This document shows positions 1-64,000 of a DNA stretch of 64,000 bases, one piece after another. The translations under genes and the position numbers were made by a program. The DNA comes from Escherichia phage EcS1. Location of the stretch: sequence record NC_055721.1; one strand, given 5' to 3'. Within the stretch, counting starts at the first letter, position 1, and each line of letters starts with the position of its first letter. Below the pieces are notes generated by a model. The model saw nothing but the letters and a program-made list of their open reading frames with translations. It ran no database searches and had not been told where the DNA came from.

Positions 1-2169
1 TTATGAGCCCAGATTCAATAGTTTAGCAAAGTCAGTAGCTTGTTCAGCAGTCATACCATACCGACCTTTCATGTATTCAGATAGAACTAAGTTTTCTTTT
101 TCAAACTTCTTAATTCGATCTTCTTGTTTTTTAGAAGCCGAGTTAGTAAGTTTATCAAAAATATTTTTAGCTAGTTTATGCTCATTAATCACTTCAGTAT
201 AAGTGTTCTTAAATGACATAGCATAAGTCTTTAATTTAACTGCAGCTTTAGAAGTAACACCGCTTTCATTAAAGAATTTGTCCATTGCAGCCAGACAACT
301 ATGTTTGTTAATATGACGAGAATAAAAAGAATACGTTCCGGTCTCTACTGTATATTCATCGTAGTCAACAGTATCGATAAGTTCGATAAAGTAATCACTC
401 ATACGTTTGTATAATGATTTTAACTCAGTATTCTTGTAAGCGTATTTCCACACTGCAGGACGAAGAACAATGAACTCTTTAACATCATCGATCATTTCTG
501 CACAAGTTTTAATATTATGGAACGCCATACCATAGATACTTTTACCATCTGAATCATGGAAATCATCACGGTTCTGGAAGATGGTCCATTCATCTTTGAG
601 GTCATAAACATCTTTAGCCGATAAGAACAAATCACTAGCAATAAAGTGTCCTTCAGCATTTTTAACGAGACGGTAGCCGTTAGGTGATTTAGGACGAACA
701 GTACTTGGTCCTTTACTAGCTTCTTCTTTAACGGTAATGCCTTGAGCTTCTGTGAGTTCAGACATCTTGTAAGTTTCTACGATATCTTCACCAAAGAATG
801 TTTTAATTAAAGCAAGAGTTTTCATCTCAAGCTCTGAGTTCGCATCAAACATAACGATATCATCGAATGTTTTAAGCTCAGGATAGCCCTTAGGCAATTT
901 ATCTTCACGAGTTAATTTAGCTAAACCACGAATCGTATCAAGCTTCTTATTGCTCTTAACGTCGTTTAGAAGAACAACCAACTTCTCTGTAGAATAGCCG
1001 TACAGTCGATTCGCTGAAGCCGTTTTAGAGTTAGAAGTCCATTTAATGCGCTTACGTGTAGGTGTAGCACACATTTCATAAGCACAACCAACTTCAGCAA
1101 AGTGTTTAGGAATTTCATGCATCTGCTGAAGCTGACGAATATTATAACCTTTGACACCAAATGTAGTAACACGATGCTGTAAGAAGTTTCGTGCATCATA
1201 AGACAAACCATCAATCATACGATGAATCTTACGGGCATTAGTTTCAGCCGCGAAATCTTTCAAGTCTTCTTCTAAAACTTTCTTACCAAGTTCATTAATA
1301 CGTTTACGAACGTTTGCTGCAGTTTGTTCATCAAATGAAAGTTCTTCACGTGATGGAGTGATATCAAGTTCACCAAGTTTAAAACGAATAAACGTGATAT
1401 CATTTTTAATTTGAAGCCATGACTTAGGCAAATCAGGACATTCATTCAATGGGTAAACAATATTACCATACAGAGCATAGATGCCTTTATTTTCAAAACC
1501 TGTATAGTTGTAGGACATACTATAAGTGTCTTCGAATTCAGGGAAGAATTCAATTTCTGTTTTAGTTCCAGTGAGTTCTACTTTACCAGCGAAAGGACGA
1601 AGAACATAACGAATTTCTTTCAACCAAGCTGAAAGGTCATTCATTTTAACTGGGACAGTAATTTCAATACCAGTTTCATCACCTTCTTTCATTTCTTCAA
1701 CGAATGTAGGTTTCAGAACAGGTTCACCACCATCAAGCATTGCGTTGAAACCACGAATCATTCCATCATGATAAGACACAACAGTAAAGGTTTCGGTATA
1801 ACTGAATGGTGATTTAGAACCAAGACCCAACGCACCAATGAAGTCATTACTATTAGACTTAGTTGAAGCAAAATAAGTAGTGTACAGATTCAGAACGTCA
1901 TCTTCACTTAGCCCAGGACCAAAGTCACGAATAACAAATCGTGGGTCTAGCTGTGAAGGAGCCTTAATCGTAAATGGTTTAGTTTGACCATTCAAGAAAT
2001 GAGCATCAATACAGTTACAAGATAATTCGCGAACGATAGCACGAATCTTATTCTTGTAGAGGTTAGAAGACAAGATTTTAAATGCCTTCGCTGAAGTTGC
2101 GATACTAAACTTTTTAGATGCTTGGTTACCTGAACCCAGGATTACTTCATCGTCTGTAACTAATTTCAT
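1..2169 (-). CDS. rIIA: rIIA protein (membrane-associated, GHKL-ATPase-like N-terminus)
   Basis: 722 aa; N-terminus matches my recollection of T4 rIIA (KAFKILSS.LY.NKIRAVVRE...DPRFV.RDFGPG...GLGSKSPFSY); complete ORF, TAA stop at 1-3. Confidence 0.9.
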   Translation of the reverse strand: MKLVTDDEVILGSGNQASKKFSIATSAKAFKILSSNLYKNKIRAIVRELSCNCIDAHFLNGQTKPFTIKAPSQLDPRFVIRDFGPGLSEDDVLNLYTTYFASTKSNSNDFIGALGLGSKSPFSYTETFTVVSYHDGMIRGFNAMLDGGEPVLKPTFVEEMKEGDETGIEITVPVKMNDLSAWLKEIRYVLRPFAGKVELTGTKTEIEFFPEFEDTYSMSYNYTGFENKGIYALYGNIVYPLNECPDLPKSWLQIKNDITFIRFKLGELDITPSREELSFDEQTAANVRKRINELGKKVLEEDLKDFAAETNARKIHRMIDGLSYDARNFLQHRVTTFGVKGYNIRQLQQMHEIPKHFAEVGCAYEMCATPTRKRIKWTSNSKTASANRLYGYSTEKLVVLLNDVKSNKKLDTIRGLAKLTREDKLPKGYPELKTFDDIVMFDANSELEMKTLALIKTFFGEDIVETYKMSELTEAQGITVKEEASKGPSTVRPKSPNGYRLVKNAEGHFIASDLFLSAKDVYDLKDEWTIFQNRDDFHDSDGKSIYGMAFHNIKTCAEMIDDVKEFIVLRPAVWKYAYKNTELKSLYKRMSDYFIELIDTVDYDEYTVETGTYSFYSRHINKHSCLAAMDKFFNESGVTSKAAVKLKTYAMSFKNTYTEVINEHKLAKNIFDKLTNSASKKQEDRIKKFEKENLVLSEYMKGRYGMTAEQATDFAKLLNLGS

Positions 2170-2179
2170 AATTTTCCTA

Positions 2180-2404
2180 TCAATTCAAATGATATTTCAT
2201 AAGTTCTGCCACTTTAAGAAGTTCGTCTTGAGTAGCGGTTTGTTTAATAATTTTATCACGCAATTTAGCAGCATCATCTTTAAATTCAAGAGCCATATGT
2301 CGGTCCCAGAACTTATCAATCTGTCTGAATTCGAGAGCTATTGCTTTGTCGAATAATTCTAGGTTAACATTATATACGCGCATTTGTTGAAGCCTTATGT
2401 TCAA
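2180..2404 (-). CDS. hypothetical protein (rIIA.1 position)
   Basis: 74-aa ORF immediately upstream of rIIA, co-directional; no recognisable motif. Confidence 0.45.
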   Translation of the reverse strand: MNIRLQQMRVYNVNLELFDKAIALEFRQIDKFWDRHMALEFKDDAAKLRDKIIKQTATQDELLKVAELMKYHLN

Positions 2405-2702
2405 TTACATAATCGGATTTAAATGTCCCACACTCAGCGAACGCCTGACGCATAGCTCTTATTGTAGTTTGATTATTGTAATGCATATAAAGAAGTTTAA
2501 TAGCAAACACTTGCATATTAGGAGAAATACGTTCATTCTTACGTAAAGAACCGCATATTGATTCTACCATACGATTAAACGTTTCAAGTTTATCTTGGTC
2601 TTTGCTACCTTTATCAACAACTAATTTAGCTCTGTGTTCAAGTGTATAAGCCATCTGATCAACATCAACTAATGTACACCCATCACTCATTTGTAACCAC
2701 AT
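2370..2702 (-). CDS. hypothetical protein
   Basis: ORF caller start at 2768 is a TTG inside a terminator hairpin; a likelier start is the ATG at 2700-2702 (MWLQMSDG) preceded by GAGGAA. Confidence 0.45.
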   Translation of the reverse strand: MWLQMSDGCTLVDVDQMAYTLEHRAKLVVDKGSKDQDKLETFNRMVESICGSLRKNERISPNMQVFAIKLLYMHYNNQTTIRAMRQAFAECGTFKSDYVIEHKASTNARI

Positions 2703-2723
2703 AATATTTTCCTCAGGTTCAGA

Positions 2724-2760
2724 TACAAAAAAGGACATGGCAATAATACACCATGTCCTT
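2724..2760 (-). terminator. rho-independent terminator-like hairpin
   Basis: 10-bp stem aaggacatgg/ccatgtcctt with A-run on the plus strand (U-run in the minus-strand transcript). Confidence 0.5.
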
Positions 2761-2768
2761 TGTAGCAA

Positions 2769-2921
2769 TTAGTCTACACGACTAACCTGGCCTGTAACCT
2801 TAACGCGAGATCCATCCGCCTTAGTCACAGTGATAGTAACAAGATCACCAGTTAGAGGTTGGTTATCAGCCCACAAGTAGCCGTAAGACCCATCAACGAG
2901 AGTAATCCACCATCTATACAT
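2769..2921 (-). CDS. small hypothetical protein (50 aa)
   Basis: Unlisted ORF MYRWWITLVDGSYGYLWADNQ... with AAGGAG Shine-Dalgarno 7 nt upstream of ATG (2919-2921) and TAA at 2769-2771. Confidence 0.35.
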   Translation of the reverse strand: MYRWWITLVDGSYGYLWADNQPLTGDLVTITVTKADGSRVKVTGQVSRVD

Positions 2922-2966
2922 ATAAAGCTCCTTTTATAGTAGGACGTATTGTCCTACCATTATTTA

Positions 2967-4805
2967 TTACGACATCCAGGCCTTACGAAGTTTAGGGTCA
3001 TCACCTAGAAGCATTTCAAATTGTTCTTTCCAATCATCAGGTAATTGAATAACATCATAGACCGGTTTCATGATTACTCGTTCATATTCATCACGTTTCA
3101 ATGAACCAAGACCTTTAATATATCTGATACTGTAACCCTGGAGACGTTCCTTGGCAGTTTCATATTCAGCCAAGTCATACAACCATTCTTCTTTCTTGCC
3201 TTTAGTAGCAATGATTACAGGTGTCTTAACGAAACGAATACGTCCTTGTTCGAACAGTTCAGGCCATTGAGTAAAGAATGCTAATAATGAAGGATAAATC
3301 GAACCAGTTCCATCTACGTCAGCATCAGTCATGATACCGATATTTCGATAGTTCAGTGAATCAGCCTTTTCACCGATTACTAGACCAGTGATAGCACAGA
3401 TATCAAATGCTTCTTTGTTCTTAAGAATATCACCTGAACTCATACCCCAGGTATTCATGAACTTACCACGTAATGGATATCCACCATGTAGTTCACGGTC
3501 ACGAACTTCAATCAAATATCCGATTGCTGAGTCACCTTCCGTCAAGAACAGAGTAGTTTCAATTTTATCATTGCCATATTTGTTTGGCTTGATATGTTTG
3601 GCTACTTTTGCCTTCTGAGCTTTCTTTTGAGCCTTGGTTTCAGCAGCTTTTTCAGCAGCAATTTTACGTGCTAATGCAGCTTCGATAATAGGCATCAATA
3701 CTTCATCTGATTTCAGAATTTGTTGAGCAATCTTTTTAGTATCAAGCTGGATATGAGAACGAATCTCGCCAAATGGTGATGTCAAACGTTCTTTAGTCTG
3801 TGAATCGAAACGCATGTTCTTCATACCACGAACAAACATAACGAATGTCAGACATTCTTTAACACGAGCCTTAGTGACTTCAATTTTATGTTTACGCTTA
3901 ATAGCTGGAAGAAGTTCTTCACAGATATCATCCATCACACAATCAATATGGTGTCCGCCATTCTTAGTGTGAAGGTTATTCACATAAGTCAGATGACGAA
4001 AACCGTCAGGAGAACGACCAATTGCGATAGAACAATTGTCCACGTCAAAGATAACTGCTTCTTCATCAAACTGTTTCGCGAACTTTTTGAAAATACCTTG
4101 AACTTTTTTACCATTGAATTTAAACTCGATATCAGGATAAATTACAGCTAAAGTTTGAAGTCTGTCAAGAATAATATCCAAATAAACTTGAGAGAGCCCA
4201 TTAGTTTCAAAATGACTAAAATTAGGAATAAATGAAACAATAGTTCCTGTTTTAGAAGTTACATGTTCTTTATTCTTAGCTGGTTTTGTTTCCCAACTAA
4301 TATTCTCTGCGCCATTTGAACAGCGAACTACAATTTCATTTTTACCATCACATGTTGCACCTGCGAAGGTAGTAGAGAAGATATTGGTTAATGAAGAACC
4401 AACACCATTCATCCCACCTGTTTCACGGTCAGCATCTTCACCAAAGTTACCACCTGCCTTAGGACGAGTCCATGCAGCTACTGGACCTGGGATTTCAGTT
4501 CCTTCAGGAGTCATCACTGGAGTCTGAGGAATGCCACGTCCGTTATCTTCAACAATAACTTTAGAACCACGAACTTCTACTGAAATTTTATTAGCATGAG
4601 CAAAACGAGTACGAATCGCTTCATCAACCGAGTTATCAATGATTTCATCAATCAATTTAACAACGCCAGGAACATAGGTTACTTTTTCAAATTTGCCAAA
4701 CAGAAAACGTTCTTGGACTTCATTAGAAGAAGAGCCAATGTACATCCCGCTACGTTTAATAATATGCTCACGGTCAGACAGAATTTTAATTTCGTTCTTA
4801 ATCAT
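2967..4805 (-). CDS. 39: DNA topoisomerase II large subunit, fused 39/60 type (GyrB-like ATPase + TOPRIM)
   Basis: 612 aa; near-identical in long stretches to my recollection of T4 gp39 (MIKNEIKILSD.EHI.KRSGMYIGS, VTGGMNGVGSSLTNIFS, TKNGGHHIDC); C-terminal part continues into gp60-like sequence in one ORF. Confidence 0.9.
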   Translation of the reverse strand: MIKNEIKILSDREHIIKRSGMYIGSSSNEVQERFLFGKFEKVTYVPGVVKLIDEIIDNSVDEAIRTRFAHANKISVEVRGSKVIVEDNGRGIPQTPVMTPEGTEIPGPVAAWTRPKAGGNFGEDADRETGGMNGVGSSLTNIFSTTFAGATCDGKNEIVVRCSNGAENISWETKPAKNKEHVTSKTGTIVSFIPNFSHFETNGLSQVYLDIILDRLQTLAVIYPDIEFKFNGKKVQGIFKKFAKQFDEEAVIFDVDNCSIAIGRSPDGFRHLTYVNNLHTKNGGHHIDCVMDDICEELLPAIKRKHKIEVTKARVKECLTFVMFVRGMKNMRFDSQTKERLTSPFGEIRSHIQLDTKKIAQQILKSDEVLMPIIEAALARKIAAEKAAETKAQKKAQKAKVAKHIKPNKYGNDKIETTLFLTEGDSAIGYLIEVRDRELHGGYPLRGKFMNTWGMSSGDILKNKEAFDICAITGLVIGEKADSLNYRNIGIMTDADVDGTGSIYPSLLAFFTQWPELFEQGRIRFVKTPVIIATKGKKEEWLYDLAEYETAKERLQGYSIRYIKGLGSLKRDEYERVIMKPVYDVIQLPDDWKEQFEMLLGDDPKLRKAWMS

Positions 4806-4850
4806 TTCATTTCCTCATGTAGTGGATGTATCTTACTACTCTCTATAAAA

Positions 4851-4876
4851 AGCAAAAAGGGCCTAAGCCCTTTTAC
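4851..4876 (-). terminator. terminator-like hairpin (bidirectional-looking)
   Basis: aaaaagggc-ctaa-gcccttttt; GC stem flanked by A-run and T-run, between gene 39 start and the upstream ORF. Confidence 0.55.
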
Positions 4877-5087
4877 AAATTTTACAATTCTCGTCGTGGT
4901 GCTTTCCTAATTCATGGAAAGGTATCACTACCCAAGCTTTAGCTTCTTTCTTCAAACGTCGAACTTGTTTATTAGTCAAGCGAACTGGAGAATATTTGGT
5001 TAAAACTCGAGTGCCTATTTGGATTTTAGTTAGAAACGATACACACTCACGATACCGATGAATACCATATAAAAATTCAATTTTCAT
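4863..5087 (-). CDS. hypothetical basic protein
   Basis: 74-aa ORF; its last codons run into the terminator hairpin; start overlaps the stop of the upstream lipoprotein ORF. Confidence 0.35.
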   Translation of the reverse strand: MKIEFLYGIHRYRECVSFLTKIQIGTRVLTKYSPVRLTNKQVRRLKKEAKAWVVIPFHELGKHHDENCKICKRA

Positions 5088-5335
5088 TATCTGAACCTGA
5101 TTGTACTATTCTTGAATAACATACCACTACAAACAGCACCTTCTACCTTAATACCAGTGGGGCCTGTGGCTTTAAAGCCTGTGGACTGTGTGTCTTTCTC
5201 AGAACAAGAGAAGAAACTATATCCAGTGATTTCGATATTAGTGAAACCATTAGCCTGAAGAATGCGTGTTGCATTGTCTGAGTCAGTACAACCTACAGCC
5301 AGAATAGCGACAAGAGCGATCAGAATCTTTTTCAA
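5087..5335 (-). CDS. putative lipoprotein (TTG start)
   Basis: MKKILIALVAILAVGC: signal peptide plus lipobox; initiation codon is TTG (5333-5335) with AAGG 7 nt upstream. Confidence 0.5.
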   Translation of the reverse strand: MKKILIALVAILAVGCTDSDNATRILQANGFTNIEITGYSFFSCSEKDTQSTGFKATGPTGIKVEGAVCSGMLFKNSTIRFR

Positions 5336-5413
5336 ATTTTAGCCTTAATGGTTAAAGTGTAACGTTTCATACCGACACGTATCTTATATACGCCTGGTTT
5401 AATAGGACGAGCT

Positions 5414-5608
5414 TTAGGCAACATTAGGATTTCCTTTATGGTTATCATAGAAGCCACCATGTACATAACCAGGCGCCGTTACAGAACGTTCTGCAATGCC
5501 TTCACACATCAATGCAGTACATTCTACAGGTTCGTCACGTTCTGAAATTTTACGAATCTTTTCAATTTTTTCTGCACAAATAGTACAGTGGTATTCATAA
5601 ATTGGCAT
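5414..5608 (-). CDS. FmdB-family zinc-ribbon protein
   Basis: MPIYEYHCTIC...VECTALMCEG: characteristic MPIYEY + CxxC...CxxC zinc ribbon. Confidence 0.5.
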   Translation of the reverse strand: MPIYEYHCTICAEKIEKIRKISERDEPVECTALMCEGIAERSVTAPGYVHGGFYDNHKGNPNVA

Positions 5609-5613
5609 AGTAC

Positions 5614-6063
5614 CTACTTAAAACGAATTTCATTAAGACGTTCAATAGCCCAAAGACGAGAAGCTTCATCTTCTACATAGATATTGATAGTACCATTGAC
5701 TTCAATAACAGGTTTCTTAGGCTGTGCTTTAGCAACATCAGGGTCCACCCAATGTTTCTCAGGCCATTCATATAAAGCCCGATCAGAAATTAACATGAAA
5801 TGACGACGCAAACTATCTAGAATAGCGCAATAGCTCCACTCATAACTTCCGTCTTTAGTATAAAGCTTGATTTTTAAAACGCGATTTGAAACGTCTTCAT
5901 CATCAGCATCTTTTCTGGTATCACGTTTAATAACTTCAAATGGATTATTTCTTAAGTCTTTAGCCAAGCGACGGTCTAAAGGACTAATGGAAACCATCAA
6001 AGCATGATACCCATCATCAGTTAGAACATAAGTGTGTTTTAAATGAAACATTAGTTTAACCAC
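5614..6063 (-). CDS. hypothetical protein
   Basis: 149-aa ORF in co-directional array between gene 39 and dexA; no recognisable motif. Confidence 0.45.
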   Translation of the reverse strand: MVKLMFHLKHTYVLTDDGYHALMVSISPLDRRLAKDLRNNPFEVIKRDTRKDADDEDVSNRVLKIKLYTKDGSYEWSYCAILDSLRRHFMLISDRALYEWPEKHWVDPDVAKAQPKKPVIEVNGTINIYVEDEASRLWAIERLNEIRFK

Positions 6064-6440
6064 GCTGCAGTAATGGCTTTAATCGCACGTTCAGCTTGCT
6101 CTTGATTAGAGACACTGAACATCATTTCAGATTTGTCTAAAGACTGTTCAACCTGAGCTTCGCTAAGTTCAGTAAAGAATTTAGCTTCTTCGTCTAACAA
6201 CATAAAACTATGGTCAATAGACCCAATAACATCGCCAGCAGCAGAACCGTTTACAAACAAAACGTGGTCGGCATTGTCCATACTATCTAAATGTAAGACA
6301 GTGAATTCAGTGCCATTTTCTGTAATTAATCGAGATGCACTTTTATTGTAAATATGGGCATTGATAAACCCATTCACATCAGCCAGTGCATAGCGAGCAC
6401 CTAATTTAAATTCTTTAGCCATTAAATAGCTTCCTTCCAA
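6051..6440 (-). CDS. hypothetical protein
   Basis: 129-aa ORF; overlaps neighbours by a few codons as typical for T4-like early genes. Confidence 0.45.
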   Translation of the reverse strand: MEGSYLMAKEFKLGARYALADVNGFINAHIYNKSASRLITENGTEFTVLHLDSMDNADHVLFVNGSAAGDVIGSIDHSFMLLDEEAKFFTELSEAQVEQSLDKSEMMFSVSNQEQAERAIKAITAAWLN

Positions 6441-6619
6441 TAAGTTGTACCTTTCGCAGTGATATGACGAACTGCTACATAAATGGCTAAATCACCTTCA
6501 TACACATAAGCATAAGAATGATGTTCAAGACCAGAAGTTACTTCTTTCTGCACAACAGATAAGATAGGGCTGTACAGGATATCTTCAAATTGGTCTTGAG
6601 TAAGTGGTTGTTTAGACAT
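6422..6619 (-). CDS. hypothetical protein
   Basis: 65-aa ORF directly downstream of an early promoter cassette; GGAG Shine-Dalgarno before ATG. Confidence 0.45.
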   Translation of the reverse strand: MSKQPLTQDQFEDILYSPILSVVQKEVTSGLEHHSYAYVYEGDLAIYVAVRHITAKGTTYWKEAI

Positions 6620-6639
6620 TTTATATCTCCAGTTTGTTA

Positions 6640-6680
6640 GTGTAGGAACACTATACCATGTTCCTACACCGTTGTAAACA
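6640..6680 (-). promoter_or_regulatory. T4-type early promoter with embedded inverted repeat (PeSL-like cassette)
   Basis: Minus strand reads GTTTAC-18-TATAGT with TG extension; 10-bp inverted repeat GTGTAGGAAC/GTTCCTACAC flanks the -10. Confidence 0.5.
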
Positions 6681-6687
6681 CTTTAGA

Positions 6688-7086
6688 TTAAATTGTTCCG
6701 AAGTGCTTTGGTTTTGCTTTGCCTAAGTCTTCTAAGTTACTGATTTCAACCCAAGCAAAATCACCTTGGAATACAATGTTAGCATAATCACCATCAACTA
6801 GAGTACACAAAGCATACAATTCCTGGCCTTTTTGATGACCATCATTTGAGACGATGGATTCTTTTGTTTTAACATAATGTCCTTCAAGAGAAGGATTAAT
6901 AAGAGTTGCAAACTTACGACGGACATAACCTACTTGACCATTATCTGCTTTGATAACGAGTTCATCAGCAATACCACCAGCGGTAGCCCATGGACGGATA
7001 TCAAGAACTACACCTTGCAGACCTTTGATGCATGAACGAGAAGCAGAAGAAACTTGTACACGAGAACCAACAATAATATGAGACAT
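6688..7086 (-). CDS. hypothetical protein
   Basis: 132-aa ORF just downstream of dexA; no recognisable motif. Confidence 0.45.
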   Translation of the reverse strand: MSHIIVGSRVQVSSASRSCIKGLQGVVLDIRPWATAGGIADELVIKADNGQVGYVRRKFATLINPSLEGHYVKTKESIVSNDGHQKGQELYALCTLVDGDYANIVFQGDFAWVEISNLEDLGKAKPKHFGTI

Positions 7087-7096
7087 TCAATTCACC

Positions 7097-7780
7097 TTAG
7101 CGAGTTTTAGGAAGAGATAAAGGATCGGCATTACTTTCATCAGGGACTTCATCAAGTCCAAGTGCATACCGTTGAGCATATTTTAACATCAAAATATCTT
7201 TAGCACAATCGTGAATCGAATCATGCATAACGAAACCATTTAACGTGTCTGCTGGCAATGGAGTAGTAGACAAACCACGGACCATCGAATAACATTCAAT
7301 TGCTGTACGGATATCACGTTGATTCCAGAACTTACATGGTTCAGCAGTGAAGGTATCAATTTCTTCTTCAGCTACACCTGCATCACGTTGGATTTCACGG
7401 ATATGGTCAGTAAAGATTGGGAAGTCAAATGACATACCACGGCACCAACCTTGTGAATTCCATGCATCGACGCCTTGTTCTTTTAAGTACATCAAGGCTT
7501 CAGTGATGCCATCTACAATAGTCATATCATTTTCAGATGGGGCCAAGTTAGCTCGTGCTTCTGCTGACTGCCCTTTCCACCATTTGATGGTTCCTTTAGA
7601 GAACGTACGATGACCTTTCTGTGCAGCAAGATTAAATTTAATACGCTTACCACGAGCCACAAGTTCATCAAATGTTTCTACGACAGTCGGATCGGCATTA
7701 AAGGCAATTAACGCAAGGTCAATTACTGCTGCATTAGGTGTTGACCCGAAGGTCTCATAGTCAATTGTAAAATCAATCAT
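7097..7780 (-). CDS. dexA: exonuclease A (DnaQ-like 3'-5' exonuclease)
   Basis: 227 aa, same length and position as T4 DexA; N-terminal DxE-type exonuclease motif (IDFTIDYETFG). Confidence 0.8.
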   Translation of the reverse strand: MIDFTIDYETFGSTPNAAVIDLALIAFNADPTVVETFDELVARGKRIKFNLAAQKGHRTFSKGTIKWWKGQSAEARANLAPSENDMTIVDGITEALMYLKEQGVDAWNSQGWCRGMSFDFPIFTDHIREIQRDAGVAEEEIDTFTAEPCKFWNQRDIRTAIECYSMVRGLSTTPLPADTLNGFVMHDSIHDCAKDILMLKYAQRYALGLDEVPDESNADPLSLPKTR

Positions 7781-8012
7781 CGGTTGCTACCTTAAATTGT
7801 AAAATCAAATCAGCCACATGTTCACTGATACAAATATCAGGAGCTAGACCTGTGAACCAAATGATTGAGTCAGTTTTAGCTTTAATTGCTTCAAGTTTGT
7901 CAATTAATTCCCAGCCTATTCGCTGGGCAGTATCGTTATCTTTTGCTGAACGATGTTGGACTTTAATTGAATTAAGCAAATCAAGAAAATGTTCTTCGTG
8001 TAATCTGTACAT
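7773..8012 (-). CDS. hypothetical protein (dexA.1 position)
   Basis: 79-aa ORF between dda and dexA. Confidence 0.4.
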   Translation of the reverse strand: MYRLHEEHFLDLLNSIKVQHRSAKDNDTAQRIGWELIDKLEAIKAKTDSIIWFTGLAPDICISEHVADLILQFKVATDD

Positions 8013-8019
8013 ATTTCAC

Positions 8020-9345
8020 CTATACAAAATAAACATCATGACGAGCACGGGTAGCTGAAACGTATGCTAATTGCTTAGCTAAATCAATGTCAGCCAATGT
8101 GATGCACGGAGTATAGATGAATGTATTGTCTACGCTTATACCCTGTGACTTATGAATCGTACTACAAGGAAGAGCTTTAACTTTCAAGAAGGTTCGCTTA
8201 GCGTCCCAGAAGTCAGCCCAATGTGGTCGTCTTCCTGCTGATTTTAACTCACGATATGTTGTAGCAACTTTAGCCAAGAACATATCAAATTTCTGTTTCT
8301 CGTTTGCATCAGCAAGGACTTTAATAGTTTCACGTTGATAATCGTCATCTTCGTCTACAGTTTCGACTTCAAGATGCCAATATGAAATCATTTGCTTAAC
8401 AGAAACATCTCGTGCCTTCAAGAAAGTAGAAGTGAGTTTACAATCAAGAATACGAATCATTTGTCCATTATTGAAGATAATCTCATTGAACTTCTTACCA
8501 TCAAATTCGAGTTGCTTCATGTATGGCTCTTGCATAACTAGCACTTCGCCAACGATAAATGGGTTCTCTGTTTCATAAAGCTTACGACGAATAATACCAT
8601 TTAACTTATCGACTGACTTATTAGTATAAGCAAGCATACGAGTTTCAAATAAGTCTTCAGGGCTTTTAACCACATCAAAATACTTCATCATGTATTGTTG
8701 GAGAGGTTTATCACCACCAAAACCATGGAATCCATGACCATCTTCAATACATTCACGGAACCAACCACCAGTACGAATTTCAGTAGCGACTTTAATGATA
8801 GGTCCATTAGAACGTTTCACTTCAGTCAATGTGACTTGTTTGAAACGTGAGTCACTGAAGAAAGGTGACTTGGATGGTAGACTATCACCAGGAGAAACAG
8901 GACGAAGTTGTTCTTCATCACCAATACCAATGACAGTACAATGAGATGGAATAGTGTTCATCAAAATCTTGAACAGAGCGCCATCATACATCGACCCTTC
9001 ATCACAAAACAACACGCGACATTTAGCTAAGTCAGGCATTTCTTTCTGTTCGAAGATGCTTTCAGCTTCGTAAGTTGTTGGTGAAATTTTCAAGACACTA
9101 TGAATCGTAGCAGCTTCATGCCCAGACAATTTAGATAATACTTTTTTAGCCTGGTGAGTAGGTGCAGCCAACATTATCCCTAGCTCACCATTACGAACTA
9201 GATGTTCTAAAATGAATTTAGTCATGGTTGTTTTACCAGTCCCTGCGGGACCGTTAATCATGACATGGAATTTCTTTGTTTTAATAGCTTCAATTACTAC
9301 ATCAAATGCAGATTTTTGACCTACCGTTAAGTCTTCAAATTTCAT
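8020..9345 (-). CDS. dda: Dda DNA helicase (SF1B)
   Basis: 441 aa; Walker A INGPAGTGKTT and overall strong match to my recollection of T4 Dda (LAAPTH.AKK.LSKLSG.EA.TIHS, KALP.ST.HK.QG.SVD, TPCI). Confidence 0.9.
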   Translation of the reverse strand: MKFEDLTVGQKSAFDVVIEAIKTKKFHVMINGPAGTGKTTMTKFILEHLVRNGELGIMLAAPTHQAKKVLSKLSGHEAATIHSVLKISPTTYEAESIFEQKEMPDLAKCRVLFCDEGSMYDGALFKILMNTIPSHCTVIGIGDEEQLRPVSPGDSLPSKSPFFSDSRFKQVTLTEVKRSNGPIIKVATEIRTGGWFRECIEDGHGFHGFGGDKPLQQYMMKYFDVVKSPEDLFETRMLAYTNKSVDKLNGIIRRKLYETENPFIVGEVLVMQEPYMKQLEFDGKKFNEIIFNNGQMIRILDCKLTSTFLKARDVSVKQMISYWHLEVETVDEDDDYQRETIKVLADANEKQKFDMFLAKVATTYRELKSAGRRPHWADFWDAKRTFLKVKALPCSTIHKSQGISVDNTFIYTPCITLADIDLAKQLAYVSATRARHDVYFV

Positions 9346-9644
9346 TACGCTACAGTCACCCTTTTAACGAAAAGTGTATCAAAAATTCGTTTGAAACGAA
9401 TCTGCTCCTCTTCATTATATCTCACATGTTCTGTTACGCGTTTATCGAACCACCACCATCGTGGGTAGAATGTAGTAATAGGTCTACCGACTTTTAAATT
9501 ACGTTCGATAAAACTTTTTTCTAAAGCTAAAATCTCTTCAGCTTTATCTTTATGCTTGAAAATTGTAGCTGTATCGCCATTTTCAAAAGGTAGTTCATAC
9601 CCATCTTTATCTTTCCAGACAAGAGTGTATCCATAATGCATCAC
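9345..9644 (-). CDS. hypothetical protein (dda.1 position)
   Basis: 99-aa ORF, stop/start overlap with dda. Confidence 0.4.
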   Translation of the reverse strand: MMHYGYTLVWKDKDGYELPFENGDTATIFKHKDKAEEILALEKSFIERNLKVGRPITTFYPRWWWFDKRVTEHVRYNEEEQIRFKRIFDTLFVKRVTVA

Positions 9645-10351
9645 ATCTTACCTCTAATCAATTGAATCATATTAGCACTCAGAGGAAGACCTTTCACAAT
9701 TTTCTTTTTGTCTAACCATGAAAGATTTTCAAAACGAGTCAAACCTTTGATTACTATATCATAAGAATGAACAGTTTCTTCAGCTTTAGAAGCCTTAGGC
9801 TTTTTCATAATTGGATTGGCTTTATGGCCTTTCATAAGACGTTTGATTTCAGATTCACCACCAATGATACGGGCCGACAAGCCTTTCTTCATTTCTTCAG
9901 GAAGACCTTTTTGGCTCAGATGTGCCTTACGTTTATCGATATTAGCCTGGATACGATTAATAGTTTTCTTGGCTTGTTTTGAAAGCTCACATGTACCATC
10001 AGAGACTTCAGCTTCTTTAGCATCTACTGAACGAACAATACGGCCAGCGATTTCATCTCGTTTTTGGATAAGTTCAAGAAGTTCAAAGTCACTACGAGCC
10101 TTGTTATACTTTTGCTTAACTGGGATGACATTACCTTCGATATAACCTAAAGCATTGTTGAAACGTTCTAACGTGAGCTTGTCATCTTCTTTATTATCGT
10201 TAAAGAGCTCGCCTGAGTACGCACAGCGGCTTTGAGTGACAACATTTGTTAGATACTTCAATGAAAGATTAAACTCTTTAGAGCGGCGACTAGCGCTATT
10301 ATACGTATTCACTAGACGGTTAGCTATGATAACTTCTTGTGGTTTAGCCAT
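9641..10351 (-). CDS. hypothetical protein with degenerate HNH-like motif and basic C-terminal half (srd position)
   Basis: CAYSG...LTLERFNNALGYIEGNV...N..K resembles an HNH finger lacking the catalytic His; identity with T4 Srd not verifiable by eye. Confidence 0.4.
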   Translation of the reverse strand: MAKPQEVIIANRLVNTYNSASRRSKEFNLSLKYLTNVVTQSRCAYSGELFNDNKEDDKLTLERFNNALGYIEGNVIPVKQKYNKARSDFELLELIQKRDEIAGRIVRSVDAKEAEVSDGTCELSKQAKKTINRIQANIDKRKAHLSQKGLPEEMKKGLSARIIGGESEIKRLMKGHKANPIMKKPKASKAEETVHSYDIVIKGLTRFENLSWLDKKKIVKGLPLSANMIQLIRGKM

Positions 10352-10395
10352 AATATTATCCTCAGATGCTTCAAGTTAAAATGTGGTATAATGAA

Positions 10396-11004
10396 TCAAG
10401 GTCTTTTCGATTCTATCATAACAGTTACTTGGGTGTAAATAGAATCAATAGCTGTTTGATCTAGAATTATCAATTCACTTCCTGCTGGTATCATCCACTC
10501 ATCTTCTCTATTAACCATATCTAACTTATCACCACGGTCAGTAGTTCCAAAAGGTGAACTTCTAGGTCTAAACTCAGATTCTGGCGCAGCCAGCAACATA
10601 TTGATCATTTCTTGTTGAAAGTTAAATGCTTTAGGGGCATCTATAAGCTTTAAAATTGTACGTGTTTCATATACATAAGTGCCTGCGAACTGACGAGCCA
10701 TGGCAAAATCAGTCGTGAACGACGTAACACGATGACCAGTATTAAAAGTATCGCCAATATCAAGGTCTTGGATTTGACGTAATGTAGAGTGACTTATGCC
10801 ACGATACAATTCATCTGGGGCTCTTGATAAACGAGAAGAAATAACTTCATTCAAGTTCTCATGGAACTTAGGCAATAACTTATCATTCATACATTGCCAT
10901 AAGATACTTTGTTCCCAGTCATCATAACCTGAGATTAATTCTTCATAAAATGGGACTTTTGATTCATCAAATTCGATATAAGTATAAAGCATGATGTCCT
11001 CCAC
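10396..11004 (-). CDS. ADP-ribosyltransferase, ModA/ModB-like
   Basis: 202 aa, length and position of T4 ModA/ModB; R-S-E triad context (ELYRG, VTSFTTD, EDEWMIP). Only one mod copy present. Confidence 0.65.
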   Translation of the reverse strand: MEDIMLYTYIEFDESKVPFYEELISGYDDWEQSILWQCMNDKLLPKFHENLNEVISSRLSRAPDELYRGISHSTLRQIQDLDIGDTFNTGHRVTSFTTDFAMARQFAGTYVYETRTILKLIDAPKAFNFQQEMINMLLAAPESEFRPRSSPFGTTDRGDKLDMVNREDEWMIPAGSELIILDQTAIDSIYTQVTVMIESKRP

Positions 11005-11050
11005 AGTTAGGTTAGGAAGACATCATATCATGAGAGGATTTAAATGTAAA

Positions 11051-11245
11051 CTATTTTGCCCAGGGAGCCCAAGGCGGAGGGTCTATAAAGAGAGAAGATA
11101 ATTCTTGAGCTAATGCAGGCGAAATTGTGACACTATGTTTGAGACCTATACCGACAATTTCATCAGCAATTTCTTTAGATGATTTTGGAACCGGCTTTTC
11201 TTCCGGTTCAGACAGCATGTCAAACAAATCCATTACATGTACCAC
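11051..11245 (-). CDS. hypothetical protein
   Basis: 64-aa ORF. Confidence 0.35.
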   Translation of the reverse strand: MVHVMDLFDMLSEPEEKPVPKSSKEIADEIVGIGLKHSVTISPALAQELSSLFIDPPPWAPWAK

Positions 11246-11778
11246 TTCAGAGACATTTCACGATTCACTTCATGTTCATTAAAACATGTACCAATCGCTT
11301 TACGTTCTTTTTGAACAGCTTCAGACCATTCATATTCTAGTCCAATATCACCTAGGAAGTCCCAGATTTTACGAGCTATAGCATCAACATCATTTTCATG
11401 AGTAATAGCAAACTTATTACCGCCTTCATACATTTCACGACTATCATATTTGAATAAACCAGTTTCGCCATTTGGACCAATATACCCACGTCGACTAAAT
11501 GACTGGATGATACTGAACGGCGATCCTGGGATACTTTCTACATCATGAGTGTGCATTATTTCAACTAAGCCATCTTTAGGGAACTTCATATTTTCAAATT
11601 TTCGAAGCACTTGCTCATAATCGTTTCGAGTGGTCTTTAAGATAGCTAGAGTAAAGACAGGACCTTCAAAAGGAATAACACCTGAAGCACGTTTACGACT
11701 TAGTTTGATTTTGTAAATTTTTGCGCTTTCCACAAATAGCACCTTCTTCATAATTAGGATTTTCAAGGAAGAACTCAT
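11233..11778 (-). CDS. hypothetical protein (frame C of a three-frame overlapping set; possible frameshifted gene)
   Basis: 181-aa ORF; no Shine-Dalgarno at candidate internal starts; overlaps upstream ORF by 86 nt. Confidence 0.3.
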   Translation of the reverse strand: MSSSLKILIMKKVLFVESAKIYKIKLSRKRASGVIPFEGPVFTLAILKTTRNDYEQVLRKFENMKFPKDGLVEIMHTHDVESIPGSPFSIIQSFSRRGYIGPNGETGLFKYDSREMYEGGNKFAITHENDVDAIARKIWDFLGDIGLEYEWSEAVQKERKAIGTCFNEHEVNREMSLKWYM

Positions 11779-11920
11779 CAGTCATCTTCATGAGTGCCGT
11801 AGCATTCTTGATGAAGAAAGTTCTCAATTTCACAACACGATAATACATTTCAAAATCTTTAGCTTTAATCACAGCTTCCACTTCCGGAATCGGACGAACC
11901 TGAGTCATATGAACCACCAT
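11693..11920 (-). CDS. hypothetical protein (frame B; open frame extends upstream of its ATG)
   Basis: 75-aa ORF; protein-like sequence continues upstream of the first ATG, suggesting fusion with the neighbouring frame. Confidence 0.3.
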   Translation of the reverse strand: MVVHMTQVRPIPEVEAVIKAKDFEMYYRVVKLRTFFIKNATALMKMTDEFFLENPNYEEGAICGKRKNLQNQTKS

Positions 11921-12248
11921 CGTTTGAACAGCTTCTTGAGCTTGAGTGAGAAGGACTTGAGTAGCCGCCTGTTGAAACGTGAGTCATTGCAACTAGATTC
12001 ATATCATTATCATAACGACGTTGTTCTTGGCGATTCCTAATGGCCTGAGTGTCAAAAGGGCGAGCATTCTTACCTACATTACCTGCCTTTACAGCTTTCC
12101 GTTCAACAGTAACTTCTTCGATCATACCATCACCAACATAAATGTATTCACGAACTGTATTATCGCTTAAATCTAAAAATTGCGCTTTTGGTTCTTCAAA
12201 CAAACTTTTAATCCACTTAATCATAATCACCTCGGTTTTGAATATCAT
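11865..12248 (-). CDS. hypothetical protein (frame A; Ser/Gly-rich out-of-frame-looking tail)
   Basis: 127-aa ORF ending in SSPSHSSSRSCSNDGGSYDSGSSDSGSGSCD, which overlaps the protein-like frame B. Confidence 0.3.
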   Translation of the reverse strand: MIFKTEVIMIKWIKSLFEEPKAQFLDLSDNTVREYIYVGDGMIEEVTVERKAVKAGNVGKNARPFDTQAIRNRQEQRRYDNDMNLVAMTHVSTGGYSSPSHSSSRSCSNDGGSYDSGSSDSGSGSCD

Positions 12249-12260
12249 ATCACTTCTATT

Positions 12261-12292
12261 AAAAGCAAAAAAGGACTCCCAAAGGAGTCCTT
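12261..12292 (-). terminator. rho-independent terminator downstream of soc
   Basis: aaggactcc-caaa-ggagtcctt hairpin preceded on the plus strand by a 10-nt A-run. Confidence 0.6.
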
Positions 12293-12296
12293 ATCA

Positions 12297-12533
12297 TTAT
12301 GGGTTAGGAGTCACTTCAAATAATTTCTTATTGAAAGTAATCCATGCATCCAATTGTCCATCTTCAAACTTGTTAGTGGTATAAAGAGCCGTATCAGATA
12401 GACTCAAATGATACTGAGTACCTGCAATCTGATGAGCTGTAGAATAAACACTAAAAGCGATTGAAACTTCTTGACCTTTGATAGTGCCATCTTTAACAGC
12501 ACGGTCTTTAGTCTTGATATTAACGTAATTCAT
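12297..12533 (-). CDS. soc: small outer capsid protein Soc
   Basis: 78 aa; YVNIKT...GKE.S.AF..YS..H.I.G..Y matches my recollection of T4 Soc; late promoter upstream, terminator downstream. Confidence 0.8.
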   Translation of the reverse strand: MNYVNIKTKDRAVKDGTIKGQEVSIAFSVYSTAHQIAGTQYHLSLSDTALYTTNKFEDGQLDAWITFNKKLFEVTPNP

Positions 12534-12560
12534 AAATTTCTCCTATTTAATTACAGGAGT

Positions 12561-12568
12561 ATTTATAT
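12561..12568 (-). promoter_or_regulatory. T4 late promoter (TATAAATA) for soc
   Basis: Plus-strand tatttata = TATAAATA on the coding strand, about 28 nt upstream of the soc ATG, followed by AGGAG. Confidence 0.55.
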
Positions 12569-13104
12569 TAATAGCCTCTGTCTTGTCGAGCAAAATTCTC
12601 TGCATTTTTCAGATAATATAGTTCGAAGATTTCTTTTGAATCCATACCAAGAGCCATGAACATATTCAACACGAAATGCATGATATCAATCATTTCGAAT
12701 TTAATTTCGAGTTGGTCAGCATTAGTCATATTAGAAATCTTTTTGGCGTTAGCTTCTATGTGACGTGCTTTCCATTTTTTCCATACGGCACTTGCATCTT
12801 TATCACCACGAGACATTTCACCAAGAGATGTAATCAGTTCTTGGAACTCGTCATCAATACACATTTTCTGGTCACGCAACCAATTTAATACTTCACCAGC
12901 AGTTTCTAGCGAATCTGGGTGACGATTAGTGAAAGGTTTATCTTCAGCCAAACGGACTTGTAAAGATTTCTGCATGTCAAGCATAACCTGCAGAGGGTCT
13001 TTATGTTCTTGTACTAATGTGCTGTAATACACTTCTTTAGCTTTATCAGCACCAGCAATCAAACCACTACATTCATTAAAGTGAGCCATTTTATTTCCTT
13101 TCAA
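12568..13104 (-). CDS. 56: dCTP pyrophosphatase gp56 (MazG-like)
   Basis: 178 aa, all-alpha MazG-like composition with acidic E..E..D motifs; position between soc and 61 as in T4. Confidence 0.75.
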   Translation of the reverse strand: MKGNKMAHFNECSGLIAGADKAKEVYYSTLVQEHKDPLQVMLDMQKSLQVRLAEDKPFTNRHPDSLETAGEVLNWLRDQKMCIDDEFQELITSLGEMSRGDKDASAVWKKWKARHIEANAKKISNMTNADQLEIKFEMIDIMHFVLNMFMALGMDSKEIFELYYLKNAENFARQDRGY

Positions 13105-13128
13105 TTCAAGTAGAAATCAATTATACCA

Positions 13129-13428
13129 TTAAAGTTTGTAAGCATCAGTTGTGACATAACCTAAGTCTTCAGAGATTTCACGATACTTTTGAAGCTTATC
13201 TGTTTTGTCTAGGATACGATTCGTTGAAGGAGCGAATTCAAAATCAGAATGCCACTTAACATATTCAATACATGCTAATACATCGGTTAGCTCATTATAA
13301 AGTTTTTCACGATTGGTTTCACCTTCATATTCCGAGTCAAAACCAAACTGAATAATTTTAGAACAGATTTGTGCAACTTCATTGCACTCTTCGGATAATT
13401 TTAACAACGAGTGTTGTAAGCGATTCAT
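13129..13428 (-). CDS. small MazG-like NTP pyrophosphohydrolase-like protein
   Basis: 99 aa; LSEECNEVAQ...EKLYNELTDVLACIEYV fits the MazG EE..E...E..D pattern; sits where T4 has 61.x/sp/dam. Confidence 0.45.
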   Translation of the reverse strand: MNRLQHSLLKLSEECNEVAQICSKIIQFGFDSEYEGETNREKLYNELTDVLACIEYVKWHSDFEFAPSTNRILDKTDKLQKYREISEDLGYVTTDAYKL

Positions 13429-14450
13429 TATACTTTCCTATATCGGCTCATACGCATTTTCGCCATGAGACCTTGTTCAGTGTTGTTACGAATATAACTC
13501 ATAATTTCTTCAGCAGTTGCGCCATCATCTTTAATCATATCGTTGATGTCTTTTGATTTCCAAGGGGATTTATCCCAGAAAACAACACGCTCACCTGCTT
13601 CAATAAGTTTGTTCATACGCTTTACAGTATCTGGATGACGTGGTTCATTATCCATAATCCAAATACGGTTATCTTTATAAGGAACTACATTCAAATCCAA
13701 TGACCCGCCTGTGATGGCAATAGCATTATCGATGAACAATGAGTCTATTGGTCCTTCCATGACGTATATGTCTTTGCGTTCGTCAACTGTATCTGTTCCA
13801 TATATCTTGGTCGCTTGGTCATGTGCTTTAATTGTGATGTACTTTTGAGGTGCATCTTTTCTGAGAGCTCGTCCTTGGAATGATTCGATTTCTTTATTTC
13901 GGTTGAAGATAGGAATAACCAAGCGTGGTTCATTCTTTTCATTCGCGTAGGTCCCAGGATTAATTGTGTTGACCAAAGCAGGCCATTGCATAGTGAACCA
14001 TAATCTATCCCATCGTTTCTTAGGGATGCATCGAGCTTCTACATATTTCACAATTGGATGGTCATCTGGTAAACGATCAAGCCGTACACAGTATTCCAAT
14101 TTTTCGATCTTAGGGAGTTTAGCCTTAAATAAAGGTTCTTCTGATTTTTGAACAGGTCGTTCAGATATTTTAGCCTTACGTTTCTCTAAAAGATATTCAC
14201 GATACAAAGGTTCGTCATAATCTTTAAGATATTGAGACACCCATGAATCATAATCACAGTTAAAACAGTGAAAGCGAACACCATCATTAGCAGGATAAGC
14301 CCAGAAACGAGCCTTATGTTCATCTCTTAACGAGTCACCACAAATAGGACATCTTGCATTTAATTTAAAGTCCGAACCAGTAACACGTCTGAATCTTGGT
14401 AATATACTGAACACTCGTTCTGCATATTCTCTATCAACCCAACTACTCAT
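13428..14450 (-). CDS. 61: DNA primase gp61
   Basis: 340 aa; zinc ribbon CPICGDS...HCFNCDY and extensive match to my recollection of T4 gp61 (PRLVIPI.N, FQGRAL.KDAPQKYITI, LDNEPRHPDT). Confidence 0.9.
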   Translation of the reverse strand: MSSWVDREYAERVFSILPRFRRVTGSDFKLNARCPICGDSLRDEHKARFWAYPANDGVRFHCFNCDYDSWVSQYLKDYDEPLYREYLLEKRKAKISERPVQKSEEPLFKAKLPKIEKLEYCVRLDRLPDDHPIVKYVEARCIPKKRWDRLWFTMQWPALVNTINPGTYANEKNEPRLVIPIFNRNKEIESFQGRALRKDAPQKYITIKAHDQATKIYGTDTVDERKDIYVMEGPIDSLFIDNAIAITGGSLDLNVVPYKDNRIWIMDNEPRHPDTVKRMNKLIEAGERVVFWDKSPWKSKDINDMIKDDGATAEEIMSYIRNNTEQGLMAKMRMSRYRKV

Positions 14451-14460
14451 TGAGCCTCCT

Positions 14461-14492
14461 AAACAAAAATGGGCCTCTTAATAGAGACCCAT
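14461..14492 (-). terminator. terminator-like hairpin
   Basis: A-run then gggcctct-taat-agagaccc hairpin (one G-U pair) between the upstream ORF and gene 61 start. Confidence 0.45.
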
Positions 14493-14496
14493 CTTA

Positions 14497-14964
14497 TCAC
14501 AACTTATTTGGATTAATTTTAAGACGCTTACGCTTTTTAGCCTTAATAACTTCAGGACCTTTATTTGTAATAGCACCGGTTGTAGTTCCAGTAGCAATAT
14601 TAGAAACACTACCACCCGAATCGCCTGCAACCATTTCTTCGAACAATGGAAGAGCTTGGAATATCTCTTTTTGTTCTGATTCAGTTATTTTAAAACGAGA
14701 CGCAACTGCCGACCAGGCGGACATCGCACTGGATATACCAGCAAGCCCTGGGACAGTTGTAATCATTCGTTTCATTGAACGAACAGCAGCATGAAATGGG
14801 GTGTAAGATTCCTTTTCGCCTGGAGTTTGTGGACGCTTCAGGACAGAACCTTTTTCGTCTATAATTCCATTTTTAAAGGCACCCCATTCAGAAAAATCTT
14901 TTTGCATTAATCGCACAAACTTATATGCGTAAACACTATCTACAGCAGTTTTAATAGGTATCAT
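14497..14964 (-). CDS. hypothetical protein
   Basis: 155-aa ORF between helicase 41 and primase 61; Gly/Ser/Thr-rich central region, basic C-terminus. Confidence 0.4.
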   Translation of the reverse strand: MIPIKTAVDSVYAYKFVRLMQKDFSEWGAFKNGIIDEKGSVLKRPQTPGEKESYTPFHAAVRSMKRMITTVPGLAGISSAMSAWSAVASRFKITESEQKEIFQALPLFEEMVAGDSGGSVSNIATGTTTGAITNKGPEVIKAKKRKRLKINPNKL

Positions 14965-14980
14965 AGTACCCTCCTATTAT

Positions 14981-15412
14981 TTAATAGGGCTCAGGTGCTG
15001 CGAAACGAGGAGGCTTCATTTTATCACGTTCCATAAATGCTTCAAAGATTTGGTCATCGACTGATTTTACTTCAGATACGAAGCATTCAAATCCTTCAAT
15101 GAGGTCTACATATTTCTCAGACTCAGGCCAAATAGAAACTAAAGATGCGAATGCATGATGACTAAATGAGACTTTAAAATCGTGTTTATTTGGGTTGCAT
15201 GCTTCTATAAAATCAACAAGCAAATCAAATGACATCTTTTTATTAGTGAATCCACCTATTAGATAGTCTTTTACTTTAGCATAAGCGACACGACCTGTAC
15301 TATGAAATTGAATAATTCCATCTGGGTCTCTGGTTAGATTGTTATTATTCAAATACAGTCCAAAAGTCCAACCACTCATATTAATGATTTTTGCTTCAAC
15401 TAATTGATTCAT
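14981..15412 (-). CDS. hypothetical protein
   Basis: 143-aa ORF. Confidence 0.4.
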   Translation of the reverse strand: MNQLVEAKIINMSGWTFGLYLNNNNLTRDPDGIIQFHSTGRVAYAKVKDYLIGGFTNKKMSFDLLVDFIEACNPNKHDFKVSFSHHAFASLVSIWPESEKYVDLIEGFECFVSEVKSVDDQIFEAFMERDKMKPPRFAAPEPY

Positions 15413-15663
15413 AGGTCCTCTTTTTCATATAATTCAAGAGCTTTCATTTCTTTACGAAATTCTTTTTGTTGACGACGAATTTGACGTTTGGACGGGCGAG
15501 TTACAAAAACTTTAGCTGAAACACAACCGAATCGTAACTTATCAGATGCATCTTGGTCAATAATGAGTTCAAAGGAGGCTTTGAAACTATACTCGGCTTT
15601 AGTGCCTTTTGCGTATACAAAGCCTGGGTAGTAATGAATATAAGTTTTCATCCTAGAATCCAT
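15409..15663 (-). CDS. hypothetical basic protein
   Basis: 84-aa ORF; start overlaps the upstream stop. Confidence 0.4.
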   Translation of the reverse strand: MDSRMKTYIHYYPGFVYAKGTKAEYSFKASFELIIDQDASDKLRFGCVSAKVFVTRPSKRQIRRQQKEFRKEMKALELYEKEDL

Positions 15664-15941
15664 TTAGCGAGTTCAGCGTTATCAAAAGATGCATCGCAGT
15701 ACATGTTGTAGTTCAGATTCATTGCTGCGCCTTCACCACTAATAGCAGCCATAACAGCTTTCAATGAACCTGGGTTATGAATCTCAACATTCTTACGAAC
15801 ATCAGCCCGGATTTGTGTTTCAACATCAGCTTGCGGTTCAGACATAGACCATTCGCACATATCTTTATCTAAGTTAGCCATCGCTGGCGCTGCAGAACAT
15901 GATGCAAGAGCTAAAGATAATACAACTACAATACGTTTCAT
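15648..15941 (-). CDS. sp: spackle-like periplasmic protein (signal peptide)
   Basis: From ATG 15939-15941: MKRIVVVLSLALASCSAAPAMA...DKDMCEWSM; resembles my recollection of T4 Sp; GAGGA Shine-Dalgarno. Caller start at 15971 is less likely. Confidence 0.5.
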   Translation of the reverse strand: MKRIVVVLSLALASCSAAPAMANLDKDMCEWSMSEPQADVETQIRADVRKNVEIHNPGSLKAVMAAISGEGAAMNLNYNMYCDASFDNAELAKWILG

Positions 15942-15995
15942 TTTGTTATCCTCAATTTGTTCAAACATCATACCACATCCTTGTGGTAATGTAAA

Positions 15996-17426
15996 CTAGA
16001 ATTTTAAGTTAGCAGCTAATTCATCAAGAGCACCACGGTCTACACGAGATTGACGACCAACTTCAGCTTGTTTCTGCATAGCGCCAGCAGCTTCATTTAC
16101 TGTGTTCGTCTGTGTAGGCAAATCTGTGTTCTCAACTTCATACCATCGTTGGTTACCTTTCTTAACACCTACTTGGAACTTGTTGATGTAGTTCTTATCA
16201 CCATAACGAGACTTAATCTGTTTGAATAATTGTACACCCATTTGTGCAAATTCTTCTGTCTCAATAATAGCCAGCATAAAGTCTGCTGTCGCTGGAAGAC
16301 CCGCCGATTCTGCAACGTCAGCCATATCGATATCGCTTGCGTCCCAAGCACCACGACCAACCTGAGCGCCAGTCCACAAAATTGTATTAGTTTCCACTGC
16401 GAAACCACGAAGTTCTTCTGCTACAGCTTTAACAATCGCGTAACTATTTTCACTGAATTGCTTGATACGAGAACTACCACAGATAGCCAAGTAGTCAATA
16501 ATGACAACATCAGGAACAAAGTTTGCTTTCAGTTTCAGTTCATTTAAGTAAGCACGGAATGTGTTAGCATTCGCACCACCAGTTGGATATTGTTTAATCT
16601 TTAGACGGCCAAGTGTATTACTTTCACGCCATTTTTCCATCTTAGCTTTGTATTCAGCATAAGAAATATTACCGTCATCAATATCATCTAATGTGACATC
16701 AATAAGGTTTGAGTCGATACGCTTAGCACATACTTCCTCTGCCATCTCCATGGAGATATAGAGGACATTAAGACCAGACTGTAGATAATCAGCAGCTAAT
16801 GAACAAAGTCCCAAGGACTTACCCACGTTAACCCCTGCCATCAATACGTTTAATGTCTTACGTTCGGCACCACCTTTAGTGATACGGTTCAGAATATTCA
16901 GACGGAATGGAATCTTAGCTGTCTTGTTTTGATACGATTCCCAACGTTCTTCATAATCATCCATCCAGTCATGACCAAGTTCAGCATCAAAACAAATAGC
17001 CAATGCGTCACGCATGATGTCTGGTATTGCGCCTACATCAGGAAGTTTTTTATTCTGTTTATCTTTCGGCAGATCGGCATTAGTCTGGATTTCAATAATA
17101 CGAGAAGTGGCATTATACATAGCCGCTTTTTGGACATATTTCTCAGTTTCTTTAACTAACCAATCTTGGTCCTCATTAGTCATAGCCAATGAGCCAAGAA
17201 GATTCTTAGCGCCAGAAACTTCTACTTCAGATGCAGTACTATTGTCTAAAGCGATGTCTAAAGCATTTTTAGTAGGGATGACAGAGTATTCATTTACATG
17301 TTCTTTCATTACTTTGAATAGAGTCTGTGCAGGACCCGAATCAAAATAGTCTGCAGCCATATAAGGCCACACCTTTGTAAAATACCCTTGGTTAAAGAGT
17401 AATTGGGCTAAAATTGTTTCTACCAC
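15996..17426 (-). CDS. 41: replicative DNA helicase gp41 (DnaB-like)
   Basis: 476 aa; Walker A GVNVGKS, RecA-like core; length and position of T4 gp41. Confidence 0.9.
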   Translation of the reverse strand: MVETILAQLLFNQGYFTKVWPYMAADYFDSGPAQTLFKVMKEHVNEYSVIPTKNALDIALDNSTASEVEVSGAKNLLGSLAMTNEDQDWLVKETEKYVQKAAMYNATSRIIEIQTNADLPKDKQNKKLPDVGAIPDIMRDALAICFDAELGHDWMDDYEERWESYQNKTAKIPFRLNILNRITKGGAERKTLNVLMAGVNVGKSLGLCSLAADYLQSGLNVLYISMEMAEEVCAKRIDSNLIDVTLDDIDDGNISYAEYKAKMEKWRESNTLGRLKIKQYPTGGANANTFRAYLNELKLKANFVPDVVIIDYLAICGSSRIKQFSENSYAIVKAVAEELRGFAVETNTILWTGAQVGRGAWDASDIDMADVAESAGLPATADFMLAIIETEEFAQMGVQLFKQIKSRYGDKNYINKFQVGVKKGNQRWYEVENTDLPTQTNTVNEAAGAMQKQAEVGRQSRVDRGALDELAANLKF

Positions 17427-17436
17427 TTTGACCTCA

Positions 17437-17802
17437 TTATAATTGATACCATTTTGGTTTTATTTCACTTAATGCCTGTTGAATCTGTATCATAATACAT
17501 TTTTCAACGTGTTCGGCCAGTTCGGCTTTTCTTTCTTCAGATGGAGTCCCGAAATCAACAGTACATTCACCTTTTGGTGAAATATTAATCCCAGTAACAT
17601 ATACGATATGAGGAGTCCCATCAGGCAAGGTAAGCAATATTTCTTGCTTCACTCGACCCATAGACTCCTTAATTATTTTTAGAGACCTCTCATAGAAACG
17701 AGAGTCCTCGTTTGAGGACTCCTCTTCTGTTTCTACTTCGAAATTACTGAGGTCTGCTAAATCAGCATCAGTAACATTATTCATCTTCACCTGCGAAATC
17801 AT
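17437..17802 (-). CDS. 40: hypothetical protein at gene 40 position
   Basis: 121-aa acidic ORF between uvsX and 41; assignment by position only. Confidence 0.4.
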   Translation of the reverse strand: MISQVKMNNVTDADLADLSNFEVETEEESSNEDSRFYERSLKIIKESMGRVKQEILLTLPDGTPHIVYVTGINISPKGECTVDFGTPSEERKAELAEHVEKCIMIQIQQALSEIKPKWYQL

Positions 17803-18952
17803 CTAATTCGGATTCAATATCAGCAGCACTGACGCCTTTTGATTCAGGCACAATGAACTTTTCAACTTTAGACATAATCAAATCATCAACTTCAGCATCA
17901 ACTGTAGCGTTAGAATCGATTGCACCTAATTGATAATGACGTTTGATTGCTTCACGGAATGGTTCATGTTTGAACAATGGAGACCAGAACTCAGTTGAGC
18001 TTGTGTCTTTTGCTCGCCATGATTTTTCTTCACGAATCATTTCACCCGTTTCGATGTCAAGATATTCACGTGAATACCAACCATTCTTAGGTTTAACAAC
18101 AAAGCCTAAGGTCTGAGCCATATCAAGTAGACCAGAATAAGGGTCAATACCACCATCAAATTTAACGTCAATAAAGAACTTAGATTTCTCTTTAACCGCA
18201 CGAGATTTCTCTGCATTCAATACGAACTGGAAGCCTTCAAGTTCTTTACCGGCTTCTTTAATCTGACGTTTACCAATAATGAATACGGTGTCAGCAGAAT
18301 ACATCACACCGGTACCACCAGTCATGACAGTCTTACTAAACATTTCCATAGTTTCGATGGTATGGTTAACCGCAACACAAGGGATGTCTTTAATACTGAA
18401 GAACGGAGTAACGATACGGAACAGAGACTTCAGCTGCTTAGCACGAGTCATATCGGCTACAGTTTTCTCGTTCAATGCATCTTCTGTTTCTTTCTTAGAA
18501 GCCATATTACCAATTGAGTCGATGAAGATAATAACCTTCTCACCACGTTCAATTGCTTCAAGTTGGTTTACCATATCAATCTTCAGTTGTTCTACTGACT
18601 GGATCGGTGTATGGATAACACGTTCTGGGTCAACTTTCATTGCACGCAGATAAGCTTCAGAGATACCGAATTCACTATCATAGAACAGACAGATAGCTTC
18701 TGGGTATTTGTTCATGTATGCTGAAACCATCGTTAAACCCATGTTGGATTTAAAGTGTTTAGAAGGACCAGCAAAGATTGTTAAGCCTGATTGCATACCA
18801 CCATCAAGGGCACCAGAGATTGCGATATTCAGCATCGGAATCTTTGTACGAACCACATCTTTATCATTGAAGAACTTTGACTTAGTCAGTTCAGCAGTCA
18901 TTTTAGAGGTGGATGCTTTAATCAGACGAGATTTCAGGTCAGCGAGTGCCAT
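17777..18952 (-). CDS. uvsX: UvsX recombinase (RecA-like)
   Basis: 391 aa; long identical runs with my recollection of T4 UvsX (DLKSRLIKASTSK.TAELT.SKFFN.KDVVRTKIPM.NIA.SG, GPSK.FKSN.GLTMVS.YM). Confidence 0.95.
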   Translation of the reverse strand: MALADLKSRLIKASTSKMTAELTKSKFFNDKDVVRTKIPMLNIAISGALDGGMQSGLTIFAGPSKHFKSNMGLTMVSAYMNKYPEAICLFYDSEFGISEAYLRAMKVDPERVIHTPIQSVEQLKIDMVNQLEAIERGEKVIIFIDSIGNMASKKETEDALNEKTVADMTRAKQLKSLFRIVTPFFSIKDIPCVAVNHTIETMEMFSKTVMTGGTGVMYSADTVFIIGKRQIKEAGKELEGFQFVLNAEKSRAVKEKSKFFIDVKFDGGIDPYSGLLDMAQTLGFVVKPKNGWYSREYLDIETGEMIREEKSWRAKDTSSTEFWSPLFKHEPFREAIKRHYQLGAIDSNATVDAEVDDLIMSKVEKFIVPESKGVSAADIESELDDFAGEDE

Positions 18953-19003
18953 TCATTATATTCCATATTTCTCCATTATATTTTTCTCACAGGTTTAAAG
19001 GAT

Positions 19004-19036
19004 AGTTTATATTAACACTAAATGATTAAAGCAGGC
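19004..19036 (-). promoter_or_regulatory. T4 middle promoter-like element (MotA box + -10) upstream of uvsX
   Basis: Coding strand CTGCTTTAA (MotA-box-like TGCTTtA) followed about 14 nt later by TAATAT. Confidence 0.4.
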
Positions 19037-19579
19037 CTATTTGGCCCACTTGATAATGCTTGTGATAATTGAATTGCGAGATGCAGGATAAATGCCTTCT
19101 ACATTATTTGAATCGTCATGTTTCAAGATTTGTCTGATACTTAAATCGTTATCATCTGCGAATTCATGGAATGATTTAATAATTTGGTTAAAGCCAAATG
19201 GGCTCAATGAGATCAAATCATCTTCAAAATCTGTTTTGATTTCATTACGAGTTAGAATCAATGTATAAACTTTGTGATTATCAATTAATCGATTAAAGTC
19301 CACTTCGTACTGTTCAACACATTTCTCATTGCGTAGTTTACCATAAACCCAATTACTGATATAACCACGATCTAATAGATAGATTTTGCTAGAATCGAGA
19401 TAATTTAGCATCGTTTCGAAGCAAGATACTTCATTACGACTTTTGATATCAAATCGACCATCATCTGTACGTTTTGGGAAGTCAATGAGCTCATAACGAT
19501 CAGAAATTTGACAGATATCACGAATCAATGTTGTTTTACCAGCATTGTCAGGTCCGTCAATATAAATTATTTTAGCCAC
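19037..19579 (-). CDS. P-loop kinase-like protein (nucleotide/sugar kinase fold, substrate unknown)
   Basis: 180 aa; Walker A GPDNAGKTT at residues 8-16; sits where T4 has beta-glucosyltransferase. Confidence 0.5.
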   Translation of the reverse strand: MAKIIYIDGPDNAGKTTLIRDICQISDRYELIDFPKRTDDGRFDIKSRNEVSCFETMLNYLDSSKIYLLDRGYISNWVYGKLRNEKCVEQYEVDFNRLIDNHKVYTLILTRNEIKTDFEDDLISLSPFGFNQIIKSFHEFADDNDLSIRQILKHDDSNNVEGIYPASRNSIITSIIKWAK

Positions 19580-20478
19580 AAATCACCTTCAATAATGATG
19601 TCTTCACGTTTAGGAATGTTGTATGGAGAATGAATGTTACACCGAAAGTAAACAAGTTCTGCTAGTCCAGGATGAAACACCTTTTCAGGGTTTTCATTAT
19701 ACAAGATAACAGGAGTTGCTTTTAACACACGATAATATTCTTTCTTGTTCAACTTGATAAGATGTATTTTATCATAGTTATACTCAGAAGCATCATATGT
19801 ATCATTTGGGTCAGTGATATACAAGTCAAGGTTTAAACCCTTACAAGTTCTAATGACCTTTTTGAAGTTATAACATTTATCACTAATACGGAATGGATGG
19901 AATACACCCTTAAACTTGATAGGGTCTGTGTTGCGAGAGAACGTCTGCATGACGTCAGGATTAATTACTCGCTGTGAGACTATAATCTTATCTTCATCTG
20001 CGCCGTATGCAACCAGGGTATCTTTCTGACACTTGTTCAACACAAATGTACGAAGGCTTTGATTCACTGATAGAACATCAAGATCAATAAACTCATCAAT
20101 GTAATACCGTTCTACTTCACGGTCTTTAGTGATATTGAAATTATAGATGACTTCATTTTTACCTGGATAACCTGTGATATCAGTCACAAGATGAGCACAA
20201 TCAAAGTAATCCATTAATGAATCGATGACAAACCAGTTCTCTTCCCAGAAATGCTTACGAGATTCATATGCATTATCTTTATACCAGACAGGACAGAATG
20301 TGATTTCAGGGAACAGTTCTCTCAACTCTTCTTCGTCATCATTATTCTTTGGAATACAAATGATGTCACCGGGACTAGCCCGGTGTAATTGGAGTTGAAA
20401 GTTACCGTCTTTAAGAATAGCATAATTACCAGTTTCGTAAGAACGCATTGAAAAGATAGGAACGATCAATTTAGCCAT
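19567..20478 (-). CDS. hypothetical protein; positional candidate for hmC sugar transferase
   Basis: 303-aa ORF with start overlapping gp42 stop; no motif I can assign by eye; occupies the bgt locus. Confidence 0.4.
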   Translation of the reverse strand: MAKLIVPIFSMRSYETGNYAILKDGNFQLQLHRASPGDIICIPKNNDDEEELRELFPEITFCPVWYKDNAYESRKHFWEENWFVIDSLMDYFDCAHLVTDITGYPGKNEVIYNFNITKDREVERYYIDEFIDLDVLSVNQSLRTFVLNKCQKDTLVAYGADEDKIIVSQRVINPDVMQTFSRNTDPIKFKGVFHPFRISDKCYNFKKVIRTCKGLNLDLYITDPNDTYDASEYNYDKIHLIKLNKKEYYRVLKATPVILYNENPEKVFHPGLAELVYFRCNIHSPYNIPKREDIIIEGDLWLK

Positions 20479-21176
20479 TATTTTAAGAACCTTTTAACAT
20501 AATCAAAGTCACGCTCAAAGACGTGGGCTGACACCATAGAGTGAGTGTATGAACCCATTTTAACACCACATTCATCAGCAATATATTTCATCAATTTCTG
20601 CTGAAGATAAAAATCAAGTTGCATAACTACAGCACAGTTCTGAGAACGCATATGACAGTGAGTATGAAGACGATCATCACGGATATAATACGTTATGGAA
20701 TCCGTGCAAGGGTATTCTAGGGTCTCATCACTATCAAGCAGTGTTTGGTCGCTTGATTCGAGAATCTGGAACACAACACGTCGCGAGTTAGGCTTCTCTT
20801 TAAGTTCTTTGAGAAGGGTTGGTAACTGGGCAACAATACGAGGTCCATAAAAAGTGTTGAAGTTTGCAGGCAATGTGTCACTTTTTGGTTTTGAAATGAA
20901 TTTAGCAACATTAGGATATTCCTTAAATGCTTCTACTGCATCAGTACCACCAGAAATCATGAATTGCCAGAATGATTCAGCGTAATCATAATCGATACGA
21001 TTGATACGTTCGTCTTGGAAGATGGCAGATTCTGGTTCGAACACTTCAATTACTGCCGAGCCAATTTCATGACATCGACCTATACGAGAATCAGTCACAA
21101 AATCTGGTGACTTCAAGATGAGCTCATTCATCTCTTTAAATGCTTCTTCAAACGTCCAGGCTTTAACTGAAATCAT
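20478..21176 (-). CDS. 42: dCMP hydroxymethylase gp42 (thymidylate-synthase fold)
   Basis: 232 aa; PCTDSITYYIRDD and MRSQN...D match the T4 gp42 catalytic Cys region and the cytosine-specifying Asp; NSRRVVFQ resembles the phosphate-binding SRR. Confidence 0.8.
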   Translation of the reverse strand: MISVKAWTFEEAFKEMNELILKSPDFVTDSRIGRCHEIGSAVIEVFEPESAIFQDERINRIDYDYAESFWQFMISGGTDAVEAFKEYPNVAKFISKPKSDTLPANFNTFYGPRIVAQLPTLLKELKEKPNSRRVVFQILESSDQTLLDSDETLEYPCTDSITYYIRDDRLHTHCHMRSQNCAVVMQLDFYLQQKLMKYIADECGVKMGSYTHSMVSAHVFERDFDYVKRFLK

Positions 21177-21517
21177 AGTACCTCTTGTCGTTTTTTACTT
21201 TCATTAAAAATAAATTGATAGATCGATTTTAACTCATCAGGAACTGCAGCGAGTTTAAATGCTTCGACTTCAAGGTTCTCGACAGGAAGATTATGTTTCT
21301 TCTTCAAGGACCCAATAGCATCGGTAACTTTAAATCGACGTTCTAACAACTTATGCATTTCATAATCAATGTCTTCAATTTCATTACGCATTACATTGAG
21401 AAGTCGAGAAGGACTTGGCTTGACATCAAATGGATTATAAGTTGCTGGGTCTTCTCCCGCCTGAATACGGCGGGATTTAATAGAGATTTCGTTCATCATA
21501 TGGTTGATACGTCTCAT
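21173..21517 (-). CDS. AroQ-type chorismate mutase-like protein
   Basis: 114 aa; LLNVMRNEIEDIDYEMHKLLERRFKVTDAIGSLKKKHNLPV...ES...Q follows the CM_2 pattern; start overlaps gp42 stop (ATGA). Confidence 0.55.
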   Translation of the reverse strand: MRRINHMMNEISIKSRRIQAGEDPATYNPFDVKPSPSRLLNVMRNEIEDIDYEMHKLLERRFKVTDAIGSLKKKHNLPVENLEVEAFKLAAVPDELKSIYQFIFNESKKRQEVL

Positions 21518-22773
21518 TCTGGGTACCTCATTGCGTCGTCTGCATTATCAGTAATTGATACAATCTGGATTGAATTCAGTGGCATATCGTTCTTAGATAA
21601 TTGTCGTTTGTAATAACGTTCACAATAAGTACAAGTTGAACCACAGACTTCATTAGCACAATCAAAGTCAGGATGTTTGAACCAACGTTTCTTCAAGAAG
21701 CCATCTAACAATGATGTTTCAATATTCACTGTGTGTTGATAGTCAACTTCAGATTCATTAGTATAGATCGTTTCTAGTGGCTTCCAGAGCTCAAGGAGGT
21801 TACCTTCGAAATGTTCTGATGAATAAGCTTCCAGAACTTTCATGATGTACTCTGTTGACCCTGTACGTCCTGACACTTTGAACTGAGTGATACCAATGTC
21901 ACGATACAACGCTAAATCTTGTGGACGTACAAAACGTGTACGAAGCCAGTTGAATGGGTCAGTGTCTCGTGCTTTGATACAGTGCTGCATCGGATACCCA
22001 TCTAACTTCTGGGCATCTTCTGATGTGATATCAGTAGAGTGGAAAATATAACATGAATCACGATAGCTACAATGAGTGGTATAACCTTTGCCTGCGTTAG
22101 AACAGAATTCATTAACCAGGATTTCAAAGATAATGCCAGCTTCATTACAATATTTCGCAGCTTGTTTCAAGAATGATACGCTACGGTTCTTGTGAATACC
22201 ACAACACACTTTTTTGATGTTGTATTGTTCATGAAGATACTTAATCTGAGTTACCGCATCTACGTGCAGGATAGTCGAGATTTCGAATTCGATTTCAGTA
22301 TTAACTTCACGAACGATTTGCATTACGATTGGGTTAGCAACAGTAATACGATACACACCGATTGACCACAAGTACTGGACATATTCTTGGATAGCTACTT
22401 TCTTCCAATCGTCGAGTTCACGTTTAGAACCAGGGTTAATGCTGTTGAACGTGTAGTTGAAGCAAATACCAAGTTCATTACAACGAGCAACATATTCTTC
22501 TAATTGAGAATTTTTTACATCAGGAAGACGAAAATCAGGGCGAGCAGCAACGAAGGCCATTTCACGAGTTGACCCATAGACTTCATTAATCAATGAATCA
22601 GGGTTCTTAGCATTCAACTCTACAATTTTATCCAGTAGAGCCAAGTCAAAGTTAGTACCAATTTTAAAAGTTTGTTTTTGCATTTTCATCTCTTTTAAGC
22701 AGGAAAAGGATGCGATGTCTTTTGCAGGCTTGTTACAATTAAGGTTTATATGGAGCGTGATGTTCGAAAACAC
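21514..22773 (-). CDS. U32-family protein (putative prephenate-dependent hydroxylase; Cys cluster)
   Basis: ANPIVMQIVRE, FKVSGRTGSTEY and EFCSNAGKGYTTHCSYRDSC align with TrhP/YegQ-type U32 motifs; C-terminal CxxxCxxCxxC. Caller start is GTG; ATG at 22687-22689 (MKMQKQ) is likelier. Confidence 0.55.
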   Translation of the reverse strand: MFSNITLHINLNCNKPAKDIASFSCLKEMKMQKQTFKIGTNFDLALLDKIVELNAKNPDSLINEVYGSTREMAFVAARPDFRLPDVKNSQLEEYVARCNELGICFNYTFNSINPGSKRELDDWKKVAIQEYVQYLWSIGVYRITVANPIVMQIVREVNTEIEFEISTILHVDAVTQIKYLHEQYNIKKVCCGIHKNRSVSFLKQAAKYCNEAGIIFEILVNEFCSNAGKGYTTHCSYRDSCYIFHSTDITSEDAQKLDGYPMQHCIKARDTDPFNWLRTRFVRPQDLALYRDIGITQFKVSGRTGSTEYIMKVLEAYSSEHFEGNLLELWKPLETIYTNESEVDYQHTVNIETSLLDGFLKKRWFKHPDFDCANEVCGSTCTYCERYYKRQLSKNDMPLNSIQIVSITDNADDAMRYPE

Positions 22774-23098
22774 CTTTTTGCATTAATGATTTGAATGTAT
22801 CAGGACGCATAGCTTTGTCATCGATAATCCAATCATACGCAGGTTTGTGAGTCATAAGTTCATGATATCTGAGTCCGATCTTTTCCAGATTCTTGACTAG
22901 ACCAGGAACTATTTCAACAGAGATACGACCAGGACCACATGATGTCATACCACGAGCAGTGTAGAGGACAATTATATGACCTTCATCATAAAGCTTATTA
23001 ATCATAGACACCATGACGGTGTCCGGATGAAAGTTTTCATAATCACGATTACTATTCCAATGAGTAATCGTGTTATCAATATCAAAGCAAATACGCAT
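22739..23098 (-). CDS. HAD-superfamily phosphatase
   Basis: Likely start ATG 23096-23098 overlapping upstream stop (TAATG): MRICFDIDNTIT (DxDxT), YTAR, IIDDKA. Confidence 0.6.
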   Translation of the reverse strand: MRICFDIDNTITHWNSNRDYENFHPDTVMVSMINKLYDEGHIIVLYTARGMTSCGPGRISVEIVPGLVKNLEKIGLRYHELMTHKPAYDWIIDDKAMRPDTFKSLMQKGVFEHHAPYKP

Positions 23099-24777
23099 TA
23101 GATAGGTTCCCACTGATGTTTGATATCACCACCGACAGGACGATATTCTACACCAGTTTCTTTATCAAGCAGAACCCATTTGCCTGGGTTCTTAGTGATT
23201 AACGTAGCCACAACCGGTTCAGCTTCATCAAATGAAACTGTATCATCTTGAAGTCTACGGCCCATTTTACGTAACTGTTTTGTTAGTAGCATCATGCCAT
23301 AATAATATGCAGCAGTTGCTTTCAATGGGTTGTTCTTGAAATAACCACCAAGTGCAATCCAAATAATGGCTACAGCAAGATGATGATATTCATTGAACAT
23401 ATCAGTCTTTTCATATTTGTATACTAAAGGAGCAATATTGACCCAAGCATTTTCATCATCAATGGTAAGGCCACCCCAAGCATGATTAGCATTAAAACTA
23501 TCATAGCCAGAAATAGCATAAAGAACTTTTGCTTCATCATACAAACGAGGGCCATAAATTTCAGTCTCGCCAAAGTAGCCACGAGGGTCAATGAACCGGA
23601 CTTTGCCGTCATATTGAATCATGGTATTGCTAAAGTTAGGGTCACCATGAATAACTGAATACTGACGGCCTTGAGTTTCATGATGATGATAAATCAAATG
23701 AGATAATGCTTGTTTGAGCATTGGTTTCAAACGTCCAAGTTTAACACCATTAACATGGGTTATTTTGCCGAATGAATTCACTACACCTTGAATACTTTCG
23801 CAACGGTCAATAACCTTAGTGTAGAACTCTTTAGTGAAGTCACGTTCAATTGTATTTTCAGAAGCATATACTTCATTACCAAAGTTTAATGCTTCAAGAA
23901 TGTCTTCAATTTTATTAAACTGGTGGTCTGCTGGTAAACCGTACAACCATTCAAATGCTGGAAGACCTTTAATGCGTTCCATTACAAAACTATTTTCTGT
24001 AACGGCTTCGATAAATGGTGTAGCATCAGAACTAACTGAACGATACCAAGATAGTTCTTTCTCTTGGAGTTTTTTACCTTGCTCAGTTACTGCAATCTTT
24101 TCTACAGTATGTTCATGCATTTCAACAGAGTTAAAACTACGGTTCAGTTCACGATCTTTGTGCGCGTCATGAAGCTTAATCATATCACCTAAATCAATAA
24201 GATTTAGAAGTTCAGAATAAGTGAATACTTTAGGGTAGATAAATTCTACAAAGTCTCGTCCACGACAAGCATCATGAATTTCTTCTTTGCTTTCGCCTTG
24301 CCAGAATTCCCAATCTCTGAATTGATAGATTCCAACTACGTTACCACCAGTGTCACCTACGTTTTTAATTGAATCACCGTCGAACTTATAACGACATTCA
24401 TTACCTTTAACATAGATCGCATTTTGGTCCCAAGACCATGAACCAAAGTCAGGAATAATGTCGCACCAGTTAACGATTACATTATGACCTTCAAGGAACT
24501 TACTCATCGTAGCTAATGCATAAGCAGAACCGTATGCTTCATCTACTGTATGAACAATGATATTCAAACCTTCTTGTTCGGCATAAGCCACTACAGTTTC
24601 AGCGAATTTTGAATGCACGACTACATAAATTTCATCTGCACCAAGGTCTGCATAGATGTCATGCAAGTTCTTTAAGATTGTATGTTGTTTGTAGTTAACC
24701 AACACCTTTGGGATATGATGTGTAACTGGATACAAACGAGTTGCTAATCCAGCTCCTAGAATAACTGCCTTTTTCAT
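23098..24777 (-). CDS. bifunctional sugar-1-phosphate nucleotidylyltransferase / APH-type sugar kinase
   Basis: 559 aa; N-terminal MKKAVILGAGLATRLYP (RmlA/MurU-like); C-terminal IHGDPNFSNTM and FIDPRG (aminoglycoside/choline-kinase fold). Confidence 0.65.
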   Translation of the reverse strand: MKKAVILGAGLATRLYPVTHHIPKVLVNYKQHTILKNLHDIYADLGADEIYVVVHSKFAETVVAYAEQEGLNIIVHTVDEAYGSAYALATMSKFLEGHNVIVNWCDIIPDFGSWSWDQNAIYVKGNECRYKFDGDSIKNVGDTGGNVVGIYQFRDWEFWQGESKEEIHDACRGRDFVEFIYPKVFTYSELLNLIDLGDMIKLHDAHKDRELNRSFNSVEMHEHTVEKIAVTEQGKKLQEKELSWYRSVSSDATPFIEAVTENSFVMERIKGLPAFEWLYGLPADHQFNKIEDILEALNFGNEVYASENTIERDFTKEFYTKVIDRCESIQGVVNSFGKITHVNGVKLGRLKPMLKQALSHLIYHHHETQGRQYSVIHGDPNFSNTMIQYDGKVRFIDPRGYFGETEIYGPRLYDEAKVLYAISGYDSFNANHAWGGLTIDDENAWVNIAPLVYKYEKTDMFNEYHHLAVAIIWIALGGYFKNNPLKATAAYYYGMMLLTKQLRKMGRRLQDDTVSFDEAEPVVATLITKNPGKWVLLDKETGVEYRPVGGDIKHQWEPI

Positions 24778-24815
24778 ATGTTTTCCTCATTTAAGTACAT
24801 CCATTGTACCATCAT

Positions 24816-24959
24816 TTAATTAAAGCACTGGAACTTAGCTTGTAACCAAAGCATGACCCAAGCAACCATAAGTGTAGGAATCATTACTGGAGTCATGATA
24901 CTCCAGTAAATAGTTGCGCCAAAGAATAACAATAATAAAAATATGGCTAGATATTTCAT
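24816..24959 (-). CDS. small hydrophobic membrane protein (47 aa)
   Basis: Unlisted ORF MKYLAIFLLLLFFGATIYWSIMTPVMIPTLMVAWVMLWLQ...; ATG overlaps the isomerase stop (TGATG). Confidence 0.35.
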   Translation of the reverse strand: MKYLAIFLLLLFFGATIYWSIMTPVMIPTLMVAWVMLWLQAKFQCFN

Positions 24960-25585
24960 CAGTCACCGCGCAATTGAGCACCTAATGCACCACCTGGATG
25001 GAAGCGTAGGAAGTCGTCAGGAGTAAAGCCACGTTCGGCTGAAAGGTTAATTGCAAAGGTATCAATCAGAGCCAAGAGCAACGTCGTGGACATTGTAGGC
25101 GCCAACTTATGCTCATCAATCTCAACTGCCTTGCCTGTACAGAAAGTATAGTCAAACAAAGCTAGTACACCAGAATTCAAATCAGGATTGCAATGTAAAA
25201 GGATTTGTTTAACACCAGGACGAATTCTTCGTAGATGTTTAACCACCCCAATCATTTCTTCAGTCTTACCAGAACGAGAGATATGAATCAATACATCATC
25301 AGGACCAATGAAACCTGCATCGCCATGAGAATAATGTCCAGTGTTCAAGTAAAGACTTGGAATACCCAACGAGGCCATTGTTTCTGAAGCCTTAGTGGCG
25401 ATATTAGCGTTTTTACCTACGCCGGTGATGATTACACGGCCTTTGTAATCGGAGAGCCCAGGGCCACGCAGGCATTGCAGTATTTGATTATACGAGTTCT
25501 CATGGTCAACTACAATATCAGATAAAGTAATAAGAGCTGAAGTTTGTAGTACTAAAGCATCTCTTGCACGTAAAATAGGATTCAT
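24959..25585 (-). CDS. D-arabinose-5-phosphate isomerase-like SIS-domain protein (KdsD/KpsF-type, no CBS pair)
   Basis: GRVIITGVGKN, HISRSGKTEE, LAPTMSTT, FHPGGALG align with KdsD; likely start ATG 25583-25585 (MNPILRA) overlapping the upstream stop. Confidence 0.75.
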   Translation of the reverse strand: MNPILRARDALVLQTSALITLSDIVVDHENSYNQILQCLRGPGLSDYKGRVIITGVGKNANIATKASETMASLGIPSLYLNTGHYSHGDAGFIGPDDVLIHISRSGKTEEMIGVVKHLRRIRPGVKQILLHCNPDLNSGVLALFDYTFCTGKAVEIDEHKLAPTMSTTLLLALIDTFAINLSAERGFTPDDFLRFHPGGALGAQLRGD

Positions 25586-26001
25586 TAGATATTTTCTTCC
25601 ACACATTTATTAACTGTTGAGTAATAATTACTAGCAGCATTCACATAAGTATTTTTATGGAGTTCTGCAGCTTTATAATCGCCTGATTCAAGAGCAACGG
25701 AATAATTATATTCGATCTTAGATAGTTTAACATCAATTATCTGTTGACATTTACGAGCTAATGCTGAACGTTTCTCTGCATTTGTTGTTCTGAGCAATGC
25801 TTCACGTTCACCTGGAAACTCAACACGTTCTACTTTCATGTTCGCGTACTTATCACAGTTACCACCACATTGATTAGATACACGTTCGTAGATAAGCCCA
25901 GTTCCACCTTTGAATTTAAGATTCCCGTCATAAGGCTGGTTGATATTTGTTCCAGCACATCCTACAAGACTTAATGATAATGCAATGATTAATAGTTTCA
26001 T
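25585..26001 (-). CDS. putative lipoprotein (imm/imm.1 position)
   Basis: MKLLIIALSLSLVGCAG: signal peptide with lipobox; 138 aa, Cys-containing mature part. Confidence 0.5.
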   Translation of the reverse strand: MKLLIIALSLSLVGCAGTNINQPYDGNLKFKGGTGLIYERVSNQCGGNCDKYANMKVERVEFPGEREALLRTTNAEKRSALARKCQQIIDVKLSKIEYNYSVALESGDYKAAELHKNTYVNAASNYYSTVNKCVEENI

Positions 26002-26049
26002 AATATTCCTTAATTTTTATAGATACTACCACGTCCTTGTGGAAGCAAA

Positions 26050-28761
26050 TTAGAAATCAAACATATCAAACAATGTTGCTTTCTTCTCGTAGTCAATCTT
26101 AGCAGCATCAGTGAATGATGTCAGAGGTTTAGTGAATGTCTTCGCGAACAGAGCTGGGAAGTCAATCCACTTCAGAACTTCAGAACGAATCTCTGGTGTG
26201 ATGTCTGAACCTGATGGCCAACTGATGCATGTATCACCAAATGGGTTCTGTTCTTTAAGTGGAAGAACCATAACCTTTTCACCTTCAGTAATAGAAGGAA
26301 CGTTAGGCATACCTTTGGTTGCACGGTTATAAGTCAAAATGCCACGAATATGATACGGACATTTAGGACCAGGATAACCTTGGTTGTCATACTTCATGAT
26401 GTTGTTCGCACTTGACACTGCAGCGATCGTTTTATAGTTTTGCTGACGGAATTCGTGTTCGAATTCTTTAAAGTAAGTTTGTAACGATTCTTCACCTTCT
26501 TGAAGCATACGTCTGATACATTCTTTCAATGCTTTCTGACATGCTTTAGGAGTACTTGATTTCTGAGTTTCTAGACCCATGATTTTGAGTTTAGGTTCAG
26601 CGTATCGGGTCCCTTCCATGTCCCACACATTCAGTGCATATCGTTTCTTAGCAGTCCAGAAACCGCCAATACCTTTAGAACCAAGTGGTGGTCCTGAAAT
26701 AGCTTCACGGTCCATGAACATCAAATGTTCTTTGTTGTTCATGTATTCACACATTTCACGGAAACCTTTATCAATAGCTGGTTCGAGTTTATCTTTACCA
26801 AACTTATCTAGGAAGTCTACTAAATGGTTCGTATCACGGAAACGATCTTCACCTACTTTTTCTACTAACTTATCAACACAAATATAAACTGAGTCAGTGT
26901 CACCAGCGATAACATAACTATGACCTTCAGTTCCTACAACCGAGTTCATATATTCGTTAATCTTACGTTCAATCCATTGGATTGCCATTTGACCAAACAA
27001 TGTGATTGCAGATGCATTACGCAAGTCGTAATAACGGAACCATACGTTACCAAGTGCACCATAAAGTGAGTTGATAAGTAACTTACGGTTAATCTGTGCT
27101 GTGTTACCTGCGATAGAAGCACGGTCGCATTTATCAAGCAAGGCTTGTAATGATTCTTTGGTCAGACAACCTAGAAGTTCTTTCATTTCATCAGTGAAGT
27201 CTTTATTGTATGTGAATTCTTCGATACAATCTTCATTACCAAACGAAGTATGTTGTAACTTCTCTTTAACAAGTTCCATGTTACGCTGAGCGCCAAGCAT
27301 ATAACCTTTATGCTCTTTACGTTGTAAGAACACCTTAGTGATTTCTTCTGGGATAACACCTTGGTAAGTCTTGTCATACATCCAGCCATTAGGAGAACAT
27401 GAATATTCATCCGAAGGACGTGGTGCAGTCTTATTGATGTAATCATGAATAGGATGTAATTGGAACTGTCCAGCCAATGTTTCTGGGCTGATATTAACTT
27501 GACGAATGATACTTGGGTACAGAGATGTTAAGTCACAAGACATAATGTACTTGTAGCTATTCGGAACAGGTTCTTTTACGTACGCACCTGGATAGCTTTG
27601 CTTAACATGTGAACGACATTGTGGAATAACTTTCTTCTTGGTCTTCAATGAGTTGAAAATGATTGCGTCCCATGTTTTAATAGGACTAAACACAGATTGA
27701 ATCTGCATCTTAGCATAATAACCCATTGACAAGCTCAAGTTAATGAACTGTCGTTTCTGGTCAATTCGTTGCACACGTTCAACGTCAATAATGTTATAAG
27801 AAATATATCGTTGATGGTTTGTTTCACGCAACTTATTAATTGGACCATCATAAGCCAGCTTACCTTCACCTAATTCATATTCTGCTACATAGTCAAGTGA
27901 ATATGAAGGTTGGTTTGTGAAACTGAATTTCTTATAGAGTTCGATGTAATCTAGATGGCTGATACCATAAATCTGAATTACTTCACGTTCACCATACATG
28001 TTCTGGATAATTTTAGACTTAGTACGTCGATGTGGAGATAACCGATTCGCAGTCTTTTCACCAAACACATTTTTAATGCGGTTATAGATGTAAGGGATAT
28101 CAAATGATTCGGTGTTCCAACCAGTGAAAACAACTGGAGTCTTTTCAGTCCAGAGGTTCAGATATTGAAGTAGAAGTTCTTGTTCATCTTCACATGGGAT
28201 GTAAACAACCTTATCAAGAATTCGTTGTGGAACTGCATCGCCACCTTCGCTTTCAGGAAGACCAGCTCGTTTAATGTCCCAACGAGTTACGTTGCCATAA
28301 GGAGAATTCAACAGGTCGAACACATAGTAACGGTCGTCAATTGAGTCATAGTGTGTAATAGCATCAATTGGATAGTTCGCCTGGGATGGATCAGGGAACT
28401 CAGGAGCAGTTACTTCGATGTCACAGTTAGCAACACGAATCAAACGATCGTCATAATGAATGTCTTTGCTATAAGTGTCAGACAGATAGGCTAACTTAAA
28501 GTCATCCATACCCATCGCATCTAGACCCATGTCTTCCATACGACGAATCCAGTTATTTGCATCACGCATATTAGGGAACGTTTTCTTAACACAGCCCTTA
28601 CCATAGATATCAAGATATTTTGTAGCTTGCCCTTGTGGACCATGCATGAACAGATTAGGTTCATATTTCACTTCACGAGAACGTTCTTTACCTGAAGAGT
28701 CAATATAACGTTCGTATAATGTGTCACCAACTTGTTCGATAGTTAAATAGAATTCTTGCAT
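26050..28761 (-). CDS. 43: DNA polymerase gp43 (family B)
   Basis: 903 aa; closely matches my recollection of RB69/T4 gp43 (MKEFYLT.EQ.GD...ERYID, YGDTDS, KKRYA, SLYPSII). Confidence 0.95.
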   Translation of the reverse strand: MQEFYLTIEQVGDTLYERYIDSSGKERSREVKYEPNLFMHGPQGQATKYLDIYGKGCVKKTFPNMRDANNWIRRMEDMGLDAMGMDDFKLAYLSDTYSKDIHYDDRLIRVANCDIEVTAPEFPDPSQANYPIDAITHYDSIDDRYYVFDLLNSPYGNVTRWDIKRAGLPESEGGDAVPQRILDKVVYIPCEDEQELLLQYLNLWTEKTPVVFTGWNTESFDIPYIYNRIKNVFGEKTANRLSPHRRTKSKIIQNMYGEREVIQIYGISHLDYIELYKKFSFTNQPSYSLDYVAEYELGEGKLAYDGPINKLRETNHQRYISYNIIDVERVQRIDQKRQFINLSLSMGYYAKMQIQSVFSPIKTWDAIIFNSLKTKKKVIPQCRSHVKQSYPGAYVKEPVPNSYKYIMSCDLTSLYPSIIRQVNISPETLAGQFQLHPIHDYINKTAPRPSDEYSCSPNGWMYDKTYQGVIPEEITKVFLQRKEHKGYMLGAQRNMELVKEKLQHTSFGNEDCIEEFTYNKDFTDEMKELLGCLTKESLQALLDKCDRASIAGNTAQINRKLLINSLYGALGNVWFRYYDLRNASAITLFGQMAIQWIERKINEYMNSVVGTEGHSYVIAGDTDSVYICVDKLVEKVGEDRFRDTNHLVDFLDKFGKDKLEPAIDKGFREMCEYMNNKEHLMFMDREAISGPPLGSKGIGGFWTAKKRYALNVWDMEGTRYAEPKLKIMGLETQKSSTPKACQKALKECIRRMLQEGEESLQTYFKEFEHEFRQQNYKTIAAVSSANNIMKYDNQGYPGPKCPYHIRGILTYNRATKGMPNVPSITEGEKVMVLPLKEQNPFGDTCISWPSGSDITPEIRSEVLKWIDFPALFAKTFTKPLTSFTDAAKIDYEKKATLFDMFDF

Positions 28762-28800
28762 TGTATATCCTTTAGTTTATTGTCCGAGTTATTAGGACAT
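28762..28800 (-). promoter_or_regulatory. gp43 translational operator (RNA hairpin + Shine-Dalgarno)
   Basis: mRNA GUCC-UAAUAACUC-GGAC carries the AAUAACUC loop known from the T4 gene 43 operator, followed by AAGGA and AUG. Confidence 0.6.
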
Positions 28801-28813
28801 TATACCCCGAAAG

Positions 28814-28833
28814 GATGGGAGCGAACTCCCATC
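28814..28833 (-). other. stable RNA stem-loop with UUCG tetraloop between regA and 43
   Basis: mRNA GAUGGGAG-UUCG-CUCCCAUC; 8-bp stem; no U-run, so probably a processing/stability element rather than a terminator. Confidence 0.4.
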
Positions 28834-28836
28834 ATA

Positions 28837-29208
28837 TTATGCACCAATAGTGTATTTGGATTTCAATGTCCATTCATCTTTCTGTTTGAAAGAGATAACA
28901 CGGAAATTGTTTTGCATTGAAGCAAGAGTCTGTCCACGTCGTAGAGTTAATAGACCCCAGTCAGATAGTAATTGAGCAATTGAATCACGACGAATTTCAT
29001 CTTCGAGATCAATATTAACTTGACGTCCGTCCATCTTCAGCATTTCTTTGAAGTGGACAATATAATAATGACCTTGTTTCTGAAGGATATGACAACTCTG
29101 ATATAATACTTTATCTTTGTTGTTAGCAATACCCATACGAGTCAAGGTTTCTTTTACTTTCAGGAAGTCTTCTGGTTGTTTCAGTTCAATTTCAATCATT
29201 TTTACCAT
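28837..29208 (-). CDS. regA: translational repressor RegA
   Basis: Near-identical to my recollection of T4 RegA (KPEDFLKVKETLTRMGIANNKDKVLYQSCHILQK, NNFRVISFKQK). Confidence 0.9.
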   Translation of the reverse strand: MVKMIEIELKQPEDFLKVKETLTRMGIANNKDKVLYQSCHILQKQGHYYIVHFKEMLKMDGRQVNIDLEDEIRRDSIAQLLSDWGLLTLRRGQTLASMQNNFRVISFKQKDEWTLKSKYTIGA

Positions 29209-29780
29209 TCCAATGCTTGTTTTTTAAATTGTTTTTGTTCTTTCACGTTTTTAGTCACGGTCTTTAAGAAATCGTCAGTAACTAGTCCTTTCATTTTCTT
29301 AAGCATTTCAGGCAGATGTTCTTTAGCTTTATAAGTGTCAAGATACATCCGAGCATCATCTGCATTAATTGTATGATACTTCATCAATAATTTAATAACA
29401 AAGACTATATTGATATTATCGGTTTGAGCTTTAGCCCATTTGCTAAATCTCTTAGCTTTTGGGATTGAATTCAAATAATAGTTGTAATGAGCTTGATCAG
29501 ATAACCCACTACCTAATAGATTCATTCGATATACTGAAATCATACAATCGACATGTTGACTCAAAGAATTATCTATAAAGAACTTACTATAACTCTCTGA
29601 AGTTGCTAGGTTACGTTGGGCCTTTCCAAATGTAATATCATTCATTATTGCGAACAATTCGTTCTCAGCCTTCTCTTTGAACGAATCTGCCAACTCTTGA
29701 ATTTTAACTTGATCGCGTGATTTCCAAGCGACCTCATGTTCGTTAAGTTCAACATCATCATCAAAAAGACTTACAGCCAT
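29202..29780 (-). CDS. 62: clamp loader small subunit gp62
   Basis: 192 aa; position between regA and 44; length as T4 gp62. Confidence 0.75.
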   Translation of the reverse strand: MAVSLFDDDVELNEHEVAWKSRDQVKIQELADSFKEKAENELFAIMNDITFGKAQRNLATSESYSKFFIDNSLSQHVDCMISVYRMNLLGSGLSDQAHYNYYLNSIPKAKRFSKWAKAQTDNINIVFVIKLLMKYHTINADDARMYLDTYKAKEHLPEMLKKMKGLVTDDFLKTVTKNVKEQKQFKKQALEW

Positions 29781-30730
29781 TGTAGCTCCAATGCCAATTG
29801 AATAAAGAGATAGGTCATATGAATTTCAGCATTAGCCGCTAATCCATGATATTGGTTATTTTCGCCTATGATTTCATACATACGAACAATACTTGGGGCA
29901 GGCAATTTAGTATACAAATCATTAGCCAGTTTCTCAAGGAAGTTAGCATAATCATTGACATGTTGTGGTGCTAATGAACGAAGAGTTTTAAAGTCTTTGC
30001 CTTTCAAAGAATCTACGACATCATCAATAGGCGAACGAGTGTTCATGACTAAGCTTAAAATACCAGCATCAATTACACCTTTCTGAGAATATTGGTCTAA
30101 TTGGTTAACTACACGTCTGAAATCAGGAAAGTTTTCTTTAACTAAAGCTGCAATAACTTTAAGTTCTTGCACTTCAATATTTTCATTCTTACAAATTGCA
30201 ATTGAACGATGAATCATTTCTTTCATCATTGTGTTTTTATCTTCTGGAGTTGCTTCACCAAAAGTAATGACACGGCAACGAGATTGAAGTGGTCCAATGA
30301 TTCCATCAATGCTATTCGCTGTAATAACTACCGAACAGTTTGAAGAATACGCATCAATAAATGAACGCATATAACGTTGGGATTCTGCTACGCCATTTGA
30401 ATCGTATTCATCGATAACAATTACTTTACGTTTGCCACTAATTGTTACAGATGATGCAAAACGAGTCAATTCATTACGAACAAAGTCAATACGACAATCA
30501 GAACCTTTAACAAAAAACATATCTGAATCAGTATCAGCACATAATGCTTTAGCTACAGTTGTTTTACCTGTGCCTGGAGAAGATGATACAAGAATCAAAT
30601 TAGGGACAAGACCTTTGTTCACAATACCTTGGAACATTTCTTTGTCATGCGCTGGTAGAATACATTCTGAAAGAGTTCCTGGACGATATTTAAGTTCCCA
30701 CATAAATTCAGAATTATTGACTGTCAACAT
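29771..30730 (-). CDS. 44: clamp loader ATPase gp44 (AAA+)
   Basis: 319 aa (same as T4 gp44); Walker A SSSPGTGKTT, Walker B VIVIDEYD. Confidence 0.9.
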   Translation of the reverse strand: MLTVNNSEFMWELKYRPGTLSECILPAHDKEMFQGIVNKGLVPNLILVSSSPGTGKTTVAKALCADTDSDMFFVKGSDCRIDFVRNELTRFASSVTISGKRKVIVIDEYDSNGVAESQRYMRSFIDAYSSNCSVVITANSIDGIIGPLQSRCRVITFGEATPEDKNTMMKEMIHRSIAICKNENIEVQELKVIAALVKENFPDFRRVVNQLDQYSQKGVIDAGILSLVMNTRSPIDDVVDSLKGKDFKTLRSLAPQHVNDYANFLEKLANDLYTKLPAPSIVRMYEIIGENNQYHGLAANAEIHMTYLFIQLALELQWL

Positions 30731-30787
30731 TATTATTTTCCTCAGTTAGTTAAAATTATTACTCCATGGGGAACAAGTCCCCATATC

Positions 30788-31477
30788 TTAGAAGCCGTGT
30801 GTAGATGTTGCTTCCATTGCGATAACGTAAGAAGACTGACCACCTTCAAACTTACATGCAAACTTCTTATCTTGAGCCCATAACATAACTTTATAATCGG
30901 CTGGAATCATTTTCATGTTCGACATATTGATAACGAAGTTGAAATCAGTAGTGCCATCATATTCACCTACTTGCAGAGAATAAAGCACATTAGTCAAAGA
31001 TGAATCAGAAACACCGTTATAACCACGGATTTCAATATTACCATCTTTATTAGTGATAGCAAGTGTGTCAATTTGTAGACCACGTGAAACACGCATCAAC
31101 TGTTGAAGGTCTTCACCTTTAAGTTCGAAGATGACCTTAGCCATCGGGAATGGAATAGGTTTATTTGGGAACGCGATTGTACTTGCATCAGCGATTGGCC
31201 AATGAATTGTTGAACGTTGGTCTTTAATAACCAAAGTGGTTTGATCATTAGAGATACTGATGTTAGCATCTTCACCAACTAGACCAAGAATACTTAAAAA
31301 GCCTGGCAAATCATAAATTGCTGCTTCGATATCAATTTCATCAGAGATAGTTGAGTCACCATAAATTGTACCTGTTACAGAACGAGTCATGATGAATTTA
31401 CCTTTCTTCAACATAATACCAGAGTTAATAGAGGAAAAGTTTTTCAGAATATTCAGTGTGTCTTTAGAAAGTTTCAT
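30788..31477 (-). CDS. 45: sliding clamp gp45
   Basis: 229 aa; MKLSKDTLNILKNFSSINSGI matches my recollection of T4 gp45. Confidence 0.9.
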   Translation of the reverse strand: MKLSKDTLNILKNFSSINSGIMLKKGKFIMTRSVTGTIYGDSTISDEIDIEAAIYDLPGFLSILGLVGEDANISISNDQTTLVIKDQRSTIHWPIADASTIAFPNKPIPFPMAKVIFELKGEDLQQLMRVSRGLQIDTLAITNKDGNIEIRGYNGVSDSSLTNVLYSLQVGEYDGTTDFNFVINMSNMKMIPADYKVMLWAQDKKFACKFEGGQSSYVIAMEATSTHGF

Positions 31478-31522
31478 TTCAATACCTTATTAAGAAGAAA
31501 TATAATTATACAATAATAATCA

Positions 31523-31909
31523 TTAAGCCATTTCAGCAATGACTTCGTCCACAACGATCTCTGCTGCTCGGACCAATTGGTCATCAGCATCAACGCAATA
31601 ATCATCTTCAAGACGATCAGAACCAGAAGCAGACTGAATTACTTTAGCACCAGCTTTAATTGAATCATTATAATGAGCACGCATGATTTCAATCCATTTT
31701 TCATTCACTGCATCATCGATACCTGCATAGTAGGCCCAACGAACTTCAGGTTGTTTCAATTTAGCTTTGATACGTTCTTGAAGTTCTACAGGCATTTGTA
31801 GGACCCATGCACGACGAATTTTATTATCATTATTCGGGTTCGAATCAGTACGTACGTTTTTAGGAGCGATATCTTTAGCAGTAATACCAGTAGCAGTCAT
31901 ATAAGTCAT
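31523..31909 (-). CDS. rpbA: RNA polymerase-binding protein RpbA (by position)
   Basis: 128 aa between 46 and 45, length as T4 RpbA. Confidence 0.5.
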   Translation of the reverse strand: MTYMTATGITAKDIAPKNVRTDSNPNNDNKIRRAWVLQMPVELQERIKAKLKQPEVRWAYYAGIDDAVNEKWIEIMRAHYNDSIKAGAKVIQSASGSDRLEDDYCVDADDQLVRAAEIVVDEVIAEMA

Positions 31910-31918
31910 AATTTTCTC

Positions 31919-32113
31919 TCAATCAAATATTTCTTCAAGGAACCAGGCGACAGATCGTCCGGAATATATTTTTTGTAACTCAGAAGGATTATCTTTAAAT
32001 CCTTCCTTTAACATCGTATCAGTTACCATTATTTCGGTATCTGAAAATAAGCTAACTAATTTATAGCGCCTTATTTCAGGCGCACATAAAAGGTGTTGGT
32101 TTTGAAGTATCAT
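31919..32113 (-). CDS. hypothetical protein (45.2 position)
   Basis: 64-aa ORF. Confidence 0.4.
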   Translation of the reverse strand: MILQNQHLLCAPEIRRYKLVSLFSDTEIMVTDTMLKEGFKDNPSELQKIYSGRSVAWFLEEIFD

Positions 32114-33792
32114 TGCATTACCGTAAAGCGACCTACCTTCAACATTTGAAGATGTTGGCCATAAGCTTGTGGGTCATGGTCTCGATGACTTATTATAAAC
32201 ACGTTTGTGTTCTGCAAACTATTCAAAATAGTCGATATTGATTTAACACCATCAACATCAGTAGCAGAATCGAATACTTCATCCAAAATCAGAGTGGATA
32301 TATTAACACCAGAAACACGAGAAGCAATATCACGCCATGTAAACAAAAGAGCGATATCAATACGTGCCTTTTCACCTTGACTAAATGAAGCATAACTAAA
32401 GTCTTCACGGCCACGAGATTTAATAGTTTCATTAAACTCTTCGTCCAATGTGAACGAGTAATCGGCTTCCATAATTTTCAAATACATATTAATCTGTTTA
32501 TTAAACAGTGGAATGTACTTTTTAATAATGGCACCTTTAATTCCAGAATCTTTCAACATCTCGGTTATGATACCACGATGATATTTTTCCATTACTAAAG
32601 ATGTTTTAGACTTAACTATTTTATCAAGTTCTGTTTGAAGCTTAGCAATCTCATCAGCATGGTCAATGAACTCGGCTGCTGTTTGGTCAATAAGAGCTTT
32701 AACTTTCTTAGCTTTATCGACAGCAGTCAGAACAATACTCTTCTGACCTTGGATGTTGTTTTTAATATCAACTGCTTTACCACGTTGAAGATGATATTCG
32801 TCTTGAATAGCTTTCAAGTCACGTCTTTGTTGTTGTATTGTATCAATATTTTTTTGAAGCTCTTTGTTCTTATCTTTAATCTGAGAAACAACATTACCAT
32901 GAGCTTCAAGATGTTGCATACATGTAGGACAATCACCGCCAGCTTCGTACAAACCGATAACCTTAGTAAAGGTTCTGAGTTCATTTTGAAGTGTGTATGT
33001 TTTGCCATCCAGCTTATCTAGGGAGTCGCTAGGGTCATCACCAATGACTACCTCAAGTAAATCATCAGTTAACTTTTCTATGTTCGCCTTGGCAGTCCTG
33101 GCTTCACTTAATAGTTCATCATACATATTCTGAAGACGAGCAACATTATCACCAGACAATTTCTTCTGACGTTCGACGTTGTCTTGATAAATCTTAACTT
33201 GTTGAACAACTCCATCATGACGTGTGTCAAGAACGTTCACTTGACTATTCACTTCACGAATCATTGTTTTGTTCAGTTTGTCCATATCAGCCAGCATAGA
33301 CACTTCGAGCAAATCTTCAACGAGTTTGCGTCGAGCGGGTGTCGATAAGCCCATGAACGGAGTATATCCCGCCGTTCCAAGTACGACAATCTGCTTAAAT
33401 GATGAATATGACATTCCAATGAGCTTTTCGAATTGGTCTTGGAAGTCTCGTACACTTGCGGACTCGTCAAGTTTTGCACCATCACGCTCAATTTCAAAGA
33501 CATTAGGTTTTTGTCCACGTTTGATATAAAACTGATGTCCGTCAAATTCCATCCAAAGTTCGACTAACATATCTTTCTTATTAGAACTGTTTACTAATTG
33601 TCCTTTCTTAATATCACGGAAAGGTTTGCCAAATAAAGCAAATGTGATTGCTTCAAGCATTGTACTCTTACCACCACCGTTCTTGCCAGTGATAAGAGTC
33701 TTTTGGACTTTGTCAAGTTCAATCTCAATAGTCTGTTGACCTACCGACATAATATTCTTGTACTTGACTTTTTTGAGTTTAAAAGTCTTCAT
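32110..33792 (-). CDS. 46: recombination nuclease subunit gp46 (SbcC/Rad50-like)
   Basis: 560 aa (as T4 gp46); Walker A GKNGGGKST, long coiled-coil middle, signature/Walker B LILDEVFD near C-terminus. Confidence 0.9.
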   Translation of the reverse strand: MKTFKLKKVKYKNIMSVGQQTIEIELDKVQKTLITGKNGGGKSTMLEAITFALFGKPFRDIKKGQLVNSSNKKDMLVELWMEFDGHQFYIKRGQKPNVFEIERDGAKLDESASVRDFQDQFEKLIGMSYSSFKQIVVLGTAGYTPFMGLSTPARRKLVEDLLEVSMLADMDKLNKTMIREVNSQVNVLDTRHDGVVQQVKIYQDNVERQKKLSGDNVARLQNMYDELLSEARTAKANIEKLTDDLLEVVIGDDPSDSLDKLDGKTYTLQNELRTFTKVIGLYEAGGDCPTCMQHLEAHGNVVSQIKDKNKELQKNIDTIQQQRRDLKAIQDEYHLQRGKAVDIKNNIQGQKSIVLTAVDKAKKVKALIDQTAAEFIDHADEIAKLQTELDKIVKSKTSLVMEKYHRGIITEMLKDSGIKGAIIKKYIPLFNKQINMYLKIMEADYSFTLDEEFNETIKSRGREDFSYASFSQGEKARIDIALLFTWRDIASRVSGVNISTLILDEVFDSATDVDGVKSISTILNSLQNTNVFIISHRDHDPQAYGQHLQMLKVGRFTVMQ

Positions 33793-34004
33793 GTATTGTT
33801 CTCACGAATATATTGTTCAGACCATTTTATCATATCTTCAGTATGCCCAAAACCCGCATTAAGACTGTCCATCCATACAATGCCTGGAGCGTATTCAGAA
33901 GTTACGTATAATGTTCCATTGAACCAAGTTCCTTCTTCAGTCCATTCAATATTACCAATATAGCCATCACCTAATCTGAATTCATGATAATAAGTTTTCA
34001 TCAT
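33789..34004 (-). CDS. hypothetical protein (46.1 position)
   Basis: 71-aa ORF with start/stop overlaps on both sides. Confidence 0.4.
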   Translation of the reverse strand: MMKTYYHEFRLGDGYIGNIEWTEEGTWFNGTLYVTSEYAPGIVWMDSLNAGFGHTEDMIKWSEQYIRENNT

Positions 34005-35026
34005 TGGTTCTGTACCTCAACATAAAGTTGCTTAGATAATGCTTTCAAAGATTTAATATCTTCTTTAGATGCATCAGGCAGAGCTTCAATATATTCTTCC
34101 ATTAGTTCAAACAAACTCTTGACTTCGATTTCTTCATCGTCATCTGATTCGACAGAGTTATCAACCTTTGAAACAACACGTAATGAATGAACTACTTTTT
34201 CAAGTTCTGATTCGAACTTAGTAAGCTCTTTATCGACTTTTTCAACGATAACACGAACTGCAAGATTTTTAAAGTCTTCGAAGTTTATTGTGTCGTTTGG
34301 ATAGAAGATTTTTCTGTGCCAAGTAGTTTCATTGGGAATGAAATCCATGGAGCCCTTGGTTGTATCTTGAACCCAGAAACCTCGAGGGTCGTTTTCGTCA
34401 CCTGCTGTAAGGGTCCAAGGAGTACCGATATATTTGACGTTAGAAGCTTCACTGATAGTGTGGAAATGACCGGACCACACTTGTTTGTATTTTTTGAGGA
34501 AGTCTGGTTCGAGCCCATGAGATTTCATTCCTTTATAGAAGTAAAAGCCATTCAGCTCCCAGTGACCAATACAATATTCAGCAGAAGATGTACGAATATG
34601 CTCTAAGATTTCGGTTGTGTTTTCATCGCACATCCATGGAATCAAGTCAATCAGCGTACCGTCGAATTCCATTGTCATTGGTTTTTCAACAACAGTGATG
34701 TTTTTATACTTACCAAGAACTTCTGTTGCAGCATTAGGCGTCAACGTGTTCTTATAATGCATGTCGTGGTTTCCGACAATAGTAATTAAATGAATATCTG
34801 CTTCATCTAATCTTTCAGCAATTTCACGAGCGAATTCCATACACTTATGAGTAATAGCTTTTCGGACATCAAATATATCACCATATTGGATAATAGTTTT
34901 AATGTTGTGTTTCTTTGCGTAATCGATATGGTCTTGAATACCTTTACGCTGAATTTCTTGGACCCATGGGTCATCTGCCTTTACACCTAAGTGCCAATCA
35001 CCAGAATGTATAATTTTCATGTTCAC
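34001..35026 (-). CDS. 47: recombination nuclease subunit gp47 (SbcD/Mre11-like)
   Basis: 341 aa; calcineurin-like phosphoesterase motifs (HSGDWHLG, GNHD, GHWE/GHFH). Confidence 0.9.
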   Translation of the reverse strand: MNMKIIHSGDWHLGVKADDPWVQEIQRKGIQDHIDYAKKHNIKTIIQYGDIFDVRKAITHKCMEFAREIAERLDEADIHLITIVGNHDMHYKNTLTPNAATEVLGKYKNITVVEKPMTMEFDGTLIDLIPWMCDENTTEILEHIRTSSAEYCIGHWELNGFYFYKGMKSHGLEPDFLKKYKQVWSGHFHTISEASNVKYIGTPWTLTAGDENDPRGFWVQDTTKGSMDFIPNETTWHRKIFYPNDTINFEDFKNLAVRVIVEKVDKELTKFESELEKVVHSLRVVSKVDNSVESDDDEEIEVKSLFELMEEYIEALPDASKEDIKSLKALSKQLYVEVQNQ

Positions 35027-35062
35027 CTCTTAGTTGGTTCATTATATCTAACGCCCTAGATA

Positions 35063-35085
35063 GCAAAAAAGGGCCGAAGCCCTTA
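35063..35085 (-). terminator. rho-independent terminator
   Basis: A-run then aagggc-cgaa-gccctt hairpin upstream of gene 47. Confidence 0.55.
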
Positions 35086-35376
35086 AATTGGTTTAGTCAA
35101 TACCCAGCCATTTGCTTCTGCTTCTTTACGAAGAGCTTCAAATTTTCTGAGCATATGTTCTTTAGACTTTCTAATTTGTTCGAAATCTGGTACTTTAGCC
35201 TTAGCAGCTGTTTCGCAGACATAGCATCTCATTGAAAGTTTAGGACCAGTATATTGAGTAGAGCAAGTCATACACTTACCCATATACCACCCATCAGGCC
35301 AATCATTCACACTACGCCATTCGTTAGAGATCAGGTCTTTCATCGAAAAAATCCACGTCTTCGGCTGATTTAACAA
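35083..35376 (-). CDS. zinc-ribbon protein
   Basis: CMTCSTQY...CYVCE; likely start MKDLISNEW. Confidence 0.4.
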   Translation of the reverse strand: MLNQPKTWIFSMKDLISNEWRSVNDWPDGWYMGKCMTCSTQYTGPKLSMRCYVCETAAKAKVPDFEQIRKSKEHMLRKFEALRKEAEANGWVLTKPI

Positions 35377-35509
35377 TGATTTCAGTAATCACACGTTTTC
35401 CTTTTTCTGTACGATGATAATTCTCGGCAGCCTTTTTCAAGGCCTCTTTAGAATAGACAATACCATCACGATTAATAAAATCTGATTTAGCAATTACCAC
35501 TTGTACCAT
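35324..35509 (-). CDS. hypothetical protein
   Basis: 61-aa ORF in the interval where T4 has alpha-glucosyltransferase. Confidence 0.35.
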   Translation of the reverse strand: MVQVVIAKSDFINRDGIVYSKEALKKAAENYHRTEKGKRVITEIIVKSAEDVDFFDERPDL

Positions 35510-35691
35510 GGTTTCACCTGTACATCATCAACCCAAACAACTTCTTTAGGATTAGCTTTAATGATCGTACCTTCAGTGCCTAGAACGCGGTAGTGTGTCT
35601 CGGAGAGCTTCACTGCCATAACACCATTAGATACAGATAGAGTGAACCCTGCGTTCACCTGGAGTCGTTTAAACTTTGCTTGAATGAGCAT
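35494..35691 (-). CDS. hypothetical protein
   Basis: 65-aa ORF. Confidence 0.35.
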   Translation of the reverse strand: MLIQAKFKRLQVNAGFTLSVSNGVMAVKLSETHYRVLGTEGTIIKANPKEVVWVDDVQVKPWYKW

Positions 35692-36022
35692 TGATGATGT
35701 CCCAAATCTGTTTACGAGTTGTCTGCCAGCCTACAGTAATGATTTCATCATTAAATGGCTGACGTAAGATAGTACGAGATTTTTCAATAGCGTACTTATA
35801 TGCAGCAAAATTATTTTCCAGAACAGCAGCCTGAGCATGGAGGTTCAGACGGTCAAGTTCACGTTTGTTCTTACGATAAATCTTTTGAGCTTTAGCATTA
35901 GCTTCTACGCGAGCAGCTTCTTGCATACGAGCAATTTCTTCTTGATATTCATTTTCGCTATGTTCAAGTTCTTCACGAAATGCTTCACCTGGTGCTAGGT
36001 CATTCTGATATTCTGGAGTCAT
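35669..36022 (-). CDS. hypothetical protein
   Basis: 117-aa ORF, helical/charged. Confidence 0.4.
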   Translation of the reverse strand: MTPEYQNDLAPGEAFREELEHSENEYQEEIARMQEAARVEANAKAQKIYRKNKRELDRLNLHAQAAVLENNFAAYKYAIEKSRTILRQPFNDEIITVGWQTTRKQIWDIINAHSSKV

Positions 36023-36024
36023 AA

Positions 36025-36330
36025 TTATTCCGGTTTATAATTTAATTCAACGAAGAAACCTTCGTCATTAACTTGGTACTCGTAAGAAAGGACTCCCGAT
36101 TCGGTCGTTATTTCTTCTATACCAGGATTCTTGGGGTCAATAATAATAGGTAACTTTTCGATATCCCTTAGATACATTTTAAGTAAATAAGGAATAACGT
36201 TTTGGTCACCTACTTCTTCTAGGAACCCATTGAGGTTAAGCTTGAGCCTCATATAAAAAATCCAATGCATTATCATCTTCAAGATCAAGTGCTTTATCTG
36301 ACCCTGGCACTTTAACAAGAGATGATTCAT
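36025..36330 (-). CDS. hypothetical protein
   Basis: 101-aa ORF directly downstream of gene 55 (overlapping its 3' end). Confidence 0.35.
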
Positions 36331-36769
36331 ACTGCGTCATTTTATCGTAGATGTCCTGAATAAAGGTTTCATCTGCTAACGCAACCATATCATCGTCACG
36401 TGCGTCATACACATTGTGAACGAAATAGCTGTATTTCTTCGCGACTTCACGACGTTCTTTTTTGATACGTTGAACAAAGGCGTTGAAACAAGCCTGGGTT
36501 ATATACGCATGTGGGTTGTTGTACTTAGTTTCGTCGAAGTTTTTAAGACCTTTAATTGCAGCCTCAATACCGTCTTCAATCATTTCTTGCTTCCAGGATT
36601 GGGTATATCCAGAGAAGTTAAAACGTTTTGAAAGACCTTCTGAAATAAGCATAATAGCTTCACCAATCTTATCTGTCATTCGAACTAACGAATCAGGTTC
36701 GAGAGCACATCGTCTTTTCCAATCACAGATTTCAAGATAAAGCTCTTTATTATTTACATAGTTTGCCAT
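36236..36769 (-). CDS. 55: late sigma factor gp55
   Basis: Near-identical stretch to my recollection of T4 gp55 ([72 protein letters not shown]). Confidence 0.9.
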
Positions 36770-36835
36770 TTGTTTCTTCCGTCACTCAATATTAATATCT
36801 ATTATATCATTCAAAGGCGGAAGCAGTTTAAAGCA

Positions 36836-37102
36836 TTAACCTTTAATAACGTAGTACAGTTGAAACACCTTTTCAAGAATCTTGCAGAATTCATCGAATG
36901 TGATTTCGAATTCAGCAGCTTCTTCATAAGCAGTTTCTTTAAAGTTTTCCCAAAGAGAAGGATATTGTTTAACGTTCAACATTGAGACATGAGTTTCCCA
37001 ATAAACACCATAGTCTTCTTCATCAAACCAAACACCCATATCACCATCAACTGTGAACTGGCCAAGGCCTAATACAACTAATGAAGCAGTATTAATTTTC
37101 AT
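36836..37102 (-). CDS. hypothetical acidic protein
   Basis: 88-aa ORF. Confidence 0.4.
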   Translation of the reverse strand: MKINTASLVVLGLGQFTVDGDMGVWFDEEDYGVYWETHVSMLNVKQYPSLWENFKETAYEEAAEFEITFDEFCKILEKVFQLYYVIKG

Positions 37103-37356
37103 GCAATTACCTCATGCAGTCGAACGATTTTATCAACTAATTGAGAGAAGCCATAAGCATTCATATCATATTCGATGACATCATTCTCGATTTCAGAATT
37201 AAACTCAGCCAACAAATCAATAGCAGGAGTATCAAACAAATGAGAGACTGTGGTTTCCCAAGTTGCTCCTACTAATGTATCAACACTCACTTGGCCATCT
37301 TCGAAAATAGAAATCAGGATATCAAGTTCATCTTCATGGAAATCAATTTTATTCAT
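37099..37356 (-). CDS. hypothetical acidic protein
   Basis: 85-aa ORF, stop/start overlap. Confidence 0.4.
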   Translation of the reverse strand: MNKIDFHEDELDILISIFEDGQVSVDTLVGATWETTVSHLFDTPAIDLLAEFNSEIENDVIEYDMNAYGFSQLVDKIVRLHEVIA

Positions 37357-37583
37357 TGTAAGTTCTTAGCGCAATCGTATGCGTCGTCAAATCCACCAAA
37401 AGCATCAACTGAAATATAATTGCCAGTTGTCGTAGCTTCATATACCCAGAAGGCTTCAAAGTCTTCTTCAATTAGATAATCAAGGCCAGCAGGAGATGTC
37501 CCTTCAACTAACACTCGGTCGTCATCAAGTTCTTTAACAAATAGACCAGCTAGTTGCAAGTCCATGATTTCTTGCTTAGTCAT
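37353..37583 (-). CDS. hypothetical acidic protein
   Basis: 76-aa ORF; ATG embedded in the AATGAC junction shared with the upstream stop. Confidence 0.4.
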   Translation of the reverse strand: MTKQEIMDLQLAGLFVKELDDDRVLVEGTSPAGLDYLIEEDFEAFWVYEATTTGNYISVDAFGGFDDAYDCAKNLQ

Positions 37584-37824
37584 TCAAATATTCCTCAAGT
37601 TCTTCAAGAGTTCGACCATTATCCCAAGCTTCTTCAGTTGTTACATGAGTATACTTGATTTTAGAATCAATTAAATAAATTCTAATTTCTGGCCAAAATC
37701 TTTGAACTTCTTTGATAACATTGTTTAAGAAAACAGATTGAGAAATCTTTTGAGAACGATCGATGCTTCCGTCTTCGCATTTAGCTGTTAAAATGGCTGA
37801 TACACCTTCAGGTAATTCAATCAT
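37576..37824 (-). CDS. hypothetical protein
   Basis: 82-aa ORF ending ...ELEEYLND. Confidence 0.4.
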   Translation of the reverse strand: MIELPEGVSAILTAKCEDGSIDRSQKISQSVFLNNVIKEVQRFWPEIRIYLIDSKIKYTHVTTEEAWDNGRTLEELEEYLND

Positions 37825-38084
37825 TCAAATATTCCTCAAGTTCTGTTCTAGTTAACCCTTCAGTCCACATATATTCTAGTGAGTACTTAGCTACTTCATT
37901 AGTCCCTACTGGGAAATATTTGAAGTGATCATTAAGGTCACTTCAAATAATTATTGGATAGAACTCTTCTGGCTTGTGAAAGAGATTCTGCATCAGTGTA
38001 GGCTCTGCACGTCTTTATAGTCGAATGCCATCCACTTGATTTAGAATGCATAACAATGATAGTTATGCCGTTTTCATGTCGCAT
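37817..38084 (-). pseudogene. frameshifted paralog remnant of the 82-aa ORF
   Basis: 48-aa ORF (37938-38084, MRHENGITII...) followed in another frame by an open segment ending ...TELEEYLND, mirroring the neighbour's C-terminus; 24-bp junction repeat at 37580-37603 and 37821-37844. Confidence 0.3.
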
Positions 38085-38371
38085 AGCCATTCCTCTTTAT
38101 AACCTGGAACTCGGATTAGCAAATCATAACCTTTGCCGGTATTTGCTTCAATATCCATTCGCACAGAACAATTAGAAAATATTTCAGCGAACTTTTTGAT
38201 ATCCATATCACAACGAATATCAGTTGGCAAAGAATAAAGAATACCTCTGCCACCTAGATTAATCATTTTTAAAGTAGGACCAAACTCGCGACAGAGTCGA
38301 TGTCCTACTTCATTATATCGTGTGTATGGAAGAAAGCCATTATCAGCTTTAAAGAACACATGAAATTTCAT
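38063..38371 (-). CDS. hypothetical protein
   Basis: 102-aa ORF. Confidence 0.4.
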   Translation of the reverse strand: MKFHVFFKADNGFLPYTRYNEVGHRLCREFGPTLKMINLGGRGILYSLPTDIRCDMDIKKFAEIFSNCSVRMDIEANTGKGYDLLIRVPGYKEEWLCDMKTA

Positions 38372-38733
38372 CGTGCATTCTTCACAATTTTGAGATCACA
38401 GAAGCCTTTCTTGCGTTGGTTCTTCATGCGACGAATAGTCTTATCAGAAATAACGCCTTTCTCTGGATCGTAGACACCTACACCAAATGCGGGAGTACCA
38501 AATTCAGACAAAATATAGCCAACTACAAGTTCACGGATACGAGCTTTACCAATCTTTTGTCCATCTTCTTTCATGGTGCCATGAAGAGACTGTTCCCAGA
38601 CATCAAGATGTTCAGGCGTAACATATTTCTCTGCAGCCAAAAGAGATTCGACTTTAGCAAATGCAAAAGAGTTCAGAACGTTTTTAATAGCTTGAGACAT
38701 TATGTTTTCCTCAGTTTGTTTTGACATAGGCAT
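38368..38733 (-). CDS. hypothetical protein
   Basis: 121-aa ORF. Confidence 0.4.
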   Translation of the reverse strand: MPMSKQTEENIMSQAIKNVLNSFAFAKVESLLAAEKYVTPEHLDVWEQSLHGTMKEDGQKIGKARIRELVVGYILSEFGTPAFGVGVYDPEKGVISDKTIRRMKNQRKKGFCDLKIVKNAR

Positions 38734-38761
38734 CTTAATTCAAAATGCCTATAGCAAATCA

Positions 38762-38995
38762 TTATCTAGTTAAAAGGTACAACAAACGCACGGCTTCATT
38801 ATTACTTACATTAATGCCTAGTTTTTTAAGTCCTATAATAAATGGTGTTTTGTTTACCGTATTATCCAGCATAAAACTATCTAAAATATAACCAACTGTA
38901 ACAACATCAGAAAGAAGGTCATATGTCAAATAAACGATAGAACCATTATGTTCGACCTGCATGTTTTTTGTTGAACGTTTGATTTCAAAGGTCAT
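38762..38995 (-). CDS. hypothetical protein
   Basis: 77-aa ORF. Confidence 0.35.
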   Translation of the reverse strand: MTFEIKRSTKNMQVEHNGSIVYLTYDLLSDVVTVGYILDSFMLDNTVNKTPFIIGLKKLGINVSNNEAVRLLYLLTR

Positions 38996-39002
38996 AAAGT
39001 CC

Positions 39003-39299
39003 TCACATCAGATGCTTGTAGACTTCACGAACAAGAAGGTCTAATTCTGTAGGAAAAACATCGCTAATTAAAGCACAGCAAGCATTAGCAATACGTTGAG
39101 GGTTTTGATGAGCTTGTATAGTACAGACTTCAGTCATGCAAGAACGAGCACGCAAAACAACTTGAGTGTCATCAATTTCAACATACAAACGTTCTTGTCC
39201 ACGGGATTCAGAGCGAATCAAGATAGATAATTCAATTTTCTTGGATTTAGATATGATGACCATGTTAACTCCTTTGTTTATGTAGGAACATCTTAACAT
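39003..39299 (-). CDS. hypothetical protein
   Basis: 98-aa ORF; likely start MVIISKSK. Confidence 0.35.
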   Translation of the reverse strand: MLRCSYINKGVNMVIISKSKKIELSILIRSESRGQERLYVEIDDTQVVLRARSCMTEVCTIQAHQNPQRIANACCALISDVFPTELDLLVREVYKHLM

Positions 39300-39328
39300 G
39301 AAGAAGGGTGCTTGTAAACACCCTTTGA

Positions 39329-39640
39329 TTAGTCTTCTATGAGGTCTTGGTCGTAGCCAAGTTCGATGAGTTTGTCTTTGAAGTATTTGATGTTGTACAT
39401 CTTTTCATCATTAACAAATATGACAGGATAGCGTATAGAGAGCGTAGGGAACCCTGCTCTCTTGGCTAGTGTAACAATAAGAGGTCTATTATGAACTATC
39501 CCCTGCTCCGTCTGACCAACAACTGGATAGAAAGTAAAGGGGATCTCAAGTTCTTTTAGGAGCTTAGTAGCCGTAAGACAGCCTGGGCATCGCCAGACTG
39601 TTTCAGGAATACCATAGATTTCAACTTTCAATTTGTCCAA
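39329..39640 (-). CDS. nrdH: glutaredoxin-like protein NrdH
   Basis: 103 aa; CPGC redox motif; position next to nrdG/nrdD. Confidence 0.65.
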   Translation of the reverse strand: MDKLKVEIYGIPETVWRCPGCLTATKLLKELEIPFTFYPVVGQTEQGIVHNRPLIVTLAKRAGFPTLSIRYPVIFVNDEKMYNIKYFKDKLIELGYDQDLIED

Positions 39641-39956
39641 GGTTCACCAACCCTACATTGAAGTCCCATTGTTGTTCGCCAATATAAACAGCAACAACAA
39701 AACCTGTTTCAGCCCATTGGATAGCAACAATAATATCATTAGTATCTTCGGCTTCAAGAGCTTCTTCAAAGATGCCCATTTGAACATCGCTAAAGAACTC
39801 AGGATTCAAGGTGCAATTATAAAACTGCATGCCATCATCAAGTTCGTCCCAACCAACATTTTTAGTAATTACAAATTCTTCAATACGTTTCATATTAACC
39901 TTTGATTTTGATTTCAAACTTACCAGTTTTGTCAATAGACTTAGTAGCGTCTTCAA
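39621..39956 (-). CDS. hypothetical protein
   Basis: 111-aa ORF. Confidence 0.4.
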   Translation of the reverse strand: MKTLLSLLTKLVSLKSKSKVNMKRIEEFVITKNVGWDELDDGMQFYNCTLNPEFFSDVQMGIFEEALEAEDTNDIIVAIQWAETGFVVAVYIGEQQWDFNVGLVNLGQIES

Positions 39957-40137
39957 GTTTCTTAGTCAGAGCTTCAAGTTTCTCTTTAGTGAGGATTTTA
40001 TCAGCTGAAGGACTAATCAAACCAACAAGCATAATAAGCAGTCCAATTGGAATCAGACACAATACACCAGCTGTCATTGCGATAGCTAGAAGAATCATTG
40101 CAATAGCGATACGGATTTTATCGAAAAACTTTTTCAT
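39895..40137 (-). CDS. small membrane protein
   Basis: 80 aa with one long hydrophobic segment (IAIAMILLAIAMTAGVLCLIPIGLLIMLVGLI). Confidence 0.4.
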   Translation of the reverse strand: MKKFFDKIRIAIAMILLAIAMTAGVLCLIPIGLLIMLVGLISPSADKILTKEKLEALTKKLEDATKSIDKTGKFEIKIKG

Positions 40138-40262
40138 TATTTACCTTAGTAAGCTAGAAAGAAAAGGAAAGAATACATGCTTGGGAACTCTTCACCCGCA
40201 GCAATTACATAGTTGTACGTGATTTCAGCTACTGCTTCAACTACTTCATGAATAACACTCAT

Positions 40263-40736
40263 TTAAATTTCCTCAGACCATTTATTGTCGTGGTTTCGCC
40301 ACATTGTTTGATTGTCACTACCACGCCAAGGCTTCAGAGTAGGTAATGATTGTTCGTATTTACCATCAATAATAACATCAACATTTTGAAGCAACTCAAG
40401 ATGTTTTATTTCTTCAAACTTATACCCAGTCCAAATCCAGATGTCTTTGTGCGGATGAGAATTATACAAACATTTTAATAAAGCATCAATTGTTTCTCGG
40501 TTATCAGGATAAAGTGGGTCACCACCAGTGATAGTTAACCCTTGAATATACTCAGGCTCAAGAAGCTCTCTGATTTCATCAATTGTTTCGCCTGTGAACT
40601 TCTTTCCATTACGTGGGTTCCACGTGCTCTTGTTATAACAACCTTCACATTTATGCGAACAACCTGTGACAAAAAGAACGACCCTGCATCCAGGGCCATT
40701 TACGAAATCATAAGGATAGATTCTATCGTAGTTCAT
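40263..40736 (-). CDS. nrdG: anaerobic ribonucleotide reductase activating protein NrdG (radical SAM)
   Basis: 157 aa; GPGCRVVLFVTGCSHKCEGCYN cysteine cluster. Confidence 0.9.
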   Translation of the reverse strand: MNYDRIYPYDFVNGPGCRVVLFVTGCSHKCEGCYNKSTWNPRNGKKFTGETIDEIRELLEPEYIQGLTITGGDPLYPDNRETIDALLKCLYNSHPHKDIWIWTGYKFEEIKHLELLQNVDVIIDGKYEQSLPTLKPWRGSDNQTMWRNHDNKWSEEI

Positions 40737-42546
40737 GTTTTGTACGATTCACCATTTCTTTGTTCTTACCTACGTTGAAGCCTCGAACTGATGGATTGCC
40801 TAAGTAGCCACACGTACGACGAACGGTATTCATTTTGGTAGGGTCTTTCTCGCCACAATGACGACAAATAAAGCCTTCTTCGGTAGGTTTCATCTCGTCA
40901 TGACTACCACATGTAAAGCATTTATCAACAGGCATATTAACACCAAAATAATCAAGCTTCTCTACAGCGTAGTCCCAAACGGCTTCAAGACCCTTAAGAT
41001 TATCTTTCATGTTAGGCAGTTCAACATAACTGATATGACCACCTTTAGCAATAAAGTGGAATGGTGCTTCACGATCAATCTTCTCGAATGGAGAAATCTT
41101 TTCTTCTACTGAAACATGGAAACTATTAGTGTACCAGCCTTTATCAGTGACACCAGGAACGAGTCCATGAACTTCAGTGTCAATCTTACAGAACCGATAA
41201 CAAAGATTCTCAGCCGGTGTTGAGTAAAGGCTAAATGAGTATCCTGTTTCTTGTGTCCAAAGTGTAAGGTAGTCATTAATAGTTTTGAGAACTATTTCGC
41301 CAAAACCTTTATAAGTCAAGAGGTCTAATTCGTGAAGTCCAATATAACCTAATGAGATAGATGATCGACCATTTTTAAAGAGCTCAATAATCTTATCGTC
41401 AGGTTTCATTCGAACACCAAATGCACCTTCTTGATACAAAATAGGAGCAACAGAAGCAGTCGTATTTTCTAATGAAGTGATACGACTCATTAATGCTTTA
41501 CGACAGATATGAAGTGTATCGTCTAAACGATGCATGAACTCAGTGAGATCCATACCACCTGCTTTAATAACATCAAGAGCAATGCGTGGCAGGTTTAATG
41601 TCACTACGCCAAGGTTATTACGACCATCAAGAATTTCTTGGAACTTATCGTTTTCCCATACGCTCAAGAAGCTACGACAACCCATTGGTGATACTGGAAC
41701 AAATGAACCTGTAATCTTTCGGTTGTTCTTAGATGAAATGATATCAGGATACATACGCTTTGAAGCACATTCTAACGCAAGTTGTTTGATATCATAGTTC
41801 ATATCGCCAGGATTCAGGTTGATATATTTTTCAACAAACATCACAAGTTTAGGGAACACCGGAGTAATTCCGTCTCGACCTAGTCCACGGATACGGTTCT
41901 TCAGAATAGCTTTCTGAATCATTCGTTCAGTCCAAGAAGTCCCGGTTCCGAATGTAACAGTCACGAAAGGAGTTTGTCCATTAGAACTAAACAAAGTGTT
42001 CACTTCATATTCATACGCCTGGAAAGCATCAAATACATCTTTCTCTGTTTTAGATTGAGCGTAATTAATCGAGTCTTCAACTTTATATTCTAAAGAATCA
42101 GCTAGATGCTTCAAATAAGTTTTAGAGACATAAGGAGCAAGTACTTTATCTACATTAGCGAAAGTAGTTCCACCATATTGATGAGAAGCAACCTGTGCAG
42201 TGATTTGGGACATAATAGCACAAGCAACACCAATTGATTTAGGCGTTTCAATTTGTGCATTACCAAGTTTGAAGCCGTTCTTTAACATGCCTTCTAAATC
42301 GACAAGACAACAGTTAGTAAACGGAAGAGCAGGGCTATAATCCATGTCATGAAAATGAATTAGGCCCTGCTCGTGTGCGGATAGTACATCAGCTGGAAGA
42401 ATACTCTTAGCAATATGCTTTGAAGCAATCCCAGCCATTAAATCTCGTTGCGTCGGAAAGACATTTCCGTCTTTATTAGCATTTTCATTAAGAAGGTCTT
42501 TATTTGACTTATTAATGACCGAGAGAATATCTTGTTCGATTGTCAT
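40723..42546 (-). CDS. nrdD: anaerobic ribonucleoside-triphosphate reductase NrdD
   Basis: 607 aa; C-terminal zinc ribbon CFTCGS...CRHCG and glycyl-radical tail RTCGYLG. Confidence 0.9.
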   Translation of the reverse strand: MTIEQDILSVINKSNKDLLNENANKDGNVFPTQRDLMAGIASKHIAKSILPADVLSAHEQGLIHFHDMDYSPALPFTNCCLVDLEGMLKNGFKLGNAQIETPKSIGVACAIMSQITAQVASHQYGGTTFANVDKVLAPYVSKTYLKHLADSLEYKVEDSINYAQSKTEKDVFDAFQAYEYEVNTLFSSNGQTPFVTVTFGTGTSWTERMIQKAILKNRIRGLGRDGITPVFPKLVMFVEKYINLNPGDMNYDIKQLALECASKRMYPDIISSKNNRKITGSFVPVSPMGCRSFLSVWENDKFQEILDGRNNLGVVTLNLPRIALDVIKAGGMDLTEFMHRLDDTLHICRKALMSRITSLENTTASVAPILYQEGAFGVRMKPDDKIIELFKNGRSSISLGYIGLHELDLLTYKGFGEIVLKTINDYLTLWTQETGYSFSLYSTPAENLCYRFCKIDTEVHGLVPGVTDKGWYTNSFHVSVEEKISPFEKIDREAPFHFIAKGGHISYVELPNMKDNLKGLEAVWDYAVEKLDYFGVNMPVDKCFTCGSHDEMKPTEEGFICRHCGEKDPTKMNTVRRTCGYLGNPSVRGFNVGKNKEMVNRTKHELR

Positions 42547-43022
42547 TTAATACTTTTCCTGAGTTGTTTCTTGTATTCTTTTACAAGAGCAGCCTTAGAA
42601 TCAGACTCTTTGAAGATGAAGCTTTGGGCTTTCATTTCAGCAATCATTTCATCTTTGCCTAATCTTGAGAACCATTTGGCTTTGTCAGTGACATAATTTG
42701 GATGGATATTGTTTTTAGAATAGTCAGTTTTCAGATAGACAAGCAAATTCTCAAGCCACTCGAGGTAGTCAACATCTTGACCTTTCAAACCAGAGCGGTT
42801 GAACTTATGCTTCATTTGTCCTTCTGCAGCGTTACATAGATTACACAACAAACCACGAACCTTACCGGCTTTTGGTCCAGTCAGTTCGTGGTCATGGTCA
42901 AGATGGTTAGCTTGGATGTCAGAAGAGAGCTCGCGTTTACAGAGCAAACACTTACCGTGTTGTGCATCATAAAAGTTTTGTTTTTGTTCTTTGTACAGTT
43001 TGCCAGTTAATAACATGTTCAC
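42543..43022 (-). CDS. 49: endonuclease VII gp49 (Holliday junction resolvase)
   Basis: Near-identical to my recollection of T4 gp49 (LLTGKLYKE.KQ.FYDAQ.GKCL.C.REL...QANHLDHDHEL.GPKAGKVRGLLCNLCNAAEGQMKHKFNRSGLKGQ). Confidence 0.9.
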   Translation of the reverse strand: MNMLLTGKLYKEQKQNFYDAQHGKCLLCKRELSSDIQANHLDHDHELTGPKAGKVRGLLCNLCNAAEGQMKHKFNRSGLKGQDVDYLEWLENLLVYLKTDYSKNNIHPNYVTDKAKWFSRLGKDEMIAEMKAQSFIFKESDSKAALVKEYKKQLRKSIK

Positions 43023-43046
43023 CTCAATATAAGATGAACATATTTA

Positions 43047-43349
43047 TCAAATTAAAACAAAGACTTCATTTTCACATTTATCTGAACCTTTAATACTAGA
43101 TTCAGTGAACAAGGCCCAACGATCGTCTATATCTTTCACGCCAAGAGTTGTGTTTGATTTAGAAACTAAAATCTTATACACACCAAAATATTTTCCACCT
43201 ACGACATGTTCATAGTCACCTTCTAAGATGACGATTTCATCGCCAGGCTCTACTAACTTTGCAAGTTCAATATAAGCATCCTTCATTAGGTCATAAATCA
43301 AAGTTGCTTGGTTAAACATAGGCGATACTATCAATTTACGATTTAGCAT
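43047..43349 (-). CDS. hypothetical protein
   Basis: 100-aa ORF. Confidence 0.4.
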   Translation of the reverse strand: MLNRKLIVSPMFNQATLIYDLMKDAYIELAKLVEPGDEIVILEGDYEHVVGGKYFGVYKILVSKSNTTLGVKDIDDRWALFTESSIKGSDKCENEVFVLI

Positions 43350-43797
43350 TTAATAGACCTTCTAAATGAACAATATATTCAGCAGCTTTCTGCATAGTGT
43401 CATATTCTTCTGAATCACAATTTTCTTGTCCAGCGAATGCACGTAATGCCATACTGATAGGAACGATTTTACCACCAAAATGATTAAGCTTAATCTCATT
43501 CATACCAGCAACTGGATCCCCATGACCAATTTCTTGAAGCTCTGACAAAATATTATCGTTACACCAGAAACAGTAGAACCAAGAATCAGGGTTATCAATA
43601 ATACGAATGACTTTAGCTGTGTCTAAACAAATGACAGATGTAATAACTAAACGAGTTCCGCTATAGCCATCTTCAGCATCAGTTAAGACTTGGAAACGAA
43701 AGCCTTTAACAAGTTCAGGGAACTGTTTAATAAGTTCTTCGTCTTCTTTAATAACTTCGTATTGTTTACCAACTAAAGATTCCATTTTTATCCTCAT
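43336..43797 (-). CDS. hypothetical protein (pin/49.x position)
   Basis: 153-aa ORF. Confidence 0.4.
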   Translation of the reverse strand: MRIKMESLVGKQYEVIKEDEELIKQFPELVKGFRFQVLTDAEDGYSGTRLVITSVICLDTAKVIRIIDNPDSWFYCFWCNDNILSELQEIGHGDPVAGMNEIKLNHFGGKIVPISMALRAFAGQENCDSEEYDTMQKAAEYIVHLEGLLNAKS

Positions 43798-43905
43798 AAT
43801 CTAAGAGTTCATTTTCTGTAGGCTCATCATAACACACTTCAGAATCTTTGTAAACCTCTTCAGGCTCTGGCTCGACAGTTTCCCATCGAGCCGAATACCA
43901 TGGCT

Positions 43906-44208
43906 TTAAACCTGCACCCATGACGTTACTGTGTGAGTCACAACTTTTTCTTGTTTCTCTACGATATAGACATCAGGGTCGCTATAGTACCAGTCGCTAT
44001 GATAAGAACCAGAACGTGATTCACATACTTGGATATAAACATTATGCTTATGAGACCAGTAAATCATATTACGATATTGGTACTTATGATTTTGAGTCCA
44101 TTCATCGTCTTCAATTTCTTCTAAGTATTCAGTATCATCGAAATCGTAGTTTTCAGAATAACCATTATGGTCTTCAAGGATTTCTTTTAAAATTTCAGCA
44201 TTAGTCAT
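43906..44208 (-). CDS. hypothetical protein
   Basis: 100-aa acidic, Tyr/Trp/His-rich ORF. Confidence 0.4.
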   Translation of the reverse strand: MTNAEILKEILEDHNGYSENYDFDDTEYLEEIEDDEWTQNHKYQYRNMIYWSHKHNVYIQVCESRSGSYHSDWYYSDPDVYIVEKQEKVVTHTVTSWVQV

Positions 44209-44395
44209 TTAGTTTCACCATACAATCGCCATATTTCCACTTACTCATAACCTTATGGCCATTAGTGTAAGTGACTTCGACAATTGCTTTATGATTTTTA
44301 ATTTTCATGATTACACCTGTTTCAAGTGCACCATACCCATAATAAATGGCGACTACATCGCCTACGTTCAAAAGAGAACCGCGATAGTCGTTCAT
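44201..44395 (-). CDS. hypothetical protein
   Basis: 64-aa ORF. Confidence 0.35.
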   Translation of the reverse strand: MNDYRGSLLNVGDVVAIYYGYGALETGVIMKIKNHKAIVEVTYTNGHKVMSKWKYGDCMVKLND

Positions 44396-44544
44396 TTAAC
44401 CTCGAAGCTTTTGGAGCTCTTCATCATCAATCCAGGATTCAAGACCACTTGGAAGAGCACATTCTACTTCCCATAGAAGAGATTCAATCTTTTGGAGACG
44501 TTCTAGTTCGTCAAGCTTAATGAGCACTTCTTTATCTGTAACAA

Positions 44545-44868
44545 TCATTTATTCGCCTCGTAGTTTTTATCAACACACCAACTACAATCAACTTGGAAAT
44601 CAGGTTCACCATATTCCCAGCGATGCCCTACAACATTACCTTCAACATCGTATTCTTCTTCAACACCAACGTAAGACCATTGGATTGTATGAAGTTCTTT
44701 ACCTTGAAGAACATTGGTTTCACCCCATTGATTATTAAAAGCAAACCAAGGATTTGCAATTGCATTAGCAATCATATGAGATTCAAAAGCAGATTCTAAA
44801 TCGGATTGGTCACCAGCAGGTAAAACTAATTCAATCAACATTTTTAAAATTCCAGAATGAAGCAACAA
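44545..44868 (-). CDS. hypothetical protein
   Basis: 107-aa ORF. Confidence 0.4.
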   Translation of the reverse strand: MLLHSGILKMLIELVLPAGDQSDLESAFESHMIANAIANPWFAFNNQWGETNVLQGKELHTIQWSYVGVEEEYDVEGNVVGHRWEYGEPDFQVDCSWCVDKNYEANK

Positions 44869-44997
44869 TGAGCCATACAGGCCATAAGATTAAAGCAATA
44901 ACATTCACACCAAATTCATTCTCTTTGATAAGAGATGCTAATGTCTTAGCATATCCTATACCCATAATGATATAAGCAACTAAACAAATACCTTCGA

Positions 44998-45276
44998 TCA
45001 TTTCAAATATTCTCTGAGTTCGGTGAATCCACCAATTGCTGCACCTTTAGGGTCAAAGATTTGAGGCATTGTCAAACCTGATTGAGAAGGACGATTCAGT
45101 CGTACCAACAGTTCAGAAATGACTTCAGGGTCAAACAGAAGACCGTCAGGACCTTTTCCACTAACAACTGAGATAAACTCATATGAAATTTTCTTTGCGT
45201 CCAGCAGACGTTTAGCGTTGATACATGGGATACATTTATGAATGCTTTCGTCGTAACCAAAAATCTTGTACATCAC
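44998..45276 (-). CDS. nrdC: thioredoxin/glutaredoxin NrdC
   Basis: 92 aa; KIFGYDESIHKCIPCINAKRLL...GLTMPQIFDPKGAAIGGF matches my recollection of T4 NrdC. Confidence 0.8.
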   Translation of the reverse strand: MMYKIFGYDESIHKCIPCINAKRLLDAKKISYEFISVVSGKGPDGLLFDPEVISELLVRLNRPSQSGLTMPQIFDPKGAAIGGFTELREYLK

Positions 45277-45595
45277 TTTCTATTTCCTTAATCGTATCTT
45301 TAAGCCCGGCATCAAAATCAGGATGATTTGCTACATGATAAAGATGACGATCTGATTGAATACGTTGATGAACATCACTATAAATCATGCTGATAGCTTT
45401 ATCTCGACCTATAGTGCAGGTTCGTTTTAATTGAGAGTCAGTGGGCATCACACCCATCTCTTTATAATAACTTACAATGAGTTCAAGCATCATTCGCTCA
45501 GCGACGTTCAGATATTCTTTACGCTTTTTCTGTTTCGTCATTACCAATACTTCCTTTAACAGAGATAAGCATAGTTTTATCGCCAAGCATTTCAA
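45236..45595 (-). CDS. hypothetical protein
   Basis: 119-aa ORF. Confidence 0.4.
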   Translation of the reverse strand: MKCLAIKLCLSLLKEVLVMTKQKKRKEYLNVAERMMLELIVSYYKEMGVMPTDSQLKRTCTIGRDKAISMIYSDVHQRIQSDRHLYHVANHPDFDAGLKDTIKEIESDVQDFWLRRKHS

Positions 45596-45673
45596 TCAAA
45601 TCTTTAATACAACTATCAGGCATTGGTTGAACCGATACTAACATTTTAGCCAATTCATTAGGGTCTAGAATTT

Positions 45674-45961
45674 TCATTGTGTAGCTCGTTTATATGCTTC
45701 GTGAGCAGCTACTGCAACTTTGTCGTCTTGACATAATTTCGTTTCTGGTTGTTTAGCCAGATAATGAAACGCTAGTGACTTAAGCTTGATTATTGAAAAT
45801 GCTACATTAGTCTGGGTAGTAGATAATAAATTAATGAAATCAGCATGTTCGCCATTATCTTCGGCTTCTTGCAAGAACATTTTGCAAACAACACTGTCTA
45901 ACTCTTTAAAAAGAGCATTCATTTCATCAGAGCGCTTGAGATTAGTATCAAATGGATTCAT
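45674..45961 (-). CDS. hypothetical protein
   Basis: 95-aa ORF. Confidence 0.4.
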   Translation of the reverse strand: MNPFDTNLKRSDEMNALFKELDSVVCKMFLQEAEDNGEHADFINLLSTTQTNVAFSIIKLKSLAFHYLAKQPETKLCQDDKVAVAAHEAYKRATQ

Positions 45962-46485
45962 TACTTCACCTCTGGAAATACTTGAGCGATACGAACCTTG
46001 ATAGCTTCATCAAGAATAGTTGTCCACGCATTATTGATGCGATTACGAATCAGTTCATCAATTTTATTTTCGTTTTGACTGATGACATGCAGAATATGAT
46101 GCTCAAGCTTTTTATTAGCTCGTTGGGCTTGGTCAACAAGATAATCTTGAATTGCATTAGATGCAATCTTTTCAGCTTCTTCGCGAATCTTAAAATTAGC
46201 AATATCAGAAGCTTGAATACCTTTCCAACCTTGGTCAGACAGTAGTTTATTCATTTGCTTATTGACTTCATCTTTAACAGAAGGAATATCAACAGGGTGT
46301 GCCTTAATTTCTTCTTTAATTAAGGTAGACACACGGTTATTTGTGTCTTTCAAAATCAAGTCTTTAGTGATGTTCTGAATAACAGAACGACGAAGGTTAA
46401 CTTGAGCTTCAGTTCCTTCAGGGAACAATTGGCGTACTGCATGTGTATCAAGAGACATACTAATCATTTTAATCCTCGAAATCAA
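45961..46485 (-). CDS. hypothetical protein
   Basis: 174-aa ORF; caller start is TTG, ATG at 46465-46467 is likelier; its start lies in copy 1 of the 126-bp tandem repeat. Confidence 0.4.
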   Translation of the reverse strand: MISRIKMISMSLDTHAVRQLFPEGTEAQVNLRRSVIQNITKDLILKDTNNRVSTLIKEEIKAHPVDIPSVKDEVNKQMNKLLSDQGWKGIQASDIANFKIREEAEKIASNAIQDYLVDQAQRANKKLEHHILHVISQNENKIDELIRNRINNAWTTILDEAIKVRIAQVFPEVK

Positions 46486-46716
46486 TTTTAATATCAGGGC
46501 GACCCATTTTACTCATAATAAGTTTAAGCAAATCACCTTCGTTAAAAGATGAACTACTACAACACGAAGCATGAGGTGTGAGATCGTCATCATTTTAATC
46601 CTCGAAATCAATTTTAATATCAGGGCGACCCATTTTACTCATAATAAGTTTAAGCAAATCACCTTCGTTAAAAGATGAACTACTACAACACGAAGCATGA
46701 GGTGTGAGATCGTCAT
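46465..46716. repeat. perfect 126-bp tandem duplication (2 copies)
   Basis: 46465-46590 and 46591-46716 are identical base for base; the unit spans the 3' end of ORF 46595-46852 and the start of ORF 45961-46485. Confidence 0.9.
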
Positions 46717-46852
46717 ATTCTACGCCATCAATTATAATGTTGTATCCTTCGGCATCGTTACTACAGCCTAATTCGCATTCACTATAATCATAAAGTTTCT
46801 GTACTTTAATATTCATCATTGTCCTCAAAAGCAGAAGGTTTAGCAATACCAA
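46595..46852 (-). CDS. hypothetical Cys-containing protein
   Basis: 85-aa ORF; C-terminal about 40 codons lie in copy 2 of the tandem repeat. Confidence 0.4.
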   Translation of the reverse strand: MVLLNLLLLRTMMNIKVQKLYDYSECELGCSNDAEGYNIIIDGVEYDDLTPHASCCSSSSFNEGDLLKLIMSKMGRPDIKIDFED

Positions 46853-47219
46853 TCAGACACACTATACCGCCTACAATAGATATAGACCATAATATAACAC
46901 CACCAAAGAACCAGATAAGATTCTCCATAGGAGTTTGCTTAATGTCCATAGGGCGTAAATCAAATACGACCTTTTCACCAACCTTCAATTGAGAATAAGT
47001 AGAAGGTTTTAGGCGCAAATCGAAATAAACATTATCTTCTGTTTTAAAAACACCAATAAATTCCGTACTCGCATATCGCCCTGTTCCTTGTCCTGAATAG
47101 AGTTGAGTTGTTTCTACAGTATATGACTTCTCGGACATGTAATCATTGTTATGACTAAATGTAAACATTACGCTGATAATGATACATAAAGCAATTAAGA
47201 ACTTAGAGCGAGTTGTCAT
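46806..47219 (-). CDS. membrane protein
   Basis: 137 aa; N- and C-terminal hydrophobic segments. Confidence 0.4.
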   Translation of the reverse strand: MTTRSKFLIALCIIISVMFTFSHNNDYMSEKSYTVETTQLYSGQGTGRYASTEFIGVFKTEDNVYFDLRLKPSTYSQLKVGEKVVFDLRPMDIKQTPMENLIWFFGGVILWSISIVGGIVCLIGIAKPSAFEDNDEY

Positions 47220-47452
47220 TTTAATTCCTTCACAAATTTATGGTGACATTCACGACATTTCATTTTAAGGACTGGAGTTGACCAGTCCACTAATTGTACT
47301 TGCATAGTACCACACTTTGGGCATGGTGTTACTTGCTTACAGGCTGCTTCACGCCTGTCTACCATTGCAATAGTAGCACCCCAGTCGATTTCAAATACTT
47401 CTTCATCGCCTAAAGCTTCTAACTTATCGATTAAATTCTGTGTCTTAGGCAA
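47216..47452 (-). CDS. zinc-ribbon protein
   Basis: 78 aa; CPKCG...CRECHH. Confidence 0.4.
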   Translation of the reverse strand: MPKTQNLIDKLEALGDEEVFEIDWGATIAMVDRREAACKQVTPCPKCGTMQVQLVDWSTPVLKMKCRECHHKFVKELK

Positions 47453-48491
47453 TTAACACCTCGATAGCATTTTTCAGCACATCGCGTTGAACTAAAAGAT
47501 TTGCATCTTGATGCGCAAGTTTTTGCAAACGCTTTTCAATTTCAATACGTTCTTGGCCATTTTTCTCTAGCTTGTCATCAATAGTCTTAATTGATGCACG
47601 CATCAAATTAGCATGATGAATTTCAATTTTAACTTCTTGCGGGTCGAAAGTATTAAATGACGCTGGTGTAGCTAATGAGCTTGCAGTGTAAGTTCCTGAC
47701 ATTTCTTTTGACACGGTATCGCCTTTTGGTGAAAGAATAAAGTCTGCACTATGTATATTGCGTTTATCGTATTGTTCTATTGTGCAAATATCAAGTTGAG
47801 TGAAAGCATTATATAACTGAGCAGCAAAACGGTCGCGAATTCTGGTGTAATTGTAAGCACTTTGGTCTTTATAATTACGAGCCTGAATCCGACAACGAAT
47901 CTGAGTGCCTTCAACAGTAAAGATAACACTTGTCATGTATTTGTTAGAAGGAGACTCAGTTCTAGTGTATGGCAAAATTTGACGGTCTTCACCTTCGACC
48001 AGTCGAGAGCCTTGCTCAAGAAGCCATTTAAGATTCAAATGCAAATTACCACATACGGTTTCAATATGAGATGGAGCTTGAGTAGATGGAGAAACCATAA
48101 AACGATTAGTAAAACTAACACCCTTACCATATTTTAAATTAACAATAGGCTTCAATTTATAATCTTTCAACTTGCATTGTGCTTTAATAGCACCTGCAGC
48201 ACGTGAACGACATAATGCTTTATAGAAGCCTTCAGCAGTATTACCAATTGAATGAAACTCAATCTTAGGTTTGAACTTATGAATAATAGGAAAATCTTCA
48301 GCAACTTTATTGATGAATGTAGCGCCAATGAAAGCTTGAGAAGAACTATTAGCCAAAGGTTTGAACATAGTCTCCATATCTGCATCAAGAGGATATTCAA
48401 TTTTCAATTGATTCGCCATTGGCCCACGAAGAATAAAACGCAAAGTGTCTAGTACATATTGACGCATTTCTTTAGAAGTTTTAATAATCAT
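47445..48491 (-). CDS. hypothetical protein with C-terminal coiled coil
   Basis: 348-aa ORF. Confidence 0.45.
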   Translation of the reverse strand: MIIKTSKEMRQYVLDTLRFILRGPMANQLKIEYPLDADMETMFKPLANSSSQAFIGATFINKVAEDFPIIHKFKPKIEFHSIGNTAEGFYKALCRSRAAGAIKAQCKLKDYKLKPIVNLKYGKGVSFTNRFMVSPSTQAPSHIETVCGNLHLNLKWLLEQGSRLVEGEDRQILPYTRTESPSNKYMTSVIFTVEGTQIRCRIQARNYKDQSAYNYTRIRDRFAAQLYNAFTQLDICTIEQYDKRNIHSADFILSPKGDTVSKEMSGTYTASSLATPASFNTFDPQEVKIEIHHANLMRASIKTIDDKLEKNGQERIEIEKRLQKLAHQDANLLVQRDVLKNAIEVLIA

Positions 48492-48593
48492 TTTCTCACC
48501 TTACTGGCGCAGCCAGTATCTATTATCGTCGGATTTAAATAGGCCTTAACTAAAAGACCTTGATTCATTATACCGTACTCTTTATTAAAGCAA

Positions 48594-49406
48594 TTAGGCC
48601 TCATTAAACACTACTGAAGAAGGACGTTTGAAGAAAGAATGAGTGTTATCATCTTTAGCATGTTCAAACGTTGCTTTGAATTCGATTTCACCACGATAAT
48701 CAGCTGGAACTGCCTTTGGCAGAGAACCATAAACCGTGGCACCATTTTCTAAACGAACTGTCATCTTAAAGACAGGACCGTAGATATCCATCCAATCTTT
48801 AACTGAGACAACAATTCCTTTCACCACTAATTTACCCACAGGAGCTTCGCCTTTGTTGGCTTTCAATGATTCATAATAGTTATTGAACCATTGTTCAGAG
48901 TGTGCCTGAATCGCTTTCAGGATGTTCTTGTGGGCTCTTACTTCAACCATACCCACACGAGTTTCACCTAAGTCCCATAGTTTGTATGGAGCTTTCATTT
49001 CAATAAAGTTGAATGCTTTAAGTTCTAAGTACATATTAAAAGTTAAGCGCAGCTTCCACCAACCATGATCGCCTGTGTACTCAGGTTTATCCATTGACTC
49101 AAGTTCAGTAACATATGGAAGATAACTACCAGCATGATATGCTTCAACTTCACCTAATTCATTTTCCCACAAGTAGCCATCAAATGGAGCATGTGGACGA
49201 TCATCTTTACCCCAAGTAGGGCTAACACAACGATCAAATGAATCACGGCCATATTTTGATTTAGTCCAACCTGCATTTAATTCATATGCACGTTGTTCAA
49301 CACGTTTTCGTTGAGCTCTGTAAGCTGCACGATTTTCTTCGATTAAATCAGAAACGATTTTAGTTAGCATTTTATTCTCCTTGTTGGTGTAGGAGCATAA
49401 TACCAC
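48594..49406 (-). CDS. hypothetical protein
   Basis: 270-aa ORF; likely start MLTKIV at about 49369 with GGAG upstream. Confidence 0.45.
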   Translation of the reverse strand: MVLCSYTNKENKMLTKIVSDLIEENRAAYRAQRKRVEQRAYELNAGWTKSKYGRDSFDRCVSPTWGKDDRPHAPFDGYLWENELGEVEAYHAGSYLPYVTELESMDKPEYTGDHGWWKLRLTFNMYLELKAFNFIEMKAPYKLWDLGETRVGMVEVRAHKNILKAIQAHSEQWFNNYYESLKANKGEAPVGKLVVKGIVVSVKDWMDIYGPVFKMTVRLENGATVYGSLPKAVPADYRGEIEFKATFEHAKDDNTHSFFKRPSSVVFNEA

Positions 49407-49426
49407 GTTCCTACACCATTGTAAAC
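49385..49426 (-). promoter_or_regulatory. T4-type early promoter with embedded inverted repeat (PeSL-like)
   Basis: Coding strand GTTTAC-18-TATTAT; inverted repeat GGTGTAGGA.../...TCCTACACC, same arms as the 6640 site. Confidence 0.5.
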
Positions 49427-49428
49427 AC

Positions 49429-49635
49429 TTAGTTCACTACTATGTAAATCATCCATCCAGGCCAGAAGAACATCATAGACAGAGTCAATAGGTTACGTTT
49501 AAGTTTTTGATGCCATTCACGACACATGTGATCAGGCATACCTAAAGCCCAAGCACTAAGACACATGAAGTAAAAACCTGTGCCTAGATACACACATACA
49601 CCAAGGAAAATCAAAGCCATAATAATTGGAGTCAT
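49429..49635 (-). CDS. small membrane protein
   Basis: 68 aa, two hydrophobic segments. Confidence 0.4.
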   Translation of the reverse strand: MTPIIMALIFLGVCVYLGTGFYFMCLSAWALGMPDHMCREWHQKLKRNLLTLSMMFFWPGWMIYIVVN

Positions 49636-50000
49636 TAGTAAAAAGTCCTGTTTAAAGGTTCACCGGTGAACCAAGCTGAAGTCATCAGCTCTTGACCTTT
49701 AAGAGCAGTATCGCGTGATGCTACGATAACAATCTTTCTTGCATCAAGAAACTCTGTAGCCTTGATTTGAGCTCGGTCCATTTCGATAAGGTCTAAAGTG
49801 TTGCACTTTAACTTGAATCGCTTATGCTTTGGTTGGAACGAATTGTTCTCAAGTTCTTCATCTACGATAACCGAAGTAATCCATTTCTCGTTTTCATATT
49901 TGTCAATAGCTTTTTGCATTTCAGCCCTGAAATCTTCACGAGCCTCATTCAAAAAGTGTTCACATTGTCTAATGATTGAATCTGCAAAGTTCATTACCAA
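49635..50000 (-). CDS. hypothetical protein
   Basis: 121-aa ORF. Confidence 0.4.
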   Translation of the reverse strand: MVMNFADSIIRQCEHFLNEAREDFRAEMQKAIDKYENEKWITSVIVDEELENNSFQPKHKRFKLKCNTLDLIEMDRAQIKATEFLDARKIVIVASRDTALKGQELMTSAWFTGEPLNRTFY

Positions 50001-50159
50001 GGGTCCTTTTGTGAAAGTGGAATGTCATCAGCCCAGATAGACGCTATAGCAATTTCTTCGCCTTCAAGCAAGAGTTCAATGCGTAAAGTTGAATCCTTAT
50101 AGCTTGGAGACATGACATTGAAGCTTAAATTTTCTTTTAGATATTCTTTTAATTCTTCT

Positions 50160-50642
50160 TTAGTCATGAGAAACCTCTTTAGGGTGATACTTTAATTGTA
50201 AGGCATCATGGACCTTAATAGCTTCGACATAAATTGTTGAGACTGTGAAGTCATAAACCCATTGAACAATTTCTTTATCTTTAAGCATCCATGGCTTATA
50301 GAATGACCATACGTCTTGGTGCTGTTTAAAAACATGGTCCATCTCGCGACGTGCTTCACGAGCCCAATACAAGAACGTTCCGATAACTTGAGCCCAATAT
50401 TCAGGTCGAACACTAATATGAGCTGGGCCTAAGTGGTGCATCTTTTCAGTAACTAACAGTTCTCGCCAGGCGTTTCTGAGTTCACCCAGAACGTTTGGTT
50501 TTGTACCGTGATTAAACTTATACAGGTCTTCACAGATACGTACTGCAGCCTTCTCTGGCTTACCTTGTGGCTTCCCAGCGTAGATATGAGCTGGAGGATA
50601 GATGCTGGTGTTTTGGACCCAATTGTTCATTAAAATAGACAT
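50160..50642 (-). CDS. hypothetical protein
   Basis: 160-aa ORF. Confidence 0.4.
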   Translation of the reverse strand: MSILMNNWVQNTSIYPPAHIYAGKPQGKPEKAAVRICEDLYKFNHGTKPNVLGELRNAWRELLVTEKMHHLGPAHISVRPEYWAQVIGTFLYWAREARREMDHVFKQHQDVWSFYKPWMLKDKEIVQWVYDFTVSTIYVEAIKVHDALQLKYHPKEVSHD

Positions 50643-50733
50643 TAGTAACCACCATGAGGACTGTTATCATTGACGCCTTGACTCATTTTATAGAGCATGA
50701 AAGCAAAAGCTATTACTATAATCGATAATGAAG

Positions 50734-51225
50734 CTATAAGCATGTTTTCACCGTTTCGTTAGATTGGACACTGATATAATTATCAGAATACTTACGCTGC
50801 ATAATATAATCGTATGGGTCATCAATATCATAACGCATCCAGAATACGCCCATATTAACGTTATATGGGTCATTGCCAGAAGAACCAGTAGCACGTCCTA
50901 CATCACGACGAGAATAACGATGATGTCCATGTTGGTCATATGCTGTTTCGTAAGAAGTACCAGTGCCAGTGATACCTTCAATAGTGATTTCTTCACCGCC
51001 ATTAGTGATGAACTTAGCACCTTTAGCGAAATGATTTGGGTTACCATTTTCAGATGAGACCATCACGATAACATCTTCAATATTTGGGTCATCATTGTAT
51101 GTTCCAAGATGCCATACTGCTTGATATTGATTTTCTGCAGTAACCGTTGTGATTCGGAACTTCTCGTCCCATACGCCATTAACAAAACGTTTGAACTTAA
51201 TATCATATTTCACTAAAGCACTCAT
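50734..51225 (-). CDS. hypothetical protein
   Basis: 163-aa ORF. Confidence 0.4.
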   Translation of the reverse strand: MSALVKYDIKFKRFVNGVWDEKFRITTVTAENQYQAVWHLGTYNDDPNIEDVIVMVSSENGNPNHFAKGAKFITNGGEEITIEGITGTGTSYETAYDQHGHHRYSRRDVGRATGSSGNDPYNVNMGVFWMRYDIDDPYDYIMQRKYSDNYISVQSNETVKTCL

Positions 51226-51527
51226 GCTGGAACCTTTTTAGTTTTTAAACCATGAACTAAAACAATAATTGCTGCAATAGCACCACCCACCATAATCATT
51301 AACAATGGGTCAATAAAGAAACGTTCTAAAGCTTGATGCCATTCAAGCCATTCCATACGCATACGGAAGAAAGCCATGAATTGTTCACCTTCACGGTCAA
51401 TGAACAGATTCACTATCCACCAATAAGCAAATACAATTGTAGCCATTTTATTTTCCTCGCTTATACGAGTAGAAACGAGCCTGATAGTTATTATCGAAGA
51501 ACTGCCAACCTTGCCAGATTGCATCAT
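51222..51527 (-). CDS. membrane protein
   Basis: 101 aa, hydrophobic segments. Confidence 0.4.
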   Translation of the reverse strand: MMQSGKVGSSSIITIRLVSTRISEENKMATIVFAYWWIVNLFIDREGEQFMAFFRMRMEWLEWHQALERFFIDPLLMIMVGGAIAAIIVLVHGLKTKKVPA

Positions 51528-51654
51528 CAGGCTGAAGATTCAGTTCAAAGCCACCTTCTACTTTAGAGATTTCAGTTACGACTGCTGACCATTCAGCAAC
51601 CACTCCAAACCAAATTACATCACCAACTTTAACTTCATTGATAGGCTTTAACAT
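51448..51654 (-). CDS. hypothetical protein
   Basis: 68-aa ORF downstream of an early promoter cassette. Confidence 0.4.
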   Translation of the reverse strand: MLKPINEVKVGDVIWFGVVAEWSAVVTEISKVEGGFELNLQPDDAIWQGWQFFDNNYQARFYSYKRGK

Positions 51655-51671
51655 TTTATTCTCCGGTTCGT

Positions 51672-51713
51672 TTCAGTACAGCCATCATACCATGTACAAT
51701 GGCTGTTGTAAAC
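51672..51713 (-). promoter_or_regulatory. T4-type early promoter with embedded inverted repeat (PeSL-like)
   Basis: Coding strand GTTTAC-18-TATGAT; inverted repeat ACAGCCAT/ATGGCTGT flanks the -10. Confidence 0.45.
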
Positions 51714-52007
51714 TTATAAATTCACTAATCTTTCTCGATCACCACGCCAACTAAGATCAATAGGAATCTTGTGATAAGAAGCAATATCATTTCTATTAGC
51801 CAATAATTTAGAGACCTTAACTTGGGTGTCTTTAATCAATTCCTGAAGTCTTTCACTTGTGGCTGATGGGTTATATTCCTTTTCTATAAAAGAGTCCAGA
51901 ATCATCTTCTCAACTAACGATTTGAACTGTTCTTCAATAAGGTCCGATAAAGGACCTTTTTCGTATTGAGCTTTATTACCAAATACATCTTTACCAGTTT
52001 TAAGCAT
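51714..52007 (-). CDS. hypothetical protein
   Basis: 97-aa ORF. Confidence 0.4.
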   Translation of the reverse strand: MLKTGKDVFGNKAQYEKGPLSDLIEEQFKSLVEKMILDSFIEKEYNPSATSERLQELIKDTQVKVSKLLANRNDIASYHKIPIDLSWRGDRERLVNL

Positions 52008-52013
52008 AAATCC

Positions 52014-52992
52014 TCATTTCAACATTGTTACTTCAGCGATTTCCATCCAGTTATCATGGTCAGTAGCTACGAAGTCTGCTACATAAAGAGCCGTACGGAG
52101 TGAGACGTTACGAAGACGATTAACGTTAGACTTCATCCATTGTAAAGCTTCGATTGTTTCACTGTTTGATAAGCCACGTTTCTGCAACATATCTGTGTTC
52201 ATGATTACATCTTCAACGCGAACCATGATTTCTTCGTTTGAATGAACACCAAGGTCCAAATAAACAGAACGTGAAACCAGAGCTGCAAGATGTGGAGCAA
52301 GTTTAGAACCACGTTCTAATTCTTTGTCAACATCAACGTTAGTGATGAACACAACAGTTCCAGCAAATTCGAATTCTTTATCGATGTCTTTGTCATCAAG
52401 ATAAGACGAAGCAGTGCTCCAACAAACTTTACGAGTCTCACCAGTGTCTAAAGCAGCTTTCAGAAGGTTCAGGATATCCATGTCAGAGAAGATATCAACA
52501 TCATCAATCAGAAGCACATTACCTTCTTCTTTATTGTTCCAGAGTTGTTCGTAGAGACCGATACCTGAAATTTTGCCATTAATGCTTTTGAAAACAATAT
52601 CACCTTTTGCATCAGCACGTTTTAGAGCTTTCTCAAGGCTGTATGTCTTACCAATACCTGCAGCACCAGAGATGATTAAAGAACGAATGTTACCATTTAT
52701 GATACCAGTTGTCATCATGTTCATTACGTTAAAGCGCTTAGTGATACGAGCTTTCATTTCTTCAACTGATTCAACTTCCAGTGGAGAAGTTTCAACACCT
52801 TCCATTTCGATATCAGTTTTGAACACCCATACACCACGTTCTTTGCCATCGATTTGAACGAATACTTTGCCATCTCCCAAGTGTGCTTCATGAGCTGGAA
52901 CCATGTCCGGGAACCAAGTACGAGAAGCAATGTATTTACCAGAGATTTCGTTACCGCGGTAAGTACCTTTATTGATTTGAACGTTGAACATT
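52014..52992 (-). CDS. P-loop ATPase (AAA-like) with N-terminal unknown domain
   Basis: Walker A ISGAAGIGKTY, Walker B LLIDDVD; likely start ATG 52990-52992 (MFNVQINKG) with GGAG upstream. Confidence 0.5.
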
Positions 52993-53012
52993 TTATTTCT
53001 CCAAGTAAGTCT

Positions 53013-53057
53013 GTTTTGTTTCGATGTAGCTATAATAACATGTTTGAAGCAGATGTA
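53013..53057. repeat. 45-bp conserved upstream element, copy A (MotA-box-like TGCTTCA)
   Basis: Differs at one position from copy B at 53509-53553; lies upstream of ORF 52014-52992. Confidence 0.7.
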
Positions 53058-53062
53058 CACAC

Positions 53063-53491
53063 TTATTTGCAAAGATTCCACTGAATCAAAGTATATTTTT
53101 CGTTGTAACCAGCTTTTTCCATTTGAGCAGCAAATTCTTCAAAGTTTTTAGAAGATTCAAAGAAATTCACAGCCAATTTAGTAGGCTTAGCAACACGTTT
53201 TTCAGATTTAACTTCAACTGCTTTAACAACTTCAACCACTGGAGCTGATTCAATGATATCACATGAACCATCTGAATAACGAGCCCATACTTCGTTACCA
53301 ACTTTAAACATTGCTGCTTTACGACCGTTAGGCATTTCTACCATTTTACCTTTCAACTTAGTTACTTCAGTAATAACTTTGTCACCATACTCTTCAAAAC
53401 GATCTTTAGCCATTACGCCATCAGTAGAAGCAATCATTGGGAAGTTGAAATGGTAATAAGCAAAATTACGAATTGCATAATAAGTTTTCAT
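53063..53491 (-). CDS. hypothetical protein
   Basis: Likely start MKTYYAIRN at 53489-53491. Confidence 0.4.
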   Translation of the reverse strand: MKTYYAIRNFAYYHFNFPMIASTDGVMAKDRFEEYGDKVITEVTKLKGKMVEMPNGRKAAMFKVGNEVWARYSDGSCDIIESAPVVEVVKAVEVKSEKRVAKPTKLAVNFFESSKNFEEFAAQMEKAGYNEKYTLIQWNLCK

Positions 53492-53508
53492 TTTTAACTC
53501 CATTTACT

Positions 53509-53553
53509 TGTTTTGTTTCGATGCAGCTATAATAACATGTTTGAAGCAGATGT
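53509..53553. repeat. 45-bp conserved upstream element, copy B
   Basis: tgttttgtttcgatgcagctataataacatgtttgaagcagatgt; upstream of ORF 53063-53491. Confidence 0.7.
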
Positions 53554-53569
53554 GTACTTTTATTTTTGC

Positions 53570-53612
53570 AAATCTAAAAATAAATGCCCGAAAGGGACCA
53601 CAAAGGTCCCTT
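53570..53612 (-). terminator. rho-independent terminator
   Basis: A-rich run then gggacc-acaaa-ggtccc hairpin downstream of ORF 53615-53896. Confidence 0.5.
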
Positions 53613-53614
53613 TA

Positions 53615-53896
53615 TTAAGAGTGTTTATTAATCTGATTATGAGCTAGTTTTTTAGGTAAGAACCAAATAGCTTTAAACAAAGATACAATACCAATACAGA
53701 TAGCAATCCATAACCATAACGTCAAGAAGAACCAGAAATCAGTAGCTGTATCAACTACACCACGTTTAATCAGTTGACGAGTAATAATGTAGCCTACTAT
53801 AAAGTAGACAATAAGGATGAACCCAAATAATACCATAAGTGTTATACTCATATTTCGTCCCAATATAACTTGAACTCTATTTGATGACGAGCCCAT
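53615..53896 (-). CDS. membrane protein
   Basis: 93 aa with three hydrophobic segments. Confidence 0.4.
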   Translation of the reverse strand: MGSSSNRVQVILGRNMSITLMVLFGFILIVYFIVGYIITRQLIKRGVVDTATDFWFFLTLWLWIAICIGIVSLFKAIWFLPKKLAHNQINKHS

Positions 53897-54093
53897 CTTT
53901 TAAATTTACGAACTTGATTCTTAGTAGGTTTACAAGCAAACTTACTATTCACTCTGAAACCAGTTTCTCTGCAAACAGCTTCAAGATACCAACGTCTGCC
54001 TGTTCGAGGATGAGCTCTCCCGTAAGAGAGCCAGGTTTTCATTATACTATCTGTTGTAATAAGCATCATGGTTTTCAAGATAAACCTCTTCAA
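53848..54093 (-). CDS. hypothetical basic protein
   Basis: 81-aa ORF. Confidence 0.35.
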   Translation of the reverse strand: MKRFILKTMMLITTDSIMKTWLSYGRAHPRTGRRWYLEAVCRETGFRVNSKFACKPTKNQVRKFKRWARHQIEFKLYWDEI

Positions 54094-55060
54094 CGAATTT
54101 GTCCCAAAAGCTCATATCGACTTTAGAAGGCATACCGTTCTTGTGAGCCTGAACAGATAAACGCTCTACATCATCTACACAGATTTCTAACCATTCTTGA
54201 ACTTGTTTAAACGGAACAGTACCAGTTTTAACTTTAGTCAAGAATTCAGCATCTTTCAAAGGATATTTCAAGTCGCCAGTTGAATAGATTTCTTGAAGTT
54301 GAATACCACCACGTAATGCATGACTCAAAGCTTTCCAATCGATACCTTGGTTAGCTTCGGCCTTACGAGCACGTTCGCCATATTCGTCCCATAGTTTCAT
54401 GAGAGAATGTTTCATTTCTTTAATTGTGATAGTTGTCTGGAACTTACGGCCCAACACTTCATAGAAATGTTGTTGACCTGATTTATGGTCTGTAAACGTT
54501 GTCCATTCCAGGAATTCACCTAATGGAAGTTGAGAAGCAAAGTCAGACACACGCCAACGATCATTGATACCTTTCTGTTCTGGACGGTCAGAGTATTTCC
54601 ATTCAGGGATAGGTTCGATGACTTCGATTACTTTACGTAGGTCGGCCAGTCTTGAACCCTTTACACCATATTTCGCAGCTTGCTTACGGACATAACCAAG
54701 ATAGGCTTTCATGTCTGTCGTATAGAACTTGCTACGGTTGTCTTGGATAAACTTCCAGATATCAGGCAGGTCAGACTTAACTACAAGATTGCTAGGAGTA
54801 TGAAGCATGTCAAGAGCAACAGTTTCTCCTTCAGCAGCGAGTTTGAAGAAATACTTGAGAGAAAAGAGTTCATGGTCAACGTCATCTTTAGAGTTCTTAG
54901 AAGAACTGTTGTTAGTGTTCAAGTTAGTGTGATTCATTGCCTGGCACATCAAGATATCACGTGGATGTGGCACAAAGATTTCTTTATAGTCGACATCACT
55001 TTCTGGAGTAGATGTGCCATAAAGATGTGAGCCAAAATAACCTTTCATTACTGTTTTCAT
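54047..55060 (-). CDS. Pol-beta-superfamily nucleotidyltransferase
   Basis: 337 aa; N-terminal GSHLYGTSTPESDVDY fits the hG[GS]-x(9-13)-DxD NTase core. Confidence 0.5.
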   Translation of the reverse strand: MKTVMKGYFGSHLYGTSTPESDVDYKEIFVPHPRDILMCQAMNHTNLNTNNSSSKNSKDDVDHELFSLKYFFKLAAEGETVALDMLHTPSNLVVKSDLPDIWKFIQDNRSKFYTTDMKAYLGYVRKQAAKYGVKGSRLADLRKVIEVIEPIPEWKYSDRPEQKGINDRWRVSDFASQLPLGEFLEWTTFTDHKSGQQHFYEVLGRKFQTTITIKEMKHSLMKLWDEYGERARKAEANQGIDWKALSHALRGGIQLQEIYSTGDLKYPLKDAEFLTKVKTGTVPFKQVQEWLEICVDDVERLSVQAHKNGMPSKVDMSFWDKFVEEVYLENHDAYYNR

Positions 55061-55500
55061 AAGTAGATATGTTCCCGTTTAGCGAATTTAACCAGCTCAT
55101 TAGCTTGTTTAATCTTGCCTTCAATTTCAGCTTTATCTGTACTTTTTTTAGAAGTTACTTGAATATTTCCAATTTGCTTATACGTATAGAAATATTCTAC
55201 TTCATGCTGGTGATACATTTCGCCGTCAGGATGTTGTTCACGATTCACTACAGAACGCATCTTAGTTTCAATAATAGGCCAAACCGCCCAATCAGATGGA
55301 GTCTTAATGATTGCAACAGAGATTTTATATTTCTCATACTTGTAGTCATTAATATAACCTAAAATACGTGCAGCAGGATCCATCATCGCAAAACGAATAT
55401 CAGCATGACTTGCACGAGGCATTTGATTCACGATGCTCATTGTGAGCTTCTTTTTAGTCGTTACGATTTCAATATCCACGGATGAATTCCCATTGACCAT
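55057..55500 (-). CDS. hypothetical protein
   Basis: 147-aa ORF. Confidence 0.4.
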   Translation of the reverse strand: MVNGNSSVDIEIVTTKKKLTMSIVNQMPRASHADIRFAMMDPAARILGYINDYKYEKYKISVAIIKTPSDWAVWPIIETKMRSVVNREQHPDGEMYHQHEVEYFYTYKQIGNIQVTSKKSTDKAEIEGKIKQANELVKFAKREHIYL

Positions 55501-55771
55501 TATGATAACGAATCATTGACTCAGGGTCTAATCGACCTTCAGTCACAGAAGTATTGCCTGTAATAATATTATGCTTAACTTTAATTACTTCACCGTTTTC
55601 AAAAGTGAAAATAGCAATAGGGTAAAGAGATATTAAACCTCTTTCGACTGAAGCATTAAACACGGCCTTACGGTCGTTTACTACACAATTACTATATTCT
55701 TTAAGCATTTTGAAGTCCAAAGGCTGCAATAGCTGTGTTATCACGAGGGTTAACCATAGAAGCTTTGCCAC
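55469..55771 (-). CDS. hypothetical protein
   Basis: 100-aa ORF. Confidence 0.4.
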   Translation of the reverse strand: MAKLLWLTLVITQLLQPLDFKMLKEYSNCVVNDRKAVFNASVERGLISLYPIAIFTFENGEVIKVKHNIITGNTSVTEGRLDPESMIRYHNGQWEFIRGY

Positions 55772-56255
55772 GAGGGTCTGTCAAGAACAGAGTACCGTCT
55801 GGAGCTACAGCAACAACTGTATAACACTTACTATCTTTAAACAAAATATCAGAGGCCACTACAGGAGTGAATTCAGGTTCAGACACGCGTTTCATTTTAC
55901 AAGGCATCATAGCTTCGTTGAATGTAACTTTCTCATTGCCAATAGAGTCAACAGACATTTCGCCTAAGTTACTAGCATTCATTGAAGTACTATTAACCAT
56001 AGTGTATGTCTTACCCATAAGGTCAATAATAATCAAATGATTATCGTTAGATGAAAGATGTTGAGCATACATCACAGTTTTACTTGGTGTTTTATGAATC
56101 AAGCGGATAATATACTTAGTCCAATCAGAAATAGAATATCGTCCTCGATCAAGATAGATATTATCACCAACAGCGAACTCTACTAATTTAGTTTTTGATA
56201 CGTTTTTAGAATGACCAATCATTTTGTGTTCCTCAATGAGGGCCTTGCGGCCCAT
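55701..56255 (-). CDS. hypothetical protein
   Basis: 184-aa ORF. Confidence 0.4.
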   Translation of the reverse strand: MGRKALIEEHKMIGHSKNVSKTKLVEFAVGDNIYLDRGRYSISDWTKYIIRLIHKTPSKTVMYAQHLSSNDNHLIIIDLMGKTYTMVNSTSMNASNLGEMSVDSIGNEKVTFNEAMMPCKMKRVSEPEFTPVVASDILFKDSKCYTVVAVAPDGTLFLTDPRGKASMVNPRDNTAIAAFGLQNA

Positions 56256-56260
56256 TTTAA

Positions 56261-56749
56261 TTATTTAGATTTTTCTACATCAATGAATTCAAGGCTCGGG
56301 CAGTATTTAGACTTTTTAGCCTTAATAAAACTTACCAGCAAAGATGGTTCTTTTTCAGGCACGCCTGATTCAATACGTTCACGTCGTTTACGATAGCGAC
56401 GTTCTTCAAAATAATCTTTAATATATTCATAGACCCAATGGGTACCAAATGCAATACCTAAACCCACTGCGATTGTAGTAGCTAACATGATAGCGCCGAC
56501 AATAACACCTGGAACAATAGCACCAATTGTACCTAAATGAATGCCAATATAACTTGCCAGCCAAATAGCTATTTCATGACCTAAGAACCAAGCAAAGAAT
56601 CCAATAATCAAAGCTTTAAATGATGCAAAGCAAGTAAAGAACAAAGTTTTCCAGAAATAAGGACATAATGAAGTAGGAATACGCCATTCACTGTTATTAC
56701 AATAGAACATATTCAGTTTGTAGTGCCAAGAATTACGTTTAATTTGCAT
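56261..56749 (-). CDS. membrane protein
   Basis: 162 aa; several TM-like segments and a basic RYRKRRER patch. Confidence 0.4.
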   Translation of the reverse strand: MQIKRNSWHYKLNMFYCNNSEWRIPTSLCPYFWKTLFFTCFASFKALIIGFFAWFLGHEIAIWLASYIGIHLGTIGAIVPGVIVGAIMLATTIAVGLGIAFGTHWVYEYIKDYFEERRYRKRRERIESGVPEKEPSLLVSFIKAKKSKYCPSLEFIDVEKSK

Positions 56750-56966
56750 TTAATGCCTCTTTCATTGAAGGAATAACTGAAGTCAGATAACGAACCATTG
56801 CTTCTGCTTCTTGTTTAGTAAATGTAATCGTATCTCGGTCTTGACCAATTATAACGATATCAACGTTTTTAAATTTAGAACGGCTCAAATGAGTCGTTTC
56901 ATTTTTGAAAGGTCCTACATCCGATTTGATTACGGCTTTAGTTCCAATTCCAGTCCATAACAACAT
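56739..56966 (-). CDS. hypothetical protein
   Basis: 75-aa ORF. Confidence 0.35.
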   Translation of the reverse strand: MLLWTGIGTKAVIKSDVGPFKNETTHLSRSKFKNVDIVIIGQDRDTITFTKQEAEAMVRYLTSVIPSMKEALNAN

Positions 56967-56974
56967 AATACACC

Positions 56975-57238
56975 TTAGAGCAAGTTATATTCGGGATCAT
57001 TAGCTTTGATAGCTTCGAGAATGTTATTATAACCTTCAGAATCTTTACGCACAATAGTCATACAATATGGTAATGATTCAGTTTGTTTCACGAAACGTTC
57101 GAGATAATGAACATTAGGTTGGTTCATACCATACATCAATGAACCAGTAGCGCCTTCATATTGGCAAACTTCAACTAGCATTTTATTGTTATATTGGCGA
57201 GATAAAATAAAGTCGCCTACATGAATTTTAGTTGTCAT
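56975..57238 (-). CDS. hypothetical protein
   Basis: 87-aa ORF. Confidence 0.35.
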   Translation of the reverse strand: MTTKIHVGDFILSRQYNNKMLVEVCQYEGATGSLMYGMNQPNVHYLERFVKQTESLPYCMTIVRKDSEGYNNILEAIKANDPEYNLL

Positions 57239-57410
57239 TGAAAACCTCTTTAAGCATCAAATAGAGCTCTTTAGTTTGCTGCTCATCTAGAACAACAAGG
57301 TCTTTAACTTGTTCTAAGGTAATTTTAGGACCACGGTCCATTATGTTGTATTGGCTAACAGAACAAGTAAAATTAGCATCATATGATTTATTGAATATAA
57401 CTTTTTTCAT
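57228..57410 (-). CDS. hypothetical protein
   Basis: 60-aa ORF. Confidence 0.3.
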   Translation of the reverse strand: MKKVIFNKSYDANFTCSVSQYNIMDRGPKITLEQVKDLVVLDEQQTKELYLMLKEVFNDN

Positions 57411-57411
57411 A

Positions 57412-57705
57412 TTACCTCAATTGTGAGTCTTTTGACCCACGGCGGTTGTAGTAGCTTTTAACCATGTTATCAGCCTTGCTTTGACATTCAACACAAAGTA
57501 GACAACCACGAACAGCCTGACGACGAGCCAAAGGAATAGGTTCATCACAATCCTCACAGAATTCATTACTTTCACGTTTTGAAGCAATTTCTAATTCAAG
57601 GCGAGCCCAAGAAACTGCATCATCGATAACGGCTTCACGAGTAGCAAAACCTTCATCACTTGGACCCCATCCGTTCATTATAAGTTCTCCTGATTGAGAG
57701 GACAT
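57412..57705 (-). CDS. DksA/TraR-family C4 zinc-finger protein
   Basis: CEDCDEPIPLARRQAV.GCLLCVECQ; real start probably the second ATG (MNGWGP, about 57678), since the first ATG lies inside the promoter -10. Confidence 0.55.
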   Translation of the reverse strand: MSSQSGELIMNGWGPSDEGFATREAVIDDAVSWARLELEIASKRESNEFCEDCDEPIPLARRQAVRGCLLCVECQSKADNMVKSYYNRRGSKDSQLR

Positions 57706-57745
57706 CTTATAATGACCTCTCTGTGTTGTAAACTAGTCTTCGTAC
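57700..57745 (-). promoter_or_regulatory. T4-type early promoter (GTTTAC-18-TAAGAT) with inverted repeat
   Basis: gtaaac at 57728-57733, -10 at 57704-57709; inverted repeat GAGAGG/CCTCTC around the -10. Confidence 0.45.
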
Positions 57746-58200
57746 CAAAAATCAGACCAATCGTTCATTTCTTGTTGCTCAAAATGGTCTTGAGCAGTTA
57801 TACGTTCAGCATAAGCAGCATCATCAGGGTCACTGAACTTGTCATCACGAAGTTCCTGAAGGAACATCATAGCATCTTCTTTAGAAGGCATGACTCGGTT
57901 CAAGTTATGAGCAGAACGATGTTGATGAGCACCATCAAATACACCACAATCAGCAATTGATGTTTCGGTTTCATAAGAACGTTCTTCACCATCTGACATA
58001 TAAACACAGATAATCTTAACAAACATAGCAGTATATGGTGTTGAACTATGAGTACCTAAAGCAACTGGATAAGGCTTACTCAAGATAATGTATTTGCTGA
58101 TTTCAGATTCATCAACTTTAGTGTTAGTACGATTAACTCCGTACACATGATACATGATACGACCTGGGTAGAACTCGGAAACAGATTTGATACGTTTCAT
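57733..58200 (-). CDS. hypothetical protein
   Basis: Likely start ATG 58198-58200 (MKRIKSV); the caller's longer ORF runs through promoter and terminator. Confidence 0.4.
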   Translation of the reverse strand: MKRIKSVSEFYPGRIMYHVYGVNRTNTKVDESEISKYIILSKPYPVALGTHSSTPYTAMFVKIICVYMSDGEERSYETETSIADCGVFDGAHQHRSAHNLNRVMPSKEDAMMFLQELRDDKFSDPDDAAYAERITAQDHFEQQEMNDWSDFWYED

Positions 58201-58230
58201 TTTAATTTCCTCAGTTTGTTTCAGTAGGTC

Positions 58231-58260
58231 TATAGTATCACGTCCCTCGAGGATGTAAAC
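58231..58260 (-). promoter_or_regulatory. T4-type early promoter (GTTTAC-17-TACTAT)
   Basis: gtaaac at 58255-58260; CTCGAGG palindrome in the spacer. Confidence 0.4.
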
Positions 58261-58264
58261 ATCT

Positions 58265-58297
58265 AAACAAAAAGGCACTCCTCTTTTGAGAAGTGCC
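58265..58297 (-). terminator. rho-independent terminator
   Basis: A-run then ggcactcctc-tttt-gagaagtgcc hairpin downstream of ORF 58303-58683. Confidence 0.5.
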
Positions 58298-58302
58298 GAT
58301 AA

Positions 58303-58683
58303 TTATTCCAACGAAAGCAAATATTTCGTTTGGTAACATACGCCTACGATCTCATCGACCGTGTTCTGGATAGCGGATGGTAACGTTTTGTGAATAGTGT
58401 TGGATTCATTTACTATCATGTCCAACATCTTGATTGTGTCAGTCGGGAATGCAGGTTGAGGTGCAGGCACGAATTTTTTGCCACTGAATCCTAACCATTG
58501 TTCGCCAAACTTGTCGGTTAACTCTGGGATTTCACTAAAGAACTTATCATAAGCTTTATGTCTTGAATAGTTCTTAGTTTCGAAATGTGCTGAATGGAAG
58601 TATGATGCTGAAGCAAGCAAAAGACTAATATATGAATCAGCTGGTTCTACTTTCCCATCCTTTATGAACTCATTAAATTTCAT
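58303..58683 (-). CDS. hypothetical protein (rI.1 position)
   Basis: 126-aa ORF immediately downstream of rI. Confidence 0.4.
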   Translation of the reverse strand: MKFNEFIKDGKVEPADSYISLLLASASYFHSAHFETKNYSRHKAYDKFFSEIPELTDKFGEQWLGFSGKKFVPAPQPAFPTDTIKMLDMIVNESNTIHKTLPSAIQNTVDEIVGVCYQTKYLLSLE

Positions 58684-58963
58684 TTTCTAAAGGAACCTTC
58701 ATACGATTAGCGTATTCTTGACCTGCACTTTTCCCATCAATAGAACAGTTGTTATAGCACTCACCTTCTTGTTCTTGCCATTTAGCACTAATAAAAGCAA
58801 AGAACTTTTCGGACTGTTGTTTACTCGGTTCTTTGAACTTAGAATAAACTGTTAATGCTCCTTCAACGTATTGATTGAAACTAGCATCTTGTGCCGATGA
58901 AACTGATGGAGCCAAACAGGCTCCAATTAATATTGTTGTTGATAAAACACGAATAAGGCCCAT
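58673..58963 (-). CDS. rI: lysis inhibition regulator RI (periplasmic)
   Basis: 96 aa with N-terminal signal anchor; EKFFAFI...GQEYANRMKVPLENEI parallels my recollection of the T4 RI C-terminus. Confidence 0.6.
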   Translation of the reverse strand: MGLIRVLSTTILIGACLAPSVSSAQDASFNQYVEGALTVYSKFKEPSKQQSEKFFAFISAKWQEQEGECYNNCSIDGKSAGQEYANRMKVPLENEI

Positions 58964-58972
58964 AAGGACTCC

Positions 58973-59185
58973 TTATTTTTGCCCTGTATTTTTCTTATGC
59001 TGCAGAACAGCCTTAACCGTAACGAGGTATTTTTCTAGCAATCGACAGTGAATGTAATCAGCTTCGAATCCGTTATCTTTGAAATCTTGTTTAGAAGCAG
59101 CGATAGCCGTTCCTAGCTCACGACGGATTTCATCGAGAGATTCAGTGCGTAGATTACGAAGTTTCTTTTCGCTCAAATATTGCAT
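58973..59185 (-). CDS. hypothetical protein
   Basis: 70-aa ORF with late-promoter motif and AAGAGG upstream. Confidence 0.4.
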   Translation of the reverse strand: MQYLSEKKLRNLRTESLDEIRRELGTAIAASKQDFKDNGFEADYIHCRLLEKYLVTVKAVLQHKKNTGQK

Positions 59186-59212
59186 GTAGACCTCTTAGGT
59201 TAGTTACACAAG

Positions 59213-59220
59213 TATTTATA
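59213..59220 (-). promoter_or_regulatory. late promoter motif TATAAATA
   Basis: Plus-strand tatttata about 27 nt upstream of the ATG at 59185. Confidence 0.4.
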
Positions 59221-59231
59221 TTCTTTTACAG

Positions 59232-59576
59232 TTAGTCCCACATCATCTGGGCGACGCCTTTTTCGTACTTACGAGCAGCAATTTCGTCCCAGTTGTAGTC
59301 GGTACCATTTTTCAACGAACTTTTTATTTCCATTTTATGCATATTACGAGGAATAGGCATTGAATATTGAGACCAACGAAGAGTTTTCCAAAAGGAATCA
59401 CGATGGCGTTCTTTCTGAAGCTTCTCAGCTTGAGCAGGCATTTCTAAATTATCTTCAATGTAACGTTTAATGCAATAAGAATCTTTACGTACATGATAGA
59501 AGATATTTGTGTTCTGGTCATTCCACTTTGAAGATGTAGTGCAATGCCAGCCTTTACGACGGATAGTTCTTGACAT
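59232..59576 (-). CDS. hypothetical protein
   Basis: 114-aa ORF; AGAGG Shine-Dalgarno. Confidence 0.4.
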   Translation of the reverse strand: MSRTIRRKGWHCTTSSKWNDQNTNIFYHVRKDSYCIKRYIEDNLEMPAQAEKLQKERHRDSFWKTLRWSQYSMPIPRNMHKMEIKSSLKNGTDYNWDEIAARKYEKGVAQMMWD

Positions 59577-59634
59577 ATTAACCTCTGAGTTTACATTAAA
59601 GTAGCTCAGTGGTAATAGAATCCTGATTTAAACA

Positions 59635-59757
59635 TTAGCTGTTCCTTACGATTTCTACAACTATCATAATCATTGCTAGAAAACCCATAGCAGCATAATC
59701 ACTTGTACCAAGTGCAATAAGCGATAGGATAAGCATAGCAATGGAATAGATAATCAT
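59635..59757 (-). CDS. small hydrophobic peptide (40 aa)
   Basis: Unlisted ORF MIIYSIAMLILSLIALGTSDYAAMGFLAMIMIVVEIVRNS with AGAGG upstream. Confidence 0.3.
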   Translation of the reverse strand: MIIYSIAMLILSLIALGTSDYAAMGFLAMIMIVVEIVRNS

Positions 59758-59758
59758 A

Positions 59759-59929
59759 TTAACCTCTGTCAATTATTTCATAGATTTCATTTAGCGAATC
59801 ATTACCGTCTCGAGCTATAATAAGTTCTTCAAGACTGATTTCTTTTTCACCACAACCTAACTGTACAAAATGTTCTTTTAAGAGAGAACGTAAAGCTTCT
59901 AGAGCTTCTTGTTTAGTTTGTACTGTCAT
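59759..59929 (-). CDS. small hypothetical protein (56 aa)
   Basis: Unlisted ORF MTVQTKQEALEALRSLLKEHF...; stop abuts the next ATG (TAATATG); start overlaps the tk 3' end. Confidence 0.3.
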   Translation of the reverse strand: MTVQTKQEALEALRSLLKEHFVQLGCGEKEISLEELIIARDGNDSLNEIYEIIDRG

Positions 59930-60506
59930 ACATACCTACTTTATCACACCAATGTTTTCTGCACAATGAAACATACTTATCATTACCACCCATTACTACT
60001 TGGGCTCCATCAATAACAGCATTACCTTCTTCATCGAGACGAGCTACCATTGTTGCTTTACGTCCGCAATGACAGACACCTTTAAGTTCTACTAACTTAT
60101 CGGCTACGGCTAACAATGCTTTAGAACCTTCGAACAGATCGCCACGGAAGTCAGTTCTGAGCCCGTAAGCCATCACAGGGACATCATATAAATCAACAAT
60201 ACGACACAGTTGGAACACCTGTTCAGCCATTAAGAACTGTGCTTCATCAATCAGAACACAATGAATATCTCGTTGAGCTTGAGCCCATTTAAAGAATTCA
60301 AGGATGTCCATATCACGTGTGATAATGTTAGCTTCTTGACGAAGACCAATGCGAGAAACAACTTCAGAGGCCGAATCACGATCATCTAAAGCAGGTTTCA
60401 TTACTAGCGTACCCATACCACGTTCTTTGTAGTTATGAGCTACCGAAAGAAGCGCAGTACTTTTACCAGCGTTCATTGATGCAAAATTAAAATAAAGTTG
60501 AGCCAT
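59913..60506 (-). CDS. tk: thymidine kinase
   Basis: 197 aa; P-loop SMNAGKST, Walker B VLIDEAQF, C-terminal zinc-binding Cys pairs; as T4 Tk. Confidence 0.9.
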   Translation of the reverse strand: MAQLYFNFASMNAGKSTALLSVAHNYKERGMGTLVMKPALDDRDSASEVVSRIGLRQEANIITRDMDILEFFKWAQAQRDIHCVLIDEAQFLMAEQVFQLCRIVDLYDVPVMAYGLRTDFRGDLFEGSKALLAVADKLVELKGVCHCGRKATMVARLDEEGNAVIDGAQVVMGGNDKYVSLCRKHWCDKVGMYDSTN

Positions 60507-60718
60507 TATTTAGGTTCCTTTGATTCAATCCATTCAGGGGTAGTTTGAAAGAACCCTTCACCAGCATGGTTTTTGCAGGTCTTATTGGAACAATACAACC
60601 ACCAGTCCCATTCGCTATAAGGTAGTTGATTAAACATACCGTCATTACATAAAGTGAATACAATAGGCCAATGACAATCTTTACAACGACATTTATCTTT
60701 TGTATGAGCTTGTGGCAT
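60506..60718 (-). CDS. Cys-rich small protein
   Basis: 70 aa; CRCKDC...C...C..C. Confidence 0.4.
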   Translation of the reverse strand: MPQAHTKDKCRCKDCHWPIVFTLCNDGMFNQLPYSEWDWWLYCSNKTCKNHAGEGFFQTTPEWIESKEPK

Positions 60719-60918
60719 TATAGTTTACCTACTTCACATCCAGCTGGAGGAGTCCAAAAATTCTCTTGGACAAAGTCAATTAAAGCCTGACGTTGAAAAT
60801 CAGCTTCAGTTTCGCGAGTTCGCCATTCCATATCTGAAATTTCTGAATCGCAATTAGCTTCTTCTGCTGCACGAGCTGCATCTTCGAAACGCTTTAATAC
60901 TGCAAAGAATTCTTTCAT
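60718..60918 (-). CDS. hypothetical protein
   Basis: 66-aa ORF. Confidence 0.35.
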   Translation of the reverse strand: MKEFFAVLKRFEDAARAAEEANCDSEISDMEWRTRETEADFQRQALIDFVQENFWTPPAGCEVGKL

Positions 60919-61093
60919 TCTGATATACTCTCAAGAAATTGGTTTAATGCGAATTGAGCATTATTTTTGTATTCAAGGGCTTTATCATACCCATCCATAT
61001 CACCTTGTGAAGACTCATAACAAAGGTCTCCTTCGGCTTCTACAACATCAGCGACTAAATCAAGAATAACTCGAACATGTTCTTTAGTAATCA

Positions 61094-61291
61094 TTATACA
61101 CCTATTACGTCAAGAAGCTCTTTATACACAGAAGCTAATTCATCAGCGGATTCTTTAACTAATTGACTAGGCCCTTCCATTGATTGATACTGATGGTCTT
61201 TAGCTGCATCAATTAGTCGATCAATAACTTCACAAATCATAGCATGTTCTTCATCAGATCGTGTGCTCATATCCATTGGACCCTTAAACAA
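61094..61291 (-). CDS. hypothetical protein
   Basis: 65-aa ORF (TTG start per caller). Confidence 0.3.
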   Translation of the reverse strand: MFKGPMDMSTRSDEEHAMICEVIDRLIDAAKDHQYQSMEGPSQLVKESADELASVYKELLDVIGV

Positions 61292-61506
61292 AATTCTTCA
61301 ATATGTTGTGTTCGTTTCTTTTTATCAATATAATTATATTCGATAAAAGTGCCAAGATATTCTTTTTCTTGAACTTTAGAAATAATAGGACAACGAGTTT
61401 TGCGGACTTCTTGCCATTGTCTAATTATTGTTGCTTTATTTTTTGGATCAAATGGGTGTGGATAGTGTATTTTCATTAGGAGCCCAATCAACAATAACCA
61501 CGTCAA
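61267..61506 (-). CDS. hypothetical protein
   Basis: 79-aa ORF. Confidence 0.35.
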   Translation of the reverse strand: MTWLLLIGLLMKIHYPHPFDPKNKATIIRQWQEVRKTRCPIISKVQEKEYLGTFIEYNYIDKKKRTQHIEEFCLRVQWI

Positions 61507-61939
61507 TATTAGGTGTGAACATATTGATTAATGCTTCAACTTTAGTCCAATCACCACCTGCAATACCACATCCAATACGAGGCATATAGATTTGAGGAAT
61601 ACAAATCTGATTCTCGGCCCATTTGTTCAATTCTATCAAAGAATCTACTAATGCACCATAGCGTAAATCAGGCCCAGCATAATATTGAGTATAAAGATTA
61701 AAGCAAATATTTTCTTGCTTATTGAAGCGAGTGCTTAATACGGCTTTAGTAAAGGTACCAAGTTTTCGGATATCAGCAAAATCTGTATCTTTGTCAATAG
61801 CTTCAATAGGATAATAAGCTTTAGCTAATTGACCCGCTATGCCACCACCCATTGTATGGAAACAGTTACAGCCATGAGCGATATTTTTACCTGAAAGAAA
61901 CAAGGCGACGATGTCGCCTTTAATATATTTTGTAATCAT
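61448..61939 (-). CDS. macro-domain protein (ADP-ribose binding/hydrolase-like)
   Basis: 163 aa; HGCNCFHTMGGGIAGQ and RIGCGIAGG resemble the macro-domain glycine-rich motifs. Confidence 0.5.
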   Translation of the reverse strand: MITKYIKGDIVALFLSGKNIAHGCNCFHTMGGGIAGQLAKAYYPIEAIDKDTDFADIRKLGTFTKAVLSTRFNKQENICFNLYTQYYAGPDLRYGALVDSLIELNKWAENQICIPQIYMPRIGCGIAGGDWTKVEALINMFTPNIDVVIVDWAPNENTLSTPI

Positions 61940-62289
61940 CTTTTACTCAATCCACGGTTATAAGAATCAACTAATCTATCTACCATTGAAGCACACATAT
62001 CTTTATAATGTGCTTGTGCTGGTATACATTCTAGCGTCATCAATCGACCTTCATATCGACGAATTAGCGTATCGTTTTTAAAACGAGACTTACTATCCCT
62101 TTCGCCATCTTTATATGAAGACATCATTTGTAAAGAAAAACCATTGATGCAGTCGATATTAGTAGGAGAACAGTAATCCTTCGCTGTTCGCGTAACATAT
62201 TCTAATACCTCAGTCGGTTCAGTCGACTGTTCTGCATGGACTCCCAGACCCACGGTTAACCCAAGGATTAGAACTGTTTGTTTTAGCAT
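61936..62289 (-). CDS. secreted/periplasmic protein
   Basis: 117 aa; MLKQTVLILGLTVGLGVHA signal peptide; four Cys in mature part. Confidence 0.45.
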   Translation of the reverse strand: MLKQTVLILGLTVGLGVHAEQSTEPTEVLEYVTRTAKDYCSPTNIDCINGFSLQMMSSYKDGERDSKSRFKNDTLIRRYEGRLMTLECIPAQAHYKDMCASMVDRLVDSYNRGLSKR

Positions 62290-62927
62290 TATTCCACCGT
62301 TTGATGTAACATCTTATTTGATTTAAGATAGTTCGCTTTAGATAGAACATCAGAAGCATATTTGTTTCCGGCCTTTACTGCCCAACCTGCATTATAACTA
62401 GACAGAGCCTTACGCATATCACCTTTATGAATTTCAAGCCAATAGCTTAATTCAATATATGCCCATGCTGCAGAATTTTCTCTACTCTTGACCATTCGAA
62501 TAATTTCACGGTCAGACATGTTGTAGCCTAATTGCTTAGTACGACTACGTAACGTTGGAAGATAATTCTGAAACATTCCATACGCATGATGTTCTTTCGA
62601 CTTTTTTGTAAGAACTCCAGCAGAAGATTCTTGCCAAGCCAAACCGGCCATAATATACCCAAGGCCATTATTATTGTATCGAGCGTTGTGCTCTTTGAAC
62701 TTACCCGACTTCTGATATTGTTCACCAAAAGCATACGCGAATTGTAAATTATCGAGTTGTTCATTACTGAAGTTAGGCGTAGACCCATGGGCCATAGAAC
62801 TAATAGCCAATAGAACTACTGCTATTGCTTTTTTCATGATTTCTCTCTTATAGGTCAATAACTTTTGTGCTAATTTTTCCTTCAAGACGTTTGTTGTTGA
62901 TGAATGCCATACGACATGTGAGCCCAT
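62289..62927 (-). CDS. lytic transglycosylase (SLT domain) with signal peptide
   Basis: Likely start MKKAIAVVLLAISSMAHG; SLT motifs AGLAWQESS, YGMFQ, SYNAG. Confidence 0.6.
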   Translation of the reverse strand: MGSHVVWHSSTTNVLKEKLAQKLLTYKREIMKKAIAVVLLAISSMAHGSTPNFSNEQLDNLQFAYAFGEQYQKSGKFKEHNARYNNNGLGYIMAGLAWQESSAGVLTKKSKEHHAYGMFQNYLPTLRSRTKQLGYNMSDREIIRMVKSRENSAAWAYIELSYWLEIHKGDMRKALSSYNAGWAVKAGNKYASDVLSKANYLKSNKMLHQTVE

Positions 62928-63306
62928 AAGAGCTAGCCGTTTGACCTTTGTCTACTGTCATACCAAGCCACAAGTTGCGGTCAGTAATTTCGAGACGGAG
63001 TGGACGATATTCTACACCAGGAAGAATATGATCTTCAATATCAGGCAATGGTTTCAGACGTAGATATTCTACGACATCAACCACTTTTCTGTGAAGTTTA
63101 TGGAACAAGTTGAACACATAAGTTTCGTCGATTTCACGTTGGATAGCACGGTCCAATAGATGAGGTGAATACTTAAGGTGAAAAACTTCTTTTATACCAT
63201 ATTCTTTACAGGCCTTTTTAAGTTCAGCATTGATTGAGTTAAACTCCGTTTCAAAGATACGACGGAGTTTGTTACGACGGATATAAACACTAGAATCAAT
63301 AGACAT
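62848..63306 (-). CDS. regB: endoribonuclease RegB
   Basis: 152 aa; VYIRRNKLRR.FE.EF..IN.E...A.K..G...FHLKYS.HLLDRAIQREIDETYVF.LFHK matches my recollection of T4 RegB. Confidence 0.9.
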   Translation of the reverse strand: MSIDSSVYIRRNKLRRIFETEFNSINAELKKACKEYGIKEVFHLKYSPHLLDRAIQREIDETYVFNLFHKLHRKVVDVVEYLRLKPLPDIEDHILPGVEYRPLRLEITDRNLWLGMTVDKGQTASSYGLTCRMAFINNKRLEGKISTKVIDL

Positions 63307-63333
63307 TTTCTTCTCCTTTGTTTGTGTAAGGTC

Positions 63334-63362
63334 ATCTTAACACATCCTTAGGAGAAGTAAAC
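63334..63362 (-). promoter_or_regulatory. T4-type early promoter for regB (GTTTAC-17-TAAGAT)
   Basis: gtaaac at 63357-63362, -10 at 63334-63339, about 28 nt upstream of the regB ATG. Confidence 0.45.
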
Positions 63363-63679
63363 TAGTAAGATTCTACTGGTTGGAATACTGCACGACAGGC
63401 CCACATGCTTGCTTCTTTCAGACGTTCTTTAGCAGTAGAAACTTGGTGCACACGGTCCATAAGATCATCTAAGACCTTAACATCTTCATTATATGCTTTA
63501 GAGTATTGATCAGAGAGTTCAGTTTCAATTTCAGTAAACAATGCACCTAACTCAACTTCAAGAGATTTGATACGATTTACAGTTTCGATCTTTTTATTGG
63601 TATGAGGCTTATAGCCTTTGATGTCTTCAATCATAATGAATTTCCTCATTAGTTTCTTTATCATATTCAACAAGTTCAA
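63362..63679 (-). CDS. hypothetical protein
   Basis: 105-aa ORF, helical/charged. Confidence 0.4.
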   Translation of the reverse strand: MNLLNMIKKLMRKFIMIEDIKGYKPHTNKKIETVNRIKSLEVELGALFTEIETELSDQYSKAYNEDVKVLDDLMDRVHQVSTAKERLKEASMWACRAVFQPVESY

Positions 63680-63878
63680 TAGGTTCTAAGTGACCATAAC
63701 CTCTGGTACCGAGATAACTATTGCTATCTTCATATGTCATGGTTTTAGGATTCCAGCCTGAATCAGCCCAAGCTTCCATTAAACCTTGTTCACCTGAATT
63801 ACTGAACCAGCTACAGAATTCAGCTATTGCTTTTTCACTACCCTTTATAATAACTTGCGCCATGTAGGCTCCATACAA
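63627..63878 (-). CDS. hypothetical protein
   Basis: 83-aa ORF; likely start MAQVIIKG. Confidence 0.35.
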   Translation of the reverse strand: MYGAYMAQVIIKGSEKAIAEFCSWFSNSGEQGLMEAWADSGWNPKTMTYEDSNSYLGTRGYGHLEPIELVEYDKETNEEIHYD

Positions 63879-64000
63879 ATGATTCGTTGGTCATAAGTGA
63901 TAAGACTTGATGTTCTAAGTCCGTCGAGTTTGCCGCCTAAAAATACGACAGAAAAATGTGGATGCTTATTCATCAAACTCACATCAGGAGATGTACATAA

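Follow-up and report, generated by a model that had tools for sequence, protein, structure and literature searches.

A macrodomain gene in the tk-regB block

We analysed a 64,000-nucleotide stretch of the Escherichia phage EcS1 genome (NC_055721.1), here called the window, in which an initial annotation had placed a macro-domain gene between tk and regB. The open reading frame (ORF) is present exactly as annotated, both glycine-rich motifs attributed to its product were verified on the reverse complement, and the flanking thymidine kinase and regB-type endoribonuclease genes bear out the placement (Table 1). The 163-residue product matches PHROG 335 (labelled 'phosphatase') with an E-value of 5.6e-61, has homologs in 2,692 phage records by tblastn, and is matched by 351 protein clusters at E<=1e-3, indicating that the ORF did not arise by chance. 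The last ~6 residues form a low-confidence C-terminal extension that is missing in most homologs (151-156 aa), and residues 158-163 have a pLDDT of <50 in the AF2 model.

Table 1. Genes and predicted sequence elements at the macrodomain locus and elsewhere in the window.
Feature	Position	Strand	Basis
ModA/ModB-type gene	10396-11004		phrog_832 'RNA polymerase ADP-ribosylase', E=1.2e-32
Thymidine kinase gene (tk)	59913-60506		
Small PHROG 2008 family gene, downstream of the macrodomain gene; slot of T4 tk.3, placed by position	61267..61476	minus	phrog_2008, E=1.4e-32
Macrodomain protein CDS (163 aa, ATG start), ortholog of T4 tk.4 / adfM	61448..61939	minus	ORF list, Pfam Macro, PHROG 335, T4 Tk.4 BLASTP, AF2, Foldseek
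Loop 2, RIGCGIAGG, residues 121-129; predicted second glycine-rich diphosphate-binding loop	61553..61579	minus	Sequence and alignments
N81-L82-Y83-T84-Q85 codons	61685..61699	minus	HMMER profile and MAFFT reference alignments
Loop 1, TMGGGIAGQ, residues 29-37; predicted first glycine-rich ADP-ribose-binding loop (GxG motif)	61829..61855	minus	Sequence and alignments
H22-G23-C24-N25-C26 codons	61862..61876	minus	Family and reference alignments
vs (valyl-tRNA synthetase modifier), upstream of the macrodomain gene	61936..62289	minus	phrog_1256, E=7.4e-33
regB-type endoribonuclease gene	62848-63306		

The initial annotation presumed that T4 has no macro domain, which is wrong. T4 tk.4 (NP_049723) is annotated 'contains A1pp phosphatase motif', and its product is 52% identical to the window protein (BLASTP: 71% positives, E=3e-62, residues 1-154 of 163); the novelty implied for the window gene therefore disappears. 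The gene order in the window is tk, small ORFs, the macrodomain gene, vs, a vs.1-like gene (phrog_600) and regB, and the order in T4 is tk, tk.1-3, tk.4, vs, vs.1 and regB, except that the stretch from tk to the macrodomain gene holds five small ORFs here and three in T4. The TGA stop codon of vs overlaps the ATG of the macrodomain gene (ATGA), and an identical 4-nt overlap is found between vs (61386-61733) and tk.4 (60922-61389) of T4. The ATGA overlap suggests that the macrodomain gene and vs are co-transcribed and translationally coupled. A sigma-70 promoter scan of positions 59500-64000 found 19 promoter-like sites where 16.1 were expected, and is uninformative on a dedicated promoter. The sole notable 'terminator' in a scan of the same interval is a hairpin within the macrodomain ORF.

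On the downstream side, the phrog_2008 match begins at residue 11 of the listed ORF, and the start of that gene is likely the internal Met at 61476, which would give a 29-nt overlap with the 3' end of the macrodomain ORF. A similar overlap, of 35 nt, occurs in Erwinia phage Vettismorki.

By sequence and gene order, the macrodomain gene is the ortholog of T4 tk.4 (adfM, 'anti-DarT factor macrodomain') in a Winklervirus-like T-even phage. Both proteins belong to the PHROG 335 group and have the HGCNC, NLYTQ and PRIG-G motifs in common, including a Gln that replaces the catalytic Lys (the T4 Tk.4 sequence in our alignments was taken from the BLASTP output, minus its last 2 residues). They differ in loop 2, which reads RIGAGIGKG in T4 and RIGCGIAGG, the family consensus, in the window protein, and in an 8-residue C-terminal extension on the window protein. 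BFVD matches include 'tk.4 [Acinetobacter phage 133]'.

The product adopts a predicted macrodomain fold

The match of the single sequence to Pfam Macro (PF01661) is marginal, with 23 bits against a cutoff of 22 and an E-value of 7.9e-5, and it extends over model positions 2-117 of 118. Decisive for membership is a 64-sequence family profile, which matches six different solved macrodomains with E-values of 3e-20 to 1e-10 (HMMER, PDB): BT1257 (3.4e-20), TARG1 (4.3e-17), SCO6735 (4.7e-16), Poa1p (1.6e-15), Mtb DarG (1.7e-12) and Taq DarG (1.2e-10).

The AF2 model of the 163-aa protein has a pLDDT of 91.9 and a pTM of 0.87. TARG1, Poa1p, BT1257, SCO6735 and DarG lead the Foldseek matches of this model in the PDB, each with a probability of 1.00. 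The best 21 matches are macrodomains throughout, also with a probability of 1.00 and with the three-layer alpha/beta/alpha macro fold, and their target-normalised TM-scores are ~0.63-0.80, excepting the 406-residue DarTG chain 7OMU. Specifically, the match to TARG1 has an E-value of 4e-10 and a TM-score of 0.69 (query-normalised) or 0.80 (target-normalised), and the match to Poa1p has an E-value of 6.5e-9. Furthermore, the PADLOC DarG model matches the protein with an E-value of 2.3e-7.

Pfam Macro, the family profile against the PDB, and AF2/Foldseek all agree with the macro-domain call of the initial annotation, and the profile and structure searches returned macrodomains (TARG1, Poa1p, BT1257, SCO6735 and DarG) rather than a non-macro fold. 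By profile and predicted structure, the ORF product is a macrodomain protein, namely a macrodomain of the TARG1/DarG/SCO6735 ('ALC1-like') class that stands alone as a 163-aa protein. Assignment as DarG itself was rejected, as the 22 bits obtained with the NCBIfam DarG equivalog fall far short of its 250-bit cutoff.

A glutamine replaces the catalytic lysine

The proposed likeness of TMGGGIAGQ and RIGCGIAGG to ADP-ribose-binding loops is borne out by alignment: both motifs align with the diphosphate-site loops 1 and 2 of TARG1, BT1257, SCO6735 and DarG (the four reference sequences were rebuilt from HMMER alignments as partial chains, and their residue numbers follow the literature). Specifically, the segments aligned to loops 1 and 2 are CRMGAGIAV and PRIGCGLDRLQW in TARG1, and GGWGKGFVL and PRIGCGLAGGKW in BT1257, while the loop 1 counterparts read RMGAGIAVL in TARG1 and VMGKGIALQ in DarG. 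Within the 64-member family, G33 and A35 of loop 1 are invariant and G31 is retained in 62 members; in the loop 2 region, P120, G123, G125 and W131 are invariant.

The HGCNC motif (residues 22-26) is invariant except at C24, which 63 of the 64 sequences retain. H22 aligns with a His of SCO6735, and N25 aligns with SCO6735 Asn27, the conserved Asn of DarG and N23 of PhiKZ gp104. Q85, which like N25 is invariant (64/64), occupies the position of SCO6735 Gln85, TARG1 Lys84 and DarG Lys80 in the HMMER alignment to TARG1 and in MAFFT alignments, consistent with the published equivalence of these three residues (PMC9411070). C26, together with D49 and Y83, is among the invariants that are the Tk.4-type family's own. 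The window protein and 45 of the 64 family members span Q85 to Y93 in 9 residues, whereas the aligned segment takes up 14-15 residues in SCO6735 and BT1257.

Comparison with characterized macrodomains

The best or near-best matches by sequence and profile are the Gln-type ALC1-like macrodomains SCO6735 (Streptomyces coelicolor, PDB 5E3B), a proven thymidine-ADP-ribose DNA hydrolase (PMC9411070), and BT1257 (Bacteroides, PDB 2FG1/2AFC). Like the window protein, both have the macro fold, a Gln in place of the catalytic Lys, conserved Asn and His residues, and a loop of the form PRIGCG(L/I)AGG-W. However, their identity to the window protein is only 28-29%, they are cellular proteins rather than phage counter-defence genes, their mobile loop after the Gln is 5-6 residues longer than in the phage family, and the C26, D49 and Y83 invariants belong to the phage family. 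In addition, SCO6735 has Val25 where the phage family has Gly23. A Val/Ile25 and a mobile loop ~5 residues longer than in DarG/TARG1 are, according to the authors of the SCO6735 study, specific features of that protein (PMC9411070). Because Gly23 replaces Val25 and the Q85-Y93 segment is short, the phage family is, as judged from the alignments, related to the SCO6735/BT1257 subclass yet an atypical member of it.

The DarG macrodomain of DarTG2 (PDB 5M3I, 5M31 and 7OMU) resembles the window protein in class and in the proposed removal of DarT2-made thymidine ADP-ribose, but shares only 19-21% identity with it and carries a catalytic Lys (Lys80 in Taq DarG, motif FPTK) where the window protein has Gln85 (LYTQ). 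The window protein comprises a macrodomain only (163 aa versus ~340), without the C-terminal DarT-binding domain of DarG, and its gene has no adjacent darT, its neighbours being vs and the small PHROG 2008 gene. Human TARG1/OARD1 (PDB 4J5R), which also reverses thymidine-linked DNA ADP-ribosylation (cited in PMC9411070 and PMC13036486), is the top structural match, but differs in having a Lys84/Asp125 catalytic dyad at the positions of Gln85 and Ala127.

A second phage protein bears the same gene name. PhiKZ gp104, the 'AdfM' of chimalliviruses (Cell Rep 2026, PMC13309987), is likewise a phage protein of ~160 aa that consists of a macrodomain alone and counteracts DarTG2; import into the phage nucleus has been described for it (PMC13309987). 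Unlike the window protein, it represents a separate Lys-type lineage that keeps the FPTK catalytic Lys, and it is strongly DarG-like, matching Mtb DarG with an E-value of 9e-25, versus 1.4e-3 for the window protein. The two phage proteins are 17-19% identical, with a BLASTP E-value of 0.003 over 37 residues and an hhalign probability of 95.6%.

A probable role in reversing DarT2 modification

The suggestion of the initial annotation that the protein could reverse DarT-type DNA ADP-ribosylation is supported by the genetics of T4 tk.4 and had already been published (bioRxiv 10.1101/2025.11.20.689424). In that 2025 preprint, a transposon screen of T4 on DarTG2-carrying bacteria returned tk.4 as its single significant hit, a clean tk.4 knockout rendered T4 DarTG2-sensitive, and the gene was renamed adfM; the evidence is genetic, and the authors state only that enzymatic removal 'seems likely'. 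Biochemical data come from other macrodomains. Wild-type SCO6735 hydrolyses dT-ADPr, leaves dG-ADPr uncleaved and relieves DarT toxicity in E. coli, its Q85A and Q85E variants are dead, and N27S is nearly dead (PMC9411070). The macrodomain-only, Lys-type PhiKZ gp104 strips DarT2-made ADP-ribose off DNA in vitro and rescues DarT2 toxicity, and mutation of its conserved catalytic-site Asn (N23A construct) lowers activity (PMC13309987). By analogy, we infer that the window protein and Tk.4-type proteins would be active on thymidine-ADP-ribose; at 52% identity, the specificity of the window protein could differ from that of T4 Tk.4. We found no assay of a Tk.4-type phage protein in the hydrolase-specificity papers JACS 2026, NAR 2025 and NAR 2026, among which the only T4 protein assayed in vitro is the NADAR protein (AdfN, gene 30.3).

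We consider it probable that the window gene, as the ortholog of T4 tk.4/adfM, encodes an ALC1-like macrodomain that reverses DarT2 thymidine ADP-ribosylation by SCO6735-type catalysis. In the proposed mechanism, the protein would probably be produced along with vs by expression of the tk-regB block ahead of DNA replication. It would bind the ADP-ribose moiety through the two glycine-rich loops and hydrolyse the N-glycosidic ADP-ribose-thymine bond that host DarT2 sets on single-stranded phage DNA (TNTC motifs), which would restore a replicable template and allow the phage to escape the DarTG2 abortive defence. Catalysis would probably be of the SCO6735 type, with Q85, anchored by N25, orienting the distal ribose and a water molecule in lieu of a DarG/TARG1-style catalytic Lys. 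Two features of the Tk.4-type family stand against SCO6735-like DNA activity, namely the replacement of Val/Ile25 by Gly23 and the post-Gln85 loop shortened by 5-6 residues; the SCO6735 authors linked both Val/Ile25 and the longer mobile loop to DNA activity (PMC9411070). The family's own invariants (C26, D49 and Y83) and the absence of the Lys on which DarG and TARG1 depend also weigh against the proposed mechanism.

Alternative substrates and modes of action

The main or an additional substrate could instead be another nucleic-acid mark, such as uracil-ADP-ribose on RNA or the products of other defence or competitor ADP-ribosyltransferases, with DarT2 as one of several targets. Uracil-ADP-ribosylation of RNA is also reversed by TARG1, DarG and SCO6735 (PMC13036486), the invariant C26, D49 and Y83 and the short loop set the Tk.4-type family apart from SCO6735, and its members occur very widely, in phages that infect many different hosts. 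However, ADP-ribose linked to guanine, to a 5'-phosphate or to a 2'-OH is not a substrate of SCO6735 (PMC9411070 and a hydrolase-specificity paper), and CmdTAC, which ADP-ribosylates mRNA adenine, strongly restricts T4 despite the presence of tk.4 (PMC11618068), indicating that this mark is not countered. On the whole, we regard such a substrate as unlikely, and an anti-CmdTAC role was rejected on account of the restriction of T4.

A housekeeping enzyme that acts on small molecules and removes NAD-derived metabolites during infection, for example a Poa1p-like ADP-ribose-1''-phosphate phosphatase or an O-acetyl-ADP-ribose deacetylase, appears very unlikely. The A1pp motif annotation of T4 Tk.4 and the 'phosphatase' label of PHROG 335 favour it, as does the JGI label 'O-acetyl-ADP-ribose deacetylase' on some relatives, but these labels reflect inherited domain names rather than assays. 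By both profile and structure, yeast Poa1p matches strongly, yet BT1257, TARG1 and SCO6735 equal or beat its profile score, and the similarity to Poa1p is no better than that to DNA/protein de-ADP-ribosylases. The only known phenotype of an ortholog, T4 tk.4, is DarTG2 sensitivity. Moreover, T4-type tRNA repair (Pnk/Rnl1) is not known to yield 2'-phosphate or Appr>p, and hence there is no obvious phage source of an Appr1p-type substrate.

Protection from DarT2 could, in principle, come about without catalysis, through a protein that binds or blocks the toxin, like ICP1 AdfB or the DarG C-terminal domain, or that shields ADP-ribosylated DNA. The Lys that is catalytically essential in DarG and TARG1 is absent from the window protein and the Tk.4-type family, which favours this reading, and non-enzymatic anti-DarT factors exist, in that AdfB binds DarT (PMC11481870). 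Nevertheless, we find this mode of action highly improbable: the equivalents of Gln85 and Asn27, both required in SCO6735, are invariant in the phage family down to 36% identity, the pattern expected of an enzyme, and nothing in the window protein corresponds to the C-terminal domain with which DarG binds DarT.

Finally, it is barely credible that the protein is an eraser for the phage's own Alt, ModA and ModB that would adjust or undo protein ADP-ribosylation, or the RNAylation of host proteins. Alt, ModA and ModB modify arginine, and removal of Arg-ADP-ribose is carried out by ARH/DraG-type enzymes; no TARG1/DarG-class macrodomain is known to cleave arginine-linked ADP-ribose. The ModA/ModB-type gene on which the initial annotation based this idea is real and lies within the window, but it is unlinked to the macrodomain gene (~50 kb apart), and no phenotype supports an eraser role. 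Although some protein (Glu/Asp-linked) ADP-ribosylation is also targeted by SCO6735 and TARG1 (PMC9411070), reversal of the arginine modification was rejected on linkage chemistry and the lack of genomic linkage.

Two lineages of anti-DarT macrodomains

The identification of the gene as a macrodomain gene is correct but already known: the macro/A1pp annotation in T4 is about two decades old, thousands of phage genomes carry a member of the family, and the anti-DarTG2 role was reported in 2025. Our analysis corrects the premise that T4 is without a macrodomain, and puts a specific function that can be tested in place of the uninformative 'phosphatase' label of the databases. It also sets apart two types of protein under one name: the Tk.4-type AdfM is without the DarG catalytic lysine and resembles the Gln-type SCO6735, while the PhiKZ 'AdfM' is Lys-type, a distinction that matters for the biochemistry and the naming of counter-defence proteins.

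Taken jointly, these observations permit a tentative reading, which we think possible though doubtful, that T-even phages and chimalliviruses each acquired their anti-DarT2 macrodomain separately, drawing on two lineages that differ in mechanism. The Tk.4 type would then be a third ALC1-like active-site variant, which pairs the Gln of SCO6735 with a short loop and with invariants of its own (Gly23, Cys26, Asp49 and Tyr83), and which may have a different or broader substrate range. If so, that range could reach beyond thymidine-ADP-ribose on DNA, to uracil-ADP-ribose on RNA or to the marks of other defence ADP-ribosyltransferases.

The macrodomain gene is a syntenic ortholog of T4 tk.4

The ORF for which the initial annotation proposed a macro domain lies on the minus strand exactly where it had been placed, and both glycine-rich motifs quoted for it are present in the reverse-complemented window sequence. 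The protein matches PHROG 335 (E=5.6e-61), homologs are found by tblastn in 2,692 of 50,697 phage records, and in a collection of 5.8 billion proteins 351 clusters match at E<=1e-3, most of them 150-156 aa long. The ORF is a genuine conserved gene, not a chance ORF.

Features of the window in and around the macrodomain and ModA/ModB-like genes
Feature	Coordinates	Strand	Remarks
srd-like anti-sigma gene	9641-10351	-	flanks ModA/ModB-like gene
ModA/ModB-like ADP-ribosyltransferase gene	10396-11004	-	phrog_832, E=1.2e-32
mrh-like gene	11233-11778	-	flanks ModA/ModB-like gene
Small ORFs from tk to macrodomain gene	60506-61506	-	five; three in T4 (tk.1-tk.3)
Small ORF	61094-61291		65 aa, TTG start; no PHROG family matched
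Macrodomain ORF	61448..61939	-	ATG start, 163 aa
Motif RIGCGIAGG	61553-61579	-	residues 121-129, read from reverse complement
Motif TMGGGIAGQ	61829-61855	-	residues 29-37, read from reverse complement
Perfect hairpin	61902-61920	both	8-bp stem, 3-nt loop
vs.1-like ORF	62289-62927	-	PHROG 600 match begins at residue 31

The T4 RefSeq record carries tk.4 (NP_049723, 155 aa, 'phosphatase; contains A1pp phosphatase motif') between tk.3 and vs, and its product is 52% identical to the window protein over nearly the full length (E=3e-62). By PHROG assignment, the neighbours in the window match those in T4: thymidine kinase, small conserved ORFs, the macrodomain gene, vs (valyl-tRNA synthetase modifier), a vs.1-like gene (phrog_600) and regB (endoribonuclease). 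The ATG of the macrodomain gene overlaps the vs stop codon (ATGA) in the window and T4 alike, which suggests co-transcription and translational coupling of the two genes. The window gene is a syntenic ortholog of T4 tk.4. The initial annotation knew of no macro domain in T4, and its premise of novelty was wrong: this is a known and recently characterised T4 gene of a widespread family, members of which several phage records already label as macro-domain proteins.

The nearest relatives of 52000-64000 are the Winklervirus members Erwinia phage Vettismorki and Serratia phages X20 and CHI14, with Kosakonia phage Kc304 also among the nearest catalogued phages; nucleotide identity is ~79% over ~70% of the length, pointing to a T-even phage near the genus Winklervirus. 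The Vettismorki counterpart of the window protein, labelled 'phosphatase', is 93.6% identical.

Given where its PHROG match begins, the true start of the vs.1-like ORF is probably an internal Met (MKKAIAVVLLAISSMAHG...); the peptide from this Met resembles a signal peptide, and the ORF as listed otherwise overlaps regB by 80 nt. The hairpin (AAGGCGAC-ATC-GTCGCCTT), picked up on both strands by a terminator scan, lies within the macrodomain ORF, 20-38 nt past the ATG, in the codons for KGDIVALF. It is probably a coding coincidence, though an effect on the start of translation or on the stability of the mRNA is conceivable.

The window protein has a macrodomain fold

The single window sequence passes Pfam Macro narrowly (23 bits versus a cutoff of 22), and macrodomains are its only phmmer matches among PDB sequences.

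E-values of PDB macrodomains for the window protein alone and for A1, a profile of 64 related Tk.4-type family members
Macrodomain	Single-sequence phmmer	A1 profile
BT1257	8e-9	3.4e-20
SCO6735	7e-8	4.7e-16
Yeast Poa1p	9e-8	1.6e-15
Mtb DarG	1.4e-3	1.7e-12
TARG1	2.6e-3	4.3e-17
Taq DarG		1.2e-10

The AlphaFold2 model computed on A1 is confident (pLDDT 91.9, pTM 0.87), with disorder limited to the last six residues. In a Foldseek search of the PDB with this model, TARG1, Poa1p, BT1257, SCO6735 and DarG lead, each with probability 1.00; among viral models it matches phage macrodomain proteins best, 'tk.4 [Acinetobacter phage 133]' among them. The predicted macro fold is thus borne out by Pfam Macro, the PDB profile matches and AlphaFold2/Foldseek; because profile and structure searches both give macrodomains, a non-macro fold can be set aside.

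The active site is of the Gln type and resembles that of SCO6735

We aligned the window protein, T4 Tk.4, PhiKZ gp104 and reference sequences rebuilt from HMMER printouts. Residue Q85 of the window protein (in NLYTQ) takes the place that the catalytic lysine has in TARG1 (Lys84) and DarG (Lys80, FPTK), and the A1 HMMER profile alignment likewise places it at TARG1 Lys84. A Gln at this position is common to the window protein, T4 Tk.4, BT1257 and SCO6735, while the position of TARG1 Asp125 is Ala127 in the window protein. Residues H22, G23, N25, C26, D49, N81, Y83, T84 and Q85 do not vary across the 64 members of the family, down to 36% identity.

SCO6735, which lacks the catalytic lysine, efficiently strips DarT-made ADP-ribose from thymidine, but not guanosine, and rescues E. 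coli from DarT; the substitutions Q85A and Q85E abolish its activity, N27S nearly does so, and the proposed mechanism is water-mediated, with the distal ribose positioned by Gln85 (PMC9411070). SCO6735 Gln85 and Asn27 align with Q85 and N25 of the window protein, which by analogy would work as proposed for SCO6735. However, SCO6735 Val25 is replaced by Gly23, the mobile loop that follows the Gln has 5-6 fewer residues, and G23, C26, D49 and Y83, invariant in the Tk.4-type family, are shared with none of SCO6735, BT1257, TARG1 and DarG. We infer from these residues that the window protein is SCO6735-like but no typical member of that subclass; G23, C26, D49, Y83 and the shorter loop after Q85 may mark a distinct active-site variant.

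The T4 ortholog protects against DarTG2

DarTG2 is a toxin-antitoxin defence in which DarT2 ADP-ribosylates DNA. In a November 2025 preprint (HIDEN-SEQ), a T4 transposon library was grown on a DarTG2-expressing host, tk.4 was the sole significant gene, and a clean tk.4 knockout sensitised T4 to DarTG2; the authors pointed out that Tk.4 resembles the macrodomain of Mtb DarG in structure, gave the gene the new name adfM ('anti-DarT factor macrodomain'), and of enzymatic ADP-ribose removal from DNA say only that it 'seems likely' (10.1101/2025.11.20.689424). DarTG1 is countered by a companion factor, AdfN (T4 30.3), a NADAR protein acting on guanine adducts (PMC11825919). The screen and knockout show that the suggestion in the initial annotation, a macrodomain countering DarT-type DNA ADP-ribosylation, was right and is already in print for the T4 ortholog. 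The observation made in the initial annotation is confirmed, with both fold and functional interpretation supported. The window protein is probably a Tk.4/AdfM macrodomain that removes DarT2-made thymidine-ADP-ribose from phage DNA by SCO6735-like catalysis.

A wider nucleic-acid substrate range is a minor possibility, because TARG1, DarG and SCO6735 also cleave uracil-ADP-ribose on RNA (PMC13036486). The database labels 'phosphatase' and 'O-acetyl-ADP-ribose deacetylase' would make the protein a small-molecule phosphatase or deacetylase, but they are taken over from domain names, and Poa1p is no nearer to the A1 profile than DNA and protein de-ADP-ribosylases are, so that we consider such an activity improbable. 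Slightly less probable still is non-catalytic blocking of DarT2, since the SCO6735-type catalytic residues are invariant in the Tk.4-type family. The ModA/ModB-type gene reported in the initial annotation is present and could make the window protein an eraser for the phage's own ADP-ribosyltransferases; ModA/ModB-type enzymes, however, make arginine-linked ADP-ribose, a linkage not known to be cut by macrodomains of this class, and this role is highly improbable. Only one Mod-like ORF lies within 9641-11778 (minus strand), whereas in T4 modA and modB stand in tandem. Protection against CmdTAC was rejected as unlikely because this system restricts T4 strongly in spite of tk.4 (PMC11618068).

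Two macrodomain lineages bear the name AdfM

The name AdfM was also given, in a 2026 Cell Reports paper, to PhiKZ gp104, which in vitro frees DNA of the ADP-ribose attached by DarT2 and whose N23A construct (conserved catalytic-site asparagine) has reduced activity (PMC13309987). The gp104 sequence, translated from the published construct and searched against the PDB, closely resembles DarG (Mtb DarG, E=9e-25), keeps the FPTK lysine, and shares only 17-19% identity with the window protein. One name is thus borne by two macrodomains of unrelated lineages and 17-19% identity: the Gln-type, SCO6735-like T4 Tk.4 and the Lys-type, DarG-like PhiKZ gp104. Each of the two phage groups thus has its own macrodomain lineage for seemingly the same job.
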